Shown here: in pieces, positions 1-64,000 of the stretch
Layout of the letters: every line of letters starts with the position of its first letter
Position numbering within the stretch: the stretch's first letter is position 1
Source: a virus
Lineage: Duplodnaviria > Caudoviricetes
Length of the DNA stretch: 64,000 nt
Strand: one strand, 5' to 3'
IMG/VR virus record: IMGVR_UViG_3300021400_003144
Position numbers and translations under genes: made by a program
The notes under the pieces: generated by a model
What the model saw: only the letters and a program-made list of their open reading frames with translations
Told to the model about the DNA's origin: nothing
Databases searched by the model: none

Positions 1-196
1 GAAGTGGTTGGTAACATATGATGATAGTATTGGAGTCAGAAAGCTTTTTAGAGGTAGGGGTATTTATATTAAGCCTTTCCAGATTACATATACTATGGCA
101 GGTAAGACTGCTGATGATGCACTGAATGGTGAGGAATTGTTCATAGCTAATTATGATATTGTATCAAAGCAGAGTGATTTAGCTTCTATTCTATAA
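1..196 (+). CDS. C-terminal part of Dam/D12-class DNA adenine methyltransferase (truncated by window start)
   Basis: Frame open from window start; KWLVTYDD...ITYTM...EELFIANY resembles the D12-class N6-adenine MTase C-terminus. Confidence 0.65.
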   Translation, partial: KWLVTYDDSIGVRKLFRGRGIYIKPFQITYTMAGKTADDALNGEELFIANYDIVSKQSDLASIL

Positions 197-222
197 GGGT
201 TTGAGATTAAGGAGGAATTACT

Positions 223-1905
223 ATGACAATAGTAGGAACTATACTAAACACTAATTTAGCCCTGATAGGGCTTAGAGTAAAGAGTAAGGGAAATTTTTAT
301 AACTATAGACTTTCAGACTTTATAAGTAGAGGGTTTAAGAATAATCAGATAGATTGTTCTGGAGGCAGAGTAGTTGAGATTGGTAATTTTAAATTACGTG
401 ATTTGGACTGCTTTGCAAGTACTAATAAAGGTATAGTTCCTATTAATAACAGTATTGAAATTCAGAATACTATTGTGGATGATTTTGAGAGTTCAAATAT
501 AGTAGGATATACAGTTAATTTTAGAGGATTAAAAAAGACTGTAAATCTAAAGGCTGAGCAATTACTGAATATATCATATTTATTTAAACCAGTTGGATTT
601 TCAGTTTATAGAAAAGGAACTAAGGTTGTTATAAAAGGAACAGGTGGTAATAAGATAGGAGATTTACCTAGCTTAGTGGCATCAGGTGATGAGAGTAGAG
701 CATCAAGTAATGAGCATAAATCAGAGAACATTGAATATGATGAGATTACCAATTTATTTGTTCCTAGAGGTTTGATGAAGGACATAGCTTCAGAAATTGA
801 CCTTTCAGATATGGTTCCTATTGCAAGCAAGCTTGATGTATTTGATAATATAGTAAAGTTTAAGGGTGTCATAGTTGGAAGATATAAGAATAAGAAAAAA
901 TCTTCAAATGATGCAGATTATTCTGAAAGTAACATAAGATATTTGGATGGAGCATCTAATAGTAATGCTAAAATCATACTTAGCTCAAATAATACTAATG
1001 TAAATGTAAGATATAACTATGGTATTATGGCTAATATAGATGGTAAAGAGTATCCGGCTAAGGTAATGACTTTTGATTCTGTAAGTAAAGATAAGCAAGA
1101 CATATATACAACTTTGTTAGTCATGATTAATAAGGGTGTGATTAATGAGTTTATGCATGTGTTTGGTGAGATAGCTCAGATAATAGAGATGGATGACTGT
1201 GAAGCTAGAGCAGGATATAGAGAAGGCTGTGTAAAGGTTAAGATTGACATAGAGAAATTGCCTTTAGTAGATAATAGACTTGCTGATAAATACAAGTTTG
1301 TTAGTACAGAATCTCTTGAGAAAATAGTTATTAGATTAAAACAATTAAAGGCTTGTCAGACAATACTAAATGCTTATGCTAAAGAAAAGGGTATTGAGGA
1401 TAAAAGTTTTGTGGACTATAAGATTATGAGATATTACAGTTCACATTATGATGAAAGAGAGCTTGATAAGCTTACAGAGAACGGATTGGATGTAACTACT
1501 GGTTCATTAAGGCTTAACAGTGGAAAGAGTGGTAGTTACATGGATAATTCAGCATTATATAGTGAGTTTAATGTTGATGGAGCTGTAAACTTAGTAAGTA
1601 AGAACTTGGTTGCAGGAAAAATACCTGAGGTTATAGATTGTGATGACATTAGAAATACTCTTAAACTGTTTGATGAGAATGATGTTGCAGTAGAAAGATA
1701 TAACAATTTTAAAGAGGCTGTTTCAAATGAAATTGCAAGCTTAACTGAGACATTGTGGTTCTATAGATACTTTAATTCAACTGATAAAGGGTTCAATGAT
1801 GGAAAGAATTGGAGCAGAGTTGAATCTAAGAGAATCAGTGGTGATAAGGTAAAGTTGCAACTTGTTGGTACAAGCGTGATATTGACAGTTAAAAAGCCTG
1901 TGTAA
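223..1905 (+). CDS. hypothetical protein (560 aa)
   Basis: Long ORF with AAGGAGG RBS; no motif recognised. Confidence 0.8.
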   Translation: MTIVGTILNTNLALIGLRVKSKGNFYNYRLSDFISRGFKNNQIDCSGGRVVEIGNFKLRDLDCFASTNKGIVPINNSIEIQNTIVDDFESSNIVGYTVNFRGLKKTVNLKAEQLLNISYLFKPVGFSVYRKGTKVVIKGTGGNKIGDLPSLVASGDESRASSNEHKSENIEYDEITNLFVPRGLMKDIASEIDLSDMVPIASKLDVFDNIVKFKGVIVGRYKNKKKSSNDADYSESNIRYLDGASNSNAKIILSSNNTNVNVRYNYGIMANIDGKEYPAKVMTFDSVSKDKQDIYTTLLVMINKGVINEFMHVFGEIAQIIEMDDCEARAGYREGCVKVKIDIEKLPLVDNRLADKYKFVSTESLEKIVIRLKQLKACQTILNAYAKEKGIEDKSFVDYKIMRYYSSHYDERELDKLTENGLDVTTGSLRLNSGKSGSYMDNSALYSEFNVDGAVNLVSKNLVAGKIPEVIDCDDIRNTLKLFDENDVAVERYNNFKEAVSNEIASLTETLWFYRYFNSTDKGFNDGKNWSRVESKRISGDKVKLQLVGTSVILTVKKPV

Positions 1906-1937
1906 AAATTATTACAAGATAAAGTGGGAGTTTTGAA

Positions 1938-3392
1938 ATGCAGTATAAATTTGATGCATTATATAATGAAAATATGTATAAGACAGCTAATGTTATGTAT
2001 ATACTTGGTCAATATGAAGTGTTTAATAACATAGTAATTGATAAGTTTAGAAGTATGGCTGTACCAAAAACAGATAATACTGCATTTTTATCTGTTATAG
2101 AAGATTTAGCTGATGGATTACCTTCATCAGGACTTAGAAGCAGTGAATCATCCGCTAACTCAAATATAGTTGATTTTGATACTTTCATAAGTTTAAAAGG
2201 TAGCTATCCTTTACAAGGCAGATACTATTGTAGTGTAGATTATGACAGTTTAAGTAAGAAACAGTTAGAAAAATTAAGTGAGTATAATAAAGATAATAGT
2301 TCATCTGGAATACTTGTTGTGACAGCTAGAGATTTTAGAACATACAAGTATATTTCAAGGAATAATGCTTTAAAAGGTAGTAAAACAGCTCATTTTATAG
2401 AATTGTCATTTCCTAGAAGAGATATTCTTGAGAGTATAATCAGGGATTCATTTGAAAAGAGAAGTGTTAAGGTAAATGATAAAGCAATACAGTTGTTTAT
2501 ACTTAGAATGAGTAATGCTTATAATGATTATAACATTGTAATTGATAAGATAGCAGATATTTATAAAGGAACTACAATAGGATATGATGAAATGCAGGAA
2601 GGATTAAGGGGTATAGATAACTATGTACTTGATGATTTCCTGAGTGAGCTTACAAAGGGTGTTGGATGCAATAAGTTGGTTGGTAGAAGAAAGATTTATA
2701 AAATGTATAAATCTTTAATTGAGTCTTTATCAGCTAAAGATTTAGTTAACAGACTCAAGAGTAAGATTGATAACATGGTTGAACTTAGGATGCTCATTAA
2801 TGATGGCACAATACCAGTAATGGTTAGATATAATGCTAAAGAGATACAGGACAAGCTAAGTGATGAAAGCAAACTAAAGTCAATGAGTACCTATTCATTT
2901 AGAAAATATGCATATATAGCTAGTAAAACATCTCTTGAAGATTGGTTTTATATGCAGATGATATTAAATGGAAACTATAGACTTATGAGAGGATTTAACA
3001 AGTCTGAAGATGACTATAATCATATACTGTTAACTCTAATACATCGAAATGTTCTGAGTCCTGATAGACTTATGAATGATATTGGTATCAAGAGTGTTAT
3101 AGATGAGAGTCTTACAGAATTAAATGCTGTATTCTATGATGAGAACGTGAAGCTTACAGATACAGCCTTGAATGACATACTGGTTAAGAATAAAGATTAC
3201 ATTGAAAGTTTAAATAAAGAGAAATATAATGAGGCTGTTGAGCTTGAGAATAAGCTAAAGAATAAAAGGAAAAAGACACAAGGAAATGGAGGTAGAACAG
3301 GAAAGGGAGAAGGAAAGAAGAAAGAGAAGCAGGAAGAGAAACTAGATGAGCAGGCAGCACGTCTTAGAGAGTTGATGGGGATGGCAGAGTGA
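1938..3392 (+). CDS. DNA polymerase III delta (HolA)-like clamp-loader subunit, divergent
   Basis: IELSFP...IRDSFEKRSVKVNDKAIQLFILRMS...IDKI...DDFL resembles HolA lid/collar regions; replication context. Confidence 0.45.
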   Translation: MQYKFDALYNENMYKTANVMYILGQYEVFNNIVIDKFRSMAVPKTDNTAFLSVIEDLADGLPSSGLRSSESSANSNIVDFDTFISLKGSYPLQGRYYCSVDYDSLSKKQLEKLSEYNKDNSSSGILVVTARDFRTYKYISRNNALKGSKTAHFIELSFPRRDILESIIRDSFEKRSVKVNDKAIQLFILRMSNAYNDYNIVIDKIADIYKGTTIGYDEMQEGLRGIDNYVLDDFLSELTKGVGCNKLVGRRKIYKMYKSLIESLSAKDLVNRLKSKIDNMVELRMLINDGTIPVMVRYNAKEIQDKLSDESKLKSMSTYSFRKYAYIASKTSLEDWFYMQMILNGNYRLMRGFNKSEDDYNHILLTLIHRNVLSPDRLMNDIGIKSVIDESLTELNAVFYDENVKLTDTALNDILVKNKDYIESLNKEKYNEAVELENKLKNKRKKTQGNGGRTGKGEGKKKEKQEEKLDEQAARLRELMGMAE

Positions 3393-3622
3393 AGTTGAGT
3401 GAGGAATTAAAAAGAGAGATTAAGGCTACTATAAAATTTGTAGTCATTGCTGAAGTTTTATTGATTATTATGGATATAATAATATTTATCACTATGTATC
3501 CGGCATTGGACTTGGATTTACTGATAATAGACTTCAGTATAAAGTATAATGTCTTGTTTATTTTAATTCCTTTGTTACTTAGGGCGTATATATTCAAGAT
3601 AAAGAGAGACAGATATGAATGA
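3389..3622 (+). CDS. small membrane protein
   Basis: Two hydrophobic segments; 4-8 nt overlaps with neighbours. Confidence 0.55.
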   Translation: MKLSEELKREIKATIKFVVIAEVLLIIMDIIIFITMYPALDLDLLIIDFSIKYNVLFILIPLLLRAYIFKIKRDRYE

Positions 3623-3872
3623 AAAATATGTATTATTTAATATGAGTGGCATAATAGCTGTCAAGAATAACAGAGGCGAGGTAGTATATTACTGTCAACG
3701 TGGGATTAAAGAACTTAGAGCTGATGAAAAGATATATGCAATAGAGCGTGGAATTATTGACCCTAGAGCATTTAGCTTAAGAGAGCTACCTAAAAACTTA
3801 AAGCTGAACTATCATGCTTGTGGAGCAAGTAGTAAGAATGAGAATTTCAATAAAAATATTTTGTATAGATAA
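3615..3872 (+). CDS. hypothetical protein
   Basis: Overlapping ORF in the operon. Confidence 0.6.
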   Translation: MNEKYVLFNMSGIIAVKNNRGEVVYYCQRGIKELRADEKIYAIERGIIDPRAFSLRELPKNLKLNYHACGASSKNENFNKNILYR

Positions 3873-3934
3873 GACTTGTGAATAAAATTACTAGCATTAA
3901 AATATTAGTTGTTATAAATGATTAATATTTTAAT

Positions 3935-4729
3935 ATGAGGTATGGTGAAATGATTAGTAATTTAGTTCTGACAGGTACTTATAATATAGGCATTACTAAT
4001 GAAAAGATGATGCTGAATGGAAATAAAAATGACATTAAGGATATTCCATTTATCAGATACAGATTTGAGGATTATGCAGATGATAAGTTGGATTACATTA
4101 AGTCAATGCAGAGTAAGTTTAAGTATTCTGCACATTTAGCAGAAGTTTATGTTAAAGAAGGCTTTATAGAAGAGGTTAAGAACCTCAAAGAGAAGTTAAA
4201 TAACATAATTGTTTTTCTGTATATACCTATTACAAATGAAGATGTGACTGCTGATGGTATTAGTGAGAATACAGAGAATCTTCTTTATGATTTAGTGGAT
4301 GCAAATTTAGATGTAGATAGAGTTATGCTTAAGGATTTATCTAGCAGTCTATTTACTGTAGTAGCTAATAAAATGAAGAAGAGAATCACTGAGATTTTAG
4401 GATGTCAAATTTCAGATGTTGGAATATGCTGTAGTCCATTGTCAGTATTTGATGGAAATGCTTGTTTAACAGCTATGAAAGCTAGAGAACTATCAGCTAT
4501 TTATAATGATAACCCTGTAGCAGTTCCTTCTGAGAAGCATGAGTGCAAAAATGACCATGGATGTTGTTGCATAAGACATTTTATAGTAAATAGTGATATA
4601 GCAGCTCCAGTGATTAAAGTAGGTAATACAGGTGGTTCAGAGAAAAAGTCAGATGAGGATGGTGACTCAGCTGAAAATGAAAAGAAAAAGACTGCAAAGA
4701 AAGTAACAATGATGCTGACATCTTGGTAA
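3935..4729 (+). CDS. hypothetical protein with Cys-rich C-terminus
   Basis: CCSP, CLTA, CKNDHGCCC; followed by a terminator. Confidence 0.75.
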   Translation: MRYGEMISNLVLTGTYNIGITNEKMMLNGNKNDIKDIPFIRYRFEDYADDKLDYIKSMQSKFKYSAHLAEVYVKEGFIEEVKNLKEKLNNIIVFLYIPITNEDVTADGISENTENLLYDLVDANLDVDRVMLKDLSSSLFTVVANKMKKRITEILGCQISDVGICCSPLSVFDGNACLTAMKARELSAIYNDNPVAVPSEKHECKNDHGCCCIRHFIVNSDIAAPVIKVGNTGGSEKKSDEDGDSAENEKKKTAKKVTMMLTSW

Positions 4730-4737
4730 ATCAATAA

Positions 4738-4787
4738 ATAAAGGGAACATAAACTATAAGAAGTTTGTGTTCCCTTATTTTTATTTT
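4738..4787 (+). terminator. rho-independent terminator
   Basis: AAGGGAACATAAAC / GTTTGTGTTCCCTT stem plus T-tract. Confidence 0.8.
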
Positions 4788-4842
4788 AAATATATGCTGT
4801 AAGGTTCAGATTTCTGTAGGATGAATTGATTCTTAAAAACTA

Positions 4843-4943
4843 TTGACAAAAGTTAAAATATATGATATAGTTATTGTATAATAATAAAAAATTAATTTTT
4901 GTAAAGGTAAAAGATTGACAAATGTGTCCGATTTGTGTATAAT
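4843..4943 (+). promoter_or_regulatory. two tandem sigmaA-type promoters
   Basis: TTGACA(4843)-17-TATAGT and a perfect TTGACA(4915)-17-TATAAT(4938). Confidence 0.8.
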
Positions 4944-5036
4944 GTTTTTTGGGAGTTAAGTCGGGAGAACAACTTCTGATGATGCTCTAGGTACAAATTG
5001 AATACAGTTCTTTTTTAAGATAGGAGATTTTTCGAG

Positions 5037-5807
5037 ATGTATAGCAGTCTAGGTTTAATGAATCAGAAAGAATTGATGGGTAGCACTTGTGTTTTCACTT
5101 CTGGAATCAAGGAGCCAGAAATAGACAGGCAGGCTTCAGACTTTATCAGTGGTCATTTCTTTGAACTTGTTAAAGCGGCTCATAAGATGGGAGTAGATGC
5201 TAACAAGTGTGAGGACATAGTTCAGGATGTTACTCTTAGCATTCTTAAACAGGAAGAGTACGGTGAGGGTTATGATATGAACAAGGGTAATCGTTCAGAA
5301 CCTATCTCACCAAGAGAATTTGTTTATGGTAGACTCAAGATGTATTCTAAGAATGTCAAATATAGAAAACAGACTGAGGCTCCAGTATTTGTAAAGGGTG
5401 CTGATGGTAAAGCAGAGGAACAAATGAATATTATTCCTTCTACTGTTATGACAGATGACCTTGAGCAAATGACAAAGGCTCAGAGAGATTTTGTAAACGC
5501 TCAGAAGAGATTTCTTACAGATGATGATGCTGTGACTGGTGTAGACGCTGTAGATGAAGCAGAGAGCATTGAAGAACAAATGAAGTATGTATTATCATTT
5601 GATAGAATGTGCAATGGTAGTATTTCAGCTCTCTTAAAGAAAATTGACTATTTTAAAGAGAATCCTGATAATAAAGAGTATAAAGATTTTTGTAACTTTA
5701 GTAACTTTAAGGCTCCATTTATTGAAGCTTTAACAGACATCATAAAATTCTCAGGTACAAACAGAGAAAAATATGATGCAGCTATAAAAAATGTATTTAG
5801 AGTTTAA
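5037..5807 (+). CDS. sigma-70 region-2-like protein
   Basis: CEDIVQDVTLSIL...YDMNKG...REFVYGRLKMY resembles sigma region 2. Confidence 0.5.
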   Translation: MYSSLGLMNQKELMGSTCVFTSGIKEPEIDRQASDFISGHFFELVKAAHKMGVDANKCEDIVQDVTLSILKQEEYGEGYDMNKGNRSEPISPREFVYGRLKMYSKNVKYRKQTEAPVFVKGADGKAEEQMNIIPSTVMTDDLEQMTKAQRDFVNAQKRFLTDDDAVTGVDAVDEAESIEEQMKYVLSFDRMCNGSISALLKKIDYFKENPDNKEYKDFCNFSNFKAPFIEALTDIIKFSGTNREKYDAAIKNVFRV

Positions 5808-5834
5808 GGTATAGCACGAGGGAGAAGTATTACC

Positions 5835-6623
5835 ATGGAAGGTCTAAGAGAGATTGATTTAAAGCAGTTTGCTGTATGTGGTTCATCTAAGTTATTAGAT
5901 AACACTGATGAAGTTGAAGAGATGTGGAATAGACAGGTACTTGTTTATTACAGAGATAATCTCCCACATATTAAGGCAAGACTTAGAGGGTTCGATCATA
6001 AACTCTCAGACGAAAAATTAGACATGGTAATTGCTGAGTTAGGAGAATCATTACAGACTTGCAGAGATTATGGTGACTGTGATGAAAGTGAGCAGAAACT
6101 TTCCCTTGAGAATTATGTTATTAAGTGGGGTCAGTATTGCATCAGAAGATTAAGACATAGAGAAGCTGAGGCTAAGAAAATTATGGCTATACCTGTTAAG
6201 ATTTCTGATGAGTCTGATGAAGAGCATGATGCATTTGAAACTCTGGGTGATGAAAATGCAAGCTTGAGATACAGAGTAAGCGAGGTTGATTTAGACTCTA
6301 GTTTAAATCAGATGCTTTGTAAGAGAAATTATTATGGCATAGATGTTTTCAATCTCCTTTATATAAAAATAAAGGGTATTGTAATGAATATTGGTACAGA
6401 GATAACAAATATAATATCAGATGTATGCGGAATAAGTTCTGTAGAAATAATGAATGCTGAGTATATGCTATCTCGTGACGAGGACTTTAGAAGTCTTAAT
6501 CAGGACATAGCAATTATTCTGGCTAACAATCCTAACAACTATGATGTGGTAAATAGATTAGGAGAATATGTTTATGGAAAGTCTAGCATAGATAAGGTTA
6601 TATCTGCAGTAGCAGGTATGTAA
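5835..6623 (+). CDS. hypothetical protein, possibly a second divergent sigma-like factor
   Basis: Similar size and layout to the upstream gene (helical region, RDYGD, SLENYVIKW, acidic linker). Confidence 0.35.
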   Translation: MEGLREIDLKQFAVCGSSKLLDNTDEVEEMWNRQVLVYYRDNLPHIKARLRGFDHKLSDEKLDMVIAELGESLQTCRDYGDCDESEQKLSLENYVIKWGQYCIRRLRHREAEAKKIMAIPVKISDESDEEHDAFETLGDENASLRYRVSEVDLDSSLNQMLCKRNYYGIDVFNLLYIKIKGIVMNIGTEITNIISDVCGISSVEIMNAEYMLSRDEDFRSLNQDIAIILANNPNNYDVVNRLGEYVYGKSSIDKVISAVAGM

Positions 6624-6856
6624 GTTAGCATAGAGTGTTCATCTTAATTAGCACATAGCTACAGTAGTTTTATTAAAGACATTTAGTAAAGCTACTGTAG
6701 CTACCTCCAGTTATAACCTAGCTGTCTATGTTTGAATTTATTGGAATTTTTGGAAATTTTTGAACTTTGGAATTTTCGTATAATACTCATGAGATCCCCC
6801 CTTGTTTGTGTATAAATGAATAACTTTAATGGATAATAAAGACAGCTAGTTTATAT

Positions 6857-6897
6857 AGAGCAGTGATGATAGAAATATTGTCACTGCTTTTTATTTT
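6857..6897 (+). terminator. rho-independent terminator
   Basis: AGCAGTGATGATA / TATTGTCACTGCT stem plus T-tract. Confidence 0.75.
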
Positions 6898-6985
6898 GCT
6901 AATAAATTTTAAAGTATGAATAGTAGCTATATAATAATATATGTTATATTAAATAATTAAATTTTGTTGTTTTTTGGAGGGTAGT

Positions 6986-7354
6986 ATGGAATATCCATTA
7001 TACAGTCAGATTTTTACTAGATTATCTACTGACACTGCTATTGTGACTTTTAAGAAGAAAGATAATACAATTAGAACTATGATTTGCACTAGGAATAGAT
7101 ATACCATTGAAGGCAATTGTGGAGATATTATATATCAACTTCTTGGAAAAGATAAGCATTGTAATATAAATAATGGAAACATGTCAGTTATAGATATAGC
7201 TATAGGAGAGGCTAGGTCTTTTAACATTTACAATTTAATTAACATTGAGTACTTAGGCGAAATTAAAACACCTGATGAGTATACTACAGCTATGGCTAAA
7301 TACTTAGAGGTTATGAAACGTAATGAGACTTTAACAGAGAAAGATAATATTTGA
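6986..7354 (+). CDS. WYL_2/Sm-like SH3 beta-barrel phage protein
   Basis: VTFKKKDNTIRTMICTRN...DI...ARSF motif; GGAGG RBS before ATG 6986. Confidence 0.65.
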   Translation: MEYPLYSQIFTRLSTDTAIVTFKKKDNTIRTMICTRNRYTIEGNCGDIIYQLLGKDKHCNINNGNMSVIDIAIGEARSFNIYNLINIEYLGEIKTPDEYTTAMAKYLEVMKRNETLTEKDNI

Positions 7355-7373
7355 AAGGAAATTTAATGATTAT

Positions 7374-8261
7374 ATGATTTACATTAAGTCAAAACCATAT
7401 AACTGTGTCAAGGATATTGGCAAGTTATTAAACAAAGTTAAAATGTGTATTGGAGTTAATACAGATAAGATTAATGATGAGGTAGATAGGTTATTATCTG
7501 TAGATACATCAGGTAAGGGAGCAGACTACAGAGAAAGATTATATGACTGCATTAACTACCTAGAGTCTATAACTGATTTTATGGACAGATTGCATAGTAA
7601 GAATGGCAAGAGGGAGTTTAAAGTTTCCTATAATATTATAGGAAATTACATAGAGTGTTCACCTTTGAACATACTGAATGTAGATGAGTTTGATATAAAG
7701 CTTGAGGACATAATCAAGATTAAGGATGATTATTCATTGGTGAGTGCTGATTATACTAATGTTTTAGCAGCTATTGGTTTTGATTATGTAAAGAATGATT
7801 TGGGTTATTCCTGGCGTGATATAGAGGATTCATTATCTAAGTGCACTAATATGGTCTGTAACAATGAAGCTTCAACACTGCTGAGTATTGTAGATGCAGA
7901 AGATATGGATTATAAGCTGATGAGAGAAATGAAGATAGGTTCTTGTGATTATATGGATAGTCGTAGAGAAAGAATCTATGGGTACTATAGTGAAGATATA
8001 GGAAATACAGATGATATGTATAAAAATATCATGGAGATTAATGGAAAAAACACAATGCATATGGTGCTTAAAGATATACTTGAGAAGTTTGATAAGAAAG
8101 CAGACGTAGGATTAATTAGTGTAGAGGAAACAAGAGTTAATCTTATGTGTGCAAATAAAGACGTTGAGAATATTGTGGAGTTCTTAAAAGATGGTATTTG
8201 TGTACAGTTATTTGGAAGAAGTTTTCATTTTGAACCAGTTATAAAGGTTGTTAAGGGTTAA
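7374..8261 (+). CDS. degenerate family-A polymerase-domain-like protein
   Basis: YSLVSADYTNV resembles motif A (ADYSQIE); LISVEETRV sits at the motif C position without HDE. Confidence 0.4.
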   Translation: MIYIKSKPYNCVKDIGKLLNKVKMCIGVNTDKINDEVDRLLSVDTSGKGADYRERLYDCINYLESITDFMDRLHSKNGKREFKVSYNIIGNYIECSPLNILNVDEFDIKLEDIIKIKDDYSLVSADYTNVLAAIGFDYVKNDLGYSWRDIEDSLSKCTNMVCNNEASTLLSIVDAEDMDYKLMREMKIGSCDYMDSRRERIYGYYSEDIGNTDDMYKNIMEINGKNTMHMVLKDILEKFDKKADVGLISVEETRVNLMCANKDVENIVEFLKDGICVQLFGRSFHFEPVIKVVKG

Positions 8262-8284
8262 AAAGAAAGGTAAAGAGGCATAAT

Positions 8285-8857
8285 ATGAAAATAGTTTATT
8301 GTCATTTTTCATTTCGTAGACCAAAGGATAAGGGATATGGTATATTTGCTTGTGCTCTATACGCTGATAGTAATGGAAAGAGACTTGTAGCAAGGTCAGT
8401 AGTTGCTCAGAATTTATGGGTTGACCATCAGCATATAACAGCTATTCAGGCTTATGCTAATGCACTCAGTAAGATTTGTGATTGGCAGGATAAGCTAATT
8501 GATAAGGGAGTAACTAATGTGCTTCTTGTGACAGATAATAGCAATTTGGCTGGTTGGATAGCTAATCCTAAGAAGAATAAGGACTTCAGGGAGTATATGG
8601 CAAGAGCATATAAGCCATTTCATTCAGGAAATAAGGAGTTACGCATTGGAGTTGGAATGTGTGAACCTAGAAAGTTAGAGAAGTCATATAAGTTCTGTAA
8701 AGAGGAGCTTGTAGAGAATTGGAGTGAGTTTAATAATTCTAAGGTGAGTGATAATAAGACAAGACTTGAAGTGTCAGGGCTTATGTCAATAGCAGATTTG
8801 CTTAATAAAGATGCTCCTGATGGATTAGATAACTTTAAGCCTAAGAAACTAAGCTGA
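8285..8857 (+). CDS. RNase H-like fold protein
   Basis: GYGIFAC...AIQAYANAL...NVLLVTDNSNL pattern of the RNase HI family; first catalytic Asp not evident. Confidence 0.55.
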   Translation: MKIVYCHFSFRRPKDKGYGIFACALYADSNGKRLVARSVVAQNLWVDHQHITAIQAYANALSKICDWQDKLIDKGVTNVLLVTDNSNLAGWIANPKKNKDFREYMARAYKPFHSGNKELRIGVGMCEPRKLEKSYKFCKEELVENWSEFNNSKVSDNKTRLEVSGLMSIADLLNKDAPDGLDNFKPKKLS

Positions 8858-8894
8858 GAGAATAAATTCGAGTACATGGAGCAAGTAGGAGACA

Positions 8895-9887
8895 ATGGTT
8901 AAAAGTTTAGGTAGAGCTTCAGTTCTCAAAGAGATACAGAGTAAGGCTATGAAGTATAGCATCAGAATTGTAAGTTTAAGTGATATGAAATACAGAATAG
9001 AGCTTAGTGGAGTTTCTATTACATTTGGAAGTGAAGAAGTAATAGTCCATGATTCTGTTAGAGGCAAAGTGATTTTACATGCTTACAAAATTGAGATAAT
9101 TGATGAAGATGATGGAATAGTCAAGCTATTATTTTATGTAGGTAGAACTGTTGGATTACCTTATGGATTCATATATGAAATAGATATAACAGTAAAAGGA
9201 CTAGGGTGCAGGACAAAGATAAAGCCAGATAAAACTAATGTATATAGTGCATATGATAATATAGGAAGCTTAACATATGCTCAGCTTATGAATGTGGTAA
9301 GCGACTATAAAAGTCTGAGTAATATGGAGTATAGGACAATAGTAAAAGGAAATTTACCTTATTTCAATAGAAACATATCAGAGTTAATTAGCTTATTGAG
9401 CAATATGTTTGAGCGTCTACCTAAAGGAAATGTACCTGAGGGCTATGATGATTCACTTTCACAGTTAGTAAAGAGTTATCAGTCTGGATATGACTTTTAC
9501 ATTAATAAAGATTATTATAAGCTGGCTTATGAAGATGGGTCTTTTACTTATTTTAAAGTTAACAGTAGCTGTTATGAATTACTAAAAATAAACAGATTTA
9601 TTGTTAATGAATATAGTTCTGAGAATGTGGATGACTTTAAAAGTATAAGAGTTTTAAAAGATAAGCATAAAGAATTTACACAATACATAACATTGGAAGA
9701 GAATGGTGCTTTCAGTGTTATATTTAATCTTATAAATAATATGTATTACATAAGGTTTAAGATATTCTTGTTAGATTGTTTTGATAAATATGAAGAAGCT
9801 AGAAATTCGTTAGAAATACTTGGTGGAAATAACTCAAACATAAGTGAATTTCAAGACAGTATAATAAAAGAAGTATATGCTATATAA
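8895..9887 (+). CDS. hypothetical protein
   Basis: ORF with AGGAG RBS. Confidence 0.75.
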   Translation: MVKSLGRASVLKEIQSKAMKYSIRIVSLSDMKYRIELSGVSITFGSEEVIVHDSVRGKVILHAYKIEIIDEDDGIVKLLFYVGRTVGLPYGFIYEIDITVKGLGCRTKIKPDKTNVYSAYDNIGSLTYAQLMNVVSDYKSLSNMEYRTIVKGNLPYFNRNISELISLLSNMFERLPKGNVPEGYDDSLSQLVKSYQSGYDFYINKDYYKLAYEDGSFTYFKVNSSCYELLKINRFIVNEYSSENVDDFKSIRVLKDKHKEFTQYITLEENGAFSVIFNLINNMYYIRFKIFLLDCFDKYEEARNSLEILGGNNSNISEFQDSIIKEVYAI

Positions 9888-9923
9888 TTTAAGGAAATAC
9901 ATTAAGGAGATTGAGGATAAAAG

Positions 9924-10721
9924 ATGATTACGGAAGTAAGAAACAGGGAATTTAGTAATGGAAAGGTTTATATGCTTAGAACTGAAGATGGGTTTCCATT
10001 GGAAACAACAGATACATTTCTTCCATACTATACTAAGGATTGTATAAATGAACATACAAATGAATTAAAGAGTGATGTACTTGGAACGAGGAAAGACAGA
10101 TGGATGATTGGAGTAAGCTGTATGTCAGGTTGTCCAGTTCATTGTAAGTTCTGTAGTACTGGTAAGTTAAAGAAGTGGAGAAACTTGACAGCTGATGAAA
10201 TTTTTGAGCAAGTAAAATTTATTTTAGATAAAAATAAAGATTACAAGCCTGAAGATGCTAAAGAATTTAAAATTAACTATACACGCATGGGTGAGCCTTT
10301 TCTTAACATTGAAAATGTTAAGAAAGCTATGAAGTTAGTTGATGAGTATGTAGGAGATGGAGTAAGAGTTCATCACTATATAAGTACAGTAGGCATTAAG
10401 GGAAGTGATTTCTCATGGATTAAGGATAACATAACATTACAGCTGAGTTTACATAGTCTTGATGAAGATAGAAGGCATGATTTAATTCCAATAAGTAATT
10501 TAATGAGCATTGAGGAATTGGGTCAGGTCAGAACAGAAAGTAATTTAAAGACTACATTAAATATGACTCTTGTAGATACAGCTGATTTTGATATTAATAA
10601 GCTTACTAAGTATTTTGATAAGGATTATTTCTTTATTAAGCTTAGTCCTATAAATGAGAATGATATAAGCAAAGAAAATAATATGGGTGCTGGAATTATA
10701 AAAGGACAGAATATAATCTAG
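9924..10721 (+). CDS. RlmN/Cfr-like radical SAM protein, N-terminal/core part lacking the AACGQL end
   Basis: GVSCMSGCPVHCKFC, RNLTADEI, RMGEPFLN, ISTVG, LQLSLHS are RlmN-family motifs; ends before the C-terminal Cys motif. Confidence 0.85.
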   Translation: MITEVRNREFSNGKVYMLRTEDGFPLETTDTFLPYYTKDCINEHTNELKSDVLGTRKDRWMIGVSCMSGCPVHCKFCSTGKLKKWRNLTADEIFEQVKFILDKNKDYKPEDAKEFKINYTRMGEPFLNIENVKKAMKLVDEYVGDGVRVHHYISTVGIKGSDFSWIKDNITLQLSLHSLDEDRRHDLIPISNLMSIEELGQVRTESNLKTTLNMTLVDTADFDINKLTKYFDKDYFFIKLSPINENDISKENNMGAGIIKGQNII

Positions 10722-10744
10722 CATAAAAGGCATAGGAGGTTGCA

Positions 10745-11575
10745 ATGGACAGTAAGTATAATCTAAACGCATTATCTTTTCTTATCGGAAGTTTAAGGGA
10801 TGTGGTTAATAACTTTGGGGCTAATGATAAGTCAGCAGCGTTTTATAGGTCACAGGTTAATAATTTAGTTAATCTTGGACAGTTAAATGAAGTGGATGCT
10901 AATTTGGTTGAGGAACTTGTAGATTTAGACCATCTAAATCATTGGAATAGCAATCAAGTTATGTTAGATAAGTTTACATATTGTATTAACATAGTTCTAT
11001 CAAACGCTTGCCTTAATGGTGATATTATTAAGGCTGACGCTGATAGAATTTTATCATATATAAATAATACTGAAGATACTCAATATATGAGAAAATCAGT
11101 TAAATTAGCACGTAAGGTTCTTGGAGTACCTGAGAATAAAACAGAGAGTAAACCTAACTGGAAATGTAGCACTCAATTTGGTACAAATAAGTTCAGCCAG
11201 AAGGCTATGCAGAATAATAAACCTGTGGCTAAGTCTGTAGATAAGTCTGTAGATAATAAAACTTATAATTTATCAGAAATTAAAAGTGACTTATCTAAAA
11301 GTATAATTAAAGCTGTTAGACCTGGTATGGTATTGGACATAAAGAACATAAATGCAGTATGTAGCAGTGATACTCCATTTTTTAGATACAAATTGCAGGA
11401 TGTAATAAGGGATGAAAAAACAATACTAGAGATAATAACAAAGTTTAAGAATGGATATCCTGTTATGATAGGTGAACTTATAGATGATGGGTGTCATATA
11501 ATAGGTTGTAATAGAAATGAGGAGTATAGCAATATACTTATTGCAAAATTGAATGAGTATGCAAAGTTGATATGA
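10745..11575 (+). CDS. hypothetical protein
   Basis: AGGAGG RBS; ATGA overlap with the next gene. Confidence 0.8.
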   Translation: MDSKYNLNALSFLIGSLRDVVNNFGANDKSAAFYRSQVNNLVNLGQLNEVDANLVEELVDLDHLNHWNSNQVMLDKFTYCINIVLSNACLNGDIIKADADRILSYINNTEDTQYMRKSVKLARKVLGVPENKTESKPNWKCSTQFGTNKFSQKAMQNNKPVAKSVDKSVDNKTYNLSEIKSDLSKSIIKAVRPGMVLDIKNINAVCSSDTPFFRYKLQDVIRDEKTILEIITKFKNGYPVMIGELIDDGCHIIGCNRNEEYSNILIAKLNEYAKLI

Positions 11576-12429
11576 TACATATAAAAGATATTAGGGTTCA
11601 GACTAAAACATGTCTTAAAAATGGAAAGACTCAACATGATTTAGGTAAGGTTTTACAATTATATGTAGTAACCACTAGAAAGTGTAATGCGAGCTGTGAG
11701 TTTTGTGAGTTTAAGGGTGAAGTTGAGAAAGTAAATCTTGTTAAGTTTAAAGAGACTTTTGAGAAATTAAGTAAATACTTTTATATAAGTGCAGTACATT
11801 TTACTGGTGGTGAACCTTCACTTGAAATTGATACAATAAGAGATATTTGTGATTACATTAAAGAAAAAGATGTATTCATATTTACAAGTGCCAATACAAA
11901 TGGTATTAAGTTGAATGAGCTTAAGGAGATTAAGAATCTTGATAATGTAGCTCTTAGTAGACATGGGTTAAGTCAGAAAGAAAATGAGAATATATTTAAA
12001 ACAAGTAGTATAGCAAATGAGGATGACATAAAGAACTTTCCTAAAAACAAGTTACATCTAAGTTGTAACATGATAAAAGGTTATGTGGACAGTGAAGAAA
12101 AGATATATGACTACTTGGATAAGTATTCTGACTTAGGTGTTTATGATGTAGGTTTTGTAAATCTGATGAAAATAAATGAGTACTGTAAAGAAAAATTTGC
12201 AGAGTTTCCAAAAGAGCTTAGTAAATGTACTCAGACAAAGAGGTTTCAGAATATACAAGATGATATAGAAACTTGCCAGTGTAGAAACTGGTTATATAGT
12301 AATAAGAATTGTAACTTTGTATCCATATATAACAGGCATGTAGTTGGTAAGTCTGACTTAGTTGGAGCATTAATCTATGAAAATAACAAGTTATATGCTG
12401 GTTGGGGTGGAGAAGAGATACAAATATAA
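11572..12429 (+). CDS. radical SAM protein
   Basis: CNASCEFC, FTGGEP, NTNG; C-terminal CQC. Confidence 0.9.
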   Translation: MIHIKDIRVQTKTCLKNGKTQHDLGKVLQLYVVTTRKCNASCEFCEFKGEVEKVNLVKFKETFEKLSKYFYISAVHFTGGEPSLEIDTIRDICDYIKEKDVFIFTSANTNGIKLNELKEIKNLDNVALSRHGLSQKENENIFKTSSIANEDDIKNFPKNKLHLSCNMIKGYVDSEEKIYDYLDKYSDLGVYDVGFVNLMKINEYCKEKFAEFPKELSKCTQTKRFQNIQDDIETCQCRNWLYSNKNCNFVSIYNRHVVGKSDLVGALIYENNKLYAGWGGEEIQI

Positions 12430-12461
12430 AAATTAAATAAATTAAAGAAGGAGAAATTAAC

Positions 12462-12590
12462 ATGGATAAGATTATTGAAGCACTTAAAGATGCAGGGTAT
12501 GACTATGGTGTTGCTATTGCTACTCAGGCGGAGATTAAAGCTGGAGCAGCTTGTGGTCAATTAAGTTTAATTGTTGAGAACGAAAAGTAA
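12462..12590 (+). CDS. 42-aa peptide equivalent to the RlmN C-terminal segment (MDKIIEALKDAGYDYGVAIATQAEIKAGAACGQLSLIVENEK)
   Basis: Own AAGGAG RBS; contains AACGQL; below the ORF-track length cutoff, translated by hand. Confidence 0.85.
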   Translation: MDKIIEALKDAGYDYGVAIATQAEIKAGAACGQLSLIVENEK

Positions 12591-12681
12591 GAAGTAAGTA
12601 AAGGCAGTTAGTTAAAGAGTAATTATGCAGCTGCATTTGTATATAAATTTGGATAGGATTAGGATAGACTGGAGATTTTAG

Positions 12682-14964
12682 ATGAAACGTGTGGATTTAA
12701 CTGGAAAGACATTTGGAGAATTACTTGTACTTAGATATCTAGGGGATAAAACATATGTATGCAGATGTAGCTGCGGAAAAGAGATTGAGGTAGCAACATA
12801 TAGTCTGACAAGCGGAAAGAAAACTTCATGCGGACATGATAGAGTTAAAACTAATCTCAAGGGTAAAATGATTGGCAACTGGAAAGTTCTTGAGTACAAT
12901 AATGATGGAAGATGGTTGTGTGAGTGTCAGTGTGATAAGCATACAAGAAGATTGCTATATACTAACACACTTACAACTGGGAAGAGTCTGAGCTGTGGTT
13001 GTCAAGTAAAGCATACAGAGTTATTAAAAGATAAACCAGGTGATGTATATGGTGAATGGACATTATTAGAGCCATTACATAATGGAAAGTGGCTATGCAG
13101 ATGCAGTTGTGGAACTGTAAAAGAGGTAAATACAAATCAACTTCATAGTGGACAGAGTAAGAGCTGTGGGCATAGCAGATATGAAGCTAGAGTAGACTAC
13201 AAGGGTAAAAACATAGGTGACTATGGGGTTCTAGAATATATAGGTAATAGGATTTGGAAGTGCAAGTGTTTAAAATGTGGAGAGATTAAAGAAATAAGCC
13301 AAGCAAACTTAAAGGCTGAGGTTGGAACCAGATGTTCTAAAATAACATACAGAGAGAATCTTGTAGGAAAAATGTTTGGAAGATGGCAAGTTCTAGCATA
13401 CAGCGGAGATGGAAAGTGGATTTGTGAGTGCAGTTGTAAAAATCATACAAGAAGAGAGATTGAGACACATGTACTAAAATCTGGAAACAGTAAGAGTTGC
13501 GGATGTTTAATACATGATTTTGCTAGAGAGACACAGCTAAAAGACTTAACAGGTCAGATATTTGGAAACTGGAAAGCTATTGAGTATGCTGGAGACAGAA
13601 AATGGAGATGTGAGAATATTAAAAGTCATGAAATTAGAAACATACAAGGTTATAGCTTAACAAATGGATTAAATAAAGGAACAGCTAACAGGTATTCAGA
13701 CAATATAAATATAGGTGATAAATTTGGTAGATGGACAGTTATAGGTAAAGCTGGAGCAGAGCAATCTTATAAAATAATATGTCAGTGTAGCTGTGATAAA
13801 AAGACAATAAGGCTTATAAATGGTGCTTTCTTAATAAATGGATTGACTAAGAGTTGCGGATGTTTACAGGGTGAGCTTAGAAAGCAAGTACTGATTCAGA
13901 AGTATGGTGAAGTAGCTACTAATAAGGTGAATAAGCCTAGAGAAAAATGGCAGATAGAAGCTTTAAATAGCAAATATAACTTAGAGAACTATATTAATGC
14001 TATTGAAGATAAGACAGTAGTAAATATAGCAAATGGATTGGGTATAACTAGAGCTATCGCTCTTAGATATATACATAAGTATGGATTGGAATCTATTATA
14101 GAGTTCAATACTATGTCATCCTCTTATGAAAAGGAAATTGTAGAATTTATAAGAGGACTTGGAATTACAAATATAGTAACAAATGATAGAACTTTGATTA
14201 ATCCTTATGAAATTGATATATACTTACCGGATTTAAGAATTGGAATTGAGTTTAATGGTACATATTGGCATAGTAATATTTTTAAAAATAAGAAGTATCA
14301 TCAAGCTAAGTCAATATATGCATATCGTAAAACAGTAAAATTAATTCATATATTTGAATATGAATGGAGAACAAACAAGGAAGAAATTAAGGAGTACCTT
14401 AAAACTAAAATATGTGGACCAACTCAGTCAGTCTCTGCACGTAATACATATATTAAGCATGTAGATAGAGATGAAGCTATTGATTTTTTAGAGGAAAATC
14501 ATTTGCAGGGTTATGCTGAGTCATCAATCAATTTAGGTTGTTATTATAATAATGAGTTAATTGGTATAATGACTTTTGGAAAGCCTAGATTCAATAATGA
14601 ATATGAGTATGAAATTATAAGGTCTGCTTGGAAGAAAGGATATGCTGTAACAGGTGGTATAGAGAAATTATTTAAGCATTTTATAACAGAGTATACACCA
14701 AATAATGTAATGAGCTATTGTAATATAGCTAAGTTTGATGGTGGAAGCTATGGTAGATTAGGATTTAAGCTTGTAAGTATAACTGAACCAAACTATGTAT
14801 GGGTTAAAGACAATACTGTACTTTCAAGATACAAGACAACAAAGAAAGACCTATTAGATGCTGGTATTGGTACAGAGGAAGATACTGAAGATAGCATTAT
14901 GGAGAATTTAGGATACCTTAAGGTTTATGATTGTGGCAATTATAAGTTTGTTTGGAATAAATAA
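12682..14964 (+). CDS. free-standing homing-type endonuclease: 7 Cys-rich Zn-binding repeats, PD-(D/E)XK/Vsr-like nuclease and C-terminal Hef-like domain
   Basis: 7 repeats of G-x-x-FG-x-W-x-V...CxCxCG...SCG; YEIDIYLPDLRIGIEFNGTYWHS; FLEENHLQG...YDCGN. Confidence 0.75.
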   Translation: MKRVDLTGKTFGELLVLRYLGDKTYVCRCSCGKEIEVATYSLTSGKKTSCGHDRVKTNLKGKMIGNWKVLEYNNDGRWLCECQCDKHTRRLLYTNTLTTGKSLSCGCQVKHTELLKDKPGDVYGEWTLLEPLHNGKWLCRCSCGTVKEVNTNQLHSGQSKSCGHSRYEARVDYKGKNIGDYGVLEYIGNRIWKCKCLKCGEIKEISQANLKAEVGTRCSKITYRENLVGKMFGRWQVLAYSGDGKWICECSCKNHTRREIETHVLKSGNSKSCGCLIHDFARETQLKDLTGQIFGNWKAIEYAGDRKWRCENIKSHEIRNIQGYSLTNGLNKGTANRYSDNINIGDKFGRWTVIGKAGAEQSYKIICQCSCDKKTIRLINGAFLINGLTKSCGCLQGELRKQVLIQKYGEVATNKVNKPREKWQIEALNSKYNLENYINAIEDKTVVNIANGLGITRAIALRYIHKYGLESIIEFNTMSSSYEKEIVEFIRGLGITNIVTNDRTLINPYEIDIYLPDLRIGIEFNGTYWHSNIFKNKKYHQAKSIYAYRKTVKLIHIFEYEWRTNKEEIKEYLKTKICGPTQSVSARNTYIKHVDRDEAIDFLEENHLQGYAESSINLGCYYNNELIGIMTFGKPRFNNEYEYEIIRSAWKKGYAVTGGIEKLFKHFITEYTPNNVMSYCNIAKFDGGSYGRLGFKLVSITEPNYVWVKDNTVLSRYKTTKKDLLDAGIGTEEDTEDSIMENLGYLKVYDCGNYKFVWNK

Positions 14965-14967
14965 GTA

Positions 14968-15021
14968 ATTTGGAAATTTGGGAATTTGGGAATTTGAGAA
15001 TTTTGGATAAGCATTTGGGAT
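14968..15021 (+). repeat. short tandem GGAATTTG-like repeats upstream of the polymerase gene
   Basis: ATTTGGAAATTTGGGAATTTGGGAATTTGAGAATTTTGGA. Confidence 0.6.
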
Positions 15022-15083
15022 TGATTTTAGCTAGTTAATAGTTAAAATATATAATAATTTTAGTTAGGAGATTGTAATTTATT

Positions 15084-18000
15084 ATGATTACCAGTGGTGT
15101 ATATAAATTATCAGATGGAACTGAGTATGGAGCAGTAGTAGATTTTACTAAAACAAGTACAGATGTTATTTTGTTTCAAAATAATCAGGTTGTATCAGCA
15201 TATAAGAAGAATCCGGATTTTGAGGGGGCATTTAATAATAAGCTAGGTGAGAATGTAGCTAAGATTATAAAGATAGGTATTAGTGGATGTAACTCTAAGA
15301 ATGGAATACCTGCACCATTCATACTTGGTGCTTGTTCTAAGCATACTTTTAAGAAAAGTAATATAAACTTTGAAATAAGCAGGTTCAATGACGGAATTTG
15401 CGGTGCATTTATAACATCAGATATGTACATGATTGATTTACAGTTCTGTGACCAGAATTGGAAAGCACCTGAAATTAATTATGTTGAATATACAAAAAAG
15501 GAATCAGATATTAAAGTAAGTGATAGTACAGAAGAAGATATTCCTGTACGTTCTCTTGAGGAAATTGCTCTTACTAAGGATATAACATGGCTTAAGAATA
15601 AAAATTATTACATTGTTAATGATGAAGCTACAGCAGAGAAGCTATTTCAATTCCTTGAGAATTATAATGATATAATCTCTTTCGATACTGAGACAACTGG
15701 TCTGAGAATTAATATGTTCTGTCAGATTGGAAGTGATAAGAAGAAGGAGCTTGATGAATTAAATTCAAAGGCTAAGAGTAAGGATGATATAATCAGAACA
15801 GATAAGCTTGTTGGATTTATATATTCTGTACAGGAAAATGTTGGTTACTATTTTCCTGTAGGAAATAGAAAGTTTAAGAACTTATATACTGATGTAAATG
15901 AGCCTATTACAAGAAAAACAATCAATAATATTCTGGCTAGCTATACTATAGGTGAGTATAGAGACAGACATGATTGTATGGCTGAGTTTATAAGAAATAC
16001 GTCTCCAGAACAGTGGGGTCCAGATGTAATTCTTATGGAGCGTAATAGAAAGATACTTGAAACTAAGTATCTGCTTGCTCATAATGGTACATTCGAGTGG
16101 AAAGTTTGTTGGTGCTATAATATTGATTTTAACCTTAAGGAAGATACAATGATTATGCATCAGCTCATGTATAAGTTCCGTTCAACCACTAGAAATAGTG
16201 GAGAGCCTTCTAACTTGAAGTATTTGTCTAAGACTGAGCTTGGTGTTGACCAGCTTGAACTTAGCGATTTCTTTAGTGGTTTCAGTGAGGATGATAGTGG
16301 TAAGACAAAGCAATCATCTAAGAGCAAGAAGAACTTAAGAATAGACTTCTCATACATGGATTATGATGGTTCAAGAGCATATGCTCCAGCTGATGGAGAT
16401 TTAACACTATGTTTATGTCATAAGTATAAGAAGGATATGCTTGCTAATCATAAGGAACTTGAGTATTTGTATCATGTAGAAATACTTGTAAGCTGTGCTA
16501 TAGCTTACATGGAGTTCTATGGGCATAGAATAGATCCTGAGAAGATTGATAATATCAGAAAGGATTATATTTCTGATAAGATTGAAACAGAACATGCATT
16601 TAGAGTATCAATTAATTACAATACTCCTGATGAAGATGTTGTGTTTGAGGAAATAAATAAGATTAAGGCTGATATAGCTGACCTTACAAGCCATATAGAT
16701 GAGCTTAAGAAAACTAACTTAGATGAAGATAAAGAATTACTGGAGCAGCTAAAAGAAGCTAGAAGAGCACAGTATAAGAATAAAGAGGAACTTCAGGTTA
16801 AAGCTAGTGCTATAATGGAAAATAGTGCTAACAGTATTAATCTTGGTTCACCTTCACAGCTTGCTGAATTGTTCTATGGAACTCTTCAGATACCTTGTCC
16901 TAGTGACAAATGGACAATATCTAAAAAGATTATTGGACAGGTAGCTAAAATGAAGAATACAGATGGTACATTGAAGTATCCATGCGTAGCAATATATCAG
17001 AAGTGGAAGAATCTAGATACATACCTTACTAAGTTCTTTGATAACTTACCAGATTTCATGTATCCAGGTGGGTTTATATTTAGTCATTTTGGACAGATTA
17101 GTACAGCAACAGGTAGAATGAGCTGTAATAAGCCTAATGCTCAGCAGTACCCAAAGGCTGTAACAGCTATTGTAAAGCCAAGACCTGGGTTTGTAATGGT
17201 AGATGCAGACTTCTCTCAGATTGAGTATAGAACACTAGTAGCATTGGCTGGTGAGGAGGCACTTAAGAAGAAGTTTGAAGATCCTGATATGGACTATCAT
17301 ACAACCATGGCATCACTAATGTATGGGGTACCTTATGCCTCAGTAACAGCTAAACAAAGAGGAGACGCGAAGTCGTTCAATTTTGGTATACCTTATGGCA
17401 TGGGATTTGGAAGTCTAGCCATTTTACTTACTGGTGTGAACACTGAAGCAACAAGAGCTGAGGCTATGGAAAAGTATGAACTTTACTTTAAGGACCAGCC
17501 TCATGTAAGACAGTACTTTAGAGATGTAAAAGAGTCAGCTAGTATTAAGGGATACACTGAGACACATTGGGGTAGACGTAGATACTATAGCTTTGTAGAT
17601 AAAGATGGTAACTATAGTAATGCTAAAAAGGCTCAGGCTTTAAGACAAGCAGGCAATGCGATTATCCAGGGGACAGCGGCTGATATCTTTAAGATCGCTG
17701 TTGCTCGTAACTTTGCATTTATAAGAGCAAATAAGCTTTTTGGAAAAATGTTGATTGTAAACATGGTTCATGATGAGCAGTTGCTTGAAGTTGATGCTAC
17801 TAAGTTAAATGTTCAGAGCATAGTTAGTGCTCTAGTACAGAACATGGAACTTAAGATTGATGGTTTCCCTCCTCTATATGTAGGTGCTGGTGTAGGTTTA
17901 TCATGGAAAGATGCTAAGGGTAAGATGAACGAAATCAATCCTAAACTTGCACATCAGCTTGTAGCAGAGTCAGAGGGCAAGCCAATTTTTGTAGATAAGC

Positions 18001-18749
18001 CTAAGACTCAGCAAGAGGTACTTGATTACTTCAACAAAAGAGTTTATGAGTTCCGTAGAGATAAGATAATTGAGTACGTTAAGGATGAAAAGAATTATCA
18101 TCAGACATTACATCCTGTCATTGGTAATTTGTTATCATTGCAGTTTGATTATGGTGTGAACGCTGAGTTTGATGCTAAGTACACTGAGGATAATGGATAT
18201 ACTAAAGACGAGATAGCTAATGCAAAGAAGTTAATACCTATTGAGCAGTTAAAGAGATTTTTAGCAGATATGGGTATAACTGATATAGATGCAGAGTTGT
18301 TTATGTCTGAGGATGATTTAAAGAATGAGCAGTCAGTATATGAAGATGATTCTGATGAAGATGAAGAGTATACTGATGGTGATGATGAAGATGCAACTGA
18401 TGAAGATATGGAAAACATTGGTGGAGAAAGGTTTGAATACTTTGATGAAAAGGCTTCACTATACGGTATTGATTTAAATGATATAATCAGTGAGTTCGGA
18501 GTTGTAGTTTCTAAGGAACTTAAAGTGTGCGGTATTGATGCTACTAAGGTTAGAGTAGTAAACAGAGAAAAGATGGCATCATATTTGAATGACCATATAT
18601 CTAATGACCCAGATGCTGATAAGAATCCTAACTGTTATGAATTGGTATTTTTGATGAACAATAATATTCTTAAAAGAACAGGTGGATATTTACAAGATGT
18701 AAATGTAAAAGAATTGTCAAAAGCATGTGGCATAGCTAGTATATATTGA
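15084..18749 (+). CDS. polA: family A DNA polymerase with 3'-5' exonuclease, N-terminal extension and acidic C-terminal extension
   Basis: ExoI FDTETTGL, ExoII AHNGTFE, ExoIII YAPAD; TATGRMS, motif A DADFSQIEYR, motif B KSFNFGIPYG, NAIIQGTAAD, motif C VHDE. Confidence 0.95.
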   Translation: MITSGVYKLSDGTEYGAVVDFTKTSTDVILFQNNQVVSAYKKNPDFEGAFNNKLGENVAKIIKIGISGCNSKNGIPAPFILGACSKHTFKKSNINFEISRFNDGICGAFITSDMYMIDLQFCDQNWKAPEINYVEYTKKESDIKVSDSTEEDIPVRSLEEIALTKDITWLKNKNYYIVNDEATAEKLFQFLENYNDIISFDTETTGLRINMFCQIGSDKKKELDELNSKAKSKDDIIRTDKLVGFIYSVQENVGYYFPVGNRKFKNLYTDVNEPITRKTINNILASYTIGEYRDRHDCMAEFIRNTSPEQWGPDVILMERNRKILETKYLLAHNGTFEWKVCWCYNIDFNLKEDTMIMHQLMYKFRSTTRNSGEPSNLKYLSKTELGVDQLELSDFFSGFSEDDSGKTKQSSKSKKNLRIDFSYMDYDGSRAYAPADGDLTLCLCHKYKKDMLANHKELEYLYHVEILVSCAIAYMEFYGHRIDPEKIDNIRKDYISDKIETEHAFRVSINYNTPDEDVVFEEINKIKADIADLTSHIDELKKTNLDEDKELLEQLKEARRAQYKNKEELQVKASAIMENSANSINLGSPSQLAELFYGTLQIPCPSDKWTISKKIIGQVAKMKNTDGTLKYPCVAIYQKWKNLDTYLTKFFDNLPDFMYPGGFIFSHFGQISTATGRMSCNKPNAQQYPKAVTAIVKPRPGFVMVDADFSQIEYRTLVALAGEEALKKKFEDPDMDYHTTMASLMYGVPYASVTAKQRGDAKSFNFGIPYGMGFGSLAILLTGVNTEATRAEAMEKYELYFKDQPHVRQYFRDVKESASIKGYTETHWGRRRYYSFVDKDGNYSNAKKAQALRQAGNAIIQGTAADIFKIAVARNFAFIRANKLFGKMLIVNMVHDEQLLEVDATKLNVQSIVSALVQNMELKIDGFPPLYVGAGVGLSWKDAKGKMNEINPKLAHQLVAESEGKPIFVDKPKTQQEVLDYFNKRVYEFRRDKIIEYVKDEKNYHQTLHPVIGNLLSLQFDYGVNAEFDAKYTEDNGYTKDEIANAKKLIPIEQLKRFLADMGITDIDAELFMSEDDLKNEQSVYEDDSDEDEEYTDGDDEDATDEDMENIGGERFEYFDEKASLYGIDLNDIISEFGVVVSKELKVCGIDATKVRVVNREKMASYLNDHISNDPDADKNPNCYELVFLMNNNILKRTGGYLQDVNVKELSKACGIASIY

Positions 18750-18755
18750 TTAAAC

Positions 18756-18794
18756 ATATGAGATACATAAGATAATAATTATGTATCTCATATA
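18756..18794 (+). terminator. long hairpin after polA (terminator or processing site)
   Basis: ATATGAGATACATAA / TTATGTATCTCATAT inverted repeat; weak T-tract. Confidence 0.5.
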
Positions 18795-18818
18795 CTAAAT
18801 TTAAGGAGATTAGAGTTT

Positions 18819-19325
18819 ATGGCTAATTCAGATGAATATTTTAAGTCAAGTCAAGATACAGTAATAATTCCTAATAGTGAGTTTGCTGAAGATAATAAGA
18901 TTCAATATGGTGACCTAGTATCTGATGTAGATATTGAACATGAAGTTCATAAAGAAACAGTAACCAATGTTATTATAAAAGAGACAGATAGTATAACATA
19001 TCCGATGGTTTGTATAAGAGCAGACAAGGTTGGTACAATACAGCCATTTGCATTAGATGGACTTAGAGCTTTGATTAAGAGTTGCTATTATACTATTGAG
19101 GATAAGGAAAATGGTATAGAGGATGATAGTATAAATATATACATCTATACAAAAACTAAGATTCTTCAGTGTGGTAAAGCATCATATAATAAAATTTATA
19201 AGTATCTTGATAATTATATTAAAGATGCAATGAGTGAAAAGATGAAAGTTTATAGATTTGAGTCTGAAACTGAGAAGCAGAGAATAGATAAAATGGATGC
19301 AGCAAGGATTAAATTAGACATATAA
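18819..19325 (+). CDS. hypothetical protein
   Basis: AAGGAG RBS. Confidence 0.75.
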   Translation: MANSDEYFKSSQDTVIIPNSEFAEDNKIQYGDLVSDVDIEHEVHKETVTNVIIKETDSITYPMVCIRADKVGTIQPFALDGLRALIKSCYYTIEDKENGIEDDSINIYIYTKTKILQCGKASYNKIYKYLDNYIKDAMSEKMKVYRFESETEKQRIDKMDAARIKLDI

Positions 19326-19346
19326 GCTGAAGGAGTGGATAGTTAA

Positions 19347-20402
19347 ATGAAGTTTGATATGATTGTAACAAATCCTCCATACAATAGTGATTTATATGTA
19401 GACATCCTAAATAAAATATACAAGACATTCAGATATAACATGATTGCTATAATACCTGCTAAGTGGACAGATAGAAATGGTATGAAAGGTAGTAATAACT
19501 ATGAATACTTTAGGGAGTATATAGTACCTCATGTTGATAAGGTTATAAAATATAGAGATGCTTGGGATGTATTTGAGATAGGATGTCCAGATGGGATAAG
19601 TATTTTAAAGATAGACTCTGCAAATACAGAGAAACATAATACAAAATTAGTAAAGTTTAAGTGTAAGCTAAATAAGAACTTTGAACAAGACTGGGAAGAG
19701 CATAGTGAAGATAAACTTGAGCTTATTCCTAACAGAATAAGACAGATATTAAATAAAGTAAAATCTTTAGCTAAGAATCCTGAGTTGACAATGGCTGATG
19801 CAATAGGATTTAAGAGAGCTATATACATAGATGATTATTTTAAACCTTATAAGACTAGAAAGAGTGCTGATGATGTTGAAATTCATAGCATAACAGCTTT
19901 TGAGGGATATGCATCAAAGTATGACTTGAAAACTATAAGAGATATAGAAATGTTTAAGTGTATTCAGACATGCATGCCAGTGTCTGGTGCAGGAAGAACA
20001 TTTAGTGAGGTCAGTGGTGATACACTTGGTGGAAATATGGTTGGAATATTAAAGCCATATCAAATACCTAAAGCTGGATATAAAGAGATTGCTAATTTTG
20101 ATAATATAGATGAGTGTATATCTTTAAAGAGCTATATGGAGAGTGAATTAGTAAGATTTTTATACTTTTGTGGTGTATGTGGTGTTCAGATAAGCGGATT
20201 GTTTTATAAATATGTTCCATTTGAAGATGACTGGGGTATCATATATGAAGATAGAGCACCTATTGGAGTAGAGACAGATGCAGATGGCAAATATGTTGGA
20301 ACAGATGGAAAAACACATATGAGTTTGTATAATAGATATAAGCTTAGTGAGGATGATATAAAAATCATTGAGAGTATAATAAGACCACGTAAAACTAAAT
20401 AA
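19347..20402 (+). CDS. Eco57I-like N6-adenine methyltransferase catalytic/TRD protein lacking motif I
   Basis: Begins MKFDMIVTNPPY; IIPAKW; C-terminal LYNRYKLSEDDIKIIES. Confidence 0.75.
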   Translation: MKFDMIVTNPPYNSDLYVDILNKIYKTFRYNMIAIIPAKWTDRNGMKGSNNYEYFREYIVPHVDKVIKYRDAWDVFEIGCPDGISILKIDSANTEKHNTKLVKFKCKLNKNFEQDWEEHSEDKLELIPNRIRQILNKVKSLAKNPELTMADAIGFKRAIYIDDYFKPYKTRKSADDVEIHSITAFEGYASKYDLKTIRDIEMFKCIQTCMPVSGAGRTFSEVSGDTLGGNMVGILKPYQIPKAGYKEIANFDNIDECISLKSYMESELVRFLYFCGVCGVQISGLFYKYVPFEDDWGIIYEDRAPIGVETDADGKYVGTDGKTHMSLYNRYKLSEDDIKIIESIIRPRKTK

Positions 20403-20426
20403 AGAAAGCAGAGAGGAAAAAGTTCA

Positions 20427-21050
20427 ATGACATATAGAGATTTTCTTTTACTTACAAATGGTAAAAGGTACAAGGTACTTGATACAGAGACCACTGGATT
20501 TAACTTTTATGGCAATAAAGGTTTAAATGGAGACAGAATTACAGATATCTGTATCTATACAGTAGAAGATGGTAAGATATTAGATAAGTATAGTACATTA
20601 ATAAATCCTGAGAGAGATATTCCAGAGAATATAGTTAAGCTTACAGGAATTGAGAACTCAATGGTTAAATGGGCAAAACCTTTTAATGATGTTGCAGCAG
20701 ACATATATAATTATTTAAGTGATGGTATAGTTGTTGGTCATAACGTAAGTTTTGACTGGGATAAGTTTATTGTACCATCTTTTAAGCATTATGTAGGATA
20801 CTATCCTACAAATGAGACAATAGATACTTTAGACTTCGCAAGAACATTTATGACAAATGCTAAGAATCATAAGTTAGGAACTGTATATACAGAGTTAACT
20901 GGAAAGAAGCCTAAGGGAGCACATAGAGCTGAAGCTGATGTGGTAATGACAGTTGAAGTATTTCTTAAGTTTAAGGAATTTGCAATAGCAAATAGAGAAT
21001 CAATTGAAAAATGTTTTTTGGCAGCAAATACTGAAGAAGTTTCTGCATAA
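20427..21050 (+). CDS. DEDDh 3'-5' exonuclease (DnaQ/PolC-epsilon-like)
   Basis: LDTETTG, GHNVSFD, IDTL, HRAEAD. Confidence 0.9.
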   Translation: MTYRDFLLLTNGKRYKVLDTETTGFNFYGNKGLNGDRITDICIYTVEDGKILDKYSTLINPERDIPENIVKLTGIENSMVKWAKPFNDVAADIYNYLSDGIVVGHNVSFDWDKFIVPSFKHYVGYYPTNETIDTLDFARTFMTNAKNHKLGTVYTELTGKKPKGAHRAEADVVMTVEVFLKFKEFAIANRESIEKCFLAANTEEVSA

Positions 21051-21052
21051 TT

Positions 21053-21086
21053 AAAGGGGAGTCTATTTATTATAGACTCTCTTTTA
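21053..21086 (+). terminator. rho-independent terminator
   Basis: AAAGGGGAGTCTA / TAGACTCTCTTTT. Confidence 0.7.
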
Positions 21087-21126
21087 TATTAGTTATTAAT
21101 AAATTTATTAAATATGTGGGTGATTT

Positions 21127-22119
21127 ATGCTTAAGATTGATGATTTAGATATAATTTATAATATGACAATGGCTTTTGAGCATACTAACTCTTTTGTAAA
21201 TGTACTGTATTCTAAAGGTGTTAAGAATGTTAAAGAGTTTTATGAATCTTATATAATACATGTAGATGACAATGAAACATGGATTTATATACCAGATGGG
21301 GTATTCCATCTATACAATATATGTGATGGGTGTGACTATAGGAATTTAAGATTTGTAGGTGGTGCTGATTTAGCAGAGATGAACTATTTGTTTAAGAATG
21401 TTGCAGTTACAGGTGAGCTTGATTTAACAAGACTTAAATCTGGTAATGTAAAATCAATACATTCAATGTTTTTAGGTGCTAATATAAAGAAGATTAAGTT
21501 TGGTAAAGATTGGCATAGCTTAGATCGTACATCTGATGCATTTTGTAGATGCACAATACATGGAGAACTTGACATTAGTGATATTGTATTTGATAACTTG
21601 ACTATGGCAGCTGGTATGTTTATGTATGCTGATATATCTAGTATTAATATGAACAATCTGAAGTTACCTAGTCTAACACGTGCAGATGGGATGTTCTCTA
21701 ATGCTAAAATAGGTAGTCTTAGAATTAATAATGTGGGTATTCCTAAAGTAGACAGCTTAAATAGTGCATTCAGTTGGGCTGAGATAGATAAGCTGAGTAT
21801 AAGTGGAATAGATGCATCAAAGATAAAGAATTTTACATATATGTTTTTGGGTGCTACTATAAAGTCTAAGTTAGACTTGTCTGGTTTAAATGTTATAATT
21901 AAAGATGATAGGGATAGCATTGAAAGCATGTTCAATGGCTGTAGTATACCAGAATTGGACATTAGAAATTTTAAGGTAGATAAGGATTATAGGATGGATA
22001 ATATATTTATTGAGAGTGATATTGGTGTCTTATATGCAGGTAATGACAAGATATTGCATAGGGCAATGATAGAAAGAAGCTATATAAATAAGGTTATAGA
22101 CATAAGAAAGAATAGGTAG
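21127..22119 (+). CDS. BspA/DUF285-like leucine-rich repeat protein
   Basis: About 25-aa repeats of the form LD(L/I)S...MF... Confidence 0.7.
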   Translation: MLKIDDLDIIYNMTMAFEHTNSFVNVLYSKGVKNVKEFYESYIIHVDDNETWIYIPDGVFHLYNICDGCDYRNLRFVGGADLAEMNYLFKNVAVTGELDLTRLKSGNVKSIHSMFLGANIKKIKFGKDWHSLDRTSDAFCRCTIHGELDISDIVFDNLTMAAGMFMYADISSINMNNLKLPSLTRADGMFSNAKIGSLRINNVGIPKVDSLNSAFSWAEIDKLSISGIDASKIKNFTYMFLGATIKSKLDLSGLNVIIKDDRDSIESMFNGCSIPELDIRNFKVDKDYRMDNIFIESDIGVLYAGNDKILHRAMIERSYINKVIDIRKNR

Positions 22120-22121
22120 AT

Positions 22122-22880
22122 ATGAATGTGTTAGATGATATAAACATTGTGTACTCCATAGTTGTAGCAGCTTGTGGAGCAGGAGCTATAGGATTAGTTG
22201 GAGTAGTATTTGAGAAAGCAAATAGTATAACATTTAAATTTATATGCGGATTACTTAGAGCTATTATAGTAGCACTAACAATATATTTAGAGGCAGCTCA
22301 GTTTGATATAAGTAGAGAGATAGGTTCTAAGTTATTAAGTAATGGTACTTTAATAATTGCAATAATATCATTTGTATCACAGAAGGCTCTTAGTAATGTA
22401 ATAGGAGGCATCTCTATTTCTTTATCAAAACCTTTAGAGATTGGACAGAAAGTGAGTATATATAATAATAGTGCTTTACTAGCTGAGGGTATAGTCACTG
22501 AAATGTGTGCTAGACACATTGTTATAAGAAAATATGACGGTAAGAGTTGTATAATACCTAATAGTATAGTTGATAGTGCTGTTATAATTAATGATAATTA
22601 TGAAGATGGTTGTGGAAAGTACTTTGAAGTTTCTATAGATAGACTTGCAGATACAGATAAAGCAATAGGTATTATTAAGAGTATACTTAGAATATGTAAT
22701 GATGTGCTTGATAGAAATCCAGAGATACTTGTAAGTAAAGTAGATGAAAATACAAAAACATTGAAGTTTACACTATGGACAAAAGATTTAGACAGTAGTT
22801 ATGTAACAAGTAGTATACTAAGAGATAAAATAAGCTATGCTTTTAATATAGAGGGTATAAAGGTTTATAAAATTTCTTAA
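22122..22880 (+). CDS. MscS-family mechanosensitive channel
   Basis: TM helices; SQKALSNVIGG, KPLEIGQKV, IIPNS. Confidence 0.85.
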   Translation: MNVLDDINIVYSIVVAACGAGAIGLVGVVFEKANSITFKFICGLLRAIIVALTIYLEAAQFDISREIGSKLLSNGTLIIAIISFVSQKALSNVIGGISISLSKPLEIGQKVSIYNNSALLAEGIVTEMCARHIVIRKYDGKSCIIPNSIVDSAVIINDNYEDGCGKYFEVSIDRLADTDKAIGIIKSILRICNDVLDRNPEILVSKVDENTKTLKFTLWTKDLDSSYVTSSILRDKISYAFNIEGIKVYKIS

Positions 22881-22897
22881 AATAAGTAAATTAAGTA

Positions 22898-22926
22898 TTG
22901 ACAAAATGAGAAAAAAGTATTATTAT
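22898..22926 (+). promoter_or_regulatory. sigmaA-type promoter
   Basis: AGTA-TTGACA-17-TATTAT. Confidence 0.7.
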
Positions 22927-22969
22927 ATATAAGTAAGTTAAGTATAAGTGACTAAAAAGGAGTTGGCTT

Positions 22970-23401
22970 ATGACAAGAGAAGATTTAATAAAAGTTAGAG
23001 ATAAAATTGCTAGTAAGCTTGATGAAGAGAGCAGAGCAGAGCTTATTTGTCTGTATGATATAGTAGCTTCACCTGATTGCGGTGGTATGACAAATGATGA
23101 AATGAAGAGACTTCTTAACAATAAGACTCTTGATGAAATCAGTTGGAGTGAGTATTTATATATTAGAAAGCAGGCTAAGAGTCCTAAGAATGTAGTTATT
23201 GCTGATAAGAGTGGTGCATACTATGTAGTACTTGATTGTAAGCTAGATGGTGCTGTAAAGGCTATTTACGAGACTGGTGAGATGTGTTGGCTTAAAGAAT
23301 ATAGGGTTGTAAGTGGTATTCAACATGAAAACTTCATGAGTGCTGTGGCTGAGATGTATAGCTATGTAGTAGATAGAAATAGACAGGCACTTAGGGATTG
23401 A
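22970..23401 (+). CDS. hypothetical protein, paralogue of 23482
   Basis: N-terminus MTREDLIKVRDKIASKLDEESR matches MNRKDWIAVRNKIAEKLDDETR. Confidence 0.8.
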   Translation: MTREDLIKVRDKIASKLDEESRAELICLYDIVASPDCGGMTNDEMKRLLNNKTLDEISWSEYLYIRKQAKSPKNVVIADKSGAYYVVLDCKLDGAVKAIYETGEMCWLKEYRVVSGIQHENFMSAVAEMYSYVVDRNRQALRD

Positions 23402-23417
23402 AAAAAATAGGGAATTG

Positions 23418-23446
23418 TTGACAAATAGAATTTTATATATTATAAT
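23418..23446 (+). promoter_or_regulatory. consensus sigmaA promoter
   Basis: TTGACA-17-TATAAT. Confidence 0.85.
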
Positions 23447-23481
23447 ATATAAGAATTAAATATTAAGGGAGGTTATCCAAC

Positions 23482-24117
23482 ATGAATAGAAAAGATTGGA
23501 TTGCTGTTAGAAACAAAATTGCAGAGAAGCTTGATGATGAGACAAGAGTAGATTTCATGGCTTACTCTTCTGTTATGCCTTATGAATTTGGTGGGGCAAG
23601 TGAAGAGTATTTGAAGGCAGTTCTTGATGGTAACAAGCTTGAGGATATCTGTTTTGACAAGTTTAAGTACCTTACTAAGAACATGAAGGACATTAAGTAT
23701 GCTGAGGATATCAAGTATGCCATTGTTGAGGTAACAGATGGTGATAAGACAAAGATTGGAGTAATTACAGAAGTCAATACTGATAATGACAGTATCACTG
23801 TAATATTTGAGGATGGCAGTGTTTCAATTCTTGGTGCTAAGTCAGTTAGAGAATCTGACATCAGAGTTGTTGGTAGAAAGAGAGAGAATCTGTTTGAGGC
23901 TATGAAGTATGCTTCAGAGTTTGCAAAGAAGCGTGACCTTAGAGCTAAGGCTGATGAAGTAAAGGCTAAGGTAAAGGCTAAGACAGAGGCTAGAGCAGAA
24001 GCTAAGGCAGAGACTAAGGCAGGTGAAAACAAGGCTGAAGCTAGTGAAGCTGATGTAACACCTAAAGAGGTTATTGACCTTGTAACAATTATGTTAAATG
24101 ACTTCTTTAACAGATAA
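23482..24117 (+). CDS. hypothetical protein with A/K/E-rich tail, paralogue of 22970
   Basis: GGGAGG RBS; shared N-terminus. Confidence 0.85.
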   Translation: MNRKDWIAVRNKIAEKLDDETRVDFMAYSSVMPYEFGGASEEYLKAVLDGNKLEDICFDKFKYLTKNMKDIKYAEDIKYAIVEVTDGDKTKIGVITEVNTDNDSITVIFEDGSVSILGAKSVRESDIRVVGRKRENLFEAMKYASEFAKKRDLRAKADEVKAKVKAKTEARAEAKAETKAGENKAEASEADVTPKEVIDLVTIMLNDFFNR

Positions 24118-24121
24118 ATTG

Positions 24122-24150
24122 TTGACAAGTGATAGAAAAGGTTTTATAAA
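24122..24150 (+). promoter_or_regulatory. sigmaA-type promoter preceding a 340-nt structured intergenic region
   Basis: TTGACA-17-TATAAA. Confidence 0.5.
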
Positions 24151-24489
24151 AATTGTATACAAAAACGAGGTATAAAATTACCGAGTAAAAAATAAGTGCT
24201 TATGGGCTGTGTCATTTAGGTGGCATTGCACATAAGCATTTAATTTAAAATTAAGAAACAGTGAGCTAAAATTTGGTGAGCTGTAGATAGATTTTATCTT
24301 TATTTTAAATTAAATGTGTTGATGATTAATTTTAGATAGAAAAAATTATTTATGATAGCTTGTTGAAAAATTACAAGCTGTAGGATTAAAATTTGATGTG
24401 CATAAAGAAATAATTTATGTTATACATTTGAGTATCAGTTAGAATTTGAGAATAGTCTGTATATTGTAAATTTATGGAGGAAATAAGAT

Positions 24490-25110
24490 ATGCAGTTGAA
24501 TATAGATGATTTGGACATGATAAAGAATAATCTAGCTCATAAGATTAGAGGGCATCATAATCAGATGGAGTTTAATGCTTTGTTTGATGTGTTAAAAGCA
24601 CAATCTGGCGATGATGTAGCACTAAAGGCTAGAGTAAAGACAATCTTGGATAGAGCAAATAGCTGGGAAGATGTTGTTAATAGCTATGCATATAAAGATG
24701 TAGAAGTATATGATGTCATAGAGATAAATAATGTTCTAGTGTTTGTGCTTGGAGTAGAAAATAAGAGCACTGATAACAAAGATGGTTCTGAAGATGGTAG
24801 TCATTCATACATGATTGATATTAGAGGTATCAATGAGAATGGAGAAGTATTCATTGCAGAGTTTAAGGATGGTTCTCAGGTATTTGATGATGATAAAATG
24901 GATGCAATAAATGAGCAGGTGATTAATTTTATTAACTCAGAGCCTAACACATTTATTGAAGGTATGGAGTTATTTATAAGGAGTGTGAAAAATAAGATTG
25001 ATGCAGGTGCAGATATTACAAGTGAGGACTCTGAGTCATATGAGAAATATCTTGAGAAAATGGCTACTGAGTATGAGAATGAGCATGAGTATTATGATAA
25101 AATATCATAA
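24490..25110 (+). CDS. acidic hypothetical protein
   Basis: GGAGG RBS; possibly distantly related to 22970/23482. Confidence 0.8.
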   Translation: MQLNIDDLDMIKNNLAHKIRGHHNQMEFNALFDVLKAQSGDDVALKARVKTILDRANSWEDVVNSYAYKDVEVYDVIEINNVLVFVLGVENKSTDNKDGSEDGSHSYMIDIRGINENGEVFIAEFKDGSQVFDDDKMDAINEQVINFINSEPNTFIEGMELFIRSVKNKIDAGADITSEDSESYEKYLEKMATEYENEHEYYDKIS

Positions 25111-25129
25111 TAAAATAAAGGACTAACTT

Positions 25130-25159
25130 TAAGAAGGTTAAATAACCTTCTTATTTTTA
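25130..25159 (+). terminator. rho-independent terminator
   Basis: TAAGAAGGTTA / TAACCTTCTTA plus T-tract. Confidence 0.75.
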
Positions 25160-25248
25160 TGGTTGGGGTTAGTTATAATTTTATATAGGCTGTTTTATAT
25201 TATTAGATATATTATAAAACTTATATTTTTTGGAGGGTTTATGCTCAT

Positions 25249-25509
25249 ATGAGAGATTATGTTGTCGGAAATTCAAGTAAGATTTGTCCTTGTAAAAATT
25301 GTACAGACAGAGGTCTTGTTAATGGAAAGCCTTGTCATTCTAGCTGTAACAGTTATAAAGAGTATAAGGCTACTGTGGATGCAGAAAGTGCTAAAATAAG
25401 AAAAGCTAAGGCAGAGATATATTCAATTCCTTTTCACAAGGCTGGCATGCCAGGGTATAGAAATAAGAGTACAGGTGGATTGAATCTTACATACAAGAAT
25501 AGTGTATAA
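25249..25509 (+). CDS. small Cys/His-rich (probable Zn-binding) protein
   Basis: CPCKNCTDR...CHSSCNSY. Confidence 0.7.
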   Translation: MRDYVVGNSSKICPCKNCTDRGLVNGKPCHSSCNSYKEYKATVDAESAKIRKAKAEIYSIPFHKAGMPGYRNKSTGGLNLTYKNSV

Positions 25510-25517
25510 GGGAATAT

Positions 25518-26129
25518 ATGGAAAAGTTAAGGGCTTTTAGAGTTAGAAGAGATAATATAGCTAAGTACGCTATGGGCATACTTACATTTTTAAAAGACAA
25601 TAGAAGTTGGATAAACGAAGATTGGCATGAAAGAGGATATAGAATTGTAAATAAGGATAATACACTCTGGTTCGATGCTAGAGACTTATATAATAAATAC
25701 AGCAGATATAATGATTTAAGTATATTCAATGATAAAGAAGTTGTTAATATAAAGACATTACCTTATTTGCAGATTAGGTTTAGTAAGTTCAGTGTAAGAC
25801 TTGATGTTGACATCTTATCTCATGCAAATAGCTGGGTAACCGATATGAGGTTACATGAGCTTATGAGCAGTATAAAGATTGTGGAGTCACTTTATAATAA
25901 ATCTGCTGAACCATATGTAAAATCATGCAGGCAAGGTGATTTTATAGTAGGAATGTGGGAAAATTATGGTAGTGAAGATAAGAATTTATCAGTACTAAGA
26001 AAGAACATAAAGAGTGCTGAACTTAATAACATTACTGATGATGAATTAAGCAATTTATATTATGCAGTTAAGCATGCAGATGGAAGTTACACTCTATTTT
26101 TAAAGGATAGAATACTAGATTTAAAGTAA
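25518..26129 (+). CDS. hypothetical protein
   Basis: ORF in the operon. Confidence 0.7.
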   Translation: MEKLRAFRVRRDNIAKYAMGILTFLKDNRSWINEDWHERGYRIVNKDNTLWFDARDLYNKYSRYNDLSIFNDKEVVNIKTLPYLQIRFSKFSVRLDVDILSHANSWVTDMRLHELMSSIKIVESLYNKSAEPYVKSCRQGDFIVGMWENYGSEDKNLSVLRKNIKSAELNNITDDELSNLYYAVKHADGSYTLFLKDRILDLK

Positions 26130-26135
26130 GATAAT

Positions 26136-27446
26136 ATGAAAAAGAGAAGATATAGTGCAGTAGGTGTTTTGGCTAGTTTAGCATTAACAGTAGCATATAC
26201 AGTGTATGGTGAGGTTAAGCTGGCTGATGTTTCAGGTGTAGTTGAGTCAATACATAGAAGTGAATATAACTCTTCTAATATAATAAAAAATATGCTTAAG
26301 TTAAAAGAGTCAGAAGGCTCAGATAACTATAAAGTGCAGGATGAAGATATAGATAGTTTGAGTTTAAATAAGGACTTCAATAGAATTAAGACTAAAGTTC
26401 TTAATACCTGGGTGGATAAAGACGAGCAGCTTAATATAAATGGTGTAACATATATAATGTTACAACAGTCAAACTATTATAACATAGATACCTTAAGAAA
26501 TGTTAAATACACAGTGTATTATGGTGATAAAGTAATAGACGAAGATGCTGATTATAATATCATATATTCTAAAGAGGGATATAACAATACTCAAATAGTA
26601 ATAATTGCTATACAGGGAGAATATAATCATGACCTCAAGTTGCAGATAAGTAAGGGCATAAGTAATAAAACTGAGTTTATAGATGTCGTAAATACAGATA
26701 GCCTTAGTGGAAATGCTTATAGAATTATAGAGGTTGGTGAAGATAGGCTTGTAGGAATTAAAGTATCTGATGATAAGTTTAAGGATAGTATTGAATTGAC
26801 ATATAATCCTAGACTTGAAGAAGAAAGTATTGAAGATGAGAGTATTGAAGGTGCAGGTGAAAGCATTGAGGAGACACAGGAAAGTATTGAAGAGACACCT
26901 GAAGAAACCATTGAAGAACTAACTGAGATAGAAGAAACATCAGAAGAAAGCCTTGAGGATGAGTCTGAAGGAGCACTTGAGGAAGAGACTGAGTTTGATG
27001 ATGAGGAAGAGACTCTTGAAGATGAAGAAGATTCAGATAATGAAGAAAATTTAACTGAGTCTGAAGAGATACATGACACTAATGATGAGCTATATACAGT
27101 AAATTATAATTACAGTATCTATGGTAAGAAAGATGTACTTGATAAGATTATAGCTGGTGATGTTAGTATGACAGATATAAAATCTGGAGAGGAGTTTATA
27201 GATTATAATAATCTTCAGAGTAAATGGGATGAATACAACTTATCAAATGCATATTCAGATGTTTTAAATGTTAAACTCAATATAAATATAAAAATGACAA
27301 AGAGTGCTATTGAGGGATACATAAAAGATAATGAATATACAAGTATGAATAAAAATCAGACTATAGTTGAGTTCAAGAACTATATAGCTAGGATTTTTAG
27401 GTTTAATATAGAAAAAGATGATTCAGTTGTTACATTTGAAATGTAA
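26136..27446 (+). CDS. membrane-anchored or secreted protein with a long Glu-rich tract
   Basis: Basic N-terminus plus hydrophobic helix; repeated ESIE/EETxE units. Confidence 0.75.
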   Translation: MKKRRYSAVGVLASLALTVAYTVYGEVKLADVSGVVESIHRSEYNSSNIIKNMLKLKESEGSDNYKVQDEDIDSLSLNKDFNRIKTKVLNTWVDKDEQLNINGVTYIMLQQSNYYNIDTLRNVKYTVYYGDKVIDEDADYNIIYSKEGYNNTQIVIIAIQGEYNHDLKLQISKGISNKTEFIDVVNTDSLSGNAYRIIEVGEDRLVGIKVSDDKFKDSIELTYNPRLEEESIEDESIEGAGESIEETQESIEETPEETIEELTEIEETSEESLEDESEGALEEETEFDDEEETLEDEEDSDNEENLTESEEIHDTNDELYTVNYNYSIYGKKDVLDKIIAGDVSMTDIKSGEEFIDYNNLQSKWDEYNLSNAYSDVLNVKLNINIKMTKSAIEGYIKDNEYTSMNKNQTIVEFKNYIARIFRFNIEKDDSVVTFEM

Positions 27447-27529
27447 CAAGTTTTATATCAGTAATATATAGTTTTGACATATAAATATTAAAGTGTATAA
27501 ATTAAAAATAAATTTGGAGGATTCAGATT

Positions 27530-28075
27530 ATGCAGAGATTTTTTGAAGTAGCTTATAAGAAGAAGGACAATGACTTTGTAAAGGATGAAAAAGGCAATAA
27601 GGTAAAATGGGAAAATGCTAAGATTCCTGAGTATAGCACTAAGTATGCAGCTGGAGCTGATTTCTTCTGTGCTGAGGAAGTTAAAATACCTTCTATTTGG
27701 ACAGAAATGTTTAAGAACATTTTTGCAAATGGTAAGGAGCCAGTACAGGTTAAGCCTACTATGGTTCATACAGGTATCAAGGCAAAGATGCAGGAAGATG
27801 AGGTTCTTTATATTATGAACCGTTCAGGTGGACCAAAGAAGGGTCTTGTTCTTGCAAACAGTATTGGTGTTATTGATGCAGACTATTATGGTTGTGATGC
27901 AACAGATGGTGAGATTATGTTTGGATTTTATAACTTCCTTCCATTTGAAATTACAATCAAGGTAGGAGATAAGATTGGACAGGGAGTGTTCCATAAGTTC
28001 CTTAGAGCAGAGAATGATGGTGCAGTTAAGGATGTAGAGCGTACAGGTGGGTTTAATAGTACAGGAAATAAGTAA
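27530..28075 (+). CDS. dut: trimeric dUTPase
   Basis: AAGADF, NRSG, GVIDADYYG, KIGQGVF, RTGGFNSTG. Confidence 0.92.
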   Translation: MQRFFEVAYKKKDNDFVKDEKGNKVKWENAKIPEYSTKYAAGADFFCAEEVKIPSIWTEMFKNIFANGKEPVQVKPTMVHTGIKAKMQEDEVLYIMNRSGGPKKGLVLANSIGVIDADYYGCDATDGEIMFGFYNFLPFEITIKVGDKIGQGVFHKFLRAENDGAVKDVERTGGFNSTGNK

Positions 28076-28095
28076 GAAAAGCATAAGGTGTAAAT

Positions 28096-28263
28096 ATGAA
28101 GCAATATATAAAATTTTTTGATGTACGTAGTTTTGAGCAGTGTTTAAATGGATATATAGAACAGAACAGTGTCAAAGTTGTTAGTATTACACCTTTACTT
28201 GATGGAAGTCATTGTGTAAATACTAATACAAAAGGTTTTTATGTTTTGTTTGAAAAGTTGTAA
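28096..28263 (+). CDS. small hypothetical protein (55 aa)
   Basis: AAGGTG RBS; MKQYIKFFDVRSFEQ...FYVLFEKL translated by hand. Confidence 0.55.
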   Translation: MKQYIKFFDVRSFEQCLNGYIEQNSVKVVSITPLLDGSHCVNTNTKGFYVLFEKL

Positions 28264-28382
28264 GCAGTGCAGTAAGTAAATAAGACAGTGCATCTTAAAG
28301 CAAAGTAAAACAGTATAAAATAAAGGTTTATCATATAGAGATATGTGATAAACCTTATAAATATAGGGGAGGCATAAAGCTT

Positions 28383-28544
28383 ATGGTAGCAACAGATGAT
28401 TTAGATAAGGGTTACCTAGATTATTTATTTGGATTAGCTAAAGAATATGAAGATGATACAGATGACTATGAACTGTACTTGGATAAAATGGCTGCTGAAT
28501 ATGAGGATGAGAGACAGTATAGAATTGGGTTGAACTATAAATGA
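28383..28544 (+). CDS. small very acidic protein (53 aa)
   Basis: GGGGAGG RBS; ATGA overlap with the next gene; translated by hand. Confidence 0.7.
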   Translation: MVATDDLDKGYLDYLFGLAKEYEDDTDDYELYLDKMAAEYEDERQYRIGLNYK

Positions 28545-29041
28545 AATTAAAAGAGTTTATAGGTTTAAAGAGAACATTTGATGGAAGAGTAGCTTTAGAG
28601 TTAAAGATAATAGATATCAAACTTGATACTGGAATCAAAGATTATGTTTATAAAGGCATAAATATGTATGCTTCAACAGCAACATTGTTTGGTAATCATT
28701 ATTTTACAAAAGAGTCATCTGCATATATACGTTCTTTCAAAGATATTATGTGTGACAATACAATTCATAACAGGTATCTAAATAAAAGTAAAGTAGCATT
28801 TGAAAAGTTGCATAGTAGCAGACCAAAAACTAGTGAGATAACGTGTTTAAGTGTAAATAGTGCAGATATGATAGTTGATGTGCTAGGTGAGATAGATATG
28901 AGTATATCTGATGATATTTCATTTATATGGAACGAAGTAAATAAGAGATTACTATGCATATGTTATTACAGTGATTTATCTGTAGATAATAAGCAAATTA
29001 TAGATGATTTGATATTAGACTGTTATGAGAGAGTGATTTAA
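28541..29041 (+). CDS. paralogous family member (MxxKExxDxKxTF family)
   Basis: MKLKEFIGLKRTFD...VLGEID...IWN...KQIIDDLI. Confidence 0.8.
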   Translation: MKLKEFIGLKRTFDGRVALELKIIDIKLDTGIKDYVYKGINMYASTATLFGNHYFTKESSAYIRSFKDIMCDNTIHNRYLNKSKVAFEKLHSSRPKTSEITCLSVNSADMIVDVLGEIDMSISDDISFIWNEVNKRLLCICYYSDLSVDNKQIIDDLILDCYERVI

Positions 29042-29058
29042 GTATTGAGGGATTGAAT

Positions 29059-29565
29059 ATGGTAGTTCAGGAGTATATAAAGGAAAACTTTAATGGTAAA
29101 AAGTTAGAGCTTTGTATGTATGATAAAGACAAAGAAGAAGAGGTTGGCATACTTAAACTAAGAAAGAACATATACAAGCTTATAGGGTACTGTAAAACAG
29201 ATAAAGTGAAGTTTATTGAATTTAAAGATGACCTTATTATGATTGAAGCTAACATAGGGTGTGGAGTGCATGCTACTATTGAAAATGTTAAGAGATGCAT
29301 AGAAGATGAAGAGAAAGAAATAAGTAAGAGTAAGATTAATAGGAACAAAGTTAATGTAGCAGTTCATGTAGCAGTTAATCTGTTATATCTAGTGATTGCA
29401 ACTGTTGTTATTATATGTAATTCTGATAAAATTGGTGTATATTCGATTATTAAAATAAATGCTGTGCTAAACTTCATTTTTGTGTCTTGTGTATTCGTAA
29501 CAAGAAATCTGTGTAATACATATAGAAATTGGAAAAGGGCAGGAGAAGTATTAGCACAGCTGTAA
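29059..29565 (+). CDS. membrane protein with two C-terminal TM helices
   Basis: Hydrophobic segments; GAGG RBS. Confidence 0.7.
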   Translation: MVVQEYIKENFNGKKLELCMYDKDKEEEVGILKLRKNIYKLIGYCKTDKVKFIEFKDDLIMIEANIGCGVHATIENVKRCIEDEEKEISKSKINRNKVNVAVHVAVNLLYLVIATVVIICNSDKIGVYSIIKINAVLNFIFVSCVFVTRNLCNTYRNWKRAGEVLAQL

Positions 29566-29585
29566 ATAAAATATTAGGGTTTATT

Positions 29586-29676
29586 GAGTAGTATAGGCAT
29601 ATAATCTATGCTACTTTTTATTTTAGATAAAAATAATTTAAAAAGTATTGAAATATTAAAGTTAATGTGATATAAT
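29586..29676 (+). promoter_or_regulatory. terminator plus extended -10 sigmaA promoter module
   Basis: Hairpin/T-tract 29586-29624; AAGTA-TTGAAA(29648)-17-TATAAT with TG. Confidence 0.75.
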
Positions 29677-29722
29677 ATACAAAGATAGTATAAATATTAT
29701 ATACATAGTGTATGGTGATAAT

Positions 29723-30277
29723 ATGACTCTTAGAGAGCTAGTTGATATAAAAGAAACATTTGAGACACTTAATGGATTAAATTTAATAATAAATGAGATT
29801 AATACTAATTATAACGAATTTGAGGTATATTATTGTATTACATATAAATTTATGAGAAACATTGGTATAGAATTTGATGTTTCTGCAAGGACAAGCACTC
29901 TTAAATGGTTATATAATAATTGCAAGATTGTAAATAAGAATCCTATTAAGCATATAAAACAAAAACATGATTATTCACTGAGATCAGTAAGAAAAGATGC
30001 TATTCTAAATATAATAGGAGATGTAGATATTAATAAAGATAAGGGATATGTAGTATTTTGGGATAATGCCACTAAGGATTTAATATGTGTAGTAAACTAT
30101 CAATTAATGAGCCCAGATAAACAGAAGATTATAGATGGTCTTGTAAACAAATACTATACAAGGATGCTTGAGACATATAATAAGGAGATAGAGAAGCTAA
30201 GTGGGTTGAGTAGAGAATCAATTCAAGCTATTGTGCTCGAGTGGGTGAGGCGAGGCTTAATGATGGCAAGAGATTAA
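29723..30277 (+). CDS. paralogous family member
   Basis: MTLRELVDIKETFE...IIGDVDINK...VFWD...KQKIIDGLVNKYY. Confidence 0.8.
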   Translation: MTLRELVDIKETFETLNGLNLIINEINTNYNEFEVYYCITYKFMRNIGIEFDVSARTSTLKWLYNNCKIVNKNPIKHIKQKHDYSLRSVRKDAILNIIGDVDINKDKGYVVFWDNATKDLICVVNYQLMSPDKQKIIDGLVNKYYTRMLETYNKEIEKLSGLSRESIQAIVLEWVRRGLMMARD

Positions 30278-30297
30278 ATAGGTAAGTGGGTAGCAGT

Positions 30298-30807
30298 ATG
30301 ACAATTAAAGAGCTTGTTGACATGAAAAGGACATTTGAAGGCTGTCGTAGTTTAAAGTTTATAGTAACTGGGATTATTGCAGATTATGATGCATTTGAAG
30401 AATATTATTATGCTACATATAACTGTAATTTAAGGTTTGATATGGACTTTCATATTCATGCACATGATACAGGCATTATTGACTGCATATACTGTTGGTG
30501 TAAGCCTGTGAATAAGAATAGTATTAAGTATGACAGTTCAGATGAAGGTTATGAACTGAGGTCACTAAACATGGATGCTATTATAAATGTAGTAGGTGAT
30601 GTAGATATTGATAAACATGGGGAATATGAAGTATTCTGGGATGACAAATTTAAGGACTTATTCATTATAGTGAAATATCAATCAATGAGTTCAGATAAAC
30701 AGAAGATTATAGATGAACTTGTAAATAAATACTATACAAAAATGGTTGAGACATTCAATAAGGGAAAAGATAAATTTGTTAATTTAAGAAAGGTGTTAGG
30801 CTATTAG
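30298..30807 (+). CDS. paralogous family member
   Basis: MTIKELVDMKRTFE...VVGDVDIDK...VFWD...KQKIIDELVNKYY. Confidence 0.8.
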   Translation: MTIKELVDMKRTFEGCRSLKFIVTGIIADYDAFEEYYYATYNCNLRFDMDFHIHAHDTGIIDCIYCWCKPVNKNSIKYDSSDEGYELRSLNMDAIINVVGDVDIDKHGEYEVFWDDKFKDLFIIVKYQSMSSDKQKIIDELVNKYYTKMVETFNKGKDKFVNLRKVLGY

Positions 30808-30830
30808 GGATATAAGATAGAAAGGTTTAA

Positions 30831-30916
30831 AGCATATACATTAAGTATATGCTATTTTTATTTTATAGAAAATAATTTTAAAAAGTATTGATTTATTGAT
30901 AAAAATGTATTATAAT
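30831..30916 (+). promoter_or_regulatory. terminator plus sigmaA promoter module, near-copy of 29586-29676
   Basis: AGCATATAC/GTATATGCT hairpin; AAAAGTA-TTGATT(30888)-17-TATAAT. Confidence 0.7.
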
Positions 30917-30959
30917 ATATAAAAATGAAGTGATGGAGTATTGTAAGTAGGAATGTGTT

Positions 30960-31103
30960 ATGACAGTAAAAGAATTTATTGACACTAAAACTACATTTGA
31001 AACATTTAAAGGTGTTAAGCTAATCATAGCAGGTGTTAAGATAGAGCTTCCTAGCTTGCATATGTTGAAAAATTATCTGTTTAAGATAAATATGCTAAGT
31101 TAA
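30960..31103 (+). pseudogene. truncated 47-aa member of the paralogous family
   Basis: MTVKEFIDTKTTFETFKGVKLII then diverges and stops. Confidence 0.55.
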
Positions 31104-31130
31104 ATATGAAGGGGATTTATAGGTGATAGT

Positions 31131-31895
31131 ATGACATTTAAAGAATTAGTTGATATGAAAAAGACATTTGAGAATGTTAATAAGGTTAGACTTATAATAT
31201 CTGAAGTTAATACAGAGTATGCTGACTTTGATAGAGTATTTTATAAATTACTTTATAGTGGGGTTGACAATAAAAGTTTTAAATTAGGGTTTAATATTGA
31301 GACTACGATGTATGATTATAAAGACATTGTTGATGATTCATATTCTAATTATAAGGTTGTAAACAAGGATAGTATTAAGTATGACAGTTCAGGTTATGGT
31401 TATATGCTAATGTCAACTGACTTAGATACTATTATGAATATAATAGGTGATGTAGATATTAATAAGAATAACGAGTATGCAGTGTTTTGGAATGAGCAAG
31501 GTGTTTTAAGGTGTATAGTAAATTATAATCTAATGAGCATGAATAAGCAGAAGGTTGTAGATGACCTCATTTATAAGTATTATACAAAAATGAATGAGAT
31601 ATACATTAAAGAACATAATGATAAAGCAAAAGTAGATTTTACAAGCCCAGAATTTCTGCTTGATTTTATGTTTGGTTCTATGATAGAAATGATAGTTTTG
31701 GTTATGCTTAAACTTCTAAACATGCATAATATGTTGGAGCTGATTATAATAGGATTAAGTTTAATTATATTTATAGTTGCAATGGTATATAGTGCATTCA
31801 AGAATAGACTGTCATATAACATAGATTATGGATTTGAGGTCTTTCAAGCAACAATGCATCCAGAAAAAAGAAAAAAGAAAATAAGAAAGAGATAA
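31131..31895 (+). CDS. paralogous family member with C-terminal TM helices
   Basis: MTFKELVDMKKTFE...IIGDVDINK...VFWN...KQKVVDDLIYKYY plus 2 TM segments. Confidence 0.8.
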   Translation: MTFKELVDMKKTFENVNKVRLIISEVNTEYADFDRVFYKLLYSGVDNKSFKLGFNIETTMYDYKDIVDDSYSNYKVVNKDSIKYDSSGYGYMLMSTDLDTIMNIIGDVDINKNNEYAVFWNEQGVLRCIVNYNLMSMNKQKVVDDLIYKYYTKMNEIYIKEHNDKAKVDFTSPEFLLDFMFGSMIEMIVLVMLKLLNMHNMLELIIIGLSLIIFIVAMVYSAFKNRLSYNIDYGFEVFQATMHPEKRKKKIRKR

Positions 31896-31961
31896 GATAA
31901 GCTTGAAAATCTTAGTAACTATGTTGATAAATTAAGAAGCATAGCAGATAATGGTGGGGAT

Positions 31962-34295
31962 ATGTTTAATAGGGCTAAATTGAACAATCTGAATGACTAC
32001 TTTAATAAATTAAGTAGCAGAGAGAATAATGGTGTATACTTCTATAGAATAAATGGGTATTCAACTGACATAGATAAGTTTATAGTGGAATATTATAAGA
32101 CTGCTCTGAATAATGGAGTTATCCTTAGTAAAATACAGAATCCTGATGAAAAGAACTTAGAATACTATAATGAAGTTATGGGCAGTAACTTCATATTAGA
32201 CTTGAAATTTATAAAGGATAGTCTAAATAAGTGGCTACCTAGATTAAATAATAGTCAGGCTGATAGTGTAGCTGAAGCTATGTATAATGTTCTTGAAGAT
32301 TTAAAGAAGAACGGAAAGACAGATAGTATAATTAAGAACACATATATTAAGTTTATGTGCTGGTTATACTATAAGTTTGAAAGAATAGTAAATCAGTTAG
32401 GAAATGAAAATATACCTAAGATACTATATTTTGGCAGTAATATAAGTAGGCATGAATTATTGCTTTTGTCAGTATTAAATAAAGCAGGCTGTGATATAGT
32501 CCTAGTTCAAATGCAGGGTGACCTAGAGTATAGTAAGTTAGACAGTGACAATAGCATATCAGACAAGTTAGATATAGAGGGGTTGCAGGAATTTCCTGAT
32601 GGGTATTCATTAGATAAAATAAAGCATGACGTTCAGGCAGATGCTGAGACAGATAGACTATATTATAGCTTGTGTTTAAGCAATGGACGAGAAATGAATG
32701 GTACTTCTTGGAACAAAAAGATTATAAAGTGTAGCACTAATGATTGGATAGATGACAATAAGATTGATTTTGATAAAGCATTGAGTCTTATACAGACAAC
32801 TGGTAAGGTTAGACATGCTAATTTGAATGAGGATACATTCTATAACTGTTTCTTTAGAGTCATTGGTACTGAAGATAAGATGCTTTATGAGGAAAAACTA
32901 TTTAAGTTCCAGAGTGAGTTAAAAGCAAATAAACGTAATTTAGTCATTGTAAATAAAGAGATTGGCAAGCCAACTGTTGATGAAGTGTCTAAGGTGAACA
33001 GAACAAATTATAAAGATATCAATAGTTTAATAGCTGGGCTTGCAGGAAATATAAGGTATTTAGGAAATGATGATATACATAGGATTATGATTAAGTCATT
33101 TGTAGATACCATGATTGAGGCTGGTAAAATAGAAGATAACATAAATAGATTGACAAATAAGGCAGTATATTTGATTTGTTGGTTGAACAGATATAAAGAT
33201 AAGCTGTTTAAGGGTTGGATGTACGGAGATACAGCTTGTTTTGTTTATCTAGGTGGCTGTAAGGATTGCAGTGAGTCACTATTTATTAAATTTCTATCTA
33301 AGTTACCTGTGGATATACTTATTTTATGTCCTAGTCAATTACATAAGTGTGTTTTAAAGGATGATGCATTGTATGAGATAATTGGAACAGATTATTTAGA
33401 TATGGAGGTCTTTCCTGAGGAAAATACTAGCATCAGAACATTAGCTTATAATGCTGAAAGAGAGTTGGATACACTGTTATATACAGATTCTGGTATTTAC
33501 AGAGATAAGCAGTTCAGAAAAATAAATACAATTAATCTTAAAACTATGTATGAGGAAATTGCTACTCTTTGGAAAAACTGCTTGCAGTATAGAACAGGAT
33601 TTAATGTGACAGGTGATACAGCTAATTTACCTGTTATATTTGCTAAGGTATCTGGTGTAAAAAATGGAGATATAGATAGGTATTGGTTTGAGATAAGCAG
33701 GCTGATTACACCTGATACATTACTTATAACAAGTGCTCCTTACATAAAGACAAATACATTTTGTTGGAACAATAGCGTTGAGTGTTATAAGCGTGGAAAG
33801 CTTGATAGAGACAGAATAAAATCTAACTATGCATATGCATATAACATACTTAGAGATGATATTCAGAACTTGATTTTAGATAAGCTACAGCTTATGTTAG
33901 ATAAATCTCTAATAAAAGGTATGGGTCAGAATGGAACAGAATATTTAGTAATTGCTGAAATTTTAAGTCTTCCAAAAGAAGTAGTAAGGCTTATACAGAA
34001 GTTTGATTTTACAAAGGTAAATCCTAAGGTTATATATGTGCATACAGGTGATGGCATAGTGTCTATAGAAGATGCAATAATGTTAACTTTCTTGAATTTA
34101 ATTGGGTTTGATATAATTTTGTTTACACCTACTGGATATAACATGCTTGGAACATATATTAATGACTGTAATATAGTAGAATATCAAATTGGTGATTATT
34201 TTTATGACTTGCAAGTTCCAGATTTGCATAATTATAATTTATCTTCACCATTGCAACAAATAAAGAAGTTTTTTATTAAGAGAGGGATTAAATAA
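31962..34295 (+). CDS. YceG-like Ter-operon protein
   Basis: YIKFMCWLYYKFER, TLAYNAEREL, KTMYEEI, FDFTKVNPK, GFDIILFTPTGY; position before telA and terD. Confidence 0.8.
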   Translation: MFNRAKLNNLNDYFNKLSSRENNGVYFYRINGYSTDIDKFIVEYYKTALNNGVILSKIQNPDEKNLEYYNEVMGSNFILDLKFIKDSLNKWLPRLNNSQADSVAEAMYNVLEDLKKNGKTDSIIKNTYIKFMCWLYYKFERIVNQLGNENIPKILYFGSNISRHELLLLSVLNKAGCDIVLVQMQGDLEYSKLDSDNSISDKLDIEGLQEFPDGYSLDKIKHDVQADAETDRLYYSLCLSNGREMNGTSWNKKIIKCSTNDWIDDNKIDFDKALSLIQTTGKVRHANLNEDTFYNCFFRVIGTEDKMLYEEKLFKFQSELKANKRNLVIVNKEIGKPTVDEVSKVNRTNYKDINSLIAGLAGNIRYLGNDDIHRIMIKSFVDTMIEAGKIEDNINRLTNKAVYLICWLNRYKDKLFKGWMYGDTACFVYLGGCKDCSESLFIKFLSKLPVDILILCPSQLHKCVLKDDALYEIIGTDYLDMEVFPEENTSIRTLAYNAERELDTLLYTDSGIYRDKQFRKINTINLKTMYEEIATLWKNCLQYRTGFNVTGDTANLPVIFAKVSGVKNGDIDRYWFEISRLITPDTLLITSAPYIKTNTFCWNNSVECYKRGKLDRDRIKSNYAYAYNILRDDIQNLILDKLQLMLDKSLIKGMGQNGTEYLVIAEILSLPKEVVRLIQKFDFTKVNPKVIYVHTGDGIVSIEDAIMLTFLNLIGFDIILFTPTGYNMLGTYINDCNIVEYQIGDYFYDLQVPDLHNYNLSSPLQQIKKFFIKRGIK

Positions 34296-35440
34296 TGGGT
34301 ATTAAGTTTAAATCAGAAGAAAAGGCAGAAACACCAGTAGCAACTGCTCCTGTAGCAGAGGTAAAAGATGAGATTACTGAGGTAGAACAGTATGACATTG
34401 TAGCAGATAGAGAGAAGATGAATGCAGAGCTTGCAAACTCTGAGGAAGTTGATGCTCTCGTAAGTACCATTGAGGTTGATAATCTTGAGAGTATTGTAAA
34501 CTTTGGAGCTGATGTAGCTAGTGAAATTTCAAAGGCTTCAGATGTTGTGCTTAATAGTATGGATATGACTCAGCTTGACGGTACAGGTGAGCTTATGAAG
34601 GCTCTTGCTGACATCATGGAGAAGTTTGATGTTAAGGAAGTTGAAAATGAGCCTAACTTACTTCAAAAGCTTTTTACAAATATGGAAAAGCAGATTGAGA
34701 AGATTATGCATAAGTACAATACAATGGGTAATGAGATTGACAGAATATATGTTCAGCTTAAGCAGTATGAGAGTGAGATTAAGCAGTCAAATAAAAATCT
34801 TGCACTTATGTTTGATACTAATGTAAATTACTATCATGACCTTGTTAAGTACATTCTTGCAGGTGAGCAGGCATGTAAGGAAATTAAAGATTATCTTGAG
34901 CAGAAGCAGAAGGAGTTTGATAAGACTGGAGATACATCACTTCAGTTTGAGATTAATAATCTGAATCAGGCTCTTAGCATGATGGAGCAGAGAACTTATG
35001 ACCTCAGAACAGCTGAGAATGTAGCAATGCAGTCTATTCCTATGATTAAGACAATGGAGTTTAGTAACTATAATCTTGTAAGAAAGATTAATTCTGCATT
35101 TATAATTACACTGCCAGTATTTAAGCAGGCATTAGCTCAGGCTATTTTACTTAAGAGGCAGAAGATACAGGCTGAGTCATTGAGTGCTCTTGATAAGAAA
35201 ACTAATGAGATGCTTGTTAAGAATGCTCAGAACAATATGGAAGTAACTAAGCAGGCAGCTAGACTTGCATCTGGTAGCACAATTAAGATTGATACTCTTG
35301 AAAAGACATGGCAGACAATCACTAGTGGTATTGCTGAGACAAAGCAGATTGAGGAAGAGGCTCGTAATCAGAGAAATAGTGATAAAGTTAGACTTGAAGC
35401 ACTCAAGAATGAATTTATGGCTACTTATAATAAAAAGTGA
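34295..35440 (+). CDS. telA: toxic anion resistance protein (TelA/YceH family)
   Basis: Coiled coil; IVNFGAD, NLVRKINSAFIITLPVFK, TNEMLVKNA. Confidence 0.88.
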   Translation: MGIKFKSEEKAETPVATAPVAEVKDEITEVEQYDIVADREKMNAELANSEEVDALVSTIEVDNLESIVNFGADVASEISKASDVVLNSMDMTQLDGTGELMKALADIMEKFDVKEVENEPNLLQKLFTNMEKQIEKIMHKYNTMGNEIDRIYVQLKQYESEIKQSNKNLALMFDTNVNYYHDLVKYILAGEQACKEIKDYLEQKQKEFDKTGDTSLQFEINNLNQALSMMEQRTYDLRTAENVAMQSIPMIKTMEFSNYNLVRKINSAFIITLPVFKQALAQAILLKRQKIQAESLSALDKKTNEMLVKNAQNNMEVTKQAARLASGSTIKIDTLEKTWQTITSGIAETKQIEEEARNQRNSDKVRLEALKNEFMATYNKK

Positions 35441-35534
35441 GTAGGATTTACATGCTCAATTTAGTAGATTGGGCATGTAAATATTATAAGGTATAATTAA
35501 AATTTTAAATAAATGTTTATTTTGGAGGTATATT

Positions 35535-36116
35535 ATGTCAGTAAAGTTGTCAAAAGGACAGAAGGTTAGCCTTTCTAAGGAAAATCCTAATCTGTATAAA
35601 ATCACTGTAGGTCTTGGTTGGGATGTAAATGAATATGATTCAGGCTATAACTTTGACCTTGACGCTGCAGCTTTTCTTTTAGGTAGCAGAGGAACATGTC
35701 CTACTGAAGATGATTTTGTTTTCTATAATAATCTTAAGCATAAGAGTGGTTCTGTAGAGCACCTTGGTGATAATCTTACAGGTGCAGGAGAGGGTGATGA
35801 TGAGCAGATTAAAGTTGACCTTTCAGCAGTTCCTGATGAAATTGAGAGGATTGCATTTACAGTAACAATTTTTGATGCAACAAAGAGAAATCAGAACTTT
35901 GGTCAGGTATCAAATGCCTATATTCATATCATTGATGATGTTACTGGAAATGAGATTATCAGATATGATTTGGGAGAGGACTTCAGTATTGAGACAGCTG
36001 TAGTTGTAGGAGAGCTTTACAGAAATAATGGAGAATGGAAGTTCAATGCTATAGGCAGTGGTTTCCAGGGTGGTCTTGCAGCATTGTGTGCTCATTTTGG
36101 TATTGATGCTGAGTAA
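35535..36116 (+). CDS. terD: TerD-family stress protein
   Basis: [42 protein letters not shown]. Confidence 0.92.
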
Positions 36117-36136
36117 AATATAGGAGGTAGTTTTAA

Positions 36137-36718
36137 ATGGGTATTTGTTTAACTAAAGGGCAGAAGGTAAGTCTTACAAAGGATAATCCAGGTCTTAAGA
36201 ATGTTATAGTAGGGCTTGGCTGGGATGCAAATGTGTTTGATACAGGTGATGCTTTTGACCTTGATGCATCAGTATTTCTTCTTGGTGAAGATGGTAAGGT
36301 TACAAGTACAGATGATTTTGTATTTTATGGAAATAAGGTACATAAGTCTGGTTCAGTAGAGCATCTTGGAGATAACAGAACTGGTGATGGTGAAGGTGAT
36401 GATGAACAGATTAAGGTAGACCTTTCTAAGGTTCCTGAGAACATTAAGAAGATTGTTTTCACTGTTACAATCTATGATTATGAGACTAGAAAGCAGAACT
36501 TCGGACAGGTTGAAAATGCTTATGTAAGAATCATTGATGAAAATACAGGAACAGAGCTTGTAAGATATGACCTTTGTGAAGATTTTAGCATTGAGTCAGC
36601 TGTAGTATTTGGTGAGTTGTATAGAAACAATGGTGAGTGGAAGTTTAATGCTATTGGTTCTGGATATCAGGGTGGACTTGCAGCTCTTTGTAACAACTAC
36701 AACGTAGATGTTGATTAA
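36137..36718 (+). CDS. terD: TerD-family stress protein
   Basis: Same motifs; [15 protein letters not shown]. Confidence 0.92.
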
Positions 36719-36791
36719 ATGAAAAGTATAAAAATGGATTGTTCACAAATAAATGTGAGCAGTCCATTTAAAATTAAATAGGAGATTCAAT

Positions 36792-37421
36792 ATGAGTGTA
36801 AGTTTAAAGAAGGGTGAAAGAATTAGTCTCAGTAAGGAAAGTAAAGGACTTTCAAATATTACAGTAGGTCTTGGATGGCATGAGAATGATGCAAAGGGTG
36901 GAAATGGAGGATTCTTTGGTAAGCTTTTTGGTAGTTCATCAAGTTCAGGAAGCTCTTATGACTTTGACTGTGATGCTTCAGCATTGTTACTTGAGGATGG
37001 AAAGTTTGTAAATACAAGGGATTTGGTCTATTTCGGAAATTTGAGACATATATCTGGAGCAGTAAATCATTCCGGTGATAATCTTACTGGTGGCGGTGAT
37101 AGTGCTAATGACAGTGAACAGATTAAGATTGAACTTGATAAGGTTCCTAATCAGTTTGATAAGATTGTCATTGTAGCTAATATCTATCAGGCTAAATCAA
37201 GGAAACAGCATTTCGGAATGATAAAGAATGCTTTTATCAGAATTGTTGATGAAAAGACAGGAACTGAGATGTGCAGATATGACCTTACAGATGATTATTC
37301 TGGTAAGACAACAATCATCTTTGGTGAGATTTACAGAGATGCAGGCGAATGGAAGTTCAATGCTATTGGTAATGGCACTACAGATGGTAATTTAACTGAG
37401 ATTACAAATAGGTTTAGATAA
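36792..37421 (+). CDS. TerD-family stress protein (YceC/TerZ-like)
   Basis: GLGW...GGFFGKLFG insertion, [20 protein letters not shown]. Confidence 0.88.
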   Translation: MSVSLKKGERISLSKESKGLSNITVGLGWHENDAKGGNGGFFGKLFGSSSSSGSSYDFDCDASALLLEDGKFVNTRDLVYFGNLRHISGAVNHSGDNLTGGGDSANDSEQIKIELDKVPNQFDKIVIVANIYQAKSRKQHFGMIKNAFIRIVDEKTGTEMCRYDLTDDYSGKTTIIFGEIYRDAGEWKFNAIGNGTTDGNLTEITNRFR

Positions 37422-37434
37422 GCATACAGATATA

Positions 37435-40083
37435 ATGGAGAATATGGATAAGATGGAGAAGTTGGATAAAGACATTCTGATTAGAGGACTGACAGATGCT
37501 GAAGTAGAAGAGAGCAAGTCAAAGTTCGGTGTGAATGAGTTAGCTAAGAAAGAGACAGAGTCATTATGGCAGATGTTCTTAGGAGCATTTGATGATATCT
37601 GGATTAAAGTACTTTGTGGTGCTTTGATTTTAAAGATTGTTCTTGCAGTAGTAGGTATGTACATTCCTGAAATGTCAGGTGGAAGTGATGCTATTGAGAT
37701 TATCAGTATTGTAATGGCGATTGCATTGGCAACTGGATTTAGTACATTATCTGAGTATAGAAATACTTCAAGGAGTGAGGCTCTGCAGGAAGAGTACAAT
37801 AAGACATATGCCAAGGTAATGAGAAACGGAAAGCTTGTAAATATTCTTACAAGCGAAATTGTTAAGGGTGATGTAATTCTTGTACAGGCAGGTGATAAGG
37901 TTCCAGTTGATGGTTTAATGTTTGATGGAACTGTAAAGGTATCACAGGCAGCTCTTAATGGTGAGTCAAGAGATGAAACTAAGACAGCTACTGATAGTAT
38001 GGAAGAGGCAGAGTCAACAGATTATTCATCTAAGAGTAAAATCTTTATGGGTTCTGTAGTAACATCTGGTGAGGGTTACATGGTAGCTACAGTAATTGGA
38101 GATGCATCAGAACTTGGTAAGATTAACAAAGCTCTTACAGATAATACTGAAGAGGAAAGAAAAGATACAAGTAGTTTAAAGCTTGAGGTTGTAGCAGCTG
38201 GCATTGGTAAACTTGGTGTATCTGCGGCTGTAATAGCTGGTGTACTTCATGTAGGTCTTACACTAATGAGGGCTAATGAAGAGGCTTCACTAGTAACAAT
38301 TCTACTTCTTGTAGCTGAAGCTGTAATGCTTATGGCAAGTATAGTAATCATGGCTGTACCTGAGGGTCTTCCAATGATGAATAGCTTGGTTCAGAGTATG
38401 AATACAGAGAGCATGTATAAGAAAAATATTCTTGTAAGTCATAAGGCAGCATTCTCTGATTCAGCTTATATGAACGTATTGTTTAGTGATAAGACAGGAA
38501 CAATTACTCAGGGTAATCTTTCACTTGTTGAATTTATTACAGGTGATGGTGAAATTGTACCAAGTATTACAGATAGAGAGTTTATTGAAGCCATTACATT
38601 AAATAACCTGGCTAAGATTTCATCAGAGGGTAAGGCTATTGGTTCAAATAACATGGACAGAGCTCTTCTGACATATGCAATTAATAATGGTTATAATGAC
38701 AGCAAGAATGACCCTTCTAAGGTTGAAGAGATTAGTGGTTTTGACTCAGAAAAGAAGTGTGCTACAGTTAAACTTAAGAACGGAGTCATCTATTGGAAGG
38801 GTGCTACAGAGAATATCATTGATAAGGTTACTCATTATGTAGTATCTGACAGTGAGATAAAAGAGTTAACTGCTGAAGATAAGGAAAAGATTAAAGAAGT
38901 AATGCTTGCTCAGGCAAAGAGAACAATGAAACTTCTTAGTGTAGCTAAGATTGATGGTGATAAGACAATTTTATTTGCAATTCTTTGTTTGAGAGATAAC
39001 GTAAGAACAGATGCTGTTGAAACAGTACAGATTCTTAATAAGGCTGGTATTCAGGTAGTAATGGTAACTGGTGATGCAGAGGAAACAGCAGTAGCTATTG
39101 CAAAGGAAGCTGGTATTTATAATGAAGAGCATGGTGATGTAGTTCTTACTCATGAAAAGCTTGAGGGTATGACAGATGATGAACTTAAGGAAGTTCTTCC
39201 TAAGCTTAGAGTAGTAAGTAGAGCTAAGCCTCTTGATAAGAGGAGACTTGTAACATTGTCACAGCAGACAGATAATGTTTGTGGTATGACAGGTGATGGT
39301 GTAAATGATGCTCCTGCATTAAAGCAAGCAGATATTGGTTTTGCAATGGGTGATGGAACAGCAGTAGCTCAGGAAGCAGGAGATGTAGTTATTCTGAATA
39401 ACAGTCTAACATCTATTAAGGACTGTGTTCTTAATAGTAGAACAATGGCTAAGAGTGTTGGAAAGTTCCTTATTTTCCAGTTGACAGTTAATATCAGTAC
39501 ATTGCTGATTAACATAATTGCTCCAATTCTTGGTTGGACAGAGCCATTCAGTATTGTTCAGATTCTTTGGATTAATCTTATTATGGATACGCTCGCAGCT
39601 ATGGCGTTTGGTGGTGAGCCTATTCTTGATAGATATATGAATGAGAAGCCTGTAAAGAGAACTGATAATATTCTTACAAAGTATATTAAATCAGCTATTG
39701 GATTAAGTGCTGTATTCATTACATTTGGTAGTGTTCTAATTCTTGAGAATGTAGCAGGTGTTACAAGTTATGTAACTCCAGAAGGATGTTCTGACCCAGA
39801 GTTATATAAGAAAACATTTATGTTTGCATTCTTCATTTATAGTATAATCTTCAATAGTTTAAATACAAGGTCTGAAACGATTAATGTATTTGAACATATT
39901 AATGAGAATAAGAGATTCATCTCAGTTATGAGTAGCATCTTTATTCTTCAGACAATTATCATTGAAATAGGTGGTAAGGTATTTAGCACAACCACACTAG
40001 ATATTAAAGCTTTACTTGTTTCAATGGCATTAGCATTCTGCATCATTCCTGTGGATATGGTACGAAAGCTAATTACAAAGTAA
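37435..40083 (+). CDS. calcium-translocating P-type ATPase (type II)
   Basis: LNGES, AVPEGLP, FSDKTGTIT, KGATE, MVTGD, TGDGVNDAPALK, FQLTVN, LWINLIMDTLAA. Confidence 0.93.
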   Translation: MENMDKMEKLDKDILIRGLTDAEVEESKSKFGVNELAKKETESLWQMFLGAFDDIWIKVLCGALILKIVLAVVGMYIPEMSGGSDAIEIISIVMAIALATGFSTLSEYRNTSRSEALQEEYNKTYAKVMRNGKLVNILTSEIVKGDVILVQAGDKVPVDGLMFDGTVKVSQAALNGESRDETKTATDSMEEAESTDYSSKSKIFMGSVVTSGEGYMVATVIGDASELGKINKALTDNTEEERKDTSSLKLEVVAAGIGKLGVSAAVIAGVLHVGLTLMRANEEASLVTILLLVAEAVMLMASIVIMAVPEGLPMMNSLVQSMNTESMYKKNILVSHKAAFSDSAYMNVLFSDKTGTITQGNLSLVEFITGDGEIVPSITDREFIEAITLNNLAKISSEGKAIGSNNMDRALLTYAINNGYNDSKNDPSKVEEISGFDSEKKCATVKLKNGVIYWKGATENIIDKVTHYVVSDSEIKELTAEDKEKIKEVMLAQAKRTMKLLSVAKIDGDKTILFAILCLRDNVRTDAVETVQILNKAGIQVVMVTGDAEETAVAIAKEAGIYNEEHGDVVLTHEKLEGMTDDELKEVLPKLRVVSRAKPLDKRRLVTLSQQTDNVCGMTGDGVNDAPALKQADIGFAMGDGTAVAQEAGDVVILNNSLTSIKDCVLNSRTMAKSVGKFLIFQLTVNISTLLINIIAPILGWTEPFSIVQILWINLIMDTLAAMAFGGEPILDRYMNEKPVKRTDNILTKYIKSAIGLSAVFITFGSVLILENVAGVTSYVTPEGCSDPELYKKTFMFAFFIYSIIFNSLNTRSETINVFEHINENKRFISVMSSIFILQTIIIEIGGKVFSTTTLDIKALLVSMALAFCIIPVDMVRKLITK

Positions 40084-40095
40084 TATATACTTTGT

Positions 40096-40180
40096 AGAGG
40101 ATATAGGAAACTATATCCTCTTTTTTATTGTAAAAATATTTAAAATAAGTATTGAAATTTATATGAAATTGTGTTATTAT
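40096..40180 (+). promoter_or_regulatory. terminator plus extended -10 sigmaA promoter module
   Basis: AGAGGATATAG/CTATATCCTCT plus T-tract; AAGTA-TTGAAA(40152)-17-TATTAT with TG. Confidence 0.75.
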
Positions 40181-40221
40181 AAATATAATTGATAAGGTTA
40201 GATTGTACTAGGAGATAAGTT

Positions 40222-40650
40222 ATGGAAAGGTCAGAAGTAGTAAATAAAATCATTGAGAATAGTATTGCATACTTAAATGAGTACTTAAGTGAGATTAATG
40301 TGCATACACTTACACATGGTTGGACAGATAGAGAGAAAGCATACGTTGTAGCTATTATATATGGTATTATAAGATACTTTGAAGATGATGCAGGATTAAG
40401 ACAGGTGGATGCAAAGAGTGGAAAGTATATACTTGATGATGTAAGTATACTATTACTTAGTGAGAGCAGGACTTCCTTAGGTGAGAGAATTTTACATAGG
40501 GTAATAGATAGTATGCATTTAGAGTCAGTATTTTTACTTTCAAGTTGGATGAATGATAGGTTTATTAGAGACAATATAATTGGAACATTTGAACTTTGTG
40601 CATTTGAGAAGAAGCATGAGGGTGAGTGTATGAAGCTTGAGAGTGCTTAA
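40222..40650 (+). CDS. hypothetical protein
   Basis: AGGAG RBS after the promoter. Confidence 0.75.
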   Translation: MERSEVVNKIIENSIAYLNEYLSEINVHTLTHGWTDREKAYVVAIIYGIIRYFEDDAGLRQVDAKSGKYILDDVSILLLSESRTSLGERILHRVIDSMHLESVFLLSSWMNDRFIRDNIIGTFELCAFEKKHEGECMKLESA

Positions 40651-40709
40651 GATTGAGAGTGATTTGATATGAACAGTAATTGTATCAGTAAAGATTTGGA
40701 GGATAGGCA

Positions 40710-41033
40710 ATGGACAATAAAGAAGCATACATTGAACTTCATAAGTTCTATGAAGCTATATTTAAGAGTAACATTAAAAATGTTATTAAAGATGCAGATA
40801 AGCTTGATGAAGCTTTTAAGGTTGCTTTTGATTACTTAACTGTAAAGAAACCAAGCTGTTTAAATGATGATGAAATAGAGACATTTCAGTCATATATTGA
40901 CGATGATGACATGCAAACTGCTTTTGGAAACAGTGACTGGTGTGAAATATATAGTAAGATTACTAATGGTACTTTTACTGGCAAGGCTATAAGACTTAAA
41001 GAACATTGGGATGAAGATGGTGGTGAATATTAA
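40710..41033 (+). CDS. acidic hypothetical protein
   Basis: GGAGG RBS. Confidence 0.75.
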   Translation: MDNKEAYIELHKFYEAIFKSNIKNVIKDADKLDEAFKVAFDYLTVKKPSCLNDDEIETFQSYIDDDDMQTAFGNSDWCEIYSKITNGTFTGKAIRLKEHWDEDGGEY

Positions 41034-41220
41034 GAATGGTTTTATGAATAAGTTAATACAACAAGCAAAAGAAAAATATCCAGTAAGTATATGCTATAAG
41101 GGCAGATTGACAGTAGAAGAATTAAATGAACTTGAAAAATATTGTGATGTGCATGCTTTTTCAGTATATATGAATGGTACTGTAGTATATAGTATAAGAT
41201 ACAGAAAGGAACAAATATGA
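41011..41220 (+). CDS. small hypothetical protein (start may be 41044)
   Basis: ATGA overlap with the next ORF. Confidence 0.55.
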   Translation: MKMVVNIKNGFMNKLIQQAKEKYPVSICYKGRLTVEELNELEKYCDVHAFSVYMNGTVVYSIRYRKEQI

Positions 41221-41441
41221 CAAGTTTAATTGGAAGTAGATTCTTAGTTGATATAGATGATGAAGATAATGTAGTTGTCAAGTGTAGAACTAATAAGGGT
41301 TTTGAAGATGAAACAGAGAGTATTTTAAAGGGTGGAGCAGAGGCAGAAGAACTTCTTTATGACCTTATATATGCAGTTCAACGACTAGTAAAAGAAAGAG
41401 ATGAGCTGAAAGGCAAGATTGAAAACAATGAGAAAGTATAA
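41217..41441 (+). CDS. small acidic hypothetical protein
   Basis: AAGGA RBS. Confidence 0.65.
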   Translation: MTSLIGSRFLVDIDDEDNVVVKCRTNKGFEDETESILKGGAEAEELLYDLIYAVQRLVKERDELKGKIENNEKV

Positions 41442-41462
41442 GTTACAAGAAAGGTAAATTAT

Positions 41463-41783
41463 ATGGCTGAGAATAAATCAATACGTACAAATGGTGAAGT
41501 TATAATGCTACTTGCAAATGAATACTATCTTGAGACAAGTAATTGTGGAGAAACAGTTAAGATTCAGTTAGGAGATAATGTAGCAGAGATTGATGGTAAG
41601 TGGTTTAATCAGCCATGTGATGTATCAAGTCTGGCAAAACCTTATCTTATGAAGCTAAAAGCTAAGATGGAAGAAAGAGACAATGATAAGAGTGAAATAG
41701 CTAGTAATAGTATTTATGCAGGCTATCACTTAGCAGTAGAGCATATGATTGAAGAGATTAATACTATGATTGGTGAGAAGTAA
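41463..41783 (+). CDS. hypothetical protein
   Basis: AAAGGT RBS. Confidence 0.7.
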   Translation: MAENKSIRTNGEVIMLLANEYYLETSNCGETVKIQLGDNVAEIDGKWFNQPCDVSSLAKPYLMKLKAKMEERDNDKSEIASNSIYAGYHLAVEHMIEEINTMIGEK

Positions 41784-41798
41784 AATAAAGGGAAAGAT

Positions 41799-42029
41799 AT
41801 GTTTAATCTAGTAGAAAGTGGAAAGTTACTTAAAAAGTTGATTAAAGAGTCAAAGTATTCCATGAGAGAAATCTGTAAGATGCTTAATATAAGTAGAACA
41901 GCTATGTATGCTTGGTTCAGAGGTGAGTCACTGCCATCACTTGATAACTTATTCTTTTTAGCTGAGATACTTGATAAGAGACCAGATGAACTAATAGTTT
42001 ATGAGAGTATTTTAGACAGAGTAGCATAA
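41799..42029 (+). CDS. XRE-family helix-turn-helix regulator
   Basis: SMREICKMLNISRTAMYAWFRGESLPSLDNLFFLAEIL. Confidence 0.88.
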   Translation: MFNLVESGKLLKKLIKESKYSMREICKMLNISRTAMYAWFRGESLPSLDNLFFLAEILDKRPDELIVYESILDRVA

Positions 42030-42037
42030 TTAAAGTT

Positions 42038-42130
42038 AAGGGCTATTATATAATTAAATATAATAGTTCTTTTTTATTTGAATAAAAGTTTTAAATTAGT
42101 ATTGAAATTTTAGATAAATTGTGATAAAAT
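42038..42130 (+). promoter_or_regulatory. terminator plus extended -10 sigmaA promoter module
   Basis: AAGGGCTATTATAT/ATATAATAGTTCTT plus T-tract; AGTA-TTGAAA(42102)-17-TAAAAT with TG. Confidence 0.7.
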
Positions 42131-42177
42131 AATAGAAGTTGAAATAATTGAGATACAAGTTATTAAAGGTGAAGGTA

Positions 42178-42714
42178 ATGACTATACAAGAGAGAATAGA
42201 CATTGATAGAACTTTTGGTACATTAGGTGGTAATGTAAGTAACATTGTAATAACAGATTTACAGGGAACTAAGTTTTGTGAGTCTTTAAGAATGCTAGAA
42301 AGCTATAATGATTTTATATTATATCAACGGTATCAAGGTACAGATAGGTTTCAGTTTGTAGATAGTAGTCGTTATAGTTTTCCTAGAAATATAAGTGTGG
42401 TTGAATCTGTTAAAATATATATTGATAACAATGAATACAATAAATTTATGAGTATACCATATACAGATGATGTGGAGATTTCACAGTTTGGATATGGAAT
42501 TATGATAGAGATTAAATATTATGCTTTAAATAAGCATACTAGACATTATATAAATCAATATATTATAAAAAGATTCATTAGTTTTAAGAAATGGTGTCAT
42601 TCAGATTTAGCTGGGGCAGTATATAAAGTATTAGATACCAGTCTAAATGTGAATGATTACATCATGGATACTTCACATGATAGATACATGGAATATATGG
42701 AATTATTTAAGTGA
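42178..42714 (+). CDS. distant member of the MxxKExxDxKxTF family
   Basis: MTIQERIDIDRTFG...NIVITDL; follows the same promoter module. Confidence 0.65.
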   Translation: MTIQERIDIDRTFGTLGGNVSNIVITDLQGTKFCESLRMLESYNDFILYQRYQGTDRFQFVDSSRYSFPRNISVVESVKIYIDNNEYNKFMSIPYTDDVEISQFGYGIMIEIKYYALNKHTRHYINQYIIKRFISFKKWCHSDLAGAVYKVLDTSLNVNDYIMDTSHDRYMEYMELFK

Positions 42715-42731
42715 TGATGAAGGAGTAAAAA

Positions 42732-43001
42732 ATGACAATTGAACTATTTTTAATTTGGATTTTTGTTGAGGTAGCTTGTATTACTGGCATTAGTTATTGC
42801 ATATTTGAGTTTGTACTAATGAGACTTCCATTTAAGATAGTTAGCATAACTAAGTATGATAAGGATACTTATATAATAAAAGTTAGTAGACTCTGGTTGA
42901 AATATGAATATATAACCGGTAGAGAAATGGAAGTTAATGATTTCGATAGAAACATTAATTTTAAAATAGTTATACAGGAAGAGAAAAAGAATGAGCAGTA
43001 A
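42732..43001 (+). CDS. small membrane protein
   Basis: AAGGAG RBS; N-terminal TM helix. Confidence 0.7.
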   Translation: MTIELFLIWIFVEVACITGISYCIFEFVLMRLPFKIVSITKYDKDTYIIKVSRLWLKYEYITGREMEVNDFDRNINFKIVIQEEKKNEQ

Positions 43002-43039
43002 AGGGTGAATTTTGAGATTTAAAACGGAGAAGAAAATAA

Positions 43040-43573
43040 ATGATTTGGTTGACCAGTGATTTACATTATAATCACAATAGAGATTTTATATACAAGCCTA
43101 GAGGTTTTAATAGTGTTGGTGAAATGAATAAAGCTATATTAAAGACTTGGGATGGGCAGGTTAAAGATAATGATACGGTTTATGTACTTGGTGATTTAGC
43201 TCTGAATTTAAAGGAAGAAGAACTTAAGAAGTTTGTAGATGGTCTTAAGGGTGAAATTCATATTATTCTGGGTAATCATGATACTATAAACAGGGAGGCA
43301 GTATATAAAACTTGTAAGAACGTAGTAGAAGTAGTCTATGCTAAAGTAATTAAGTATGACAAGATAGTATTTTATTTGAGTCATTATCCAACTTTAGTAA
43401 GTAATTTAAGAGACCAGCCTAGGTATTGTTTATGCGGACATACACATACTAAGAATCCTTTAGAGCATTGGGATTTAGGGAATATAATTCATGTAGAATT
43501 AGATTCTTGGAACAATGCATTGGTTAGTATTGATGATGTAATTAAATTAATTGAAGAAAATTCAGATTTGTAA
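43040..43573 (+). CDS. calcineurin-like metallophosphoesterase
   Basis: SDLHYNH, LGD, LGNHD, LSHYP, GHTH. Confidence 0.92.
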   Translation: MIWLTSDLHYNHNRDFIYKPRGFNSVGEMNKAILKTWDGQVKDNDTVYVLGDLALNLKEEELKKFVDGLKGEIHIILGNHDTINREAVYKTCKNVVEVVYAKVIKYDKIVFYLSHYPTLVSNLRDQPRYCLCGHTHTKNPLEHWDLGNIIHVELDSWNNALVSIDDVIKLIEENSDL

Positions 43574-43651
43574 TGAGTAGCATATGTAAATAAGATGATA
43601 AGCTTTATAAAAGCATATATCATATAAATAAATTTAAAGGAGTAATAAATT

Positions 43652-44452
43652 ATGAAAGCAAAGAACATTGGAGCAGTAGTTTTAACAGCAGCATTTATGG
43701 TAGCAGGTAGCATGATGAGTTTTGCAGATACAAATGGAGCAGAACTTATCAACAACTATAAGGCTAAGGTTGCCGGAGCACAGTCAGTAACTTGGAATCA
43801 GCAGGACAATATGTATGAGACACATACTAGTAATTATGATGGCACAAGTACATATAAGAATGAAGCATTTTCAACTGTGTTGTTTAACAATGGTTGCAGA
43901 TATACTCAGACAACAGGTCAGACTGGTTCAGATGTTTATGGTTATAATCAGTACAGTGTTGTAAACTATAAGCAGAAGGTTGGAGATAACATACATAATG
44001 TAGAAATGAATAACGGTGTTGTAGGTAATGTATCAGATTATCAGGATGCATTAATGAATCTGAATACACTTGATGCCGTACTTAATGTACATGGAGATGA
44101 AGTACTTACAACAGCAGTTGATGGAACTGGTAATCCTGAGTATGTGGTTTATGGTCATGTAACTAAGGATGAGTTTAGCAAGAGCGAACTTGCACTTAAT
44201 CTTGAAGAGTTAATGTATACAGCAGTTTCAGATATTGGTGATTCAGTTTGGGTAAATCCAACTTATGAAGCACACTTTGATGCAGCTACAGGTGACCTCA
44301 AGTCAATTACAGTTGATGCTTCACCAGCTTATACATACAAGGAGCAGTCAACTGCTACAGCAACTGGTGGTACAGATATAGTTGATTATGTACAGTTGTC
44401 AACATTCAATAACATAAAGTTTAATGAAGGTACCGTTGTAATGCCAGCTTAA
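43652..44452 (+). CDS. secreted protein with a beta-rich (LolA-like?) body
   Basis: Signal peptide ending SFA; beta-strand-rich sequence. Confidence 0.7.
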   Translation: MKAKNIGAVVLTAAFMVAGSMMSFADTNGAELINNYKAKVAGAQSVTWNQQDNMYETHTSNYDGTSTYKNEAFSTVLFNNGCRYTQTTGQTGSDVYGYNQYSVVNYKQKVGDNIHNVEMNNGVVGNVSDYQDALMNLNTLDAVLNVHGDEVLTTAVDGTGNPEYVVYGHVTKDEFSKSELALNLEELMYTAVSDIGDSVWVNPTYEAHFDAATGDLKSITVDASPAYTYKEQSTATATGGTDIVDYVQLSTFNNIKFNEGTVVMPA

Positions 44453-44478
44453 GTTAATAGCAGGGAGATATAGTAGAT

Positions 44479-45916
44479 ATGCGAAAGATTATTAAATCAG
44501 TAGCAGTATTAACATTAATGACATCTGTAGTAGCTTGTGGTAAAGCTACTACAGATGCAGGAATAGCTAAAGATAAGGGAATAGCTGAGGTAAACACTGA
44601 AGTATCATCAGATGATAAAAGTGAATCAGATGATAAAAATGTAGAAGCAGCTAAAGGTTCCATTGCAGAGCAGGTAACTGTTACTAAAGACTCTGATATG
44701 TATGAAGCCAGAGAGATAGATACAAAAATAACATTTGATGAGTCTGAGAAAAAGCATATACTTGATAACTTATCTGTTGATACATTTGATGATACCTTTG
44801 AAGTAGTTGATGCATTTTGGGGTAACAGCAGTATATCAGGATTAACATTAATGGTTAAGAATAAGCTTGATAGACCTGTGTATATTTGCAGTAAAACTAC
44901 AGGATACACAGGAGATAAGTTCACAGGGTCACATCTGGAGTATAGTAGTCATCCTGCTATTATAGATGCTGGTGAAGTACTTCCAGTATCTATTGGAAGT
45001 TTAAGTTTGGAGTATTTTGGTAAGCCAGACACTATAAAAGTAGAATTACTCAGGGAAGTAGCAGGATTAATGTTTGATGGTCTTACATATAAACCATTAA
45101 GTGAGGAAGATTATACTTTTGAAAAAGGTGAGTTAAATAGTAAGAAATTAAAGAATGGTAAGACTAAATATAGCTGTGAAGTAAACTACAAGCTTAACGG
45201 ATTATCCGATGCTGATATTGAAGGGTATATATGTGGTATTTAAAAAGAATGGAAAGCCAGTATACTCAGAGGATTCACATGTATATAAGCAGTCAGATAC
45301 ATTCAAGTTTAATTTTAATACTGAATATGATGTAGACGACTATGATGTATATTTCTCTTTATATTCTATATATGATGATAATGATAAAGTATCAGAGTAT
45401 AATAATGAAGATTTATTAGCTCTTAAGGATAAGTTAGGTACTCTTGAGGAATGTAAAGATTACATAAGTGATGATGGTCTAATCAAGGTTAGATTGGAAA
45501 GGGCTACAGATCCAGGTTATAGTACTGATTATTTACTATCTATAGAAAATATAGGTAACATTGTAGTTGATACTGATATATTTATAAATGATGATTATAT
45601 CAGTGTGGATGGGCTTAGACATGGGGATGTTGTTCACAGAGCATCAACTATACGTGAAGATGATCTTGACAGCTCTTTAAATGGATTAATGCTATTAGGT
45701 TTTAATAATAAAATAGTAGACCTTAGAAAAGTTGATGGTGATAATCAGTATAATATAGTAGATATACCTGATGAGAATAAAGAACTGGTGCAGGATGATA
45801 GTTTAGCAGATGACGAACAGGTGGTATACAAGTTTAAAGATTATAATGCAGACTACAAATATATAGTTTATTTAACTAGTGAAAAACCTGATAGTATTTA
45901 TAGCACTGATTTGTGA
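44479..45916 (+). pseudogene. lipoprotein apparently split by a 1-nt frameshift near 45221-45240 (ORFs 44479-45243 and 45209-45916)
   Basis: Lipobox VVAC; 35-nt overlap; no clear RBS for the second ORF; removing one G of GAAGGG gives continuous ADIEG-IYVVFKKNGKPV. Confidence 0.55.
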
Positions 45917-45962
45917 GGATTAACAAGGAAGTTAATACGAAAAGGAGTAGTAGAAAAAGACA

Positions 45963-48710
45963 ATGAAATTAACGATTAAGAACAAATTATTATTTTTCCT
46001 GACCTGTGCTGCAATGTCGCTATGGGCAAGTCAGGCATATGCGAAAGATGCAGGCGGATTTTCAGTATATGTATCACAGATAGAACGGCCAAGTGGTTTC
46101 GATAACTGTTATATATGTTTGGAATCATCTAATCTATCACGAATTAACGAAGGAATGTACATTCCTTCAGTGACGTATTCCGTGTTCAAACAAGATGGTA
46201 CTTTTGTAAAATCGTATACATCAAGCCAGTATCAAAGTCAGGTGACGAACAGTTCAGAAGATCTGGAATATGGCGATTATTATATGGAAATCACAGACTT
46301 GCCAAGCCCGTATTATGTTCCGAAAGATTCATCAGGGAAACCTTTAAGATATGAGTTTACGGTTTCGGAAGATAATAAGGTTCCATATATATATGCGAAG
46401 GCAGGTATTAAAACAGGATTGATTAACCTTAAGGCATTGCCTCCCGATAAAAATGAATACGTGTATTTTTATAACGGCGGAAATGGAGCACGTACCACTG
46501 ATAATCTTCGGGATAAATTATATTGGACAGGTTATGATTTAGGTTCACACGATTTCAGAATTATGTTTTCAAATGATATGGATCCAAACTATATAGGAGG
46601 AGTACCAGGTTCTAACGCTCCTACGCCACTGACAATTACTGTTACTGATCCTCATCCCGGCGACATATATAACAAATATCTGGATGTAGAAGCAAGTGAT
46701 TGGTCCAAACTAGGTTTCAATTTAAAAGATATAAGAAAAACATATAATCCTCGTGTAAAAATAAAACATAATGATGAACAGCCGATAGGTACATTTTCAT
46801 TATACAAATATGGTCGAAAAATCGCAGATTGTACACCGGAGAAGGTCTCGTGGGGTACATCAAAAATGACAGAATATTTGCTAAACTTTTCTGAAGCTGG
46901 TCTCTTGTTCAACAGAGATGATATAAGAGAAAAAAATAAATATTATATAGTTCAAAATGTACCGGAAGGTTATGATGAATACACATTCGACACAGAGAGG
47001 AAATATCTTAATATAGACGTCACACTAAATAATGACGAACTTGAGATAAAATGTGAAGATGAATTTGAAATTAATAACCCTCTAAGTGAGATAGATATAA
47101 CCCTCACAAAAACAGCATGGTGGCTCAATGGCATTATAAGCAGTAATGATGAAGTTGTATTATTAAATGAGAATGGCGATGAGCTTGCAAGAACAAAGCC
47201 TGATAAAGATGGTTATTTAAAATGGAATGTGCATTTTACTAAAGATGATATTGGAGAACATACATATTCCTATAAACCAATACCGACAGAAGAAAATAAC
47301 TATAACGAAAGGGAGGCAGATTGGCCTGTAAAAATAGAATTAGGTGAAGATAAGGATGGTAATCTGATAAAAAAACCTGAAACTGACGCATACGCTACAA
47401 ATATGAGCGCTATAATCCCACTTAGGATAAAGGAAACGTTTCCGGCAGGAAAGTACGCACTATATCCAAAAGGAGCATCAGAATCTAGTATAAACCGAAG
47501 GATTATAGAAACTGATGAAAATGGTATATTCGATACAGGATATCTGTTTATTTCAAAATCAGTGAATCATGACAAAGGTGCAGAATATGAATTTGAGTAT
47601 TGTATTAAACAGATATCTACAGAAGATGGTTCGGAACCTGATGAAGAAGAAAAAGAAATTGTTTTAAAAGTAACAATAGAGGACGTGAGAGTTAATAAAG
47701 AAATAAGCACATATAAGGGAGAATTTATAAATCTTGATAAGATAACATTCAATAATGCACCGGCATCGTATGATCTTGTATTAGAGATTCCTGTCGAGAC
47801 ACATAAGGCACCAACAAATAATTTTATCCTTGTAACTGATGATGGTATCGAGCTTGGTGAGTCAAATGTGAAGGATGGCAAATTAAAATTTAACATCACA
47901 CTATCAAAGGATGAGCTTGGTGAGCATACTTTCTATATCTATCAGCTGGATGATGATATCGAAGGATACGAGCTAGATACATCACTACTAGAAGTGAATG
48001 TAAATATCACAAAAGAAAACACCAGAAAAAGCGGAGATGGAGCGAAAATCAATACTGCTGTAACAAATGCACCTATTGAGATAAAAAATGTAAAGCTTGA
48101 AAAGGCATCGTCATCCGAAATACCTAAAAAGAAGAACAATGCAAGTGATATAAAGGCGGATGAGAATAAGACAAATTCAAGCAATGCTGTGATTGGACTT
48201 CAAAATGAGAATGGTAAATCTTTAGAAAATGCAAACAAAGCAGCAGAGGAAGATGTATCAAAAGATAAGGATAAAGCAGCAGAGGCTGAAAAGAAAGTTC
48301 AGAAGAACGAGACATCGGATGATGACGATAATGAAGAAACATGGGATGGCGACTGGATTCTTCAGCCAGATAAGGTTCATTGGAAGTTCAGATTGTATCC
48401 ATCGCCAAGCAATAAATATGTATACGACTGTGATAAAACACTTCCTGTTCACGGAAGATATGGAGAGTATTTCGACTATCATTTCGATAAAGAAGGATAT
48501 ATGGTCACCGGATGGTATTATAATCGCGACAAAAAGAAGTGGTTTTACTACGATACAGACGGAGCAAAGGTATACGGCTGGAAGAAAATTAATGAAAAGT
48601 GGTATTTCTTCAATAATGATAAGAATAGTACATACAGAGGAGAAATGTTCGAAAATTGCAGTGTGAATGGCTATAAGCTTGGAGCAGATGGAGCTCTTAT
48701 TGAAAATTAA
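45963..48710 (+). CDS. secreted surface protein with SpaA/FctA-like Ig domains and C-terminal cell-wall (choline-binding-type) repeats
   Basis: Signal peptide; LEYGDYYMEI; repeated (D/E)(D/E)(I/L)GEHT(Y/F); GYMVTGW, WFYYDTDG, GWKKINEKWYFF, GYKLGADGAL. Confidence 0.8.
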   Translation: MKLTIKNKLLFFLTCAAMSLWASQAYAKDAGGFSVYVSQIERPSGFDNCYICLESSNLSRINEGMYIPSVTYSVFKQDGTFVKSYTSSQYQSQVTNSSEDLEYGDYYMEITDLPSPYYVPKDSSGKPLRYEFTVSEDNKVPYIYAKAGIKTGLINLKALPPDKNEYVYFYNGGNGARTTDNLRDKLYWTGYDLGSHDFRIMFSNDMDPNYIGGVPGSNAPTPLTITVTDPHPGDIYNKYLDVEASDWSKLGFNLKDIRKTYNPRVKIKHNDEQPIGTFSLYKYGRKIADCTPEKVSWGTSKMTEYLLNFSEAGLLFNRDDIREKNKYYIVQNVPEGYDEYTFDTERKYLNIDVTLNNDELEIKCEDEFEINNPLSEIDITLTKTAWWLNGIISSNDEVVLLNENGDELARTKPDKDGYLKWNVHFTKDDIGEHTYSYKPIPTEENNYNEREADWPVKIELGEDKDGNLIKKPETDAYATNMSAIIPLRIKETFPAGKYALYPKGASESSINRRIIETDENGIFDTGYLFISKSVNHDKGAEYEFEYCIKQISTEDGSEPDEEEKEIVLKVTIEDVRVNKEISTYKGEFINLDKITFNNAPASYDLVLEIPVETHKAPTNNFILVTDDGIELGESNVKDGKLKFNITLSKDELGEHTFYIYQLDDDIEGYELDTSLLEVNVNITKENTRKSGDGAKINTAVTNAPIEIKNVKLEKASSSEIPKKKNNASDIKADENKTNSSNAVIGLQNENGKSLENANKAAEEDVSKDKDKAAEAEKKVQKNETSDDDDNEETWDGDWILQPDKVHWKFRLYPSPSNKYVYDCDKTLPVHGRYGEYFDYHFDKEGYMVTGWYYNRDKKKWFYYDTDGAKVYGWKKINEKWYFFNNDKNSTYRGEMFENCSVNGYKLGADGALIEN

Positions 48711-48748
48711 AAGAGATTATAGGGCACACAAGAAAGGTAAATGTTTTT

Positions 48749-49579
48749 ATGAGCTATGAAGTAAAAAATTTTGCACAGGCAGCAGCAGGATTCACCACTG
48801 ACAACGACGACATCAAGATCACAGAGCATGGAGGACCGTTCAGTGTAATCGAGTACGCAAGGGATCTTTCGGTAGGACCGTATACTGCCGAGACTATGTT
48901 CTTTGCATCTAAGATGGGAGTGCATAAGAGACAGGTGGTTTGTGACCTTTCAAAGGGTTCTGTCACTGTACAGGCAGGTGCAATGCAGTGGATGCTTGGA
49001 AATGTAAATGCTTCATCTGGTATTAAGGGTGCAGGTGACCTTATTGGAAAGATGTTTAATGCTAAGGTTACTGGCGAGACAGCTGTTAAACCTGAATATA
49101 ATGGAACTGGTACACTGGTATTAGAGCCTACATACAGACACTTGTTAATACTGAACACAAGAGAGTTTGGTGGAGCTATGGTACTTGATGATGGAATGTT
49201 TCTTGCATGTCAGTCAAATTTAAAATTGCAGACAGTGATGAGGTCAAACTTATCAAGTGCAGTTGCTGGTGGAGAAGGTTTGTTTAACCTTTGTTTAGTA
49301 GGGGATGGATTTGCAGTATGCGAGTCTAATGTACCTAGAGAGGAACTTATAGAAATTGAACTAAATAATGATGAGCTTAAGGTTGATGGAAACTTTGCAG
49401 TAGCTTGGTCACATACACTTCAATTTACAGTTGAGAAGTCAACTAAGAGTATTATAGGTTCAATAGCTAGTGGAGAAGGCTTAGTAAATGTTTACAGAGG
49501 AACTGGAAAAGTTCTTTTAGCTCCTGTAGGTGGGCAGGCAACAAGTTATGCTAGCAATAAAGGTACAATTCATAACTAA
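48749..49579 (+). CDS. AIM24 (DUF124) family protein
   Basis: QAGAMQW, TGETAVKPEY, GGEGLFN, VDGNFAVAW, SGEGLVNVYRGTG. Confidence 0.88.
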   Translation: MSYEVKNFAQAAAGFTTDNDDIKITEHGGPFSVIEYARDLSVGPYTAETMFFASKMGVHKRQVVCDLSKGSVTVQAGAMQWMLGNVNASSGIKGAGDLIGKMFNAKVTGETAVKPEYNGTGTLVLEPTYRHLLILNTREFGGAMVLDDGMFLACQSNLKLQTVMRSNLSSAVAGGEGLFNLCLVGDGFAVCESNVPREELIEIELNNDELKVDGNFAVAWSHTLQFTVEKSTKSIIGSIASGEGLVNVYRGTGKVLLAPVGGQATSYASNKGTIHN

Positions 49580-49612
49580 AAATTTTTAAGTTTAAAGGAG
49601 AGTAAGCAGCTA

Positions 49613-50767
49613 ATGGGAAGAGCAGGAGGCGGTAGTTCAGGTGGTGGACACTCATTTGGAGGTGGACATTCATTTGGTGGAAGCAGAGCAGGCGGACACA
49701 CATTTGGAGGAAGCAGTAGAGCAGGGTCTGGAAGTCATAGGTCAACATCAAGTAGCTTTAGTGGATTTAGCAGTTCATCAAGTAGTCATCATAGCAATGA
49801 TAGTTTATTAGGTGAGGTTGCTAGAGGGGCTGCTAGAGAAGTTGGCAGGCAGATGATTAGAAACAGTACAAGTTCAAGACACTATAACAATTATGGTTCT
49901 GGCTATGGTTATGGCGGAATGGGTGGAATGTCTTTTGGAGGCTCTGGTTATGAAACAACATCCAGAAGAGATGAAGGTGGACTTGTTGGAGCAATAGTAA
50001 ATCTTATTGTATTTGTAATTATAGCAGTTGTAGCATTTGGTATTTTTAGTAGAGCTAATGGTTCTGATATAAAAAGTACAATTCAGAGAGAAAAGCTAAC
50101 TGGAACAAGCTATAATGCTAATAGCGTTGTTGTTGGAGATGAGCTTGGATATATTGATTCAACATCAGAGCTTGGTAAGGAACTTAAAGAGTTTTATACT
50201 GATACAGGTGTTCAGCCTTATATCTATATTAAGGGTTATGACCCAAGCTTAACTAGTAACACTGATAAAACAAATTGGGCACAGCAGTTCTATGATAGTC
50301 AGATAAATGATACAAATGGATTTATGTTTATCTATTTTGGTTCAGCTGATGATGTAAATAATAGTATACCAGACTCTCAGAAGGATATAGGGTACATGTC
50401 ATATGTAGTTGGTGGTGCAGCTGGTTCAGTTATGGACGAAGAAGCTTGTGAGATATTCTGGAGTTATGTTGATAGATACTGGACATCAGATATGTCAACT
50501 GAGGATATGTTTGGTACAGTCTTTAGTAAAACAGCTAATTCTATTATGAAAGTTGATAAGACTGATAAGCAAACAGGAATGACAATGGTAATAGTTCTTG
50601 CAGGCTTAGGTATTGGAATTGTAGCAGTAGTATTAATTACTAAGAAGTTTAAGAGAGATAAAGAAAAGGCTGCTGAGACAGAGAGAATACTTAATTCAAA
50701 TATTGATACACTTTCAAATGAAGCTAACAGTGCTTCAAATGATGATACAGTTAACAAATACCTATAG
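49613..50767 (+). CDS. membrane protein with Gly/Ser-rich N-terminus and TPM-like extracellular domain
   Basis: GGHSFG repeats, TM, DELGYI...FYTDTGVQPYI...VMDEEA, TM. Confidence 0.7.
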   Translation: MGRAGGGSSGGGHSFGGGHSFGGSRAGGHTFGGSSRAGSGSHRSTSSSFSGFSSSSSSHHSNDSLLGEVARGAAREVGRQMIRNSTSSRHYNNYGSGYGYGGMGGMSFGGSGYETTSRRDEGGLVGAIVNLIVFVIIAVVAFGIFSRANGSDIKSTIQREKLTGTSYNANSVVVGDELGYIDSTSELGKELKEFYTDTGVQPYIYIKGYDPSLTSNTDKTNWAQQFYDSQINDTNGFMFIYFGSADDVNNSIPDSQKDIGYMSYVVGGAAGSVMDEEACEIFWSYVDRYWTSDMSTEDMFGTVFSKTANSIMKVDKTDKQTGMTMVIVLAGLGIGIVAVVLITKKFKRDKEKAAETERILNSNIDTLSNEANSASNDDTVNKYL

Positions 50768-50828
50768 TAGCTAATAAATAGTATAGGTATATAAATAAAA
50801 TTTTTAAAGATTAAGGAGAGTAACAATT

Positions 50829-51503
50829 ATGTCAATTTTATCACGTTTTTCATCAATTATGGCTTCAAACATTAATGCAGTTCTTGACAAGATGGAGGAT
50901 CCATCTAAGATGATTGACCAGAATCTTAGAGAGCTGAGAGAGAATCTTGCAGAAGTTAAGAAAGAGACAGCTGGTGTTATGGCTGATGAGAAGCAGGCGT
51001 CTAGAAAGCTTCAGGAGTGCAAGGATAACATTGCAACTTGTGAGAAGGCAGCTAAGAACGCATTGGTAGCTGGAAATGAGAATGATGCTCGTAAGATTAT
51101 TGAGAAGAAGGCTACATATGAAGCTAATCTTGACGGTTTACAGAAAACATATGATGCAGCTAAGGCTAATGCAGATAAGATGAGACAGATGCATGACAAG
51201 CTTGCTAATGATATTGCATCACTTGAAGCAAGAAAGGATTCTATCAAGGGCAAGATTGCAGTAGCTAAGGCTCAGGATAGAGTAAACAAGATGACATCTG
51301 GTGCAAGTAAGGCTAATGCATCTATTGAGTCTTTCAATAAGTGGGAGGCTAAGGCTGACAAGATGCTTGACCAGGCAAATGCTGAGGCTGAGCTTGAGGC
51401 TGGACTTCATGCAGATGATGATTTAGTTGGAAAGTATGCTACATCATCTAGTGCAGATACAGAGTCTGAGCTTGAGAGAATGAAGAAAGAGCTTGGTCTG
51501 TAA
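50829..51503 (+). CDS. pspA: PspA/IM30 family protein
   Basis: MSILSRFSSIMASNINAVLDKMEDPSKMIDQ; coiled coil; ELERMKKEL. Confidence 0.9.
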   Translation: MSILSRFSSIMASNINAVLDKMEDPSKMIDQNLRELRENLAEVKKETAGVMADEKQASRKLQECKDNIATCEKAAKNALVAGNENDARKIIEKKATYEANLDGLQKTYDAAKANADKMRQMHDKLANDIASLEARKDSIKGKIAVAKAQDRVNKMTSGASKANASIESFNKWEAKADKMLDQANAEAELEAGLHADDDLVGKYATSSSADTESELERMKKELGL

Positions 51504-51525
51504 AAAGGTTAAATAAGTTATATCA

Positions 51526-51560
51526 ATCCCTTGTAATATAAGTTACAAGGGATATTTTTA
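51526..51560 (+). terminator. rho-independent terminator
   Basis: ATCCCTTGTAA / TTACAAGGGAT plus T-tract. Confidence 0.75.
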
Positions 51561-51731
51561 TGCTTTGAGACTAGGGCAATGAGTGTAGCAACAAATAATA
51601 GAGATAGTGAAATGGAATTTAAAGTATTAGGAAAGATAAAGTAGCATAATAAAATTTAATGGAATAATTGAGTTTTATATATGAATCTTGATAATAGTAT
51701 ATGTTAAAAGATGATTTTTATGGAGGGCTAT

Positions 51732-52406
51732 ATGGGTAATGTAGTATATTCTATAAGGCACAAGGATTCACTAAATTATGAGCTGAGTGATTTCACGTGC
51801 TATGTAGAAAATTTGGATGAGTTTGAAAGATTATGGTTACGAGAGGAAAGAGATATAGAGGCAATAGCTGACTATTATAAATCTAAGCTTACTCTTAATA
51901 AAAAGAAAAGGTCAGATGATGAAATTCTTAAGAAGCATGATTATGAGATTGTATCATCTGAATTGTTCTATTATTATGATAAAACCCTTAATTTTGCTGA
52001 TGAGGGTGAGAATGATTTCTTAGTACATTTTGAGGGTCTTGAGATAGAAATAAGGGTTATCAGAGTTGATGATGCTTATAAGTTGGTCTATGATTATTGG
52101 GGAAAGGGAGTAAGTGTAATAAATACTCTTGATAAAGATAGGAAGCATAGTTATGAACCTTTAAAGTATCGTGGAAACAGTGTGATTTGGTGTAATATGC
52201 CTGAAATAGACTGGAGGTTTGCAGAGAAGAGCAAGAAGTATGATAAATATACAATGAAGAGAAAGTTCTTTGAGCACTCATCTGTAGGTAGTTTTGTATG
52301 GCTTGTGCTAAATGACAAGGTAAGTAAGGATTATAAGATTGCAAGTCCTGATGATGCAGCTCTTGTAAGTATGATGGCTGATGTAAAGGGTGCACCTGTT
52401 CAGTAG
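51732..52406 (+). CDS. hypothetical protein
   Basis: GGAGG RBS before ATG 51732. Confidence 0.75.
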   Translation: MGNVVYSIRHKDSLNYELSDFTCYVENLDEFERLWLREERDIEAIADYYKSKLTLNKKKRSDDEILKKHDYEIVSSELFYYYDKTLNFADEGENDFLVHFEGLEIEIRVIRVDDAYKLVYDYWGKGVSVINTLDKDRKHSYEPLKYRGNSVIWCNMPEIDWRFAEKSKKYDKYTMKRKFFEHSSVGSFVWLVLNDKVSKDYKIASPDDAALVSMMADVKGAPVQ

Positions 52407-52446
52407 TTTAGAAAGATAGGCAGGGTGCTATGATTAGTTTGATTGA

Positions 52447-52872
52447 AGTAAACAAAAAAATGATTCAGAAGATAATAAGCCAGCATATGATGGAGACTGG
52501 TTTAATCTTGAGGGTAAGAACATAAACTCTAAGGAATCTAAATCAGGCGGAGCTAAATTTAAGATTTGGCAAACAAACTTGTACATTAGGGATGAGAAAC
52601 GAACATTGCCAATACATGGTAGGTCAGGATATTACAGAACTTACTTGTTTGACCACAACGGTGAACTTGTGTATGGCTGGTATAAGGATAAGAAAACACA
52701 TAAATGGCACTATTTTAATGAAGATGGTGCAGAAGTTTATGGCTGGCAATTCATTAATAACAAATGGTACTTCTTCAATGATGATATGACAAGCATTGAT
52801 AGAGGTGAAATGCTCAGTAACTGTAACTATAAAGGCTATAAGTTAGGAGAAGATGGTGCATTAATTGGGTAA
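52447..52872 (+). pseudogene. orphan C-terminal cell-wall-binding fragment homologous to the end of 45963-48710
   Basis: YDGDW...KRTLPIHGRSG...GAEVYGW...KWYFFN...RGEM...GYKLGEDGALI; no proper start. Confidence 0.65.
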
Positions 52873-52880
52873 TTGGTTTA

Positions 52881-52916
52881 ATAAAAGTGCTTAGAAATAA
52901 GCACTTTTATTTTTTT
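52881..52916 (+). terminator. rho-independent terminator
   Basis: ATAAAAGTGCTTA-GAAA-TAAGCACTTTTAT plus T-tract. Confidence 0.8.
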
Positions 52917-53101
52917 GAACTATAAGATTTTTACAAAATCAGTTAAATCAGCAGATATAAAGGCGGATGTGCAGAATTGTGTTTAATGATGAAATTAAAA
53001 GTTTGTGCGGAATGGCAAAGGAGTTTATTAAATAAGCCAGTTCCATTTGTAAGTATCAAGCCTATTTTTATAGATAGACCTGAGTGTATAAGGAGGAATC
53101 T

Positions 53102-53672
53102 ATGAGACATTACAATGCTGAAAACAATCCAAGCTATAGAACTTCTAAGGAAGAACAGAAGTACATAGTTGAAAATATGGAGTACCTGTATACAAATGAT
53201 TTGGGCACAAGTAAATATATTGGGTGCAATATTGATGTTTGCATTTACTGATGTACTTGTGTTATTTGGAATGAATGCACCAAGTAGCTTAGCTGGAGCA
53301 GGTAGAACTATTCTGACTATTCTACTTATACTGTATGTACCATTAATACTCTTATTTCTATTTATTATGAGCAATGCATCAAAGATATATACACCAATAG
53401 ATAATATGCAAAACCCTAAAAAAGAGAGAAAGTACAGATGGTTTTATGGAATTATCTTTAATGATGAAAAGGAAGAGTTTAATAAGTGGATGAAGTCCTA
53501 TTTAAACACTTGTGAGGTATCATTAAATGAACATGATTATATCTATTTTGATAGACCTAATTACAGTGTAAAAGATAGAAGTACAGAGTTAAATAATACT
53601 AAAACAGATAATACAGATTTAAAAACTTATAATAAAGATAATGAAACGGATTTTAGAGTATGGACAGAGTAA
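53102..53672 (+). pseudogene. membrane protein, probably frameshifted (RBS-led ORF 53102-53251 plus ORF 53169-53672)
   Basis: Strong AAGGAGG RBS precedes ATG 53102, but the TM-containing frame is +1 and starts only at a TTG with no RBS. Confidence 0.45.
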
Positions 53673-54172
53673 TTTTAATAGCTAACATAATAAGCGGAAT
53701 AGGAACCTTAGGAATGTTAATTTCTACATTTCTAAAAAATAAAGATTCAATGTTAAAGTTAAGTATACTAGATTTTGCATGCAACATGATAGCTAATTTA
53801 ATGCTATTAGGATATTCAGCAGTAGTTATAAATTCACTTGGTGGTGTTAGAGAGGTACTTACACTAAAGGGAAAAATCAATAATAAATTGCTTGTAATGT
53901 TTGTAGGAATTACAACTATACTTAGTATTGCTGTAAATAACAATGGTATAGTGGGATTAATAGCATGTCTAGCTGAGATAGAATATAATATAGGAGCATC
54001 AAAAGTAAAAACTGGAACAGGGTATCAAATAGTATTATCAATAAATTTATTGATGTGGGTAGTTTATTGTGCTTGTATGCACTTGTATAGTACAGGTATA
54101 CTATATTGTATAATTATAATATCTTCTATTGTTAATATAATAAGGCATAAATGTGATGTAGAAGCTAATTAA
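53660..54172 (+). CDS. YgjV-like inner membrane protein
   Basis: About 6-7 TM helices; LLGYSAVVINSLGGVRE; LMWVVY. Confidence 0.7.
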   Translation: MDRVILIANIISGIGTLGMLISTFLKNKDSMLKLSILDFACNMIANLMLLGYSAVVINSLGGVREVLTLKGKINNKLLVMFVGITTILSIAVNNNGIVGLIACLAEIEYNIGASKVKTGTGYQIVLSINLLMWVVYCACMHLYSTGILYCIIIISSIVNIIRHKCDVEAN

Positions 54173-54286
54173 CAAGCTGATAAATTGTAGTGTTATTCTT
54201 ATGAGTAGTAATAGGTAAGTTAAGAATATTTTTAATGCATGACATTGTAGGTGAGAATTTAATTACATTCTAAAGGAGAATAAAAA

Positions 54287-55114
54287 ATGAGTAAACTTAG
54301 TAGTATAGAAAAAGAGCAGGTATTAACATCACAGAATCATATAGAAGATGGTGATGTTATAGTTTGGTTTAAGGATGCTAATATAACTGCTAAATGGGAT
54401 GCATCTTTTGGAGGATTTACAACAGAGTTAAATATTTATAATTCACCAAAGTTTTGTGATAAACCTCATTATGCTATGAGAGTTCTTTCTACCTATGCAA
54501 TTTATGGAAATACATGGTATGTAGATAGAAGGTCTCTTGTTGGTGATAATTATGACTTGTGGCTCTATAAGGGAGTACCTTTGAGTGAGTGGGTTGAGCA
54601 TTATCCAACATATTTAAGAGACAATAAGTTTAATATAAATGATGAAGTTAGCAGTTTACAGTTACAAATTGGTGACGAAACTTTAGAGAAACTAATTAAG
54701 TATAATTGGTTACAGTTTGTAAATGGTAAAATACATATTGGAAATGAGCATAGATACATAAACTTTGTACATGATTGTAACATCAGAGTCAGGTGGAATA
54801 CAGATGGCACATTTAGTGTAATGTATATGAAGCTTCTGAGTGACCCAGTTGGAGTCAAGGGATTAGAGAATGTATCACTTGAAGAGATAACTTCAAAGGT
54901 AGCTGAATATAGAAAGTGCAGTATAGATAATATAAATGACTATTGGTATTTTGAAGGATACCCATTAAGTAAGTGGATGGAGATGAATAAGAATTTCTTA
55001 AGTGCAGTAACTGATAAAAGGGGTTCAGTTTATAGAACTTCAGGTGGAAGTACAGTTGTTGAAGATACTAAGGTATTTGATAGAGTAACAAAGGGTTTAG
55101 GACTATGTGGCTGA
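54287..55114 (+). CDS. hypothetical protein with an internal domain duplication
   Basis: DANITAKW...WLYKGVPLSEW and DCNIRVRW...WYFEGYPLSKW. Confidence 0.8.
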   Translation: MSKLSSIEKEQVLTSQNHIEDGDVIVWFKDANITAKWDASFGGFTTELNIYNSPKFCDKPHYAMRVLSTYAIYGNTWYVDRRSLVGDNYDLWLYKGVPLSEWVEHYPTYLRDNKFNINDEVSSLQLQIGDETLEKLIKYNWLQFVNGKIHIGNEHRYINFVHDCNIRVRWNTDGTFSVMYMKLLSDPVGVKGLENVSLEEITSKVAEYRKCSIDNINDYWYFEGYPLSKWMEMNKNFLSAVTDKRGSVYRTSGGSTVVEDTKVFDRVTKGLGLCG

Positions 55115-55821
55115 TTGATAAATTCTTTAATAGGTCAAATACTAAGCTTAAGGTAATTGATTGTGATAACAATAGTAAAGAATTAAATAATAAAGGATTA
55201 ATTGGAGATAATAAAAATTCAAGTAAAGTGCTTATAAATAAAGTAAATAAGCACAAGAAGAATTTTGAAGAAGCAGCTGATGAAAATAAGGGTAACCAGT
55301 TGGTTGTAAATAATGGTGAGAAAAAACCAGAAAATTTAGAAGTAGTAAATAGCAGTAGTAGTGAATATAAGTTAAGAAGAGAAGAGTTTAATACTACTGA
55401 TAGAGAAAAAGCTTTACTGGCATGCAGAGGTGTAGAATATTTATTCAGGGGATATAAACCAGATAGTCATAGAGACTGGTTTATATCCATAAAAGATGGA
55501 TATACACAGCTGAGTCAGATATTGGTGTTAGCATATTGTATATGTAAGACAGATGTAACATACTATAATAATGTTGTAAATCAATGTATAGATGATTTGT
55601 ACTTATATTATAGTTCTGTTGACAATGAGAAATTAGAAGAGAATTTACAGTATGTTAGAAAAGGCATAAATGAATGGAATGAAAGCAACAAAGCTTACTA
55701 TAGGGAATTTGACATGATAGCTAATGTACTGTTTGAAGATTGTGTTGAACCTAAGCTAACAGACCCTATGGCAGAGAAGTTATTTAATATGGCAGAAAGA
55801 GACTACTTAAAAGTAGTATGA
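55105..55821 (+). CDS. hypothetical protein
   Basis: Overlapping ORF. Confidence 0.7.
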   Translation: MWLIDKFFNRSNTKLKVIDCDNNSKELNNKGLIGDNKNSSKVLINKVNKHKKNFEEAADENKGNQLVVNNGEKKPENLEVVNSSSSEYKLRREEFNTTDREKALLACRGVEYLFRGYKPDSHRDWFISIKDGYTQLSQILVLAYCICKTDVTYYNNVVNQCIDDLYLYYSSVDNEKLEENLQYVRKGINEWNESNKAYYREFDMIANVLFEDCVEPKLTDPMAEKLFNMAERDYLKVV

Positions 55822-55864
55822 ATGAAGTCTGACCATTAAACTAAACATATAGCATTCAGATAGT

Positions 55865-55908
55865 AATAGGTAAGTTATTGGTAAGACAATAGCTTACCTA
55901 TTTATTTT
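55865..55908 (+). terminator. rho-independent terminator
   Basis: AATAGGTAAGTTATTG / CAATAGCTTACCTATT plus T-rich tail. Confidence 0.7.
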
Positions 55909-55929
55909 GTAAACAAAGGAGATAAATAA

Positions 55930-56484
55930 ATGACAGATTACATTAATACTATGGATTCACTTAAGGAAGTAAGTTATAGCATTAACTATGGATTGGCACT
56001 TTTAGTATTCTTTAGTACACTTTTTGTAGAAGGGCTAATAATTTATAAACACATAGCTGATAAAAGTGAAGCACGTAAGCAGAATTGGATACTCTGTATA
56101 TCAACAATTATAGAGATAATGGCTATGGCATATATTATAATAGGAACTCTGTGTTGGTTAAATGGTAGTTTATCTTATGATAATAATTATCAGAATGGAC
56201 TTTATAATCACTACAGTGAATACAAAGACAATATAAAGAGTGTAAGTGTACCTGGAAATAAGAGTTATAAGTTTAATTTGGTTGTTAATGTAGACAATAC
56301 TGATTATACAATAACATTAGACAAGTATGCTAATAATTATGAAGAGGTAGATACACCAGATTTAGAAGAGTCCTATTATGAGTTATTCAGAGACATTAAG
56401 AATAAAAAAGTTAGAATTAGAAAATATGTAGGTTCCTTAGAACGCAGTGAAATGACTTCAAATACATTCAAGGAGGCTAAGTAA
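55930..56484 (+). CDS. membrane protein with 2 TM helices
   Basis: AAGGAG RBS; hydrophobic segments. Confidence 0.75.
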   Translation: MTDYINTMDSLKEVSYSINYGLALLVFFSTLFVEGLIIYKHIADKSEARKQNWILCISTIIEIMAMAYIIIGTLCWLNGSLSYDNNYQNGLYNHYSEYKDNIKSVSVPGNKSYKFNLVVNVDNTDYTITLDKYANNYEEVDTPDLEESYYELFRDIKNKKVRIRKYVGSLERSEMTSNTFKEAK

Positions 56485-56677
56485 TCATAATAGCATGTAT
56501 ATTAGTATGAAGGTAAATACTTAGTGAATAAAATGAATGCATTGATGTATTGAACATAGGACTTTTGGTAGGTTATTAAACAGAATCTTTTGATAGAAGG
56601 AGTATAGTTAATTGTAGATTATATTCGTTCTGTAAAATGTAATTATGGTGTATAAAATTGATAGGAGATAAAGGTTT

Positions 56678-57148
56678 ATGACCAGGGTTATTATTTTCAA
56701 AAGAAAGAGTATCAATAATGAAGTCAGATTTGACTTACTTGAAATTCCTAGAGCAGCAGTACGTGCAAACATTAGTTTAAAGGCATTAAAGGGAGCTATA
56801 GAAGCTGGAACTATAGAGCCTTTAAATATGAAGTTGACTTCAGATAAAAAATTAATAAACAAGAGTAAGAATGATTTACAACCTACAATAGACTGTATAT
56901 TGAGTGAATATAACTTAGAGATGTTGATTGATAACATTTGTAAAGTAAGGTGTTTAAATAGAAGGAATAGTGATGATATAATAACAATTAAGGAGCATAT
57001 GAGAGCTATAATATGGCTATTAGCATTAATGTTCAATCAAATAGATAACATGCTAAAGATGAATAGAGATCATCTGCTGGAGTTAGGGTATACAATATTA
57101 AATAATACTGGTGAGTTTGAGAAATACGATTATAAGGGATATAGGTGA
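56678..57148 (+). CDS. hypothetical protein (N-LxxTSD-x-RLI family), paralogue of 57588
   Basis: LNMKLTSDKKLI; MRAIIWLLAL; GEFEKYDY. Confidence 0.75.
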   Translation: MTRVIIFKRKSINNEVRFDLLEIPRAAVRANISLKALKGAIEAGTIEPLNMKLTSDKKLINKSKNDLQPTIDCILSEYNLEMLIDNICKVRCLNRRNSDDIITIKEHMRAIIWLLALMFNQIDNMLKMNRDHLLELGYTILNNTGEFEKYDYKGYR

Positions 57149-57154
57149 TGTATA

Positions 57155-57532
57155 ATGAATGTTGCAAAAAGAACAAATGTAAGAGAAAAAGTAAATGAGG
57201 ATAGCTTAACATCAGCTCAAATAGCCAGAAGAATTGTTGAGGTTAGGCAGGCACAAGTTGCAGGTAACCCAAATGTTGGAGAGTATCATGCTACGGTATA
57301 TGATGATGGCATTTGGAGAGTAGACTTAGAGATATTTGCAGTATCTGGTGTGACAAGGTTCTGGGTATCAAGAGAAGATACATATAGGAATTACAACAAT
57401 TCATTATTTACTATGTATAGAGCTGCTAATGGAGAGCTAAAATATTCTGCTAATTTTAAAATAGCAAAGAAGATTGTAGACAGGTTATTAAAGGTATATA
57501 CTATATTGGAAAAAGTTGGTGTACAGATATAA
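57155..57532 (+). CDS. hypothetical protein
   Basis: AGGTG RBS. Confidence 0.75.
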   Translation: MNVAKRTNVREKVNEDSLTSAQIARRIVEVRQAQVAGNPNVGEYHATVYDDGIWRVDLEIFAVSGVTRFWVSREDTYRNYNNSLFTMYRAANGELKYSANFKIAKKIVDRLLKVYTILEKVGVQI

Positions 57533-57587
57533 GATTTGGAATAAGTTTAAAGACAATAAAAGAGTTTAGTGAGGAACATAAGAGTTT

Positions 57588-58079
57588 ATGTGTACAGATA
57601 ACTATATAATACTTAAAAGATATGAAACACCATTACATGAGAAATATGCAAAGATGCTATCATTATCTAATGGAAATGTCACTAAAGTAAAGTGGGATGC
57701 TATTAGACAGACATTTATGAATAGAGGCACAGCAAATTGTGTTGTAAAAATCCTAAATTTTAAGAAAACAGCTGATAATAGAGTAATAGAGCTTTCAAAG
57801 AAAGAAATACAGAGTAAGATAGATATAGTACTTGACAGATTTCCATTAGATAAAGTTGAGGACATAATATGTAAGAGGTATAAAATCAATACAGATAATA
57901 GGGCTGGTCTTTATAAATTCAGAGTGAATATGAGAGTGTTTATATGGGTATTGGCTTTATTAAAAGAAGATTGGCATGGTGAGAATCCTGACTTAGACAA
58001 GTTAGTTAATATGATTGAGACTGTAAGAGAAAACAGTGATGGGTCTTATGAAAAATATACATATGCTAAATATGACTAA
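57588..58079 (+). CDS. hypothetical protein, paralogue of 56678
   Basis: LNFKKTADNRVI; MRVFIWVLAL; GSYEKYTY. Confidence 0.75.
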   Translation: MCTDNYIILKRYETPLHEKYAKMLSLSNGNVTKVKWDAIRQTFMNRGTANCVVKILNFKKTADNRVIELSKKEIQSKIDIVLDRFPLDKVEDIICKRYKINTDNRAGLYKFRVNMRVFIWVLALLKEDWHGENPDLDKLVNMIETVRENSDGSYEKYTYAKYD

Positions 58080-58090
58080 GGAGTGCTATA

Positions 58091-59035
58091 ATGGTTAAAG
58101 TTACAGCGATATGTAAGTATACAAAGAACAGGGTAATAAGCTATAAGCTTGTAGACTCTGATGGAAAGTCTGTAATTAAGACAAGTAAAGAAATAAAAGA
58201 GGCTATAAACTCAAAGAGATTGGATGTTGCAAATTTAAAGGTAACGTCTGATAATAGATTGATAATCAGTGTACCTAAGGGTAATAGATCAGAAAACAAA
58301 GATAGGGCTATAAAGTTGGATTCTAATAGTCTGTATGGAAAGATGATTAACACCTGGAAAGAATATAGTGACTTTAAAATGATTGAGTGTAATCTTAAGC
58401 ATACAGAATTTAGTTTTAATGACTATCTGTTAGAGATAGAGAATGTAAGTAAAGATAGTGGTTTAAATATAAATATAGGCTATGGGTATTATGCACACAA
58501 TACCTTATGTATGGTAAGGAATGATAGGGAAATTGAGCCTGCTAATGCATTAATACTTGATATAGTAGAGCTGCTAACTGGTAAGAAAAAGTATGACATA
58601 TCTAATGCAGCTAGAGTTGCATATTATAAGAGCTTGGCTAGAGCAGATTTTGAGCCTTATGAAGATAGTGAGGGCAGATTAACTAATCAGATTATTGATA
58701 GCATGGACACTGAGTTAATTAAATTGCTGGATAGTGGTGGTATTGAACTTCCTGACTATATGATGTTGATACAGAAGAGGATAGATGAGTTTTTAGTCAA
58801 GCATACATATAATTACTATAGTCAATATGTAGTAAATGAGATAAGCTCTAGAAGAAAGAAGAATATCACAGATAGAAAATTAATACATGATTTAACAGAC
58901 AATTATCTGTGGCTTATAGCTTCATTTGGTTTTGGAGAAAAAAGTCTAAACAATAACTTCATGAGAAGTACGTTAATAAATTTACAAGAATACAATAGTA
59001 GAAATATAAGTTACTATAGAATTAAAAGGAGATAA
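58091..59035 (+). CDS. hypothetical protein with the same N-terminal domain
   Basis: YKLVDSDG...EIKEAI...VANLKVTSDNRLI. Confidence 0.8.
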   Translation: MVKVTAICKYTKNRVISYKLVDSDGKSVIKTSKEIKEAINSKRLDVANLKVTSDNRLIISVPKGNRSENKDRAIKLDSNSLYGKMINTWKEYSDFKMIECNLKHTEFSFNDYLLEIENVSKDSGLNINIGYGYYAHNTLCMVRNDREIEPANALILDIVELLTGKKKYDISNAARVAYYKSLARADFEPYEDSEGRLTNQIIDSMDTELIKLLDSGGIELPDYMMLIQKRIDEFLVKHTYNYYSQYVVNEISSRRKKNITDRKLIHDLTDNYLWLIASFGFGEKSLNNNFMRSTLINLQEYNSRNISYYRIKRR

Positions 59036-59037
59036 AT

Positions 59038-60255
59038 ATGGCTTTTATAGATTATGAAGATATGGCAAAGAGAAATGCAGAATCACTTAGAGTATCAAGG
59101 GCTGATGAAGTATTTACTGTAACTGCTATTGATACTAAGAATCATATAGTTCAGTTAAATGGTAGCATTAATGTTGATGTAGTGTATACACTGTTAAGGG
59201 CAATAGCAAGAAAAGACTGTGCAGTCAAAAACTTTGATGTATTAAAGAAAGAAATTGATGTAATAGGGAATGAAGGTAATAAGTTTATAGTTGATACAGC
59301 TGTAAAGAATTTATTAAGAATGTCTAACTACATAATTGATAAATTTAATCTTGAGCAGAATATCAAAGAGGTTGAGAGCAAGGGCACTGATTGGGTCATT
59401 GATACTAATTATGGTATATACTTTCAGGGTTTAGGTACATCTATATATAAAAATGAATGTCCTGGTTTCAAGGGGTTATTAAACAATGCAGAAATCAAGG
59501 ATAGACTAGATAGGGTTAAAAAAGTAAATCTTATATGTCTGACAGCATTTGATGGTACATTATGGTTAAGTTGTGACATTGAGTCAAATTATTATACTAT
59601 TAACTTTGATAATTGGGATACTGCTAATAATAAGGATTTAATGGACTTTAATGAAAAAACAGGACTGAGGTTTTTCAAAGAGAAATATGTATCCACATAT
59701 GCTAATGTATGCGGATACATAAGAGAAAAAGCTGAACTTCATGCATATAGAGTTAAACTTGGCAGTGAAGATAAATTTATGACTGATATTATTAAAACGG
59801 CTGTAGAAAATATGATTAGAATTGCAAATTTTGTACACTCTAATTCTAACCTCGATGCAGCATATGCTAAGTATGAAGGTGAAAAACATATAGATTCATA
59901 TATTATGTTTTGTCCTGAACATAGCTCAAATCATATAGCACTTGCAACTAAAGAAGATTTTCCTAAGTTCAGAGAATGTATTAATATGCCAGAACTTAAT
60001 GAGAGAATAAATGAAGTTAGGTCTATTACATACAGTCTATTAAAAATAGGAGGTTTAGATTTATACATCACATATGATGTAGAAAATGATAGATATAAGG
60101 TAGGAAGCATTGTAGCTGAAGAGAAGCTTGGAAGTTTCAAAGAAGAATCAGGATTAAAGTGGTACATTTGGGAGAACATTGAGGGTAACTATCACACAGT
60201 ATGCGAGAAGCTTAGACTATGTGCTTCTAACTATCAGAAGCCTAAGTCAAAATAA
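59038..60255 (+). CDS. hypothetical protein with a tandem duplication of about 160 aa
   Basis: KFIVDTAVKNLLRMSN...FNEKTGLRF vs KFMTDIIKTAVENMIRIAN...FKEESGLKW. Confidence 0.8.
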   Translation: MAFIDYEDMAKRNAESLRVSRADEVFTVTAIDTKNHIVQLNGSINVDVVYTLLRAIARKDCAVKNFDVLKKEIDVIGNEGNKFIVDTAVKNLLRMSNYIIDKFNLEQNIKEVESKGTDWVIDTNYGIYFQGLGTSIYKNECPGFKGLLNNAEIKDRLDRVKKVNLICLTAFDGTLWLSCDIESNYYTINFDNWDTANNKDLMDFNEKTGLRFFKEKYVSTYANVCGYIREKAELHAYRVKLGSEDKFMTDIIKTAVENMIRIANFVHSNSNLDAAYAKYEGEKHIDSYIMFCPEHSSNHIALATKEDFPKFRECINMPELNERINEVRSITYSLLKIGGLDLYITYDVENDRYKVGSIVAEEKLGSFKEESGLKWYIWENIEGNYHTVCEKLRLCASNYQKPKSK

Positions 60256-60269
60256 TAAATTAAGTATAG

Positions 60270-60362
60270 AGGCACCTAGAATTTATTTAAGTTCTAGGTG
60301 TTTTTATTTTGTGTAAAAATAAAATATTTAGTATTGAAATTTAAGTAAATATGTGTTATAAT
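60270..60362 (+). promoter_or_regulatory. terminator plus extended -10 sigmaA promoter module heading the array-containing unit
   Basis: GGCACCTAGAA/TTCTAGGTGTT plus T-tract; AGTA-TTGAAA(60334)-17-TATAAT(60357) with TG. Confidence 0.8.
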
Positions 60363-60396
60363 AATGGTAAAATATAGGAATAGTGAGGAAGTTTAA

Positions 60397-60705
60397 ATGA
60401 GCATAAAAGAAAAGATATACAATCTAGGGGAATTAAGTGAGGATGGAAAAGTTATTAGTATTCCTGTGAGTAGACTAGATGAGATTAATAAGAGGCAGAC
60501 AGAGCGTGAGATAGGCATGTGGGTATATAACAAGGATACTGATAGAACAGAGTGTAACTGTTGTCATGGTAGAGTAGGAAAGTTTACATCACAAGATATG
60601 GATGGTGTAACCACTAAAATTCTAAAAACTATGTATTGTCCTCATTGTGGAGCATTAATGTTAAATGGTGTAGGCAAAGAGATTTATGAGGAAAGTGGAT
60701 GGTAA
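60397..60705 (+). CDS. zinc-ribbon protein
   Basis: GMW...ECNCCHG...YCPHCGALM. Confidence 0.75.
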   Translation: MSIKEKIYNLGELSEDGKVISIPVSRLDEINKRQTEREIGMWVYNKDTDRTECNCCHGRVGKFTSQDMDGVTTKILKTMYCPHCGALMLNGVGKEIYEESGW

Positions 60706-60812
60706 GATGTGAACAGTTAAGAAATTAAAGAGCAATGTGAGAGAGGCTTGCTAGAGACAGTATACCTAGCATTAATATAAAAATAAGTTGTAAAAAATAA
60801 GAATTAGAACAG

Positions 60813-61091
60813 ATGAATATGAAATTTGAGCATAAGAAAACTGATGAAAGGCATATTGAAGAATTTGATGAGTCAGTGATGGAAAATTGGGATAGGCATT
60901 TAGAGAAAAATAAGGGTGAAGAAAAACCTGAAGATTTGGAAGATAAATGTAGCAATAAAGATGAAAATAGGCATGGAAAAGCTAGGATACTGATAAGAGG
61001 AGATGGTGGAATGTCTCATAGAGCTTTGATTGAAGCTATAGTAAATAAAGAGATACAAGTAGTTATTTCAGATGATGTAAATAACAGGTAA
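60813..61091 (+). CDS. hydrophilic hypothetical protein
   Basis: 92-aa ORF with weak RBS. Confidence 0.5.
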   Translation: MNMKFEHKKTDERHIEEFDESVMENWDRHLEKNKGEEKPEDLEDKCSNKDENRHGKARILIRGDGGMSHRALIEAIVNKEIQVVISDDVNNR

Positions 61092-61165
61092 GCTGAGAAG
61101 AGAAAGATGGACAGAACTATAGTTTAAGTGTATTAAAGAGTTTAATTTATTGAGTTCATGTAATA

Positions 61166-62095
61166 AAGTGGACCCTTGTAATAGGGATTGAATTTATTTC
61201 TGTGAGTAACCACATCCTCATAAAATTGAAGAACCCTGCAATAGGGATTGAATAATTTCTGTTACTCTCATATTTAGCATCCAATTAAGTGAACCCTTTG
61301 ATAGGGATTAAATCTTATTTTACACTAGTTCAACCACATGATGATTAAAGAACCCTTCTAATAGGGATTGAGCTTGGTACATTTTGTTATCTTCCTTTAA
61401 ATAAATGAGATGAACCCTTGCAATAGGGATTGAGTAGTCTTATTTAGAAGAGTAGAATGCTGATATTTTGAGTGAACCCTTATAATAGGGATTGAGTTAA
61501 TTGAAAATTAACATTAATATTCATATTCATGATAGTGAACCCTTTAATAGGGATTGATTACCTATACACAATGTCGTAGGCTTGAATGAAGTGAACCCTT
61601 TAATAGGGATTGCATAGGCGAAAAATGTAAAATCATCAAAGTTCTTATTGAACCCTTTAATAGGGATTGCATGGTCAATATTTGCGTTGTTAATTACTAC
61701 TAATAAAGTGAACCATTCTAATGGGGATTGAATAGTACATAATAATGTTTAAGGTTATGTCATATAACAGGAAACCCTTATAATAGGGATTGAATCAGAA
61801 GAGGTGGAAGGCCAACTTTGGACATTTCAAGTGAACCCTTATAATAGGGATTGCATCTATTTTCGTAGTTCCAAATTGCCTTTAATTTAAGAGAACCCTT
61901 GCAGTAGGGATTGCATTAATAGAGACAAAGCGCTCTGTCTATTTTTCTAAAGAACCCTTTAATAGGGATTGTATCATTTCTATCATGTTTTCGAGGTCTG
62001 AACGTTTTAGAGAACCCTTTAATAGGGATTGCATATGCTGATGATTTTTAAAATCACCAAGAGGAAAGTAAGAACCCTTGTAATAGGGATTGTAT
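61166..62095 (+). CRISPR. orphan CRISPR-like array: 16 heterogeneous repeats (about AAGTGAACCCTT(N)TAATAGGGATTG(A/C)AT) and 15 unique spacers
   Basis: AGGGATT cores at 61183, 61243, 61303, 61363, 61425, 61487, 61549, 61605, 61662, 61723 (GGGGATT), 61785, 61846, 61906, 61964, 62024 and 62085; period 56-62 nt; CCCT/AGGG hairpin followed by an ATTG tail; no cas gene recognised in the window. Confidence 0.8.
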
Positions 62096-62128
62096 TATTA
62101 AATGAAGCAGGGAGAGGAAAGCTTATAT

Positions 62129-62353
62129 ATGAGTAGACACTATACCGTTGAGGTTGAGAAGTTATGTAGAGTATCTGATGTTGAAGCAGATACTCCAAAA
62201 CAAGCCTTGAGAAATGTAATAAGAGAACATGGTATATGTAATGGTTCAATAAGAAGTATTAGTGCAGACACTAAGACTAACTATAGAAAAGCTAAAGTTA
62301 GTTTATTGGGTGGAACTAGAGAGTCTATTAGTTATTTTGAGGTTTCATGGTAG
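62129..62353 (+). CDS. small hypothetical protein
   Basis: GGGAGAGG RBS before ATG 62129; VEADTPKQA. Confidence 0.7.
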   Translation: MSRHYTVEVEKLCRVSDVEADTPKQALRNVIREHGICNGSIRSISADTKTNYRKAKVSLLGGTRESISYFEVSW

Positions 62354-62387
62354 CAAAAATCATAGTCACTGATATAGAAAGGAAAAT

Positions 62388-62915
62388 ATGAAAATCAAGA
62401 AAGGGAATATAAAAATAAATGACTTTATGATAAGCCTAAATACTCTTGTAATAGACTATGGTGACCATCAGTATAAATTTAAGATGAAAGAAGTAGTTAA
62501 AGAAGCATTTGGTGAACTTTATGTACCAACTAATACAATAAAGCAGGATAAAGAAACTAAAAAACATAATATAATCATATCTTATGCTGATTTATCTGGA
62601 CTCATAGACTCAAATAAAATAGAAGAAGCTATAGAAGTAGACAAGGAATGTAAAAGTGATATGGAGCAGATAGCATTTTATGACACAGCATTTGCATTCA
62701 TGTGTGGACCATTTATAGTTGCTTTTATGCTTTGGACAGTAAATTTCTTATTAAATTATGTGTTTAAAGGTATAGGGCATACTGGAGAGATGATTATAAT
62801 TGGTATTGTAGTGATTTTTTATCTAATAATATTCGGAATGTTAACTGTTTCTTTTGAAGGTGCCCTAGTAAAAGAGATAAAAGACACTATTAAAAGTCTT
62901 TCATCAGATATTTAG
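62388..62915 (+). CDS. membrane protein with 2 C-terminal TM helices
   Basis: AAGGA RBS; hydrophobic segments. Confidence 0.75.
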   Translation: MKIKKGNIKINDFMISLNTLVIDYGDHQYKFKMKEVVKEAFGELYVPTNTIKQDKETKKHNIIISYADLSGLIDSNKIEEAIEVDKECKSDMEQIAFYDTAFAFMCGPFIVAFMLWTVNFLLNYVFKGIGHTGEMIIIGIVVIFYLIIFGMLTVSFEGALVKEIKDTIKSLSSDI

Positions 62916-62943
62916 AGTGAATAAACATTGGGGGGATATAAAA

Positions 62944-64000
62944 ATGGGCAAGGGTAAGAAAATTTTAGCAGTAGAAATACCTATTGGGTTAATGGCAGTT
63001 AGTATGATGCTTAATGCTTGTAATAATCAAGTTGTAGCTAATGAAAGTAAGAGTGAGACAATGAATATTGCGAAAGTGACAGATGTAAATGAAGCTTTGT
63101 TTAATCTTAGTAAAAATGTGATACAAAGCGAATTGTCAGATACATCAGATAATATAATGGTGTCACCTGTATCTATAGAAAGGTGCTTTGCTTTAGCTAT
63201 AGAGGGAGCAAATGGAGAGACAAGAGAACAGTTAGAAAAAGCAATATATTCTAACTTACCTTTTGAAGATACAGCATATAAGATAGGAACTATTTGTGAT
63301 AAGCTAAGTTACTATGATGTAGATGCATATGATGATAAGAATAATCATATAGATGAGACTAGAAAGGCATTTAAAGTTGCTAATTCTATATGGATAAACT
63401 CAGATGCAGATGATTTTAAGATTAAGACTGAATATAAGGATAGAATAGGCATCAATTATAAAGCTGAAGAGTTTGAGATACCTTTTTCAGATGGACCTAA
63501 TCCTATAAATAATTGGGTAAATACAAATACAGATGGAATGATACCCAGTATATTAAATGATTTAACACCTGATGATATGACTGTACTTGTAAATGCAACT
63601 ATGTTTAAGGGTGAATGGGTTGATAAGTTTGAGAATGATTCACCTGAGAAAAACTTTACAGACTCAGATGGAAGTATAAAGCAAGTTGACTTTATGAGAA
63701 GCTATAAGGATGATAGATATGTACAGATAAAGGATAGAGATGCATTTGTAAAGCAATATAATAACAAGTTTATGTATATTGGAATACTACCTAAAGAAAA
63801 TGAAAGCACTAATGAACTTCTTAAGGAACTAGAATATAAAGATATAATCAAAGGACTTGGAAATAATACCAATTATGATTTAGTTTTAGACTTTCCTAAA
63901 TATAAGTATGAAAGCTCAATGAGTTTAGTAAAAGTATTTAAGCAACTTGGTGTAGATTTAGCATTTGGAAATGAAGCTGATTTCTCTAATATGAGTGATA
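62944..64000 (+). CDS. serpin (serine protease inhibitor) lipoprotein, truncated by window end
   Basis: Hand translation: lipobox LNAC; NIMVSPVSI, GANGETREQL, VANSIW, INNWVNTNTDGMIPSIL, LVNATMFKGEW, ILP, FPKYKYES, LGVDLAFGNEADFSNM. Confidence 0.92.
   Translation, partial: MGKGKKILAVEIPIGLMAVSMMLNACNNQVVANESKSETMNIAKVTDVNEALFNLSKNVIQSELSDTSDNIMVSPVSIERCFALAIEGANGETREQLEKAIYSNLPFEDTAYKIGTICDKLSYYDVDAYDDKNNHIDETRKAFKVANSIWINSDADDFKIKTEYKDRIGINYKAEEFEIPFSDGPNPINNWVNTNTDGMIPSILNDLTPDDMTVLVNATMFKGEWVDKFENDSPEKNFTDSDGSIKQVDFMRSYKDDRYVQIKDRDAFVKQYNNKFMYIGILPKENESTNELLKELEYKDIIKGLGNNTNYDLVLDFPKYKYESSMSLVKVFKQLGVDLAFGNEADFSNMSD

What the first reader, a model, noticed from the sequence alone, without database searches (positions are those of the whole stretch)
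9924..12590. Split RlmN/Cfr-like radical SAM enzyme: catalytic AACGQL segment on a separate 42-aa peptide, two genes downstream
Seen: 9924-10721 carries the RlmN core motifs but stops at ...IKLSPIN...GQNII. The missing end appears as a small ORF with its own RBS at 12462-12590 (MDKIIEALKDAGYDYGVAIATQAEIKAGAACGQL...). Between them lie a 276-aa unknown and a second radical SAM gene. Established: in E. coli RlmN the Cys of DIDAACGQL (C355) is methylated by SAM and supplies the methyl carbon, while C118 resolves the covalent adduct. Here the C118 position is Gly (GVSCMSGC vs CVSSQVGC), with a Cys three residues later. Inference: neither half looks decayed, so this may be a two-chain enzyme. The peptide could be a detachable methyl carrier, a tag left cross-linked to an RNA or other substrate, or a RiPP-like substrate shared by both radical SAM proteins. 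The four genes may form an undescribed phage modification system.
Basis: partly seen in the sequence, partly recalled or inferred. Interest (0 to 1): 0.8.

Follow-up and report, generated by a model that had tools for sequence, protein, structure and literature searches.

The report
Two-piece phage RlmN-like radical SAM system
This giant gut phage makes a relative of the RNA-methylating enzyme RlmN in two pieces, a 265-residue body and a separate 42-residue peptide carrying the key cysteine, with a second radical SAM enzyme and its own cysteine-bearing partner protein encoded in between; well over a hundred related phage and phage-like loci share the split, I found no paper on it, and its target is still unknown.

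Summary
Observation confirmed. The four ORFs are as described: core 9924-10721, 276-aa protein 10745-11575, second radical SAM 11572-12429, peptide 12462-12590.

- **Homology.** Core and peptide align to consecutive parts of RlmN (E 8e-43 and 6.6e-7). The resolving-Cys position is Gly, and no non-cluster Cys is conserved in the core.
- **The split is conserved.** The peptide is a separate ORF in about 64 of 68 IMG/VR loci, 46 of 48 loci from genome assemblies, and in cultured phages down to 33-35% core identity. No C-terminal fusion was seen. Rare fusions place the peptide at the core's N-terminus.
- **Complex model.** It passes (0.81 vs best control 0.01), but RlmN is a solved single chain, so this may be from memory.
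- **New here.**
  - The 276-aa "unknown" belongs to a conserved family with two invariant Cys, found beside the second radical SAM.
  - In all four contexts sampled from that enzyme's relatives, the core and peptide lie within about 2 kb.
  - NAD+ salvage genes lie within 5 kb in 15 of 68 loci.
  - The enzyme lacks RlmN's RNA-binding domain and is net acidic.

Best reading: a two-chain RlmN-type enzyme that finishes its reaction differently from RlmN, on a non-ribosomal target, possibly an adenine nucleotide. The scan found this family before on at least 15 other genomes.

The parts
9913..9917 (+). Shine-Dalgarno-like GAGGA 6 nt before the core ATG (a second AAGGAG lies at 9904-9909)
   Evidence: read from the sequence
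9924..10721 (+). Core: RlmN/Cfr-like radical SAM domain, 265 aa. It has no N-terminal HhH2 domain and no C-terminal Cys loop.
   Evidence: TIGR00048 E 5.5e-24; PDB RlmN/Cfr hits; hhalign to RlmN columns 79-295, E 8e-43; 59-81% identical homologues in more than 110 loci
10110..10112 (+). Gly63 codon, at the position of RlmN's resolving Cys118
   Evidence: alignments; Gly in at least 90% of 42 family members
10131..10154 (+). CxxxCxxC [4Fe-4S]/SAM cluster motif (C70, C74, C77)
   Evidence: invariant in alignment A1
10734..10739 (+). AGGAGG ribosome-binding site of the 276-aa gene
   Evidence: read from the sequence
10745..11575 (+). 276-aa partner protein of the second radical SAM. It has an N-terminal helical domain, a disordered linker and a C-terminal alpha/beta domain. 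The two invariant Cys are C206 (11360-11362, AVCSSD) and C250 (11492-11494, DDGCH).
   Evidence: no Pfam, NCBIfam or PHROG hit; homologues beside rsam2 in L213/214, L215, L218 and L003 (E 2e-22 to 1e-9); model pLDDT 65 with no fold match
11572..12429 (+). rsam2: second radical SAM enzyme, 285 aa, MoaA/viperin-like fold. Cluster Cys are C38/C42/C45. Four further conserved Cys are C14, C165, C235 and C237. Its start overlaps the partner's stop (ATGA).
   Evidence: Pfam PF04055 and NCBIfam MoaA/viperin/NrdG hits, all below cut-off; alignment A4; model pLDDT 83, Foldseek top hits MoaA and viperin; core adjacent in 4 of 4 contexts sampled from its own homologues
12448..12453 (+). AAGGAG ribosome-binding site 8 nt before the peptide ATG
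   Evidence: read from the sequence
12462..12590 (+). 42-aa peptide homologous to RlmN's C-terminal beta7 strand plus Cys355 loop; Cys31 at 12552-12554
   Evidence: hhalign to RlmN columns 304-340, prob 92, E 6.6e-7; nine invariant columns in 34 sequences; complex model places residues 13-17 against core strand 236-240

Best explanation
This is a conserved phage two-chain enzyme of the RlmN/Cfr (class A radical SAM methylase) type.

**Proposed mechanism**
- The 265-aa core holds the [4Fe-4S]/SAM site.
- The 42-aa peptide, translated separately from its own ribosome-binding site, docks as the missing beta7 strand and brings Cys31 into the active site.
- By analogy with RlmN (inferred), Cys31 is S-methylated by one SAM. 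A 5'-deoxyadenosyl radical from a second SAM abstracts a hydrogen, and the Cys-S-CH2 radical adds to an sp2 carbon of the substrate.
- The family has Gly at the resolving-Cys position and no other conserved Cys, so the adduct cannot be resolved as in RlmN.
- Either another base or an external thiol releases a methylated product, or the peptide is consumed in each turnover.

**Likely target (inferred)**
Probably not rRNA or tRNA. Three things point away from RNA and towards a free or conjugated adenine nucleotide:
- the HhH2 RNA-binding domain is absent;
- the holoenzyme is net acidic;
- the module sits repeatedly beside or between phage NAD+ salvage genes.

**This phage lineage**
The pair works with an accessory cassette: a MoaA/viperin-like radical SAM plus its Cys-motif partner protein.

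**Shown versus inferred**
Shown: homology, the conserved split, the missing Cys, the co-occurrence. Inferred: the chemistry, the target, the role of the cassette.
For: **Homology of both pieces to consecutive RlmN segments:**

**Split conserved**
- About 64/68 IMG/VR loci and 46/48 genome-assembly loci.
- Cultured Kehishuvirus, Moorella, Vibrio D479, Pectobacterium and Yersinia phages, down to 33-35% core identity.
- No C-terminal fusion among the 150 listed cluster representatives.
- Gene order varies: the peptide is upstream in L060, and separated from the core in about 15 loci.

**1:1 assembly**
- Natural N-terminal fusions of peptide to core (P0009), and of peptide plus core plus a second radical SAM domain (P0024).
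- Complex model ipSAE 0.81 vs best control 0.01. That mark was reached by 58 of 80 solved complexes and 2 of 110 mismatched pairs. The runs agree in at least 91% of contacts, and partner pLDDT is at least 77.
- This pass may be from memory of single-chain RlmN structures.

**Active gene**
- A LAGLIDADG-type intein sits at the third cluster Cys in P0004; L063 carries a similarly enlarged 600-aa core ORF.

**No resolving Cys**
- Gly63 in at least 90% of members; only the three cluster Cys are invariant.
- C118/C105 mutants of RlmN and Cfr trap the covalent adduct (PMC9692996; 10.64898/2026.02.27.707579).

**Not RNA-like**
- No N-terminal domain.
- Median charge is core +1 and peptide -4, against +6 for full-length RlmN relatives.

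**NAD link**
- NMNAT-Nudix and/or NAMPT within 5 kb in 15/68 loci, scattered over the core tree and sometimes flanking the module.
- 0/44 loci of a single-chain sister clade; Fisher p 4e-4.
- NARP2 occurs in about 1.1% of sequenced phage genomes (10.1101/2024.02.11.579819).
- An RlmN-like-Nudix fusion lies next to NAMPT and NMNAT.

**Cassette coupling:**
Against: - No biochemical data exist.
- The complex pass may only reflect likeness to solved RlmN.
- The NAD+ salvage association holds for about a fifth of loci, is absent from this 64-kb window, and could reflect shared residence in accessory-gene islands.
- Loci are phylogenetically non-independent, so the Fisher p is only indicative.
- The single-chain sister clade shows the NAD link only in one Vibrio phage group.
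- Net charge is weak evidence about the substrate.
- Other single-chain RlmN-like families also lack C118, so the missing Cys does not by itself explain the split.
- The N-terminal fusions argue against a need for excess peptide.
Confidence: 0.6

Rival explanations
1. It is an ordinary catalytic RNA methyltransferase (m2A or m8A on host or phage tRNA or rRNA) that happens to be encoded in two pieces. Another residue or water replaces C118 as the base, and the peptide is a permanent subunit.
For: - Closest known families are RlmN and Cfr.
- The peptide is deeply embedded in the model, with about 150 contacts.
- N-terminal fusions exist.
- A single-chain phage relative sits inside a tRNA gene cluster in Stenotrophomonas phage BUCTxx99.
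Against: - The HhH2 domain that anchors RNA in RlmN and Cfr is missing (10.64898/2026.02.27.707579).
- C118/C105 is reported as indispensable (PMC9692996).
- The holoenzyme is net acidic.
- The tRNA-cluster relative keeps both Cys and is single-chain.
Confidence: 0.22
2. The peptide is a consumable reagent. Each turnover leaves it covalently joined to the target through a methylene thioether (a tag or covalent trap), or strips its sulfur or carbon. On this view the small piece is made separately and in excess.
For: - A natural equivalent of the C118A/C105A crosslinking mutants: Gly63 and no conserved spare Cys (PMC9692996).
- The peptide has its own strong ribosome-binding site.
- No C-terminal re-fusion despite gaps of 2-60 nt in dozens of lineages.
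Against: - The N-terminal fusions P0009 and P0024 would be single-turnover enzymes.
- The peptide looks like an integral strand of the fold.
- No adduct has been observed.
Confidence: 0.25
3. The peptide is the substrate. On this reading it is a RiPP-like or cofactor-like precursor, tailored by the core and by the accessory radical SAM enzymes and methyltransferase encoded between core and peptide.
For: - Accessory radical SAM genes sit between core and peptide in about 15 of 68 IMG/VR loci and more than 20 of 48 genome-assembly loci.
- The cluster layout resembles RiPP loci.
Against: - The peptide is conserved along its whole length, with no leader/core pattern.
- It is homologous to an enzyme segment.
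- No SPASM or RRE domain was found.
- rsam2 has its own Cys-motif partner.
- Most loci have no accessory enzyme at all.
Confidence: 0.1
4. The split is a decaying pseudogene, or the halves are joined by RNA or protein splicing.
For: The two genes are 1.7 kb apart in this window.
Against: - Both pieces are under strong conservation in more than 110 loci.
- They are adjacent, with their own start codons and in different frames, in most loci.
- The order is reversed in L060.
- The intervening DNA encodes two conserved proteins.
- No Rfam intron was found.
- The intein found in some relatives sits elsewhere, at the cluster motif.
Confidence: 0.02

Closest known systems
RlmN (23S rRNA A2503 / tRNA A37 C2-methyltransferase; TIGR00048; PDB 3RF9/3RFA, 4PL1, 5HR6/5HR7, 6FZ6)
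   Same: - Radical SAM core with CxxxCxxC, MGEP and SLH-type motifs.
- A beta-extension before the core.
- A C-terminal beta7 strand plus an AACGQL Cys loop.
   Different: - The Cys loop is on a separate 42-aa chain.
- The resolving Cys118 is Gly.
- The N-terminal HhH2 RNA-binding domain is absent.
- A roughly 25-residue conserved insertion precedes the cluster motif.
- The score is far below the family cut-off (84.8 vs 290 bits).
Cfr (A2503 C8-methyltransferase; TIGR04432; PDB 9P0P)
   Same: Same class A mechanism and fold.
   Different: Same differences as for RlmN. There is no evidence for an antibiotic-resistance function.
RlmN C118A / Cfr C105A laboratory mutants
   Same: They lack the resolving Cys and therefore trap a covalent Cys-CH2-adenine adduct (PMC9692996; 10.64898/2026.02.27.707579).
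   Different: Those are engineered, dead-end, single-chain enzymes. This is a natural, conserved design whose end product is unknown.
YfiD/GrcA and T4 Y06I autonomous glycyl-radical 'spare part' proteins (from my own knowledge)
   Same: A small separate protein carries the catalytic residue of a radical enzyme's C-terminal segment.
   Different: Different enzyme family and chemistry. There the small protein repairs a damaged full-length enzyme; here no full-length form exists.
Phage NAD+ reconstitution pathway NARP2 (Nampt + Nmnat/Nudix; 10.1101/2024.02.11.579819)
   Same: Genomic neighbour of the module in 15/68 IMG/VR loci.
   Different: It is not homologous. No functional link has been shown, and it is absent from this window.

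Membership tests
RlmN/Cfr class A radical SAM methylases | CxxxCxxC cluster motif and SAM-binding motifs in an RlmN-like core | tested here: met
   C70/C74/C77 are invariant and MGEP is conserved; hhalign prob 100, E 8e-43
RlmN/Cfr class A radical SAM methylases | Methyl-carrier Cys (C355/C338) in the C-terminal loop of the same polypeptide | tested here: not met
   The core ends before it. The Cys is on a separate 42-aa ORF, so the feature is met only in trans.
RlmN/Cfr class A radical SAM methylases | Resolving Cys (C118/C105) seven residues before the first cluster Cys | tested here: not met
   Gly63, which is Gly in at least 90% of 42 members. No other Cys is conserved.
RlmN/Cfr class A radical SAM methylases | N-terminal HhH2 RNA-binding domain | tested here: not met
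   The core aligns only from RlmN column 79, and no N-terminal domain is present.
RlmN/Cfr class A radical SAM methylases | Score above the curated family cut-off | tested here: not met
   TIGR00048 84.8 bits vs cut-off 290; Cfr models 56-60 bits vs 468-550
RlmN/Cfr class A radical SAM methylases | m2A or m8A formation on A2503 or A37 | not testable with these tools
   needs biochemistry
RiPP precursor plus radical SAM maturase | Precursor with a conserved leader and a variable core; maturase with an RRE or SPASM/twitch domain | tested here: not met
   The peptide is conserved throughout. No SPASM or RRE hits in the core, rsam2 or the cl5 radical SAM.
Glycyl-radical activase with small glycyl-radical protein (for rsam2 and its partner) | Activase family score above cut-off; RVxG[FYW]-type Gly motif in the partner | tested here: inconclusive
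   NrdG/PflA-type models hit only at 21-36 bits, below their cut-offs. Partner motifs (D-P/G-C-x-x-G) resemble the Gly motif loosely, and it is exact (CGY) in only one locus. Foldseek ranks MoaA and viperin above PflA.
Gene split by an intron or intein | An intron RNA or Hint domain at the split point | tested here: not met
   No Rfam match in 9000-13500. The intervening DNA encodes two conserved proteins. The inteins seen in relatives lie at the cluster motif, not at the split.

The most novel reading that the evidence does not exclude
The peptide is a sacrificial covalent reagent. The core uses radical chemistry to weld it, through a Cys-S-CH2 bridge, onto the adenine ring of an NAD/ADP-ribose-derived molecule or another nucleotide signal. 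Equivalently, the peptide donates a one-carbon or thiomethyl unit and is spent. This would give phages a new kind of counter-defence or nucleotide-modification chemistry that travels with NAD+ salvage genes.
Probability: 0.12. Interest if true: 0.92.

Novelty: new variant of a known kind. Interest (0 to 1): 0.72.

Why it matters
RlmN and Cfr are the textbook case of methylation through a protein-bound methyl-Cys and a second, resolving Cys. Here nature has removed the resolving Cys and put the methyl-carrier Cys on a detachable peptide. This design is kept across crAss-like, FelixO1-like, T4-like-sized and giant phages.

- **Enzymology.** It offers a natural system to ask how the adduct is resolved without C118, and whether a peptide can act as a diffusible radical methyl carrier.
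- **Phage biology.** It defines a widespread, unannotated module with optional radical SAM cassettes and a recurrent link to NAD+ salvage genes, which are known counter-defence genes.
- **Testability.** Culturable carriers make it directly testable: Kehishuvirus tikkala, Moorella phage MTATph1, Pectobacterium phages Arno18 and Wc4, Yersinia phage P778, and Vibrio phage D479.

Tried and rejected
- The peptide alone against PDB sequences gave only chance helical-repeat hits.
- Pfam, NCBIfam, PHROGs and the ESM Atlas gave nothing for the 276-aa protein. Its AlphaFold model (pLDDT 65) has no Foldseek match with E at or below 0.001.
- The rsam2 fold search gave only generic radical SAM neighbours (MoaA, viperin, BlsE, SuiB, PflA), so no specific function could be assigned.
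- IMG/VR scans seeded with rsam2 proteins were too insensitive, returning 1-2 loci. I used the search for homologous proteins and contig look-ups instead.
- The NAD-gene association was tested in a single-chain sister clade and was absent there (0/44). I therefore do not claim it for RlmN-like phage enzymes in general.
- Contexts of three further short RlmN-like representatives were too short to inform.
There is therefore no RNA evidence on expression or splicing.
- Literature searches for a split or phage RlmN/Cfr, or for a radical SAM anti-defence gene, found nothing relevant.
- Rejected readings: Cys66 at -4 as a substitute resolver (not conserved); pseudogene or splicing (see rivals).
Full report
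**1. The observation**

The + strand carries four tightly packed ORFs:
- core, 9924-10721 (265 aa);
- a 276-aa protein, 10745-11575;
- a second radical SAM gene, 11572-12429 (285 aa), whose ATG overlaps the preceding stop as ATGA;
- a 42-aa ORF, 12462-12590, with AAGGAG 8 nt upstream.

No + strand terminator-like site lies inside the block. No Rfam family, intron or otherwise, matches 9000-13500.

The core hits RlmN TIGR00048 at model positions 97-244 (E 5.5e-24, 84.8 bits, cut-off 290). It hits the Cfr models more weakly, and solved RlmN/Cfr chains. The peptide alone finds nothing in family libraries or in PDB sequences.

Profile comparison settles the homology. The core family aligns to RlmN columns 79-295 of 354 (prob 100, E 8e-43). 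The peptide family aligns to columns 304-340 (prob 92, E 6.6e-7), ending on the AACGQL Cys.

**2. The split is a family trait, not an accident**

- An IMG/VR scan with the core returned 68 loci at 59-71% identity, on contigs of 5-350 kb. In about 64 of them the peptide is a separate ORF. It usually lies 2-60 nt after the core or overlaps it in another frame. It is sometimes 0.7-2.7 kb away, and once upstream (L060).
- A scan of one genome per prokaryotic species returned 48 family members, mostly phage-like contigs binned into gut MAGs. Of these, 46 have a separate peptide.
- Cultured phages carry it too: Kehishuvirus tikkala (62%), Moorella phage MTATph1 (43%), Vibrio phage D479 (37%), Pectobacterium phages Arno18, Arno162 and Wc4 (34.5%), and Yersinia phage P778 (33%).
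- Among the 150 best cluster representatives of a 1.8-billion-protein library, no member of the family has the Cys motif at its C-terminus.
- Two representatives have the peptide fused to the N-terminus of the core (P0009), or peptide plus core plus a second radical SAM domain in one chain (P0024).
- P0004 carries a LAGLIDADG-type intein exactly at the third cluster Cys, a site typical of functional genes. L063 has a similarly enlarged 600-aa core ORF.
- The peptide has nine invariant columns in 34 sequences. The core has 21 invariant columns in 42 sequences, and only the three cluster Cys among them.
- The Cys at -4 varies (Thr, Val or Cys), so it is not a substitute resolver.

**3. Do the pieces assemble?**

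A complex model of core and peptide, with a 4Fe-4S cluster and SAM riding along, scored 0.81 against a best control of 0.01.
- That mark was reached by 58 of 80 solved complexes and 2 of 110 mismatched pairs.
- The runs agree in at least 91% of contacts, and partner pLDDT is at least 77.
- The counts hold only roughly here, because my own alignments and ligands were used.

Peptide residues 13-17 pair with core strand 236-240. The peptide also touches residues 76-79, next to the cluster, and 120-122. RlmN is solved as a single chain, so this pass may come from memory. It shows likeness, not binding.

**4. The two middle genes**

rsam2
- It is a MoaA/viperin-like radical SAM by sequence and fold.
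- It has four conserved Cys beyond the cluster motif.
- In ten IMG/VR loci a homologue lies within about 4 kb of the core, often between core and peptide.
- Starting from rsam2's own homologues, all four contexts sampled contain a core and a peptide within about 2 kb.

The 276-aa protein
- The 276-aa "unknown" is not an orphan.
- L213/L214 are contigs of 405-451 kb whose core is 81.5% identical. They have the same order: core, a 300-aa homologue, rsam2, a 44-aa peptide.
- L215, L218 and L003 carry homologues in other orders (E 2e-22 to 1e-9).
- The family has an N-terminal helical domain and two invariant Cys, C206 in AVCSSD and C250 in DDGCH.
- In more distant loci the protein beside rsam2 is an 80-150-aa protein. 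In six of eight such loci it has a D-P-C-x-x-G motif, and it nearly always ends in Cys.
- rsam2 therefore has its own Cys-bearing partner.

The alternative cassette
- A second cassette occupies the same place in other lineages, including most relatives at 65-73% identity. It is a different MoaA/viperin-like radical SAM plus a 148-aa class I SAM-methyltransferase-like protein.

Overall: core and peptide form the universal pair, and the cassettes are optional add-ons.

**5. What is the target?**

Known chemistry: RlmN and Cfr methylate via S-methyl-Cys355/338. Mutants of C118/C105 trap a covalent protein-RNA adduct. The HhH2 N-terminal domain anchors the RNA (PMC9692996; 10.64898/2026.02.27.707579).

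The phage family lacks both C118 and that domain. Median net charge is +1 for the core and -4 for the peptide, against +6 for full-length RlmN relatives.

Neighbour clustering found no universal partner. It did find the phage NAD+ salvage pair:
- NMNAT-Nudix and/or NAMPT (Pfam) lie within 5 kb in 15 of 68 loci.
- They often abut or flank the module (L010, L014, L023, L063, L007).
- They are scattered over the core tree.
- Weaker hits occur in 9 of 48 genome-assembly loci.

NARP2 is reported in about 1.1% of sequenced phage genomes (10.1101/2024.02.11.579819). A single-chain sister clade served as a control and showed 0 of 44 (Fisher p 4e-4). The loci are not independent, so that p is only indicative.

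Related hints:
- a single-chain RlmN-like-Nudix fusion directly before NAMPT and NMNAT (L078);
- an RlmN-like gene after Prs and Nampt in Vibrio phage 166E36-1;
- fusions of short RlmN-like domains to isochorismatase and HD domains;
- a PARG-like gene two genes upstream of the core in L218.

This window has no NAD salvage gene. I read this as moderate evidence for an adenine-nucleotide or NAD/ADPR-related target. It is also compatible with mere co-residence in accessory-gene islands.

**6. Verdict**

The two-chain reading is well supported by comparative genomics.

My split for how the cycle ends:
- about 0.45 for catalytic release by another base or thiol;
- about 0.3 for a consumed peptide;
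- about 0.1-0.15 for the peptide as substrate.

My split for the target:
- about 0.35 for a nucleotide or NAD-related small molecule;
- about 0.25 for RNA;
- about 0.1 for DNA;
- the rest for other targets.

I found no paper on the split family. The scan has noted the same family on at least 15 other genomes, and earlier follow-ups also left the target unknown.

- the identification of the 276-aa protein's family and its pairing with rsam2;
- the tight dependence of rsam2 on the core;
- the N-terminal fusions;
- the NAD+ salvage association, with a control.

Noticed in passing
window 12682-14964 (+): A 760-aa gene lies directly after the peptide. It matches phage homing/HNH endonuclease PHROGs (phrog_3339 E 1e-88, phrog_559). 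It has several N-terminal Cys-rich repeats and weak Mom-like and REase_MTES_1575 hits. It is probably a mobile endonuclease, not part of the system.
   Followed up: partly
L063:3759-5561 and protein P0004: In some relatives the core gene carries a roughly 340-residue LAGLIDADG-type intein, inserted so that the third cluster Cys is the +1 residue of the C-extein.
   Followed up: partly
proteins P0009 (L075:44-991) and P0024 (L074:67-2154): These are natural fusions: the Cys peptide at the N-terminus of the core, and in P0024 a second radical SAM domain at the C-terminus. In P0009's contig another radical SAM gene follows directly.
   Followed up: partly
L078:2043-5374: A single-chain, two-Cys RlmN-like domain fused to a Nudix domain is followed directly by NAMPT-family and NMNAT-like genes on a phage-like contig.
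   Followed up: partly
L077:6001-7587 (bacterial MAG): A C118-less single-chain RlmN-like domain is fused to an isochorismatase-family hydrolase, next to NifU and an aldehyde dehydrogenase. Two further such fusions (P0086, P0132) and an HD-domain fusion (P0100) exist.
   Followed up: no
L070 (Pectobacterium phage Arno18) 3504-5963; L083 (Yersinia phage P778) 7992-12148: In these roughly 90-kb enterobacterial phages (Arno18 is classified in Ounavirinae) the core and peptide are followed by TerC-like and, in P778, TerD genes.
   Followed up: no
L006, L007, L008, L026, L031, L042, L043, L216 (ORFs beside rsam2): Small proteins of 80-150 aa with a helical N-terminus lie beside rsam2. Six of the eight have a D-P-C-x-x-G motif, and nearly all have Cys as the very last residue. 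They look like substrates or carriers for rsam2.
   Followed up: partly
L218:4109-4921 and 11844-13779: A close relative of the window's module lies two genes after a microbial PARG-like (ADP-ribose glycohydrolase) gene and a few kb before McrBC-like genes.
   Followed up: no
L072 (Stenotrophomonas phage BUCTxx99) 2974-3933: A single-chain, two-Cys RlmN-like gene inside a phage tRNA gene cluster is annotated as 'prohibitin family protein', which looks like a mis-annotation.
   Followed up: no

Follow-up and report, generated by a model that had tools for sequence, protein, structure and literature searches.

A CRISPR array of all-different repeats and a minimal type III-A-like cas operon on a 283-kb mobile element

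Array 1, a run of hairpin repeats and spacers, lies in a transcription unit of small genes on scaffold_29 of ERZ28612966, which is 282,865 bp long and of which 97.5 kb were assembled and examined as the wider locus. The window, by which we mean the whole analysed stretch of 64 kb, belongs to this scaffold, and the features discussed here are collected in Table 1. The first-pass annotation had placed a strong promoter upstream of the array, and this was confirmed: the predicted promoter agrees with the consensus at 11 of 12 positions, carries a TG ahead of its -10 element and stands directly 3' of the terminator-like hairpin, and no terminator was found between it and array 1. The first small ORF of the unit contains two CxxC pairs, as read from the sequence, and matched no Pfam family; for the second, whose stop codon lies 75 nt before the array, no family was found. 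Behind the array, the next ORF was called from 62102, but on inspection a better Shine-Dalgarno sequence precedes the ATG at 62129. The flanking 405-aa protein (59038-60255) is not visibly linked to CRISPR; it has no Pfam family, phage tblastn match or IMG/VR relative, and every structure neighbour in the Atlas had a TM below 0.3. The gap between the genes flanking array 1 is 1011 nt and identical in an independent NCBI assembly, GCA_001684375.1, and array 1 is therefore not an assembly artefact.

Table 1. Positions of the features at and near array 1, in window numbering
Feature	Position	Strand	Description
Intrinsic-terminator-like hairpin	60266..60307	+	19-pair stem followed by a T run; closes the upstream operon
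Predicted promoter of the array's transcription unit	60334..60362	+	Sigma-70/sigmaA type; TTGAAA, 17 nt, TATAAT
Small ORF, first gene of the unit	60397..60705	+	102 aa, zinc-ribbon-like; called on the scaffold
Small ORF, second gene of the unit	60813..61091	+	92 aa; called as a gene on the scaffold
CRISPR array 1	61168..62095	+	16 heterogeneous hairpin repeats and 15 spacers; hairpin kept, repeat shared with the flanks of the cas operon
Spacer 5	61436..61470	+	Sole spacer of array 1 with a protospacer found
Repeat 10	61708..61733	+	Most deviant copy; both arms altered, hairpin weak and 2 nt off register
Next gene, same transcription unit as array 1	62129..62353	+	Ribosome-binding site within the 'spacer' behind the last repeat
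cas10-csm2-csm3-csm4-cas6e operon	67350-71717 (window-equivalent)		Same scaffold, downstream of array 1

The counts of 16 repeats and 15 non-identical spacers given by the annotation were correct. The repeats are 25-26 nt long with a start-to-start spacing of 56-63 nt, and the spacers, all unique, measure 31-37 nt by this repeat definition. In each unit, two complementary 4-nt arms enclose a loop of 5-6 nt; a short flank precedes them on the 5' side, and a 7-nt tail starting with ATT follows. This supports the description of the array as CRISPR-like with the hairpin-plus-tail layout of Cas6-processed repeats. The array has the regular direct repeats and unique spacers of similar length that define CRISPR, but not the near-identical repeats, because all 16 repeat sequences are distinct (pairwise identity 85% on average, range 73-96%). 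The units measure 56-63 nt throughout, none being deleted or fused with another, and positions 4-8 of the handle vary among the units. With all repeats different and the handle variable, some units could no longer be loaded. Repeat 10 had been described as altered in both arms and still able to form a hairpin; the first part is right, but the best hairpin lies out of register, 2 nt farther upstream than usual, and is weak at -2.7 kcal/mol (z = +0.2). This copy may be a decayed unit. Taken individually, the hairpins were not significantly more stable than shuffled sequence, and no Rfam family matched anywhere in the window.

The core repeat motif has no further copy on either strand of the 64-kb window. 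In the wider locus it was matched 44 times, against 2.3 matches expected from shuffles, and the repeat family comprises about 45 copies, all on the + strand, which form at least nine blocks within 35 kb. Array 1 is the largest of these at least nine co-oriented arrays, and 30 kb downstream of it another array of this family is more uniform. At at least nine places, hairpin units stand 16-75 nt past the stop codons of ordinary genes. Outside the element, two exact repeat variants had no match in IMG/VR and a loosely defined repeat pattern found no more than isolated chance matches there; array 1 with its flanks gave just chance-level matches of 24-27 nt (E >= 1) in the phage collection and nothing in the plasmid collection.

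The array had been called Cas-less. In the window this holds, as no cas gene was found among 20 ORFs compared with Pfam (10 of them also with PHROGs) or by tblastn for cas1 and cas2. However, this absence results from where the window ends, and the array is not an orphan: the operon cas10-csm2-csm3-csm4-cas6e follows 5.3 kb downstream and is bracketed by the same repeat, with copies 16 nt behind the gene that precedes cas10 and 45 nt behind cas6e. Cognate cas genes thus share both the replicon and the repeat with the array. The annotation had reasoned that an adjacent complete cas operon with this repeat would make the array an ordinary, decayed one; the operon is adjacent and has the repeat, but it is not complete, since it contains neither cas1 nor cas2. 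Neither gene was detected by tblastn in the 97.5 kb examined of the scaffold or in the precomputed Pfam matches, so an adaptation module with its leader, as expected of CRISPR, was not found.

The Cas10/Csm1 protein has 625 aa. Its sequence-level support (HD domain in Pfam, 6e-8; TIGR02578, 4e-19; PADLOC Cas10, 5e-23) covers the N-terminal 250 residues only, but an AF2 model of the whole protein (pLDDT 88) had Csm1 chains as all of its best 50 PDB matches (E 3.6e-16, TM 0.64). Sequence and model together identify the protein as the large subunit of type III systems, for which an HD and two Palm domains are expected. The HD motif is present, whereas a GGDD-like cyclase motif is absent from the C-terminal half of all 38 members of the Cas10 family and is not among the conserved columns. 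There were no CARF, Csm6 or SAVED matches in the locus, and it therefore has neither a recognisable cyclase active site nor an accessory effector sensing cyclic oligoadenylate (cOA). Csm3 (TIGR02582, 1e-53; PDB 4qts, 1e-40) has its catalytic Asp in place and passes the NCBIfam cut-off with 182 against 90 bits, as does Csm2 (PF03750, 5e-11) with 31.7 against 30.6. Csm4 (TIGR01903, 2e-12; PADLOC, 2e-15) completes this type III backbone and falls short of its cut-off with 47 against 55 bits. CasE/Cas6e (PF08798, 7e-15; PADLOC, 1e-17) contains a glycine-rich loop and an N-terminal His. Because Cas10, Csm4 and CasE all score below the curated NCBIfam cut-offs, we regard them as divergent. Csm5 was not the best match of any of the five cas genes, so the subunit that caps the 3' end in type III-A was not found. 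A Pnkp-ligase fusion is encoded beside the locus. The clade of this Cas10 is rare: only 11 full-length cluster representatives were found among 1.84 billion, followed by a gap from E-106 to E-42 and then by ordinary Cas10s, and no relative occurred among the species representatives of the genome collection. A comparison of 10 window ORFs with PHROGs revealed no structural gene. The 283-kb mobile element is probably a jumbo phage, with a Firmicute of the rumen or gut as its host.

The same five-gene operon occurs in relatives on contigs of 112-430 kb, with Cas10 proteins 38-51% identical to the present one. One of them (L121) adds cas2 and another (L124) adds cas2 and cas1, each followed by an array with a period of about 60 nt; these adaptation genes are of the Cas2_CT1978 kind, which is associated with type I-E. 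The repeats of the relatives are as heterogeneous as those of array 1, including the relative with both adaptation genes. In that relative, the four repeats proximal to the cas genes are identical and the distal ones decay, a pattern that fits drift after the loss of adaptation in the present element. Across four elements, a 4-bp stem directly before AT(T/A) was present in 99 of 99 repeats. Its fourth pair switches between U-A and C-G by way of U-G, and its third changes from C-G to A-U or U-A in five copies. The G-U pairs are sensible only for RNA of the + strand, as the other strand would give C-A mismatches. The proposal that selection acts on RNA structure is therefore supported: G-U and compensatory changes preserve the stems, whereas loops and flanks drift.

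A protospacer was found for spacer 5, which is identical at 34 of 35 bases to positions 8382-8416 on the minus strand of a bacterial contig (L128) and is thus complementary to the mRNA of a + strand ORF at 8173-8553 of that contig. This ORF encodes a WHH-type nuclease-like protein of 126 aa and adjoins an island with a type I R-M system and a NACHT gene. The only named relative of the target protein is from Pseudobutyrivibrio ruminis; among the species representatives of the genome collection it has none. A spacer of L121 overlaps spacer 5 with an offset of 3 nt and has the same target, whose flanking bases match as well, and this shift points to an independent acquisition of the two spacers. 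Targets were thus found for one of the 15 spacers of array 1 and for one of about 36 in the element: the other 14 spacers of array 1 had no match in the phage, plasmid and IMG/VR collections, spacers 7, 11 and 14 and the spacer shared among relatives had none in IMG/VR, and no spacer matched elsewhere in the assembled 97.5 kb of the element. With spacer 5, the element has at least one guide against a gene on the chromosome of its presumed host, beside a defence island, which suggests counter-defence or host takeover.

We conclude that array 1 is genuine and belongs to a rare, adaptation-less variant of type III carried by a mobile element, and we consider it highly probable that it is a working-type CRISPR array of the minimal type III-A-like (Csm) system encoded on the same element, probably a jumbo phage. 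For its transcription, processing and action we propose the following scheme. The predicted promoter at 60334 would transcribe the array within its operon, and the CasE-type Cas6 of the element would recognise each 4-bp hairpin and cut at its 3' base, leaving the tail that starts with AUU as a 5' handle of about 8 nt on the following spacer. The guides would then load into a Cas10-Csm4-Csm3-Csm2 complex. Upon pairing with a complementary transcript, Csm3 would cut the RNA and the HD domain of Cas10 the DNA at the transcribed site, probably without a cOA signal because the cyclase motif is absent. Since cas1 and cas2 were not found, we suggest that no new repeat copies were made and the old ones drifted apart, so that only the stem and the first handle bases, which Cas6 and Csm4/Cas10 would need, were retained. 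Of the three roles that the annotation had offered, guiding an unrecognised phage effector comes closest, except that the effector is recognisable, if unusual, as a Csm complex.

Less conventionally, the system may be a fixed, inherited tool kit that has replaced an adaptive type III system, with the repeat as a general punctuation of RNA and with guides that silence or cut host genes. We regard this as unlikely, though not far-fetched. Because hairpin units follow the stop codons of ordinary genes, CasE would split the long transcripts of co-oriented genes into individual mRNAs, each upstream message would keep a hairpin capped by protein, and the release of guides would be timed with those operons. 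The guides would hit host genes, among them the WHH-type nuclease gene that borders the defence island. RNA-repair enzymes are encoded beside the locus in two unrelated members, the Pnkp-ligase fusion here and RtcB and Tpt1 in L124, and these might join the same RNA-processing economy.

It could also be argued that the array is a relic, which once served a type III system and is now decaying, still transcribed with its operon but yielding no functional guides. The differences among all 16 repeats, the weakened repeat 10, the variable handle, the failure to find cas1 and cas2 in 97.5 kb and the 14 spacers without a target would agree with this, and the more uniform array 30 kb downstream could be the active one. 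However, decay should hardly have left every stem intact in four elements, with compensatory and G-U changes, or have held the unit length without deletions or fusions. Csm3, the Cas10 HD domain and CasE also retain intact catalytic motifs, spacer 5 remains identical to its target at 34 of 35 bases, and all relatives are equally heterogeneous, including the one with cas1 and cas2. A relic is therefore improbable.

The other two roles in the annotation, guides that hijack host Cas proteins and a multi-unit RNA anti-CRISPR decoy, would both treat the array as an orphan. Phages are known to carry repeat units that imitate host repeats and so poison Cas complexes (PMC11656645), and degenerate repeats in short arrays resemble such mimics. 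But a cognate Cas6 and effector are encoded on the element itself, bracketed by the repeat, and with its own Csm complex neither hijack nor decoy is necessary; no support was found for either. The pairing of genes and repeat is kept in the relatives, and the conserved spacer length and the real protospacer are things that a decoy does not need. We consider both roles very unlikely. An array of binding sites for a protein on DNA, such as iterons, a partition site or operators, would explain short palindromes spaced regularly in a non-coding stretch, and yet it can be practically dismissed. The G-U pattern is strand-specific, all copies follow gene orientation with loops free to vary, and the linkage to cas genes is tight in four elements; moreover, the 'spacers' are not conserved among relatives and one of them matches foreign DNA.

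Compared with the type III-A (Csm) systems of Staphylococcus epidermidis, Streptococcus thermophilus and Lactococcus lactis, the present system shares Cas10/Csm1 with an HD domain, Csm2, the Asp of Csm3 and Csm4, and its Cas10 model superposes on Csm1 structures. Repeats with a hairpin and a handle of about 8 nt and spacers of about 35 nt are also common to both. However, Cas10 is about 130 residues shorter here and has no GGDD in any of the 38 family members, the locus is without Csm5, Csm6 or a CARF gene, and the processing enzyme is CasE/Cas6e-like, with type I-E-associated Cas2_CT1978 as the adaptation genes of relatives. The repeats here, at just 25-26 nt, are all different, and the arrays are scattered over 35 kb.

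[quoted passage not shown] As a CRISPR system borne by a lytic phage, with a guide against a defence-linked locus of the host chromosome, it resembles the present one, which differs in its single spacer match and its predicted RNA-targeting type III effector. The ICP1 system is mentioned in PMC11656645. The RNA anti-CRISPRs and solitary repeat units of that paper likewise consist of hairpin units on mobile elements, some of them alone or paired after genes, but they mimic the host repeat and act without cognate cas genes, whereas the present element has cognate cas genes and its units carry spacers of regular length.

Huge phages with CRISPR-Cas (Al-Shayeb et al. 2020, PMC7162821) share with the present element a size above 200 kb, several compact arrays and the absence of nearby genes for spacer acquisition, and their spacers can likewise target host genes or competitors. 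The main text of that paper makes no mention of type III, nor does it describe this operon layout, all-different repeats or nine dispersed arrays. [quoted passage not shown] 2025, PMC12669027) share a dead Cas10 cyclase, the loss of CARF effectors, an active-looking HD domain and the lack of an adaptation module, and the repeats of type VII arrays 'often contain multiple substitutions', which was read as rare spacer uptake. These systems are archaeal or bacterial, unlike the present one on a mobile element. III-G and III-H lack the catalytic Asp of Cas7 and type VII uses another nuclease (PMC12669027), whereas Csm3 here keeps its Asp. A separate Csm2, a Cas6 of the CasE kind and the retention of cas1 and cas2 in close relatives also set the present system apart; the term 'Cas6e' is absent from the text of PMC12669027.

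If our interpretation is correct, an array can keep a working form though every repeat differs, and a CasE-type nuclease and a Csm complex would require only a 4-bp stem and the first handle bases. Finders based on repeat identity would miss such arrays, and CRISPR systems of mobile elements may therefore be under-counted; statements that no cas gene is present likewise need checking past the edge of the window. The system would be a rare, compact type III variant of very large mobile elements, with five genes, among them that of a 625-aa Cas10 of the HD-only kind, and might offer a small RNA-guided complex targeting RNA and DNA. Interference is of type III here but processing resembles type I-E, as does adaptation in relatives, a combination that could reflect a natural shuffling of modules. 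Guides held independently by two elements against the same nuclease-like gene would suggest RNA-guided counter-defence by giant phages, and the target would be an uncharacterised host gene that may restrict them.

Some further observations concern the spacers as a set. A partial match of 16-18 nt between spacers of L124 and ribosome-binding-site regions was judged to be generic anti-Shine-Dalgarno similarity. The purine fraction of the spacers in arrays 1-4 was 0.49, compared to 0.59 on the element's own + strand, which makes them neither clearly sense nor antisense. Spacer content varies between the related elements, as expected of CRISPR: only one spacer, spacer 5, was shared among the 98 compared, and another relative (L129) differs from L121 by the insertion or deletion of a unit.

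Array 1 is a genuine array of a rare, mobile-element-borne type III CRISPR variant. The first-pass annotation had regarded it as Cas-less, and this description had to be given up when the sequence was extended. A 405-aa protein flanking the array is also encoded on a 282,865-bp scaffold of an ENA metagenome, and by walking this scaffold we obtained a continuous 97.5-kb sequence that does not differ from the window in the shared part. It contains a cas10-csm2-csm3-csm4-cas6e operon 5.3 kb 3' of the array and 3.3 kb past the window end (see the table). The AlphaFold2 model of the Cas10-like protein (pLDDT 88, pTM 0.89) had only Csm1/Cas10 chains among its 50 best PDB matches (E 3.6e-16, TM 0.64). 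Across 38 sequences of this Cas10 family the HD motif was invariant, and none had a GGDD-type motif in the C-terminal half. Csm5, Csm6, a CARF gene, cas1 and cas2 were not found in the 97.5 kb of the element.

The array itself was as first described, a series of heterogeneous hairpin repeats, and the gap between its flanking genes was 1011 nt in an independent NCBI assembly as in the window. Its units, spaced at 56-63 nt, open with a short 5' flank, have two complementary 4-nt arms on either side of a loop of 5-6 nt, and close with a tail starting with ATT; with the repeat taken as 25-26 nt, the 15 spacers measure 31-37 nt. All 16 repeats are distinct (mean pairwise identity 85%, range 73-96%). 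In repeat 10 both arms are altered, and RNAfold placed a hairpin of only -2.7 kcal/mol 2 nt upstream of the normal register. The predicted promoter is followed in the same + direction by two small ORFs, the array and more genes, and no terminator was found between them. The motif had no other copy on either strand of the 64-kb window and 44 matches in the extended locus, against 2.3 expected by chance. Along 35 kb the element carries a total of about 45 copies, grouped in nine blocks and without exception on the + strand; the blocks that were checked, the first four, start 16-75 nt past a stop codon. Repeats are most uniform in the block 30 kb downstream, from which the family consensus was taken. 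Units 3 and 4 of array 3 have the repeat and the first ~10 spacer bases in common, and unit 3 has one broken stem pair and a 27-nt spacer, which suggests that a unit was duplicated and then decayed.

Features of the element, its relatives and the spacer target (window numbering, continued past the window end; L120 and L127, stretches of the same scaffold; L121, locus of a relative; L128, L131 and L132, bacterial contigs)
Feature	Position	Details
HNH homing-endonuclease-like protein	12682-14964	760 aa; upstream of DNA polymerase
Family A DNA polymerase	15084-18749	1221 aa
YceG-domain protein, TelA, P-type cation ATPase	31962-40083	777, 381 and 882 aa
AIM24 protein, PspA/CorA-like protein	near 48749-51503
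Terminator	60266-60307	precedes promoter of array 1
Near-consensus promoter (predicted)	60334-60362	11/12 positions, TG-extended
Array 1	61168-62095, + strand	16 hairpin units
Serpin-family protein (PF00079)	62917-64000, continuing to 64221	425 aa; two genes 3' of array 1
Five-gene cas operon	67350-71717
Cas10/Csm1		625 aa; HD motif; TIGR02578 4e-19; PADLOC Cas10 5e-23
Csm2		160 aa; PF03750 5e-11
Csm3		212 aa; TIGR02582 1e-53; PDB 4qts 1e-40; catalytic Asp present
Csm4		233 aa; TIGR01903 2e-12; PADLOC 2e-15
CasE/Cas6e-like		208 aa; PF08798 7e-15; PADLOC Cas6e 1e-17; glycine-rich loop aligns with E. coli CasE; N-terminal His
Repeat block, six units		ends just upstream of cas10
Repeat block, seven units		starts 45 nt 3' of cas6e
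Repeat block, three units		after gene next downstream
Further repeat blocks		2, 6, 2, 2 and 1 units
Array 3, units 3 and 4	71886-71990 (L120 12646-12760)
RNA-ligase fusion gene	73194-75431 (L120 13958-16195)	745 aa; directly 3' of array 4
Two Eco57I-type genes	80421-85484 (L127 4148-6445, 7868-9211)
HTH protein and GGDEF-domain protein	L121 2021-3349	GGDEF protein 367 aa
Target family members	L128 8173-8553; L131 6001-6381; L132 6001-6381	126 aa each

Selection on RNA structure rather than on sequence, as proposed earlier, was supported by the repeats of four elements. A 4-bp stem ending immediately 5' of AT(T/A) is possible in 99/99 of them, while there is free variation in the loops, the 5' flanks and positions 4-8 of the handle. 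The innermost pair is U-A or C-G, with U-G as an intermediate, and in the relative L124 the third pair has changed from C-G in five copies, to A-U in four and to U-A in one. Read on the opposite strand, the numerous U-G pairs become C-A mismatches, and the functional molecule should therefore be the + strand RNA and not duplex DNA. The individual hairpins are only marginally stable (z-scores -0.7 to -2.8), so that the argument rests on conservation and not on folding energy. CasE of type I-E systems binds the repeat hairpin and produces an 8-nt handle by cutting at the 3' base of the hairpin; the stem conservation fits an enzyme of this type, for which hairpin recognition and the cut site would be similar.

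The Cas10-like protein belongs to a small clade, with 11 full-length matches among 1.84 billion cluster representatives, on contigs up to 430 kb. Its boundary is sharp: E-values fall from 1e-106 to 1e-42, and ordinary Cas10s of 700-900 aa match over the N-terminal third only. All three loci fetched for comparison share the five-gene operon, followed in each by an array of ~60-nt period with heterogeneous repeats. L121 (51% identity, same sample series) also has cas2, L124 (38% identity, 396-kb contig) has cas2 and cas1, and L123 has neither; the Cas2 of L124 matches the Cas2_CT1978 model, which is associated with type I-E. L124 has four identical repeats nearest the cas genes and decayed ones farther away, the pattern expected if new units continue to be inserted at one end and the older ones diverge.

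The spacers are all unique within the element and had no match in its own 97.5 kb. Among 98 spacers compared in four elements, one was common to two of them: spacer 5 of array 1 and its L121 counterpart are shifted against each other by 3 nt at either end. Scanning JGI metagenomes with the core common to both returned two near-identical bacterial contigs, L128 and L130, which match spacer 5 at 34/35 bases and the L121 spacer at 32/35, and which include the extra 5' bases of the latter as well as the extra 3' bases of the former. The simplest reading of these sequences is that the two elements independently took overlapping pieces of one target, and this would mean that the spacers are real and acquired and that the target matters. 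The third match of the scan, another copy of an L121-like array, has one unit more than L121 as well as point changes, and illustrates how such arrays evolve. Type III systems need a guide complementary to the target RNA. Spacer 5 reads as the minus strand of L128, and its guide would therefore pair with the mRNA of an ORF on the + strand, the orientation required. Under the tag/anti-tag rule, a flank that does not pair with the handle is read as non-self; the bases flanking the protospacer in L128 are unpaired with the handle, and the target would be treated accordingly.

L128 is a bacterial chromosome (G+C 43.5% versus 32% in the element) in which a defence island lies beside housekeeping genes, in the order HsdR, Pua-like protein, HsdS, HsdM, NACHT/STAND NTPase, target ORF, RlmCD-type methyltransferase, PcrA and PfkB kinase. 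In two more genomes the ORF again has the methyltransferase on one side and, on the other, a variable type I R-M island that may or may not include NACHT. The protein matched no Pfam or PADLOC model. Its family has an invariant WHH-type motif followed by a conserved Asn and His, and two relatives contain the C-terminal end of a HINT domain, one with a PT-HINT match; it thus resembles the nuclease tips of polymorphic toxins. The family may be an undescribed defence or toxin gene. The hosts may be rumen Lachnospiraceae, to judge from one relative annotated from Pseudobutyrivibrio ruminis. A role in counter-defence or host takeover, based on a single spacer, is plausible.

From the observed genes, motifs, shared repeat, stem conservation and one target, we infer the biochemical steps as follows. 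Transcription from the promoter would run across the two small genes and array 1, a CasE-like nuclease would cleave 3' of every hairpin, and guides with a handle of ~8 nt would be bound by Csm4 and Cas10 and coated by Csm3 and Csm2. A complementary transcript would then trigger RNA cleavage by Csm3 and HD-dependent DNA cleavage, without cOA signalling. Loss of cas1 and cas2 would have frozen the spacer set and let the repeats diverge, selected only for processing and loading. It is also conceivable, if unlikely, that array 1 is a relic, given the heterogeneity of its repeats and the scarcity of spacer targets, but a decaying array would hardly retain its stems perfectly, together with a regular unit length and intact catalytic motifs. 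The cognate cas genes, the G-U pattern and the protospacer make it very improbable that the array hijacks host Cas complexes or serves as an RNA decoy, and the same three observations leave almost no room for a set of DNA binding sites.

Huge phages with CRISPR systems lacking adaptation genes and with compact arrays are known (PMC7162821; PMC11656645; PMC13037316), and our element is like them in both respects. It also resembles III-G, III-H and type VII, adaptation-less systems for which a cyclase-dead Cas10 and substitution-rich repeats are known (PMC12669027). We did not find a published description of its combination of features, although the family may have been listed earlier among virus-encoded systems. 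The Cas10, of 625 aa, is HD-only and is accompanied by an active-looking Csm3 and a separate Csm2; the processing enzyme is of the CasE type, and relatives have adaptation genes of the type I-E kind; the repeats, at 25-26 nt, are all different; and the arrays are scattered behind ordinary genes.

The element is likely a phage, as its DNA polymerase is closest to enzymes of large Bacillus phages and it has a homing endonuclease, an endolysin-type choline-binding domain, RNA-repair genes and uniform gene orientation; no structural gene was found among the 10 window ORFs tested against PHROGs. Its lineage has no close sequenced relative in the collections searched. The polymerase reached 23-34% identity at most across 50,697 phage records. 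The gene for the polynucleotide kinase/metallophosphatase/T4 Rnl1-type RNA ligase fusion has its own promoter-like sequence, and in L124 a different RNA-repair set (RtcB ligase, Tpt1/PTS_2-RNA, metallophosphatase) immediately precedes cas10. RNA-repair genes adjoin the type III locus in both of these distant members, perhaps not by chance. In L121, the closest relative, the HTH and GGDEF-domain proteins are encoded just upstream of the cyclase-dead cas10; this separate nucleotide cyclase may be a signalling part that replaces the lost one, or a neighbour with no link to it. The serpin is unusual cargo for a phage-like element, and the YceG, TelA, ATPase, AIM24 and PspA/CorA-like genes form membrane-stress and ion-transport cargo. 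The two Eco57I-type methyltransferase/restriction-like genes and an acetyltransferase gene lie among the dispersed mini-arrays, with a two-repeat block between the Eco57I-type genes.
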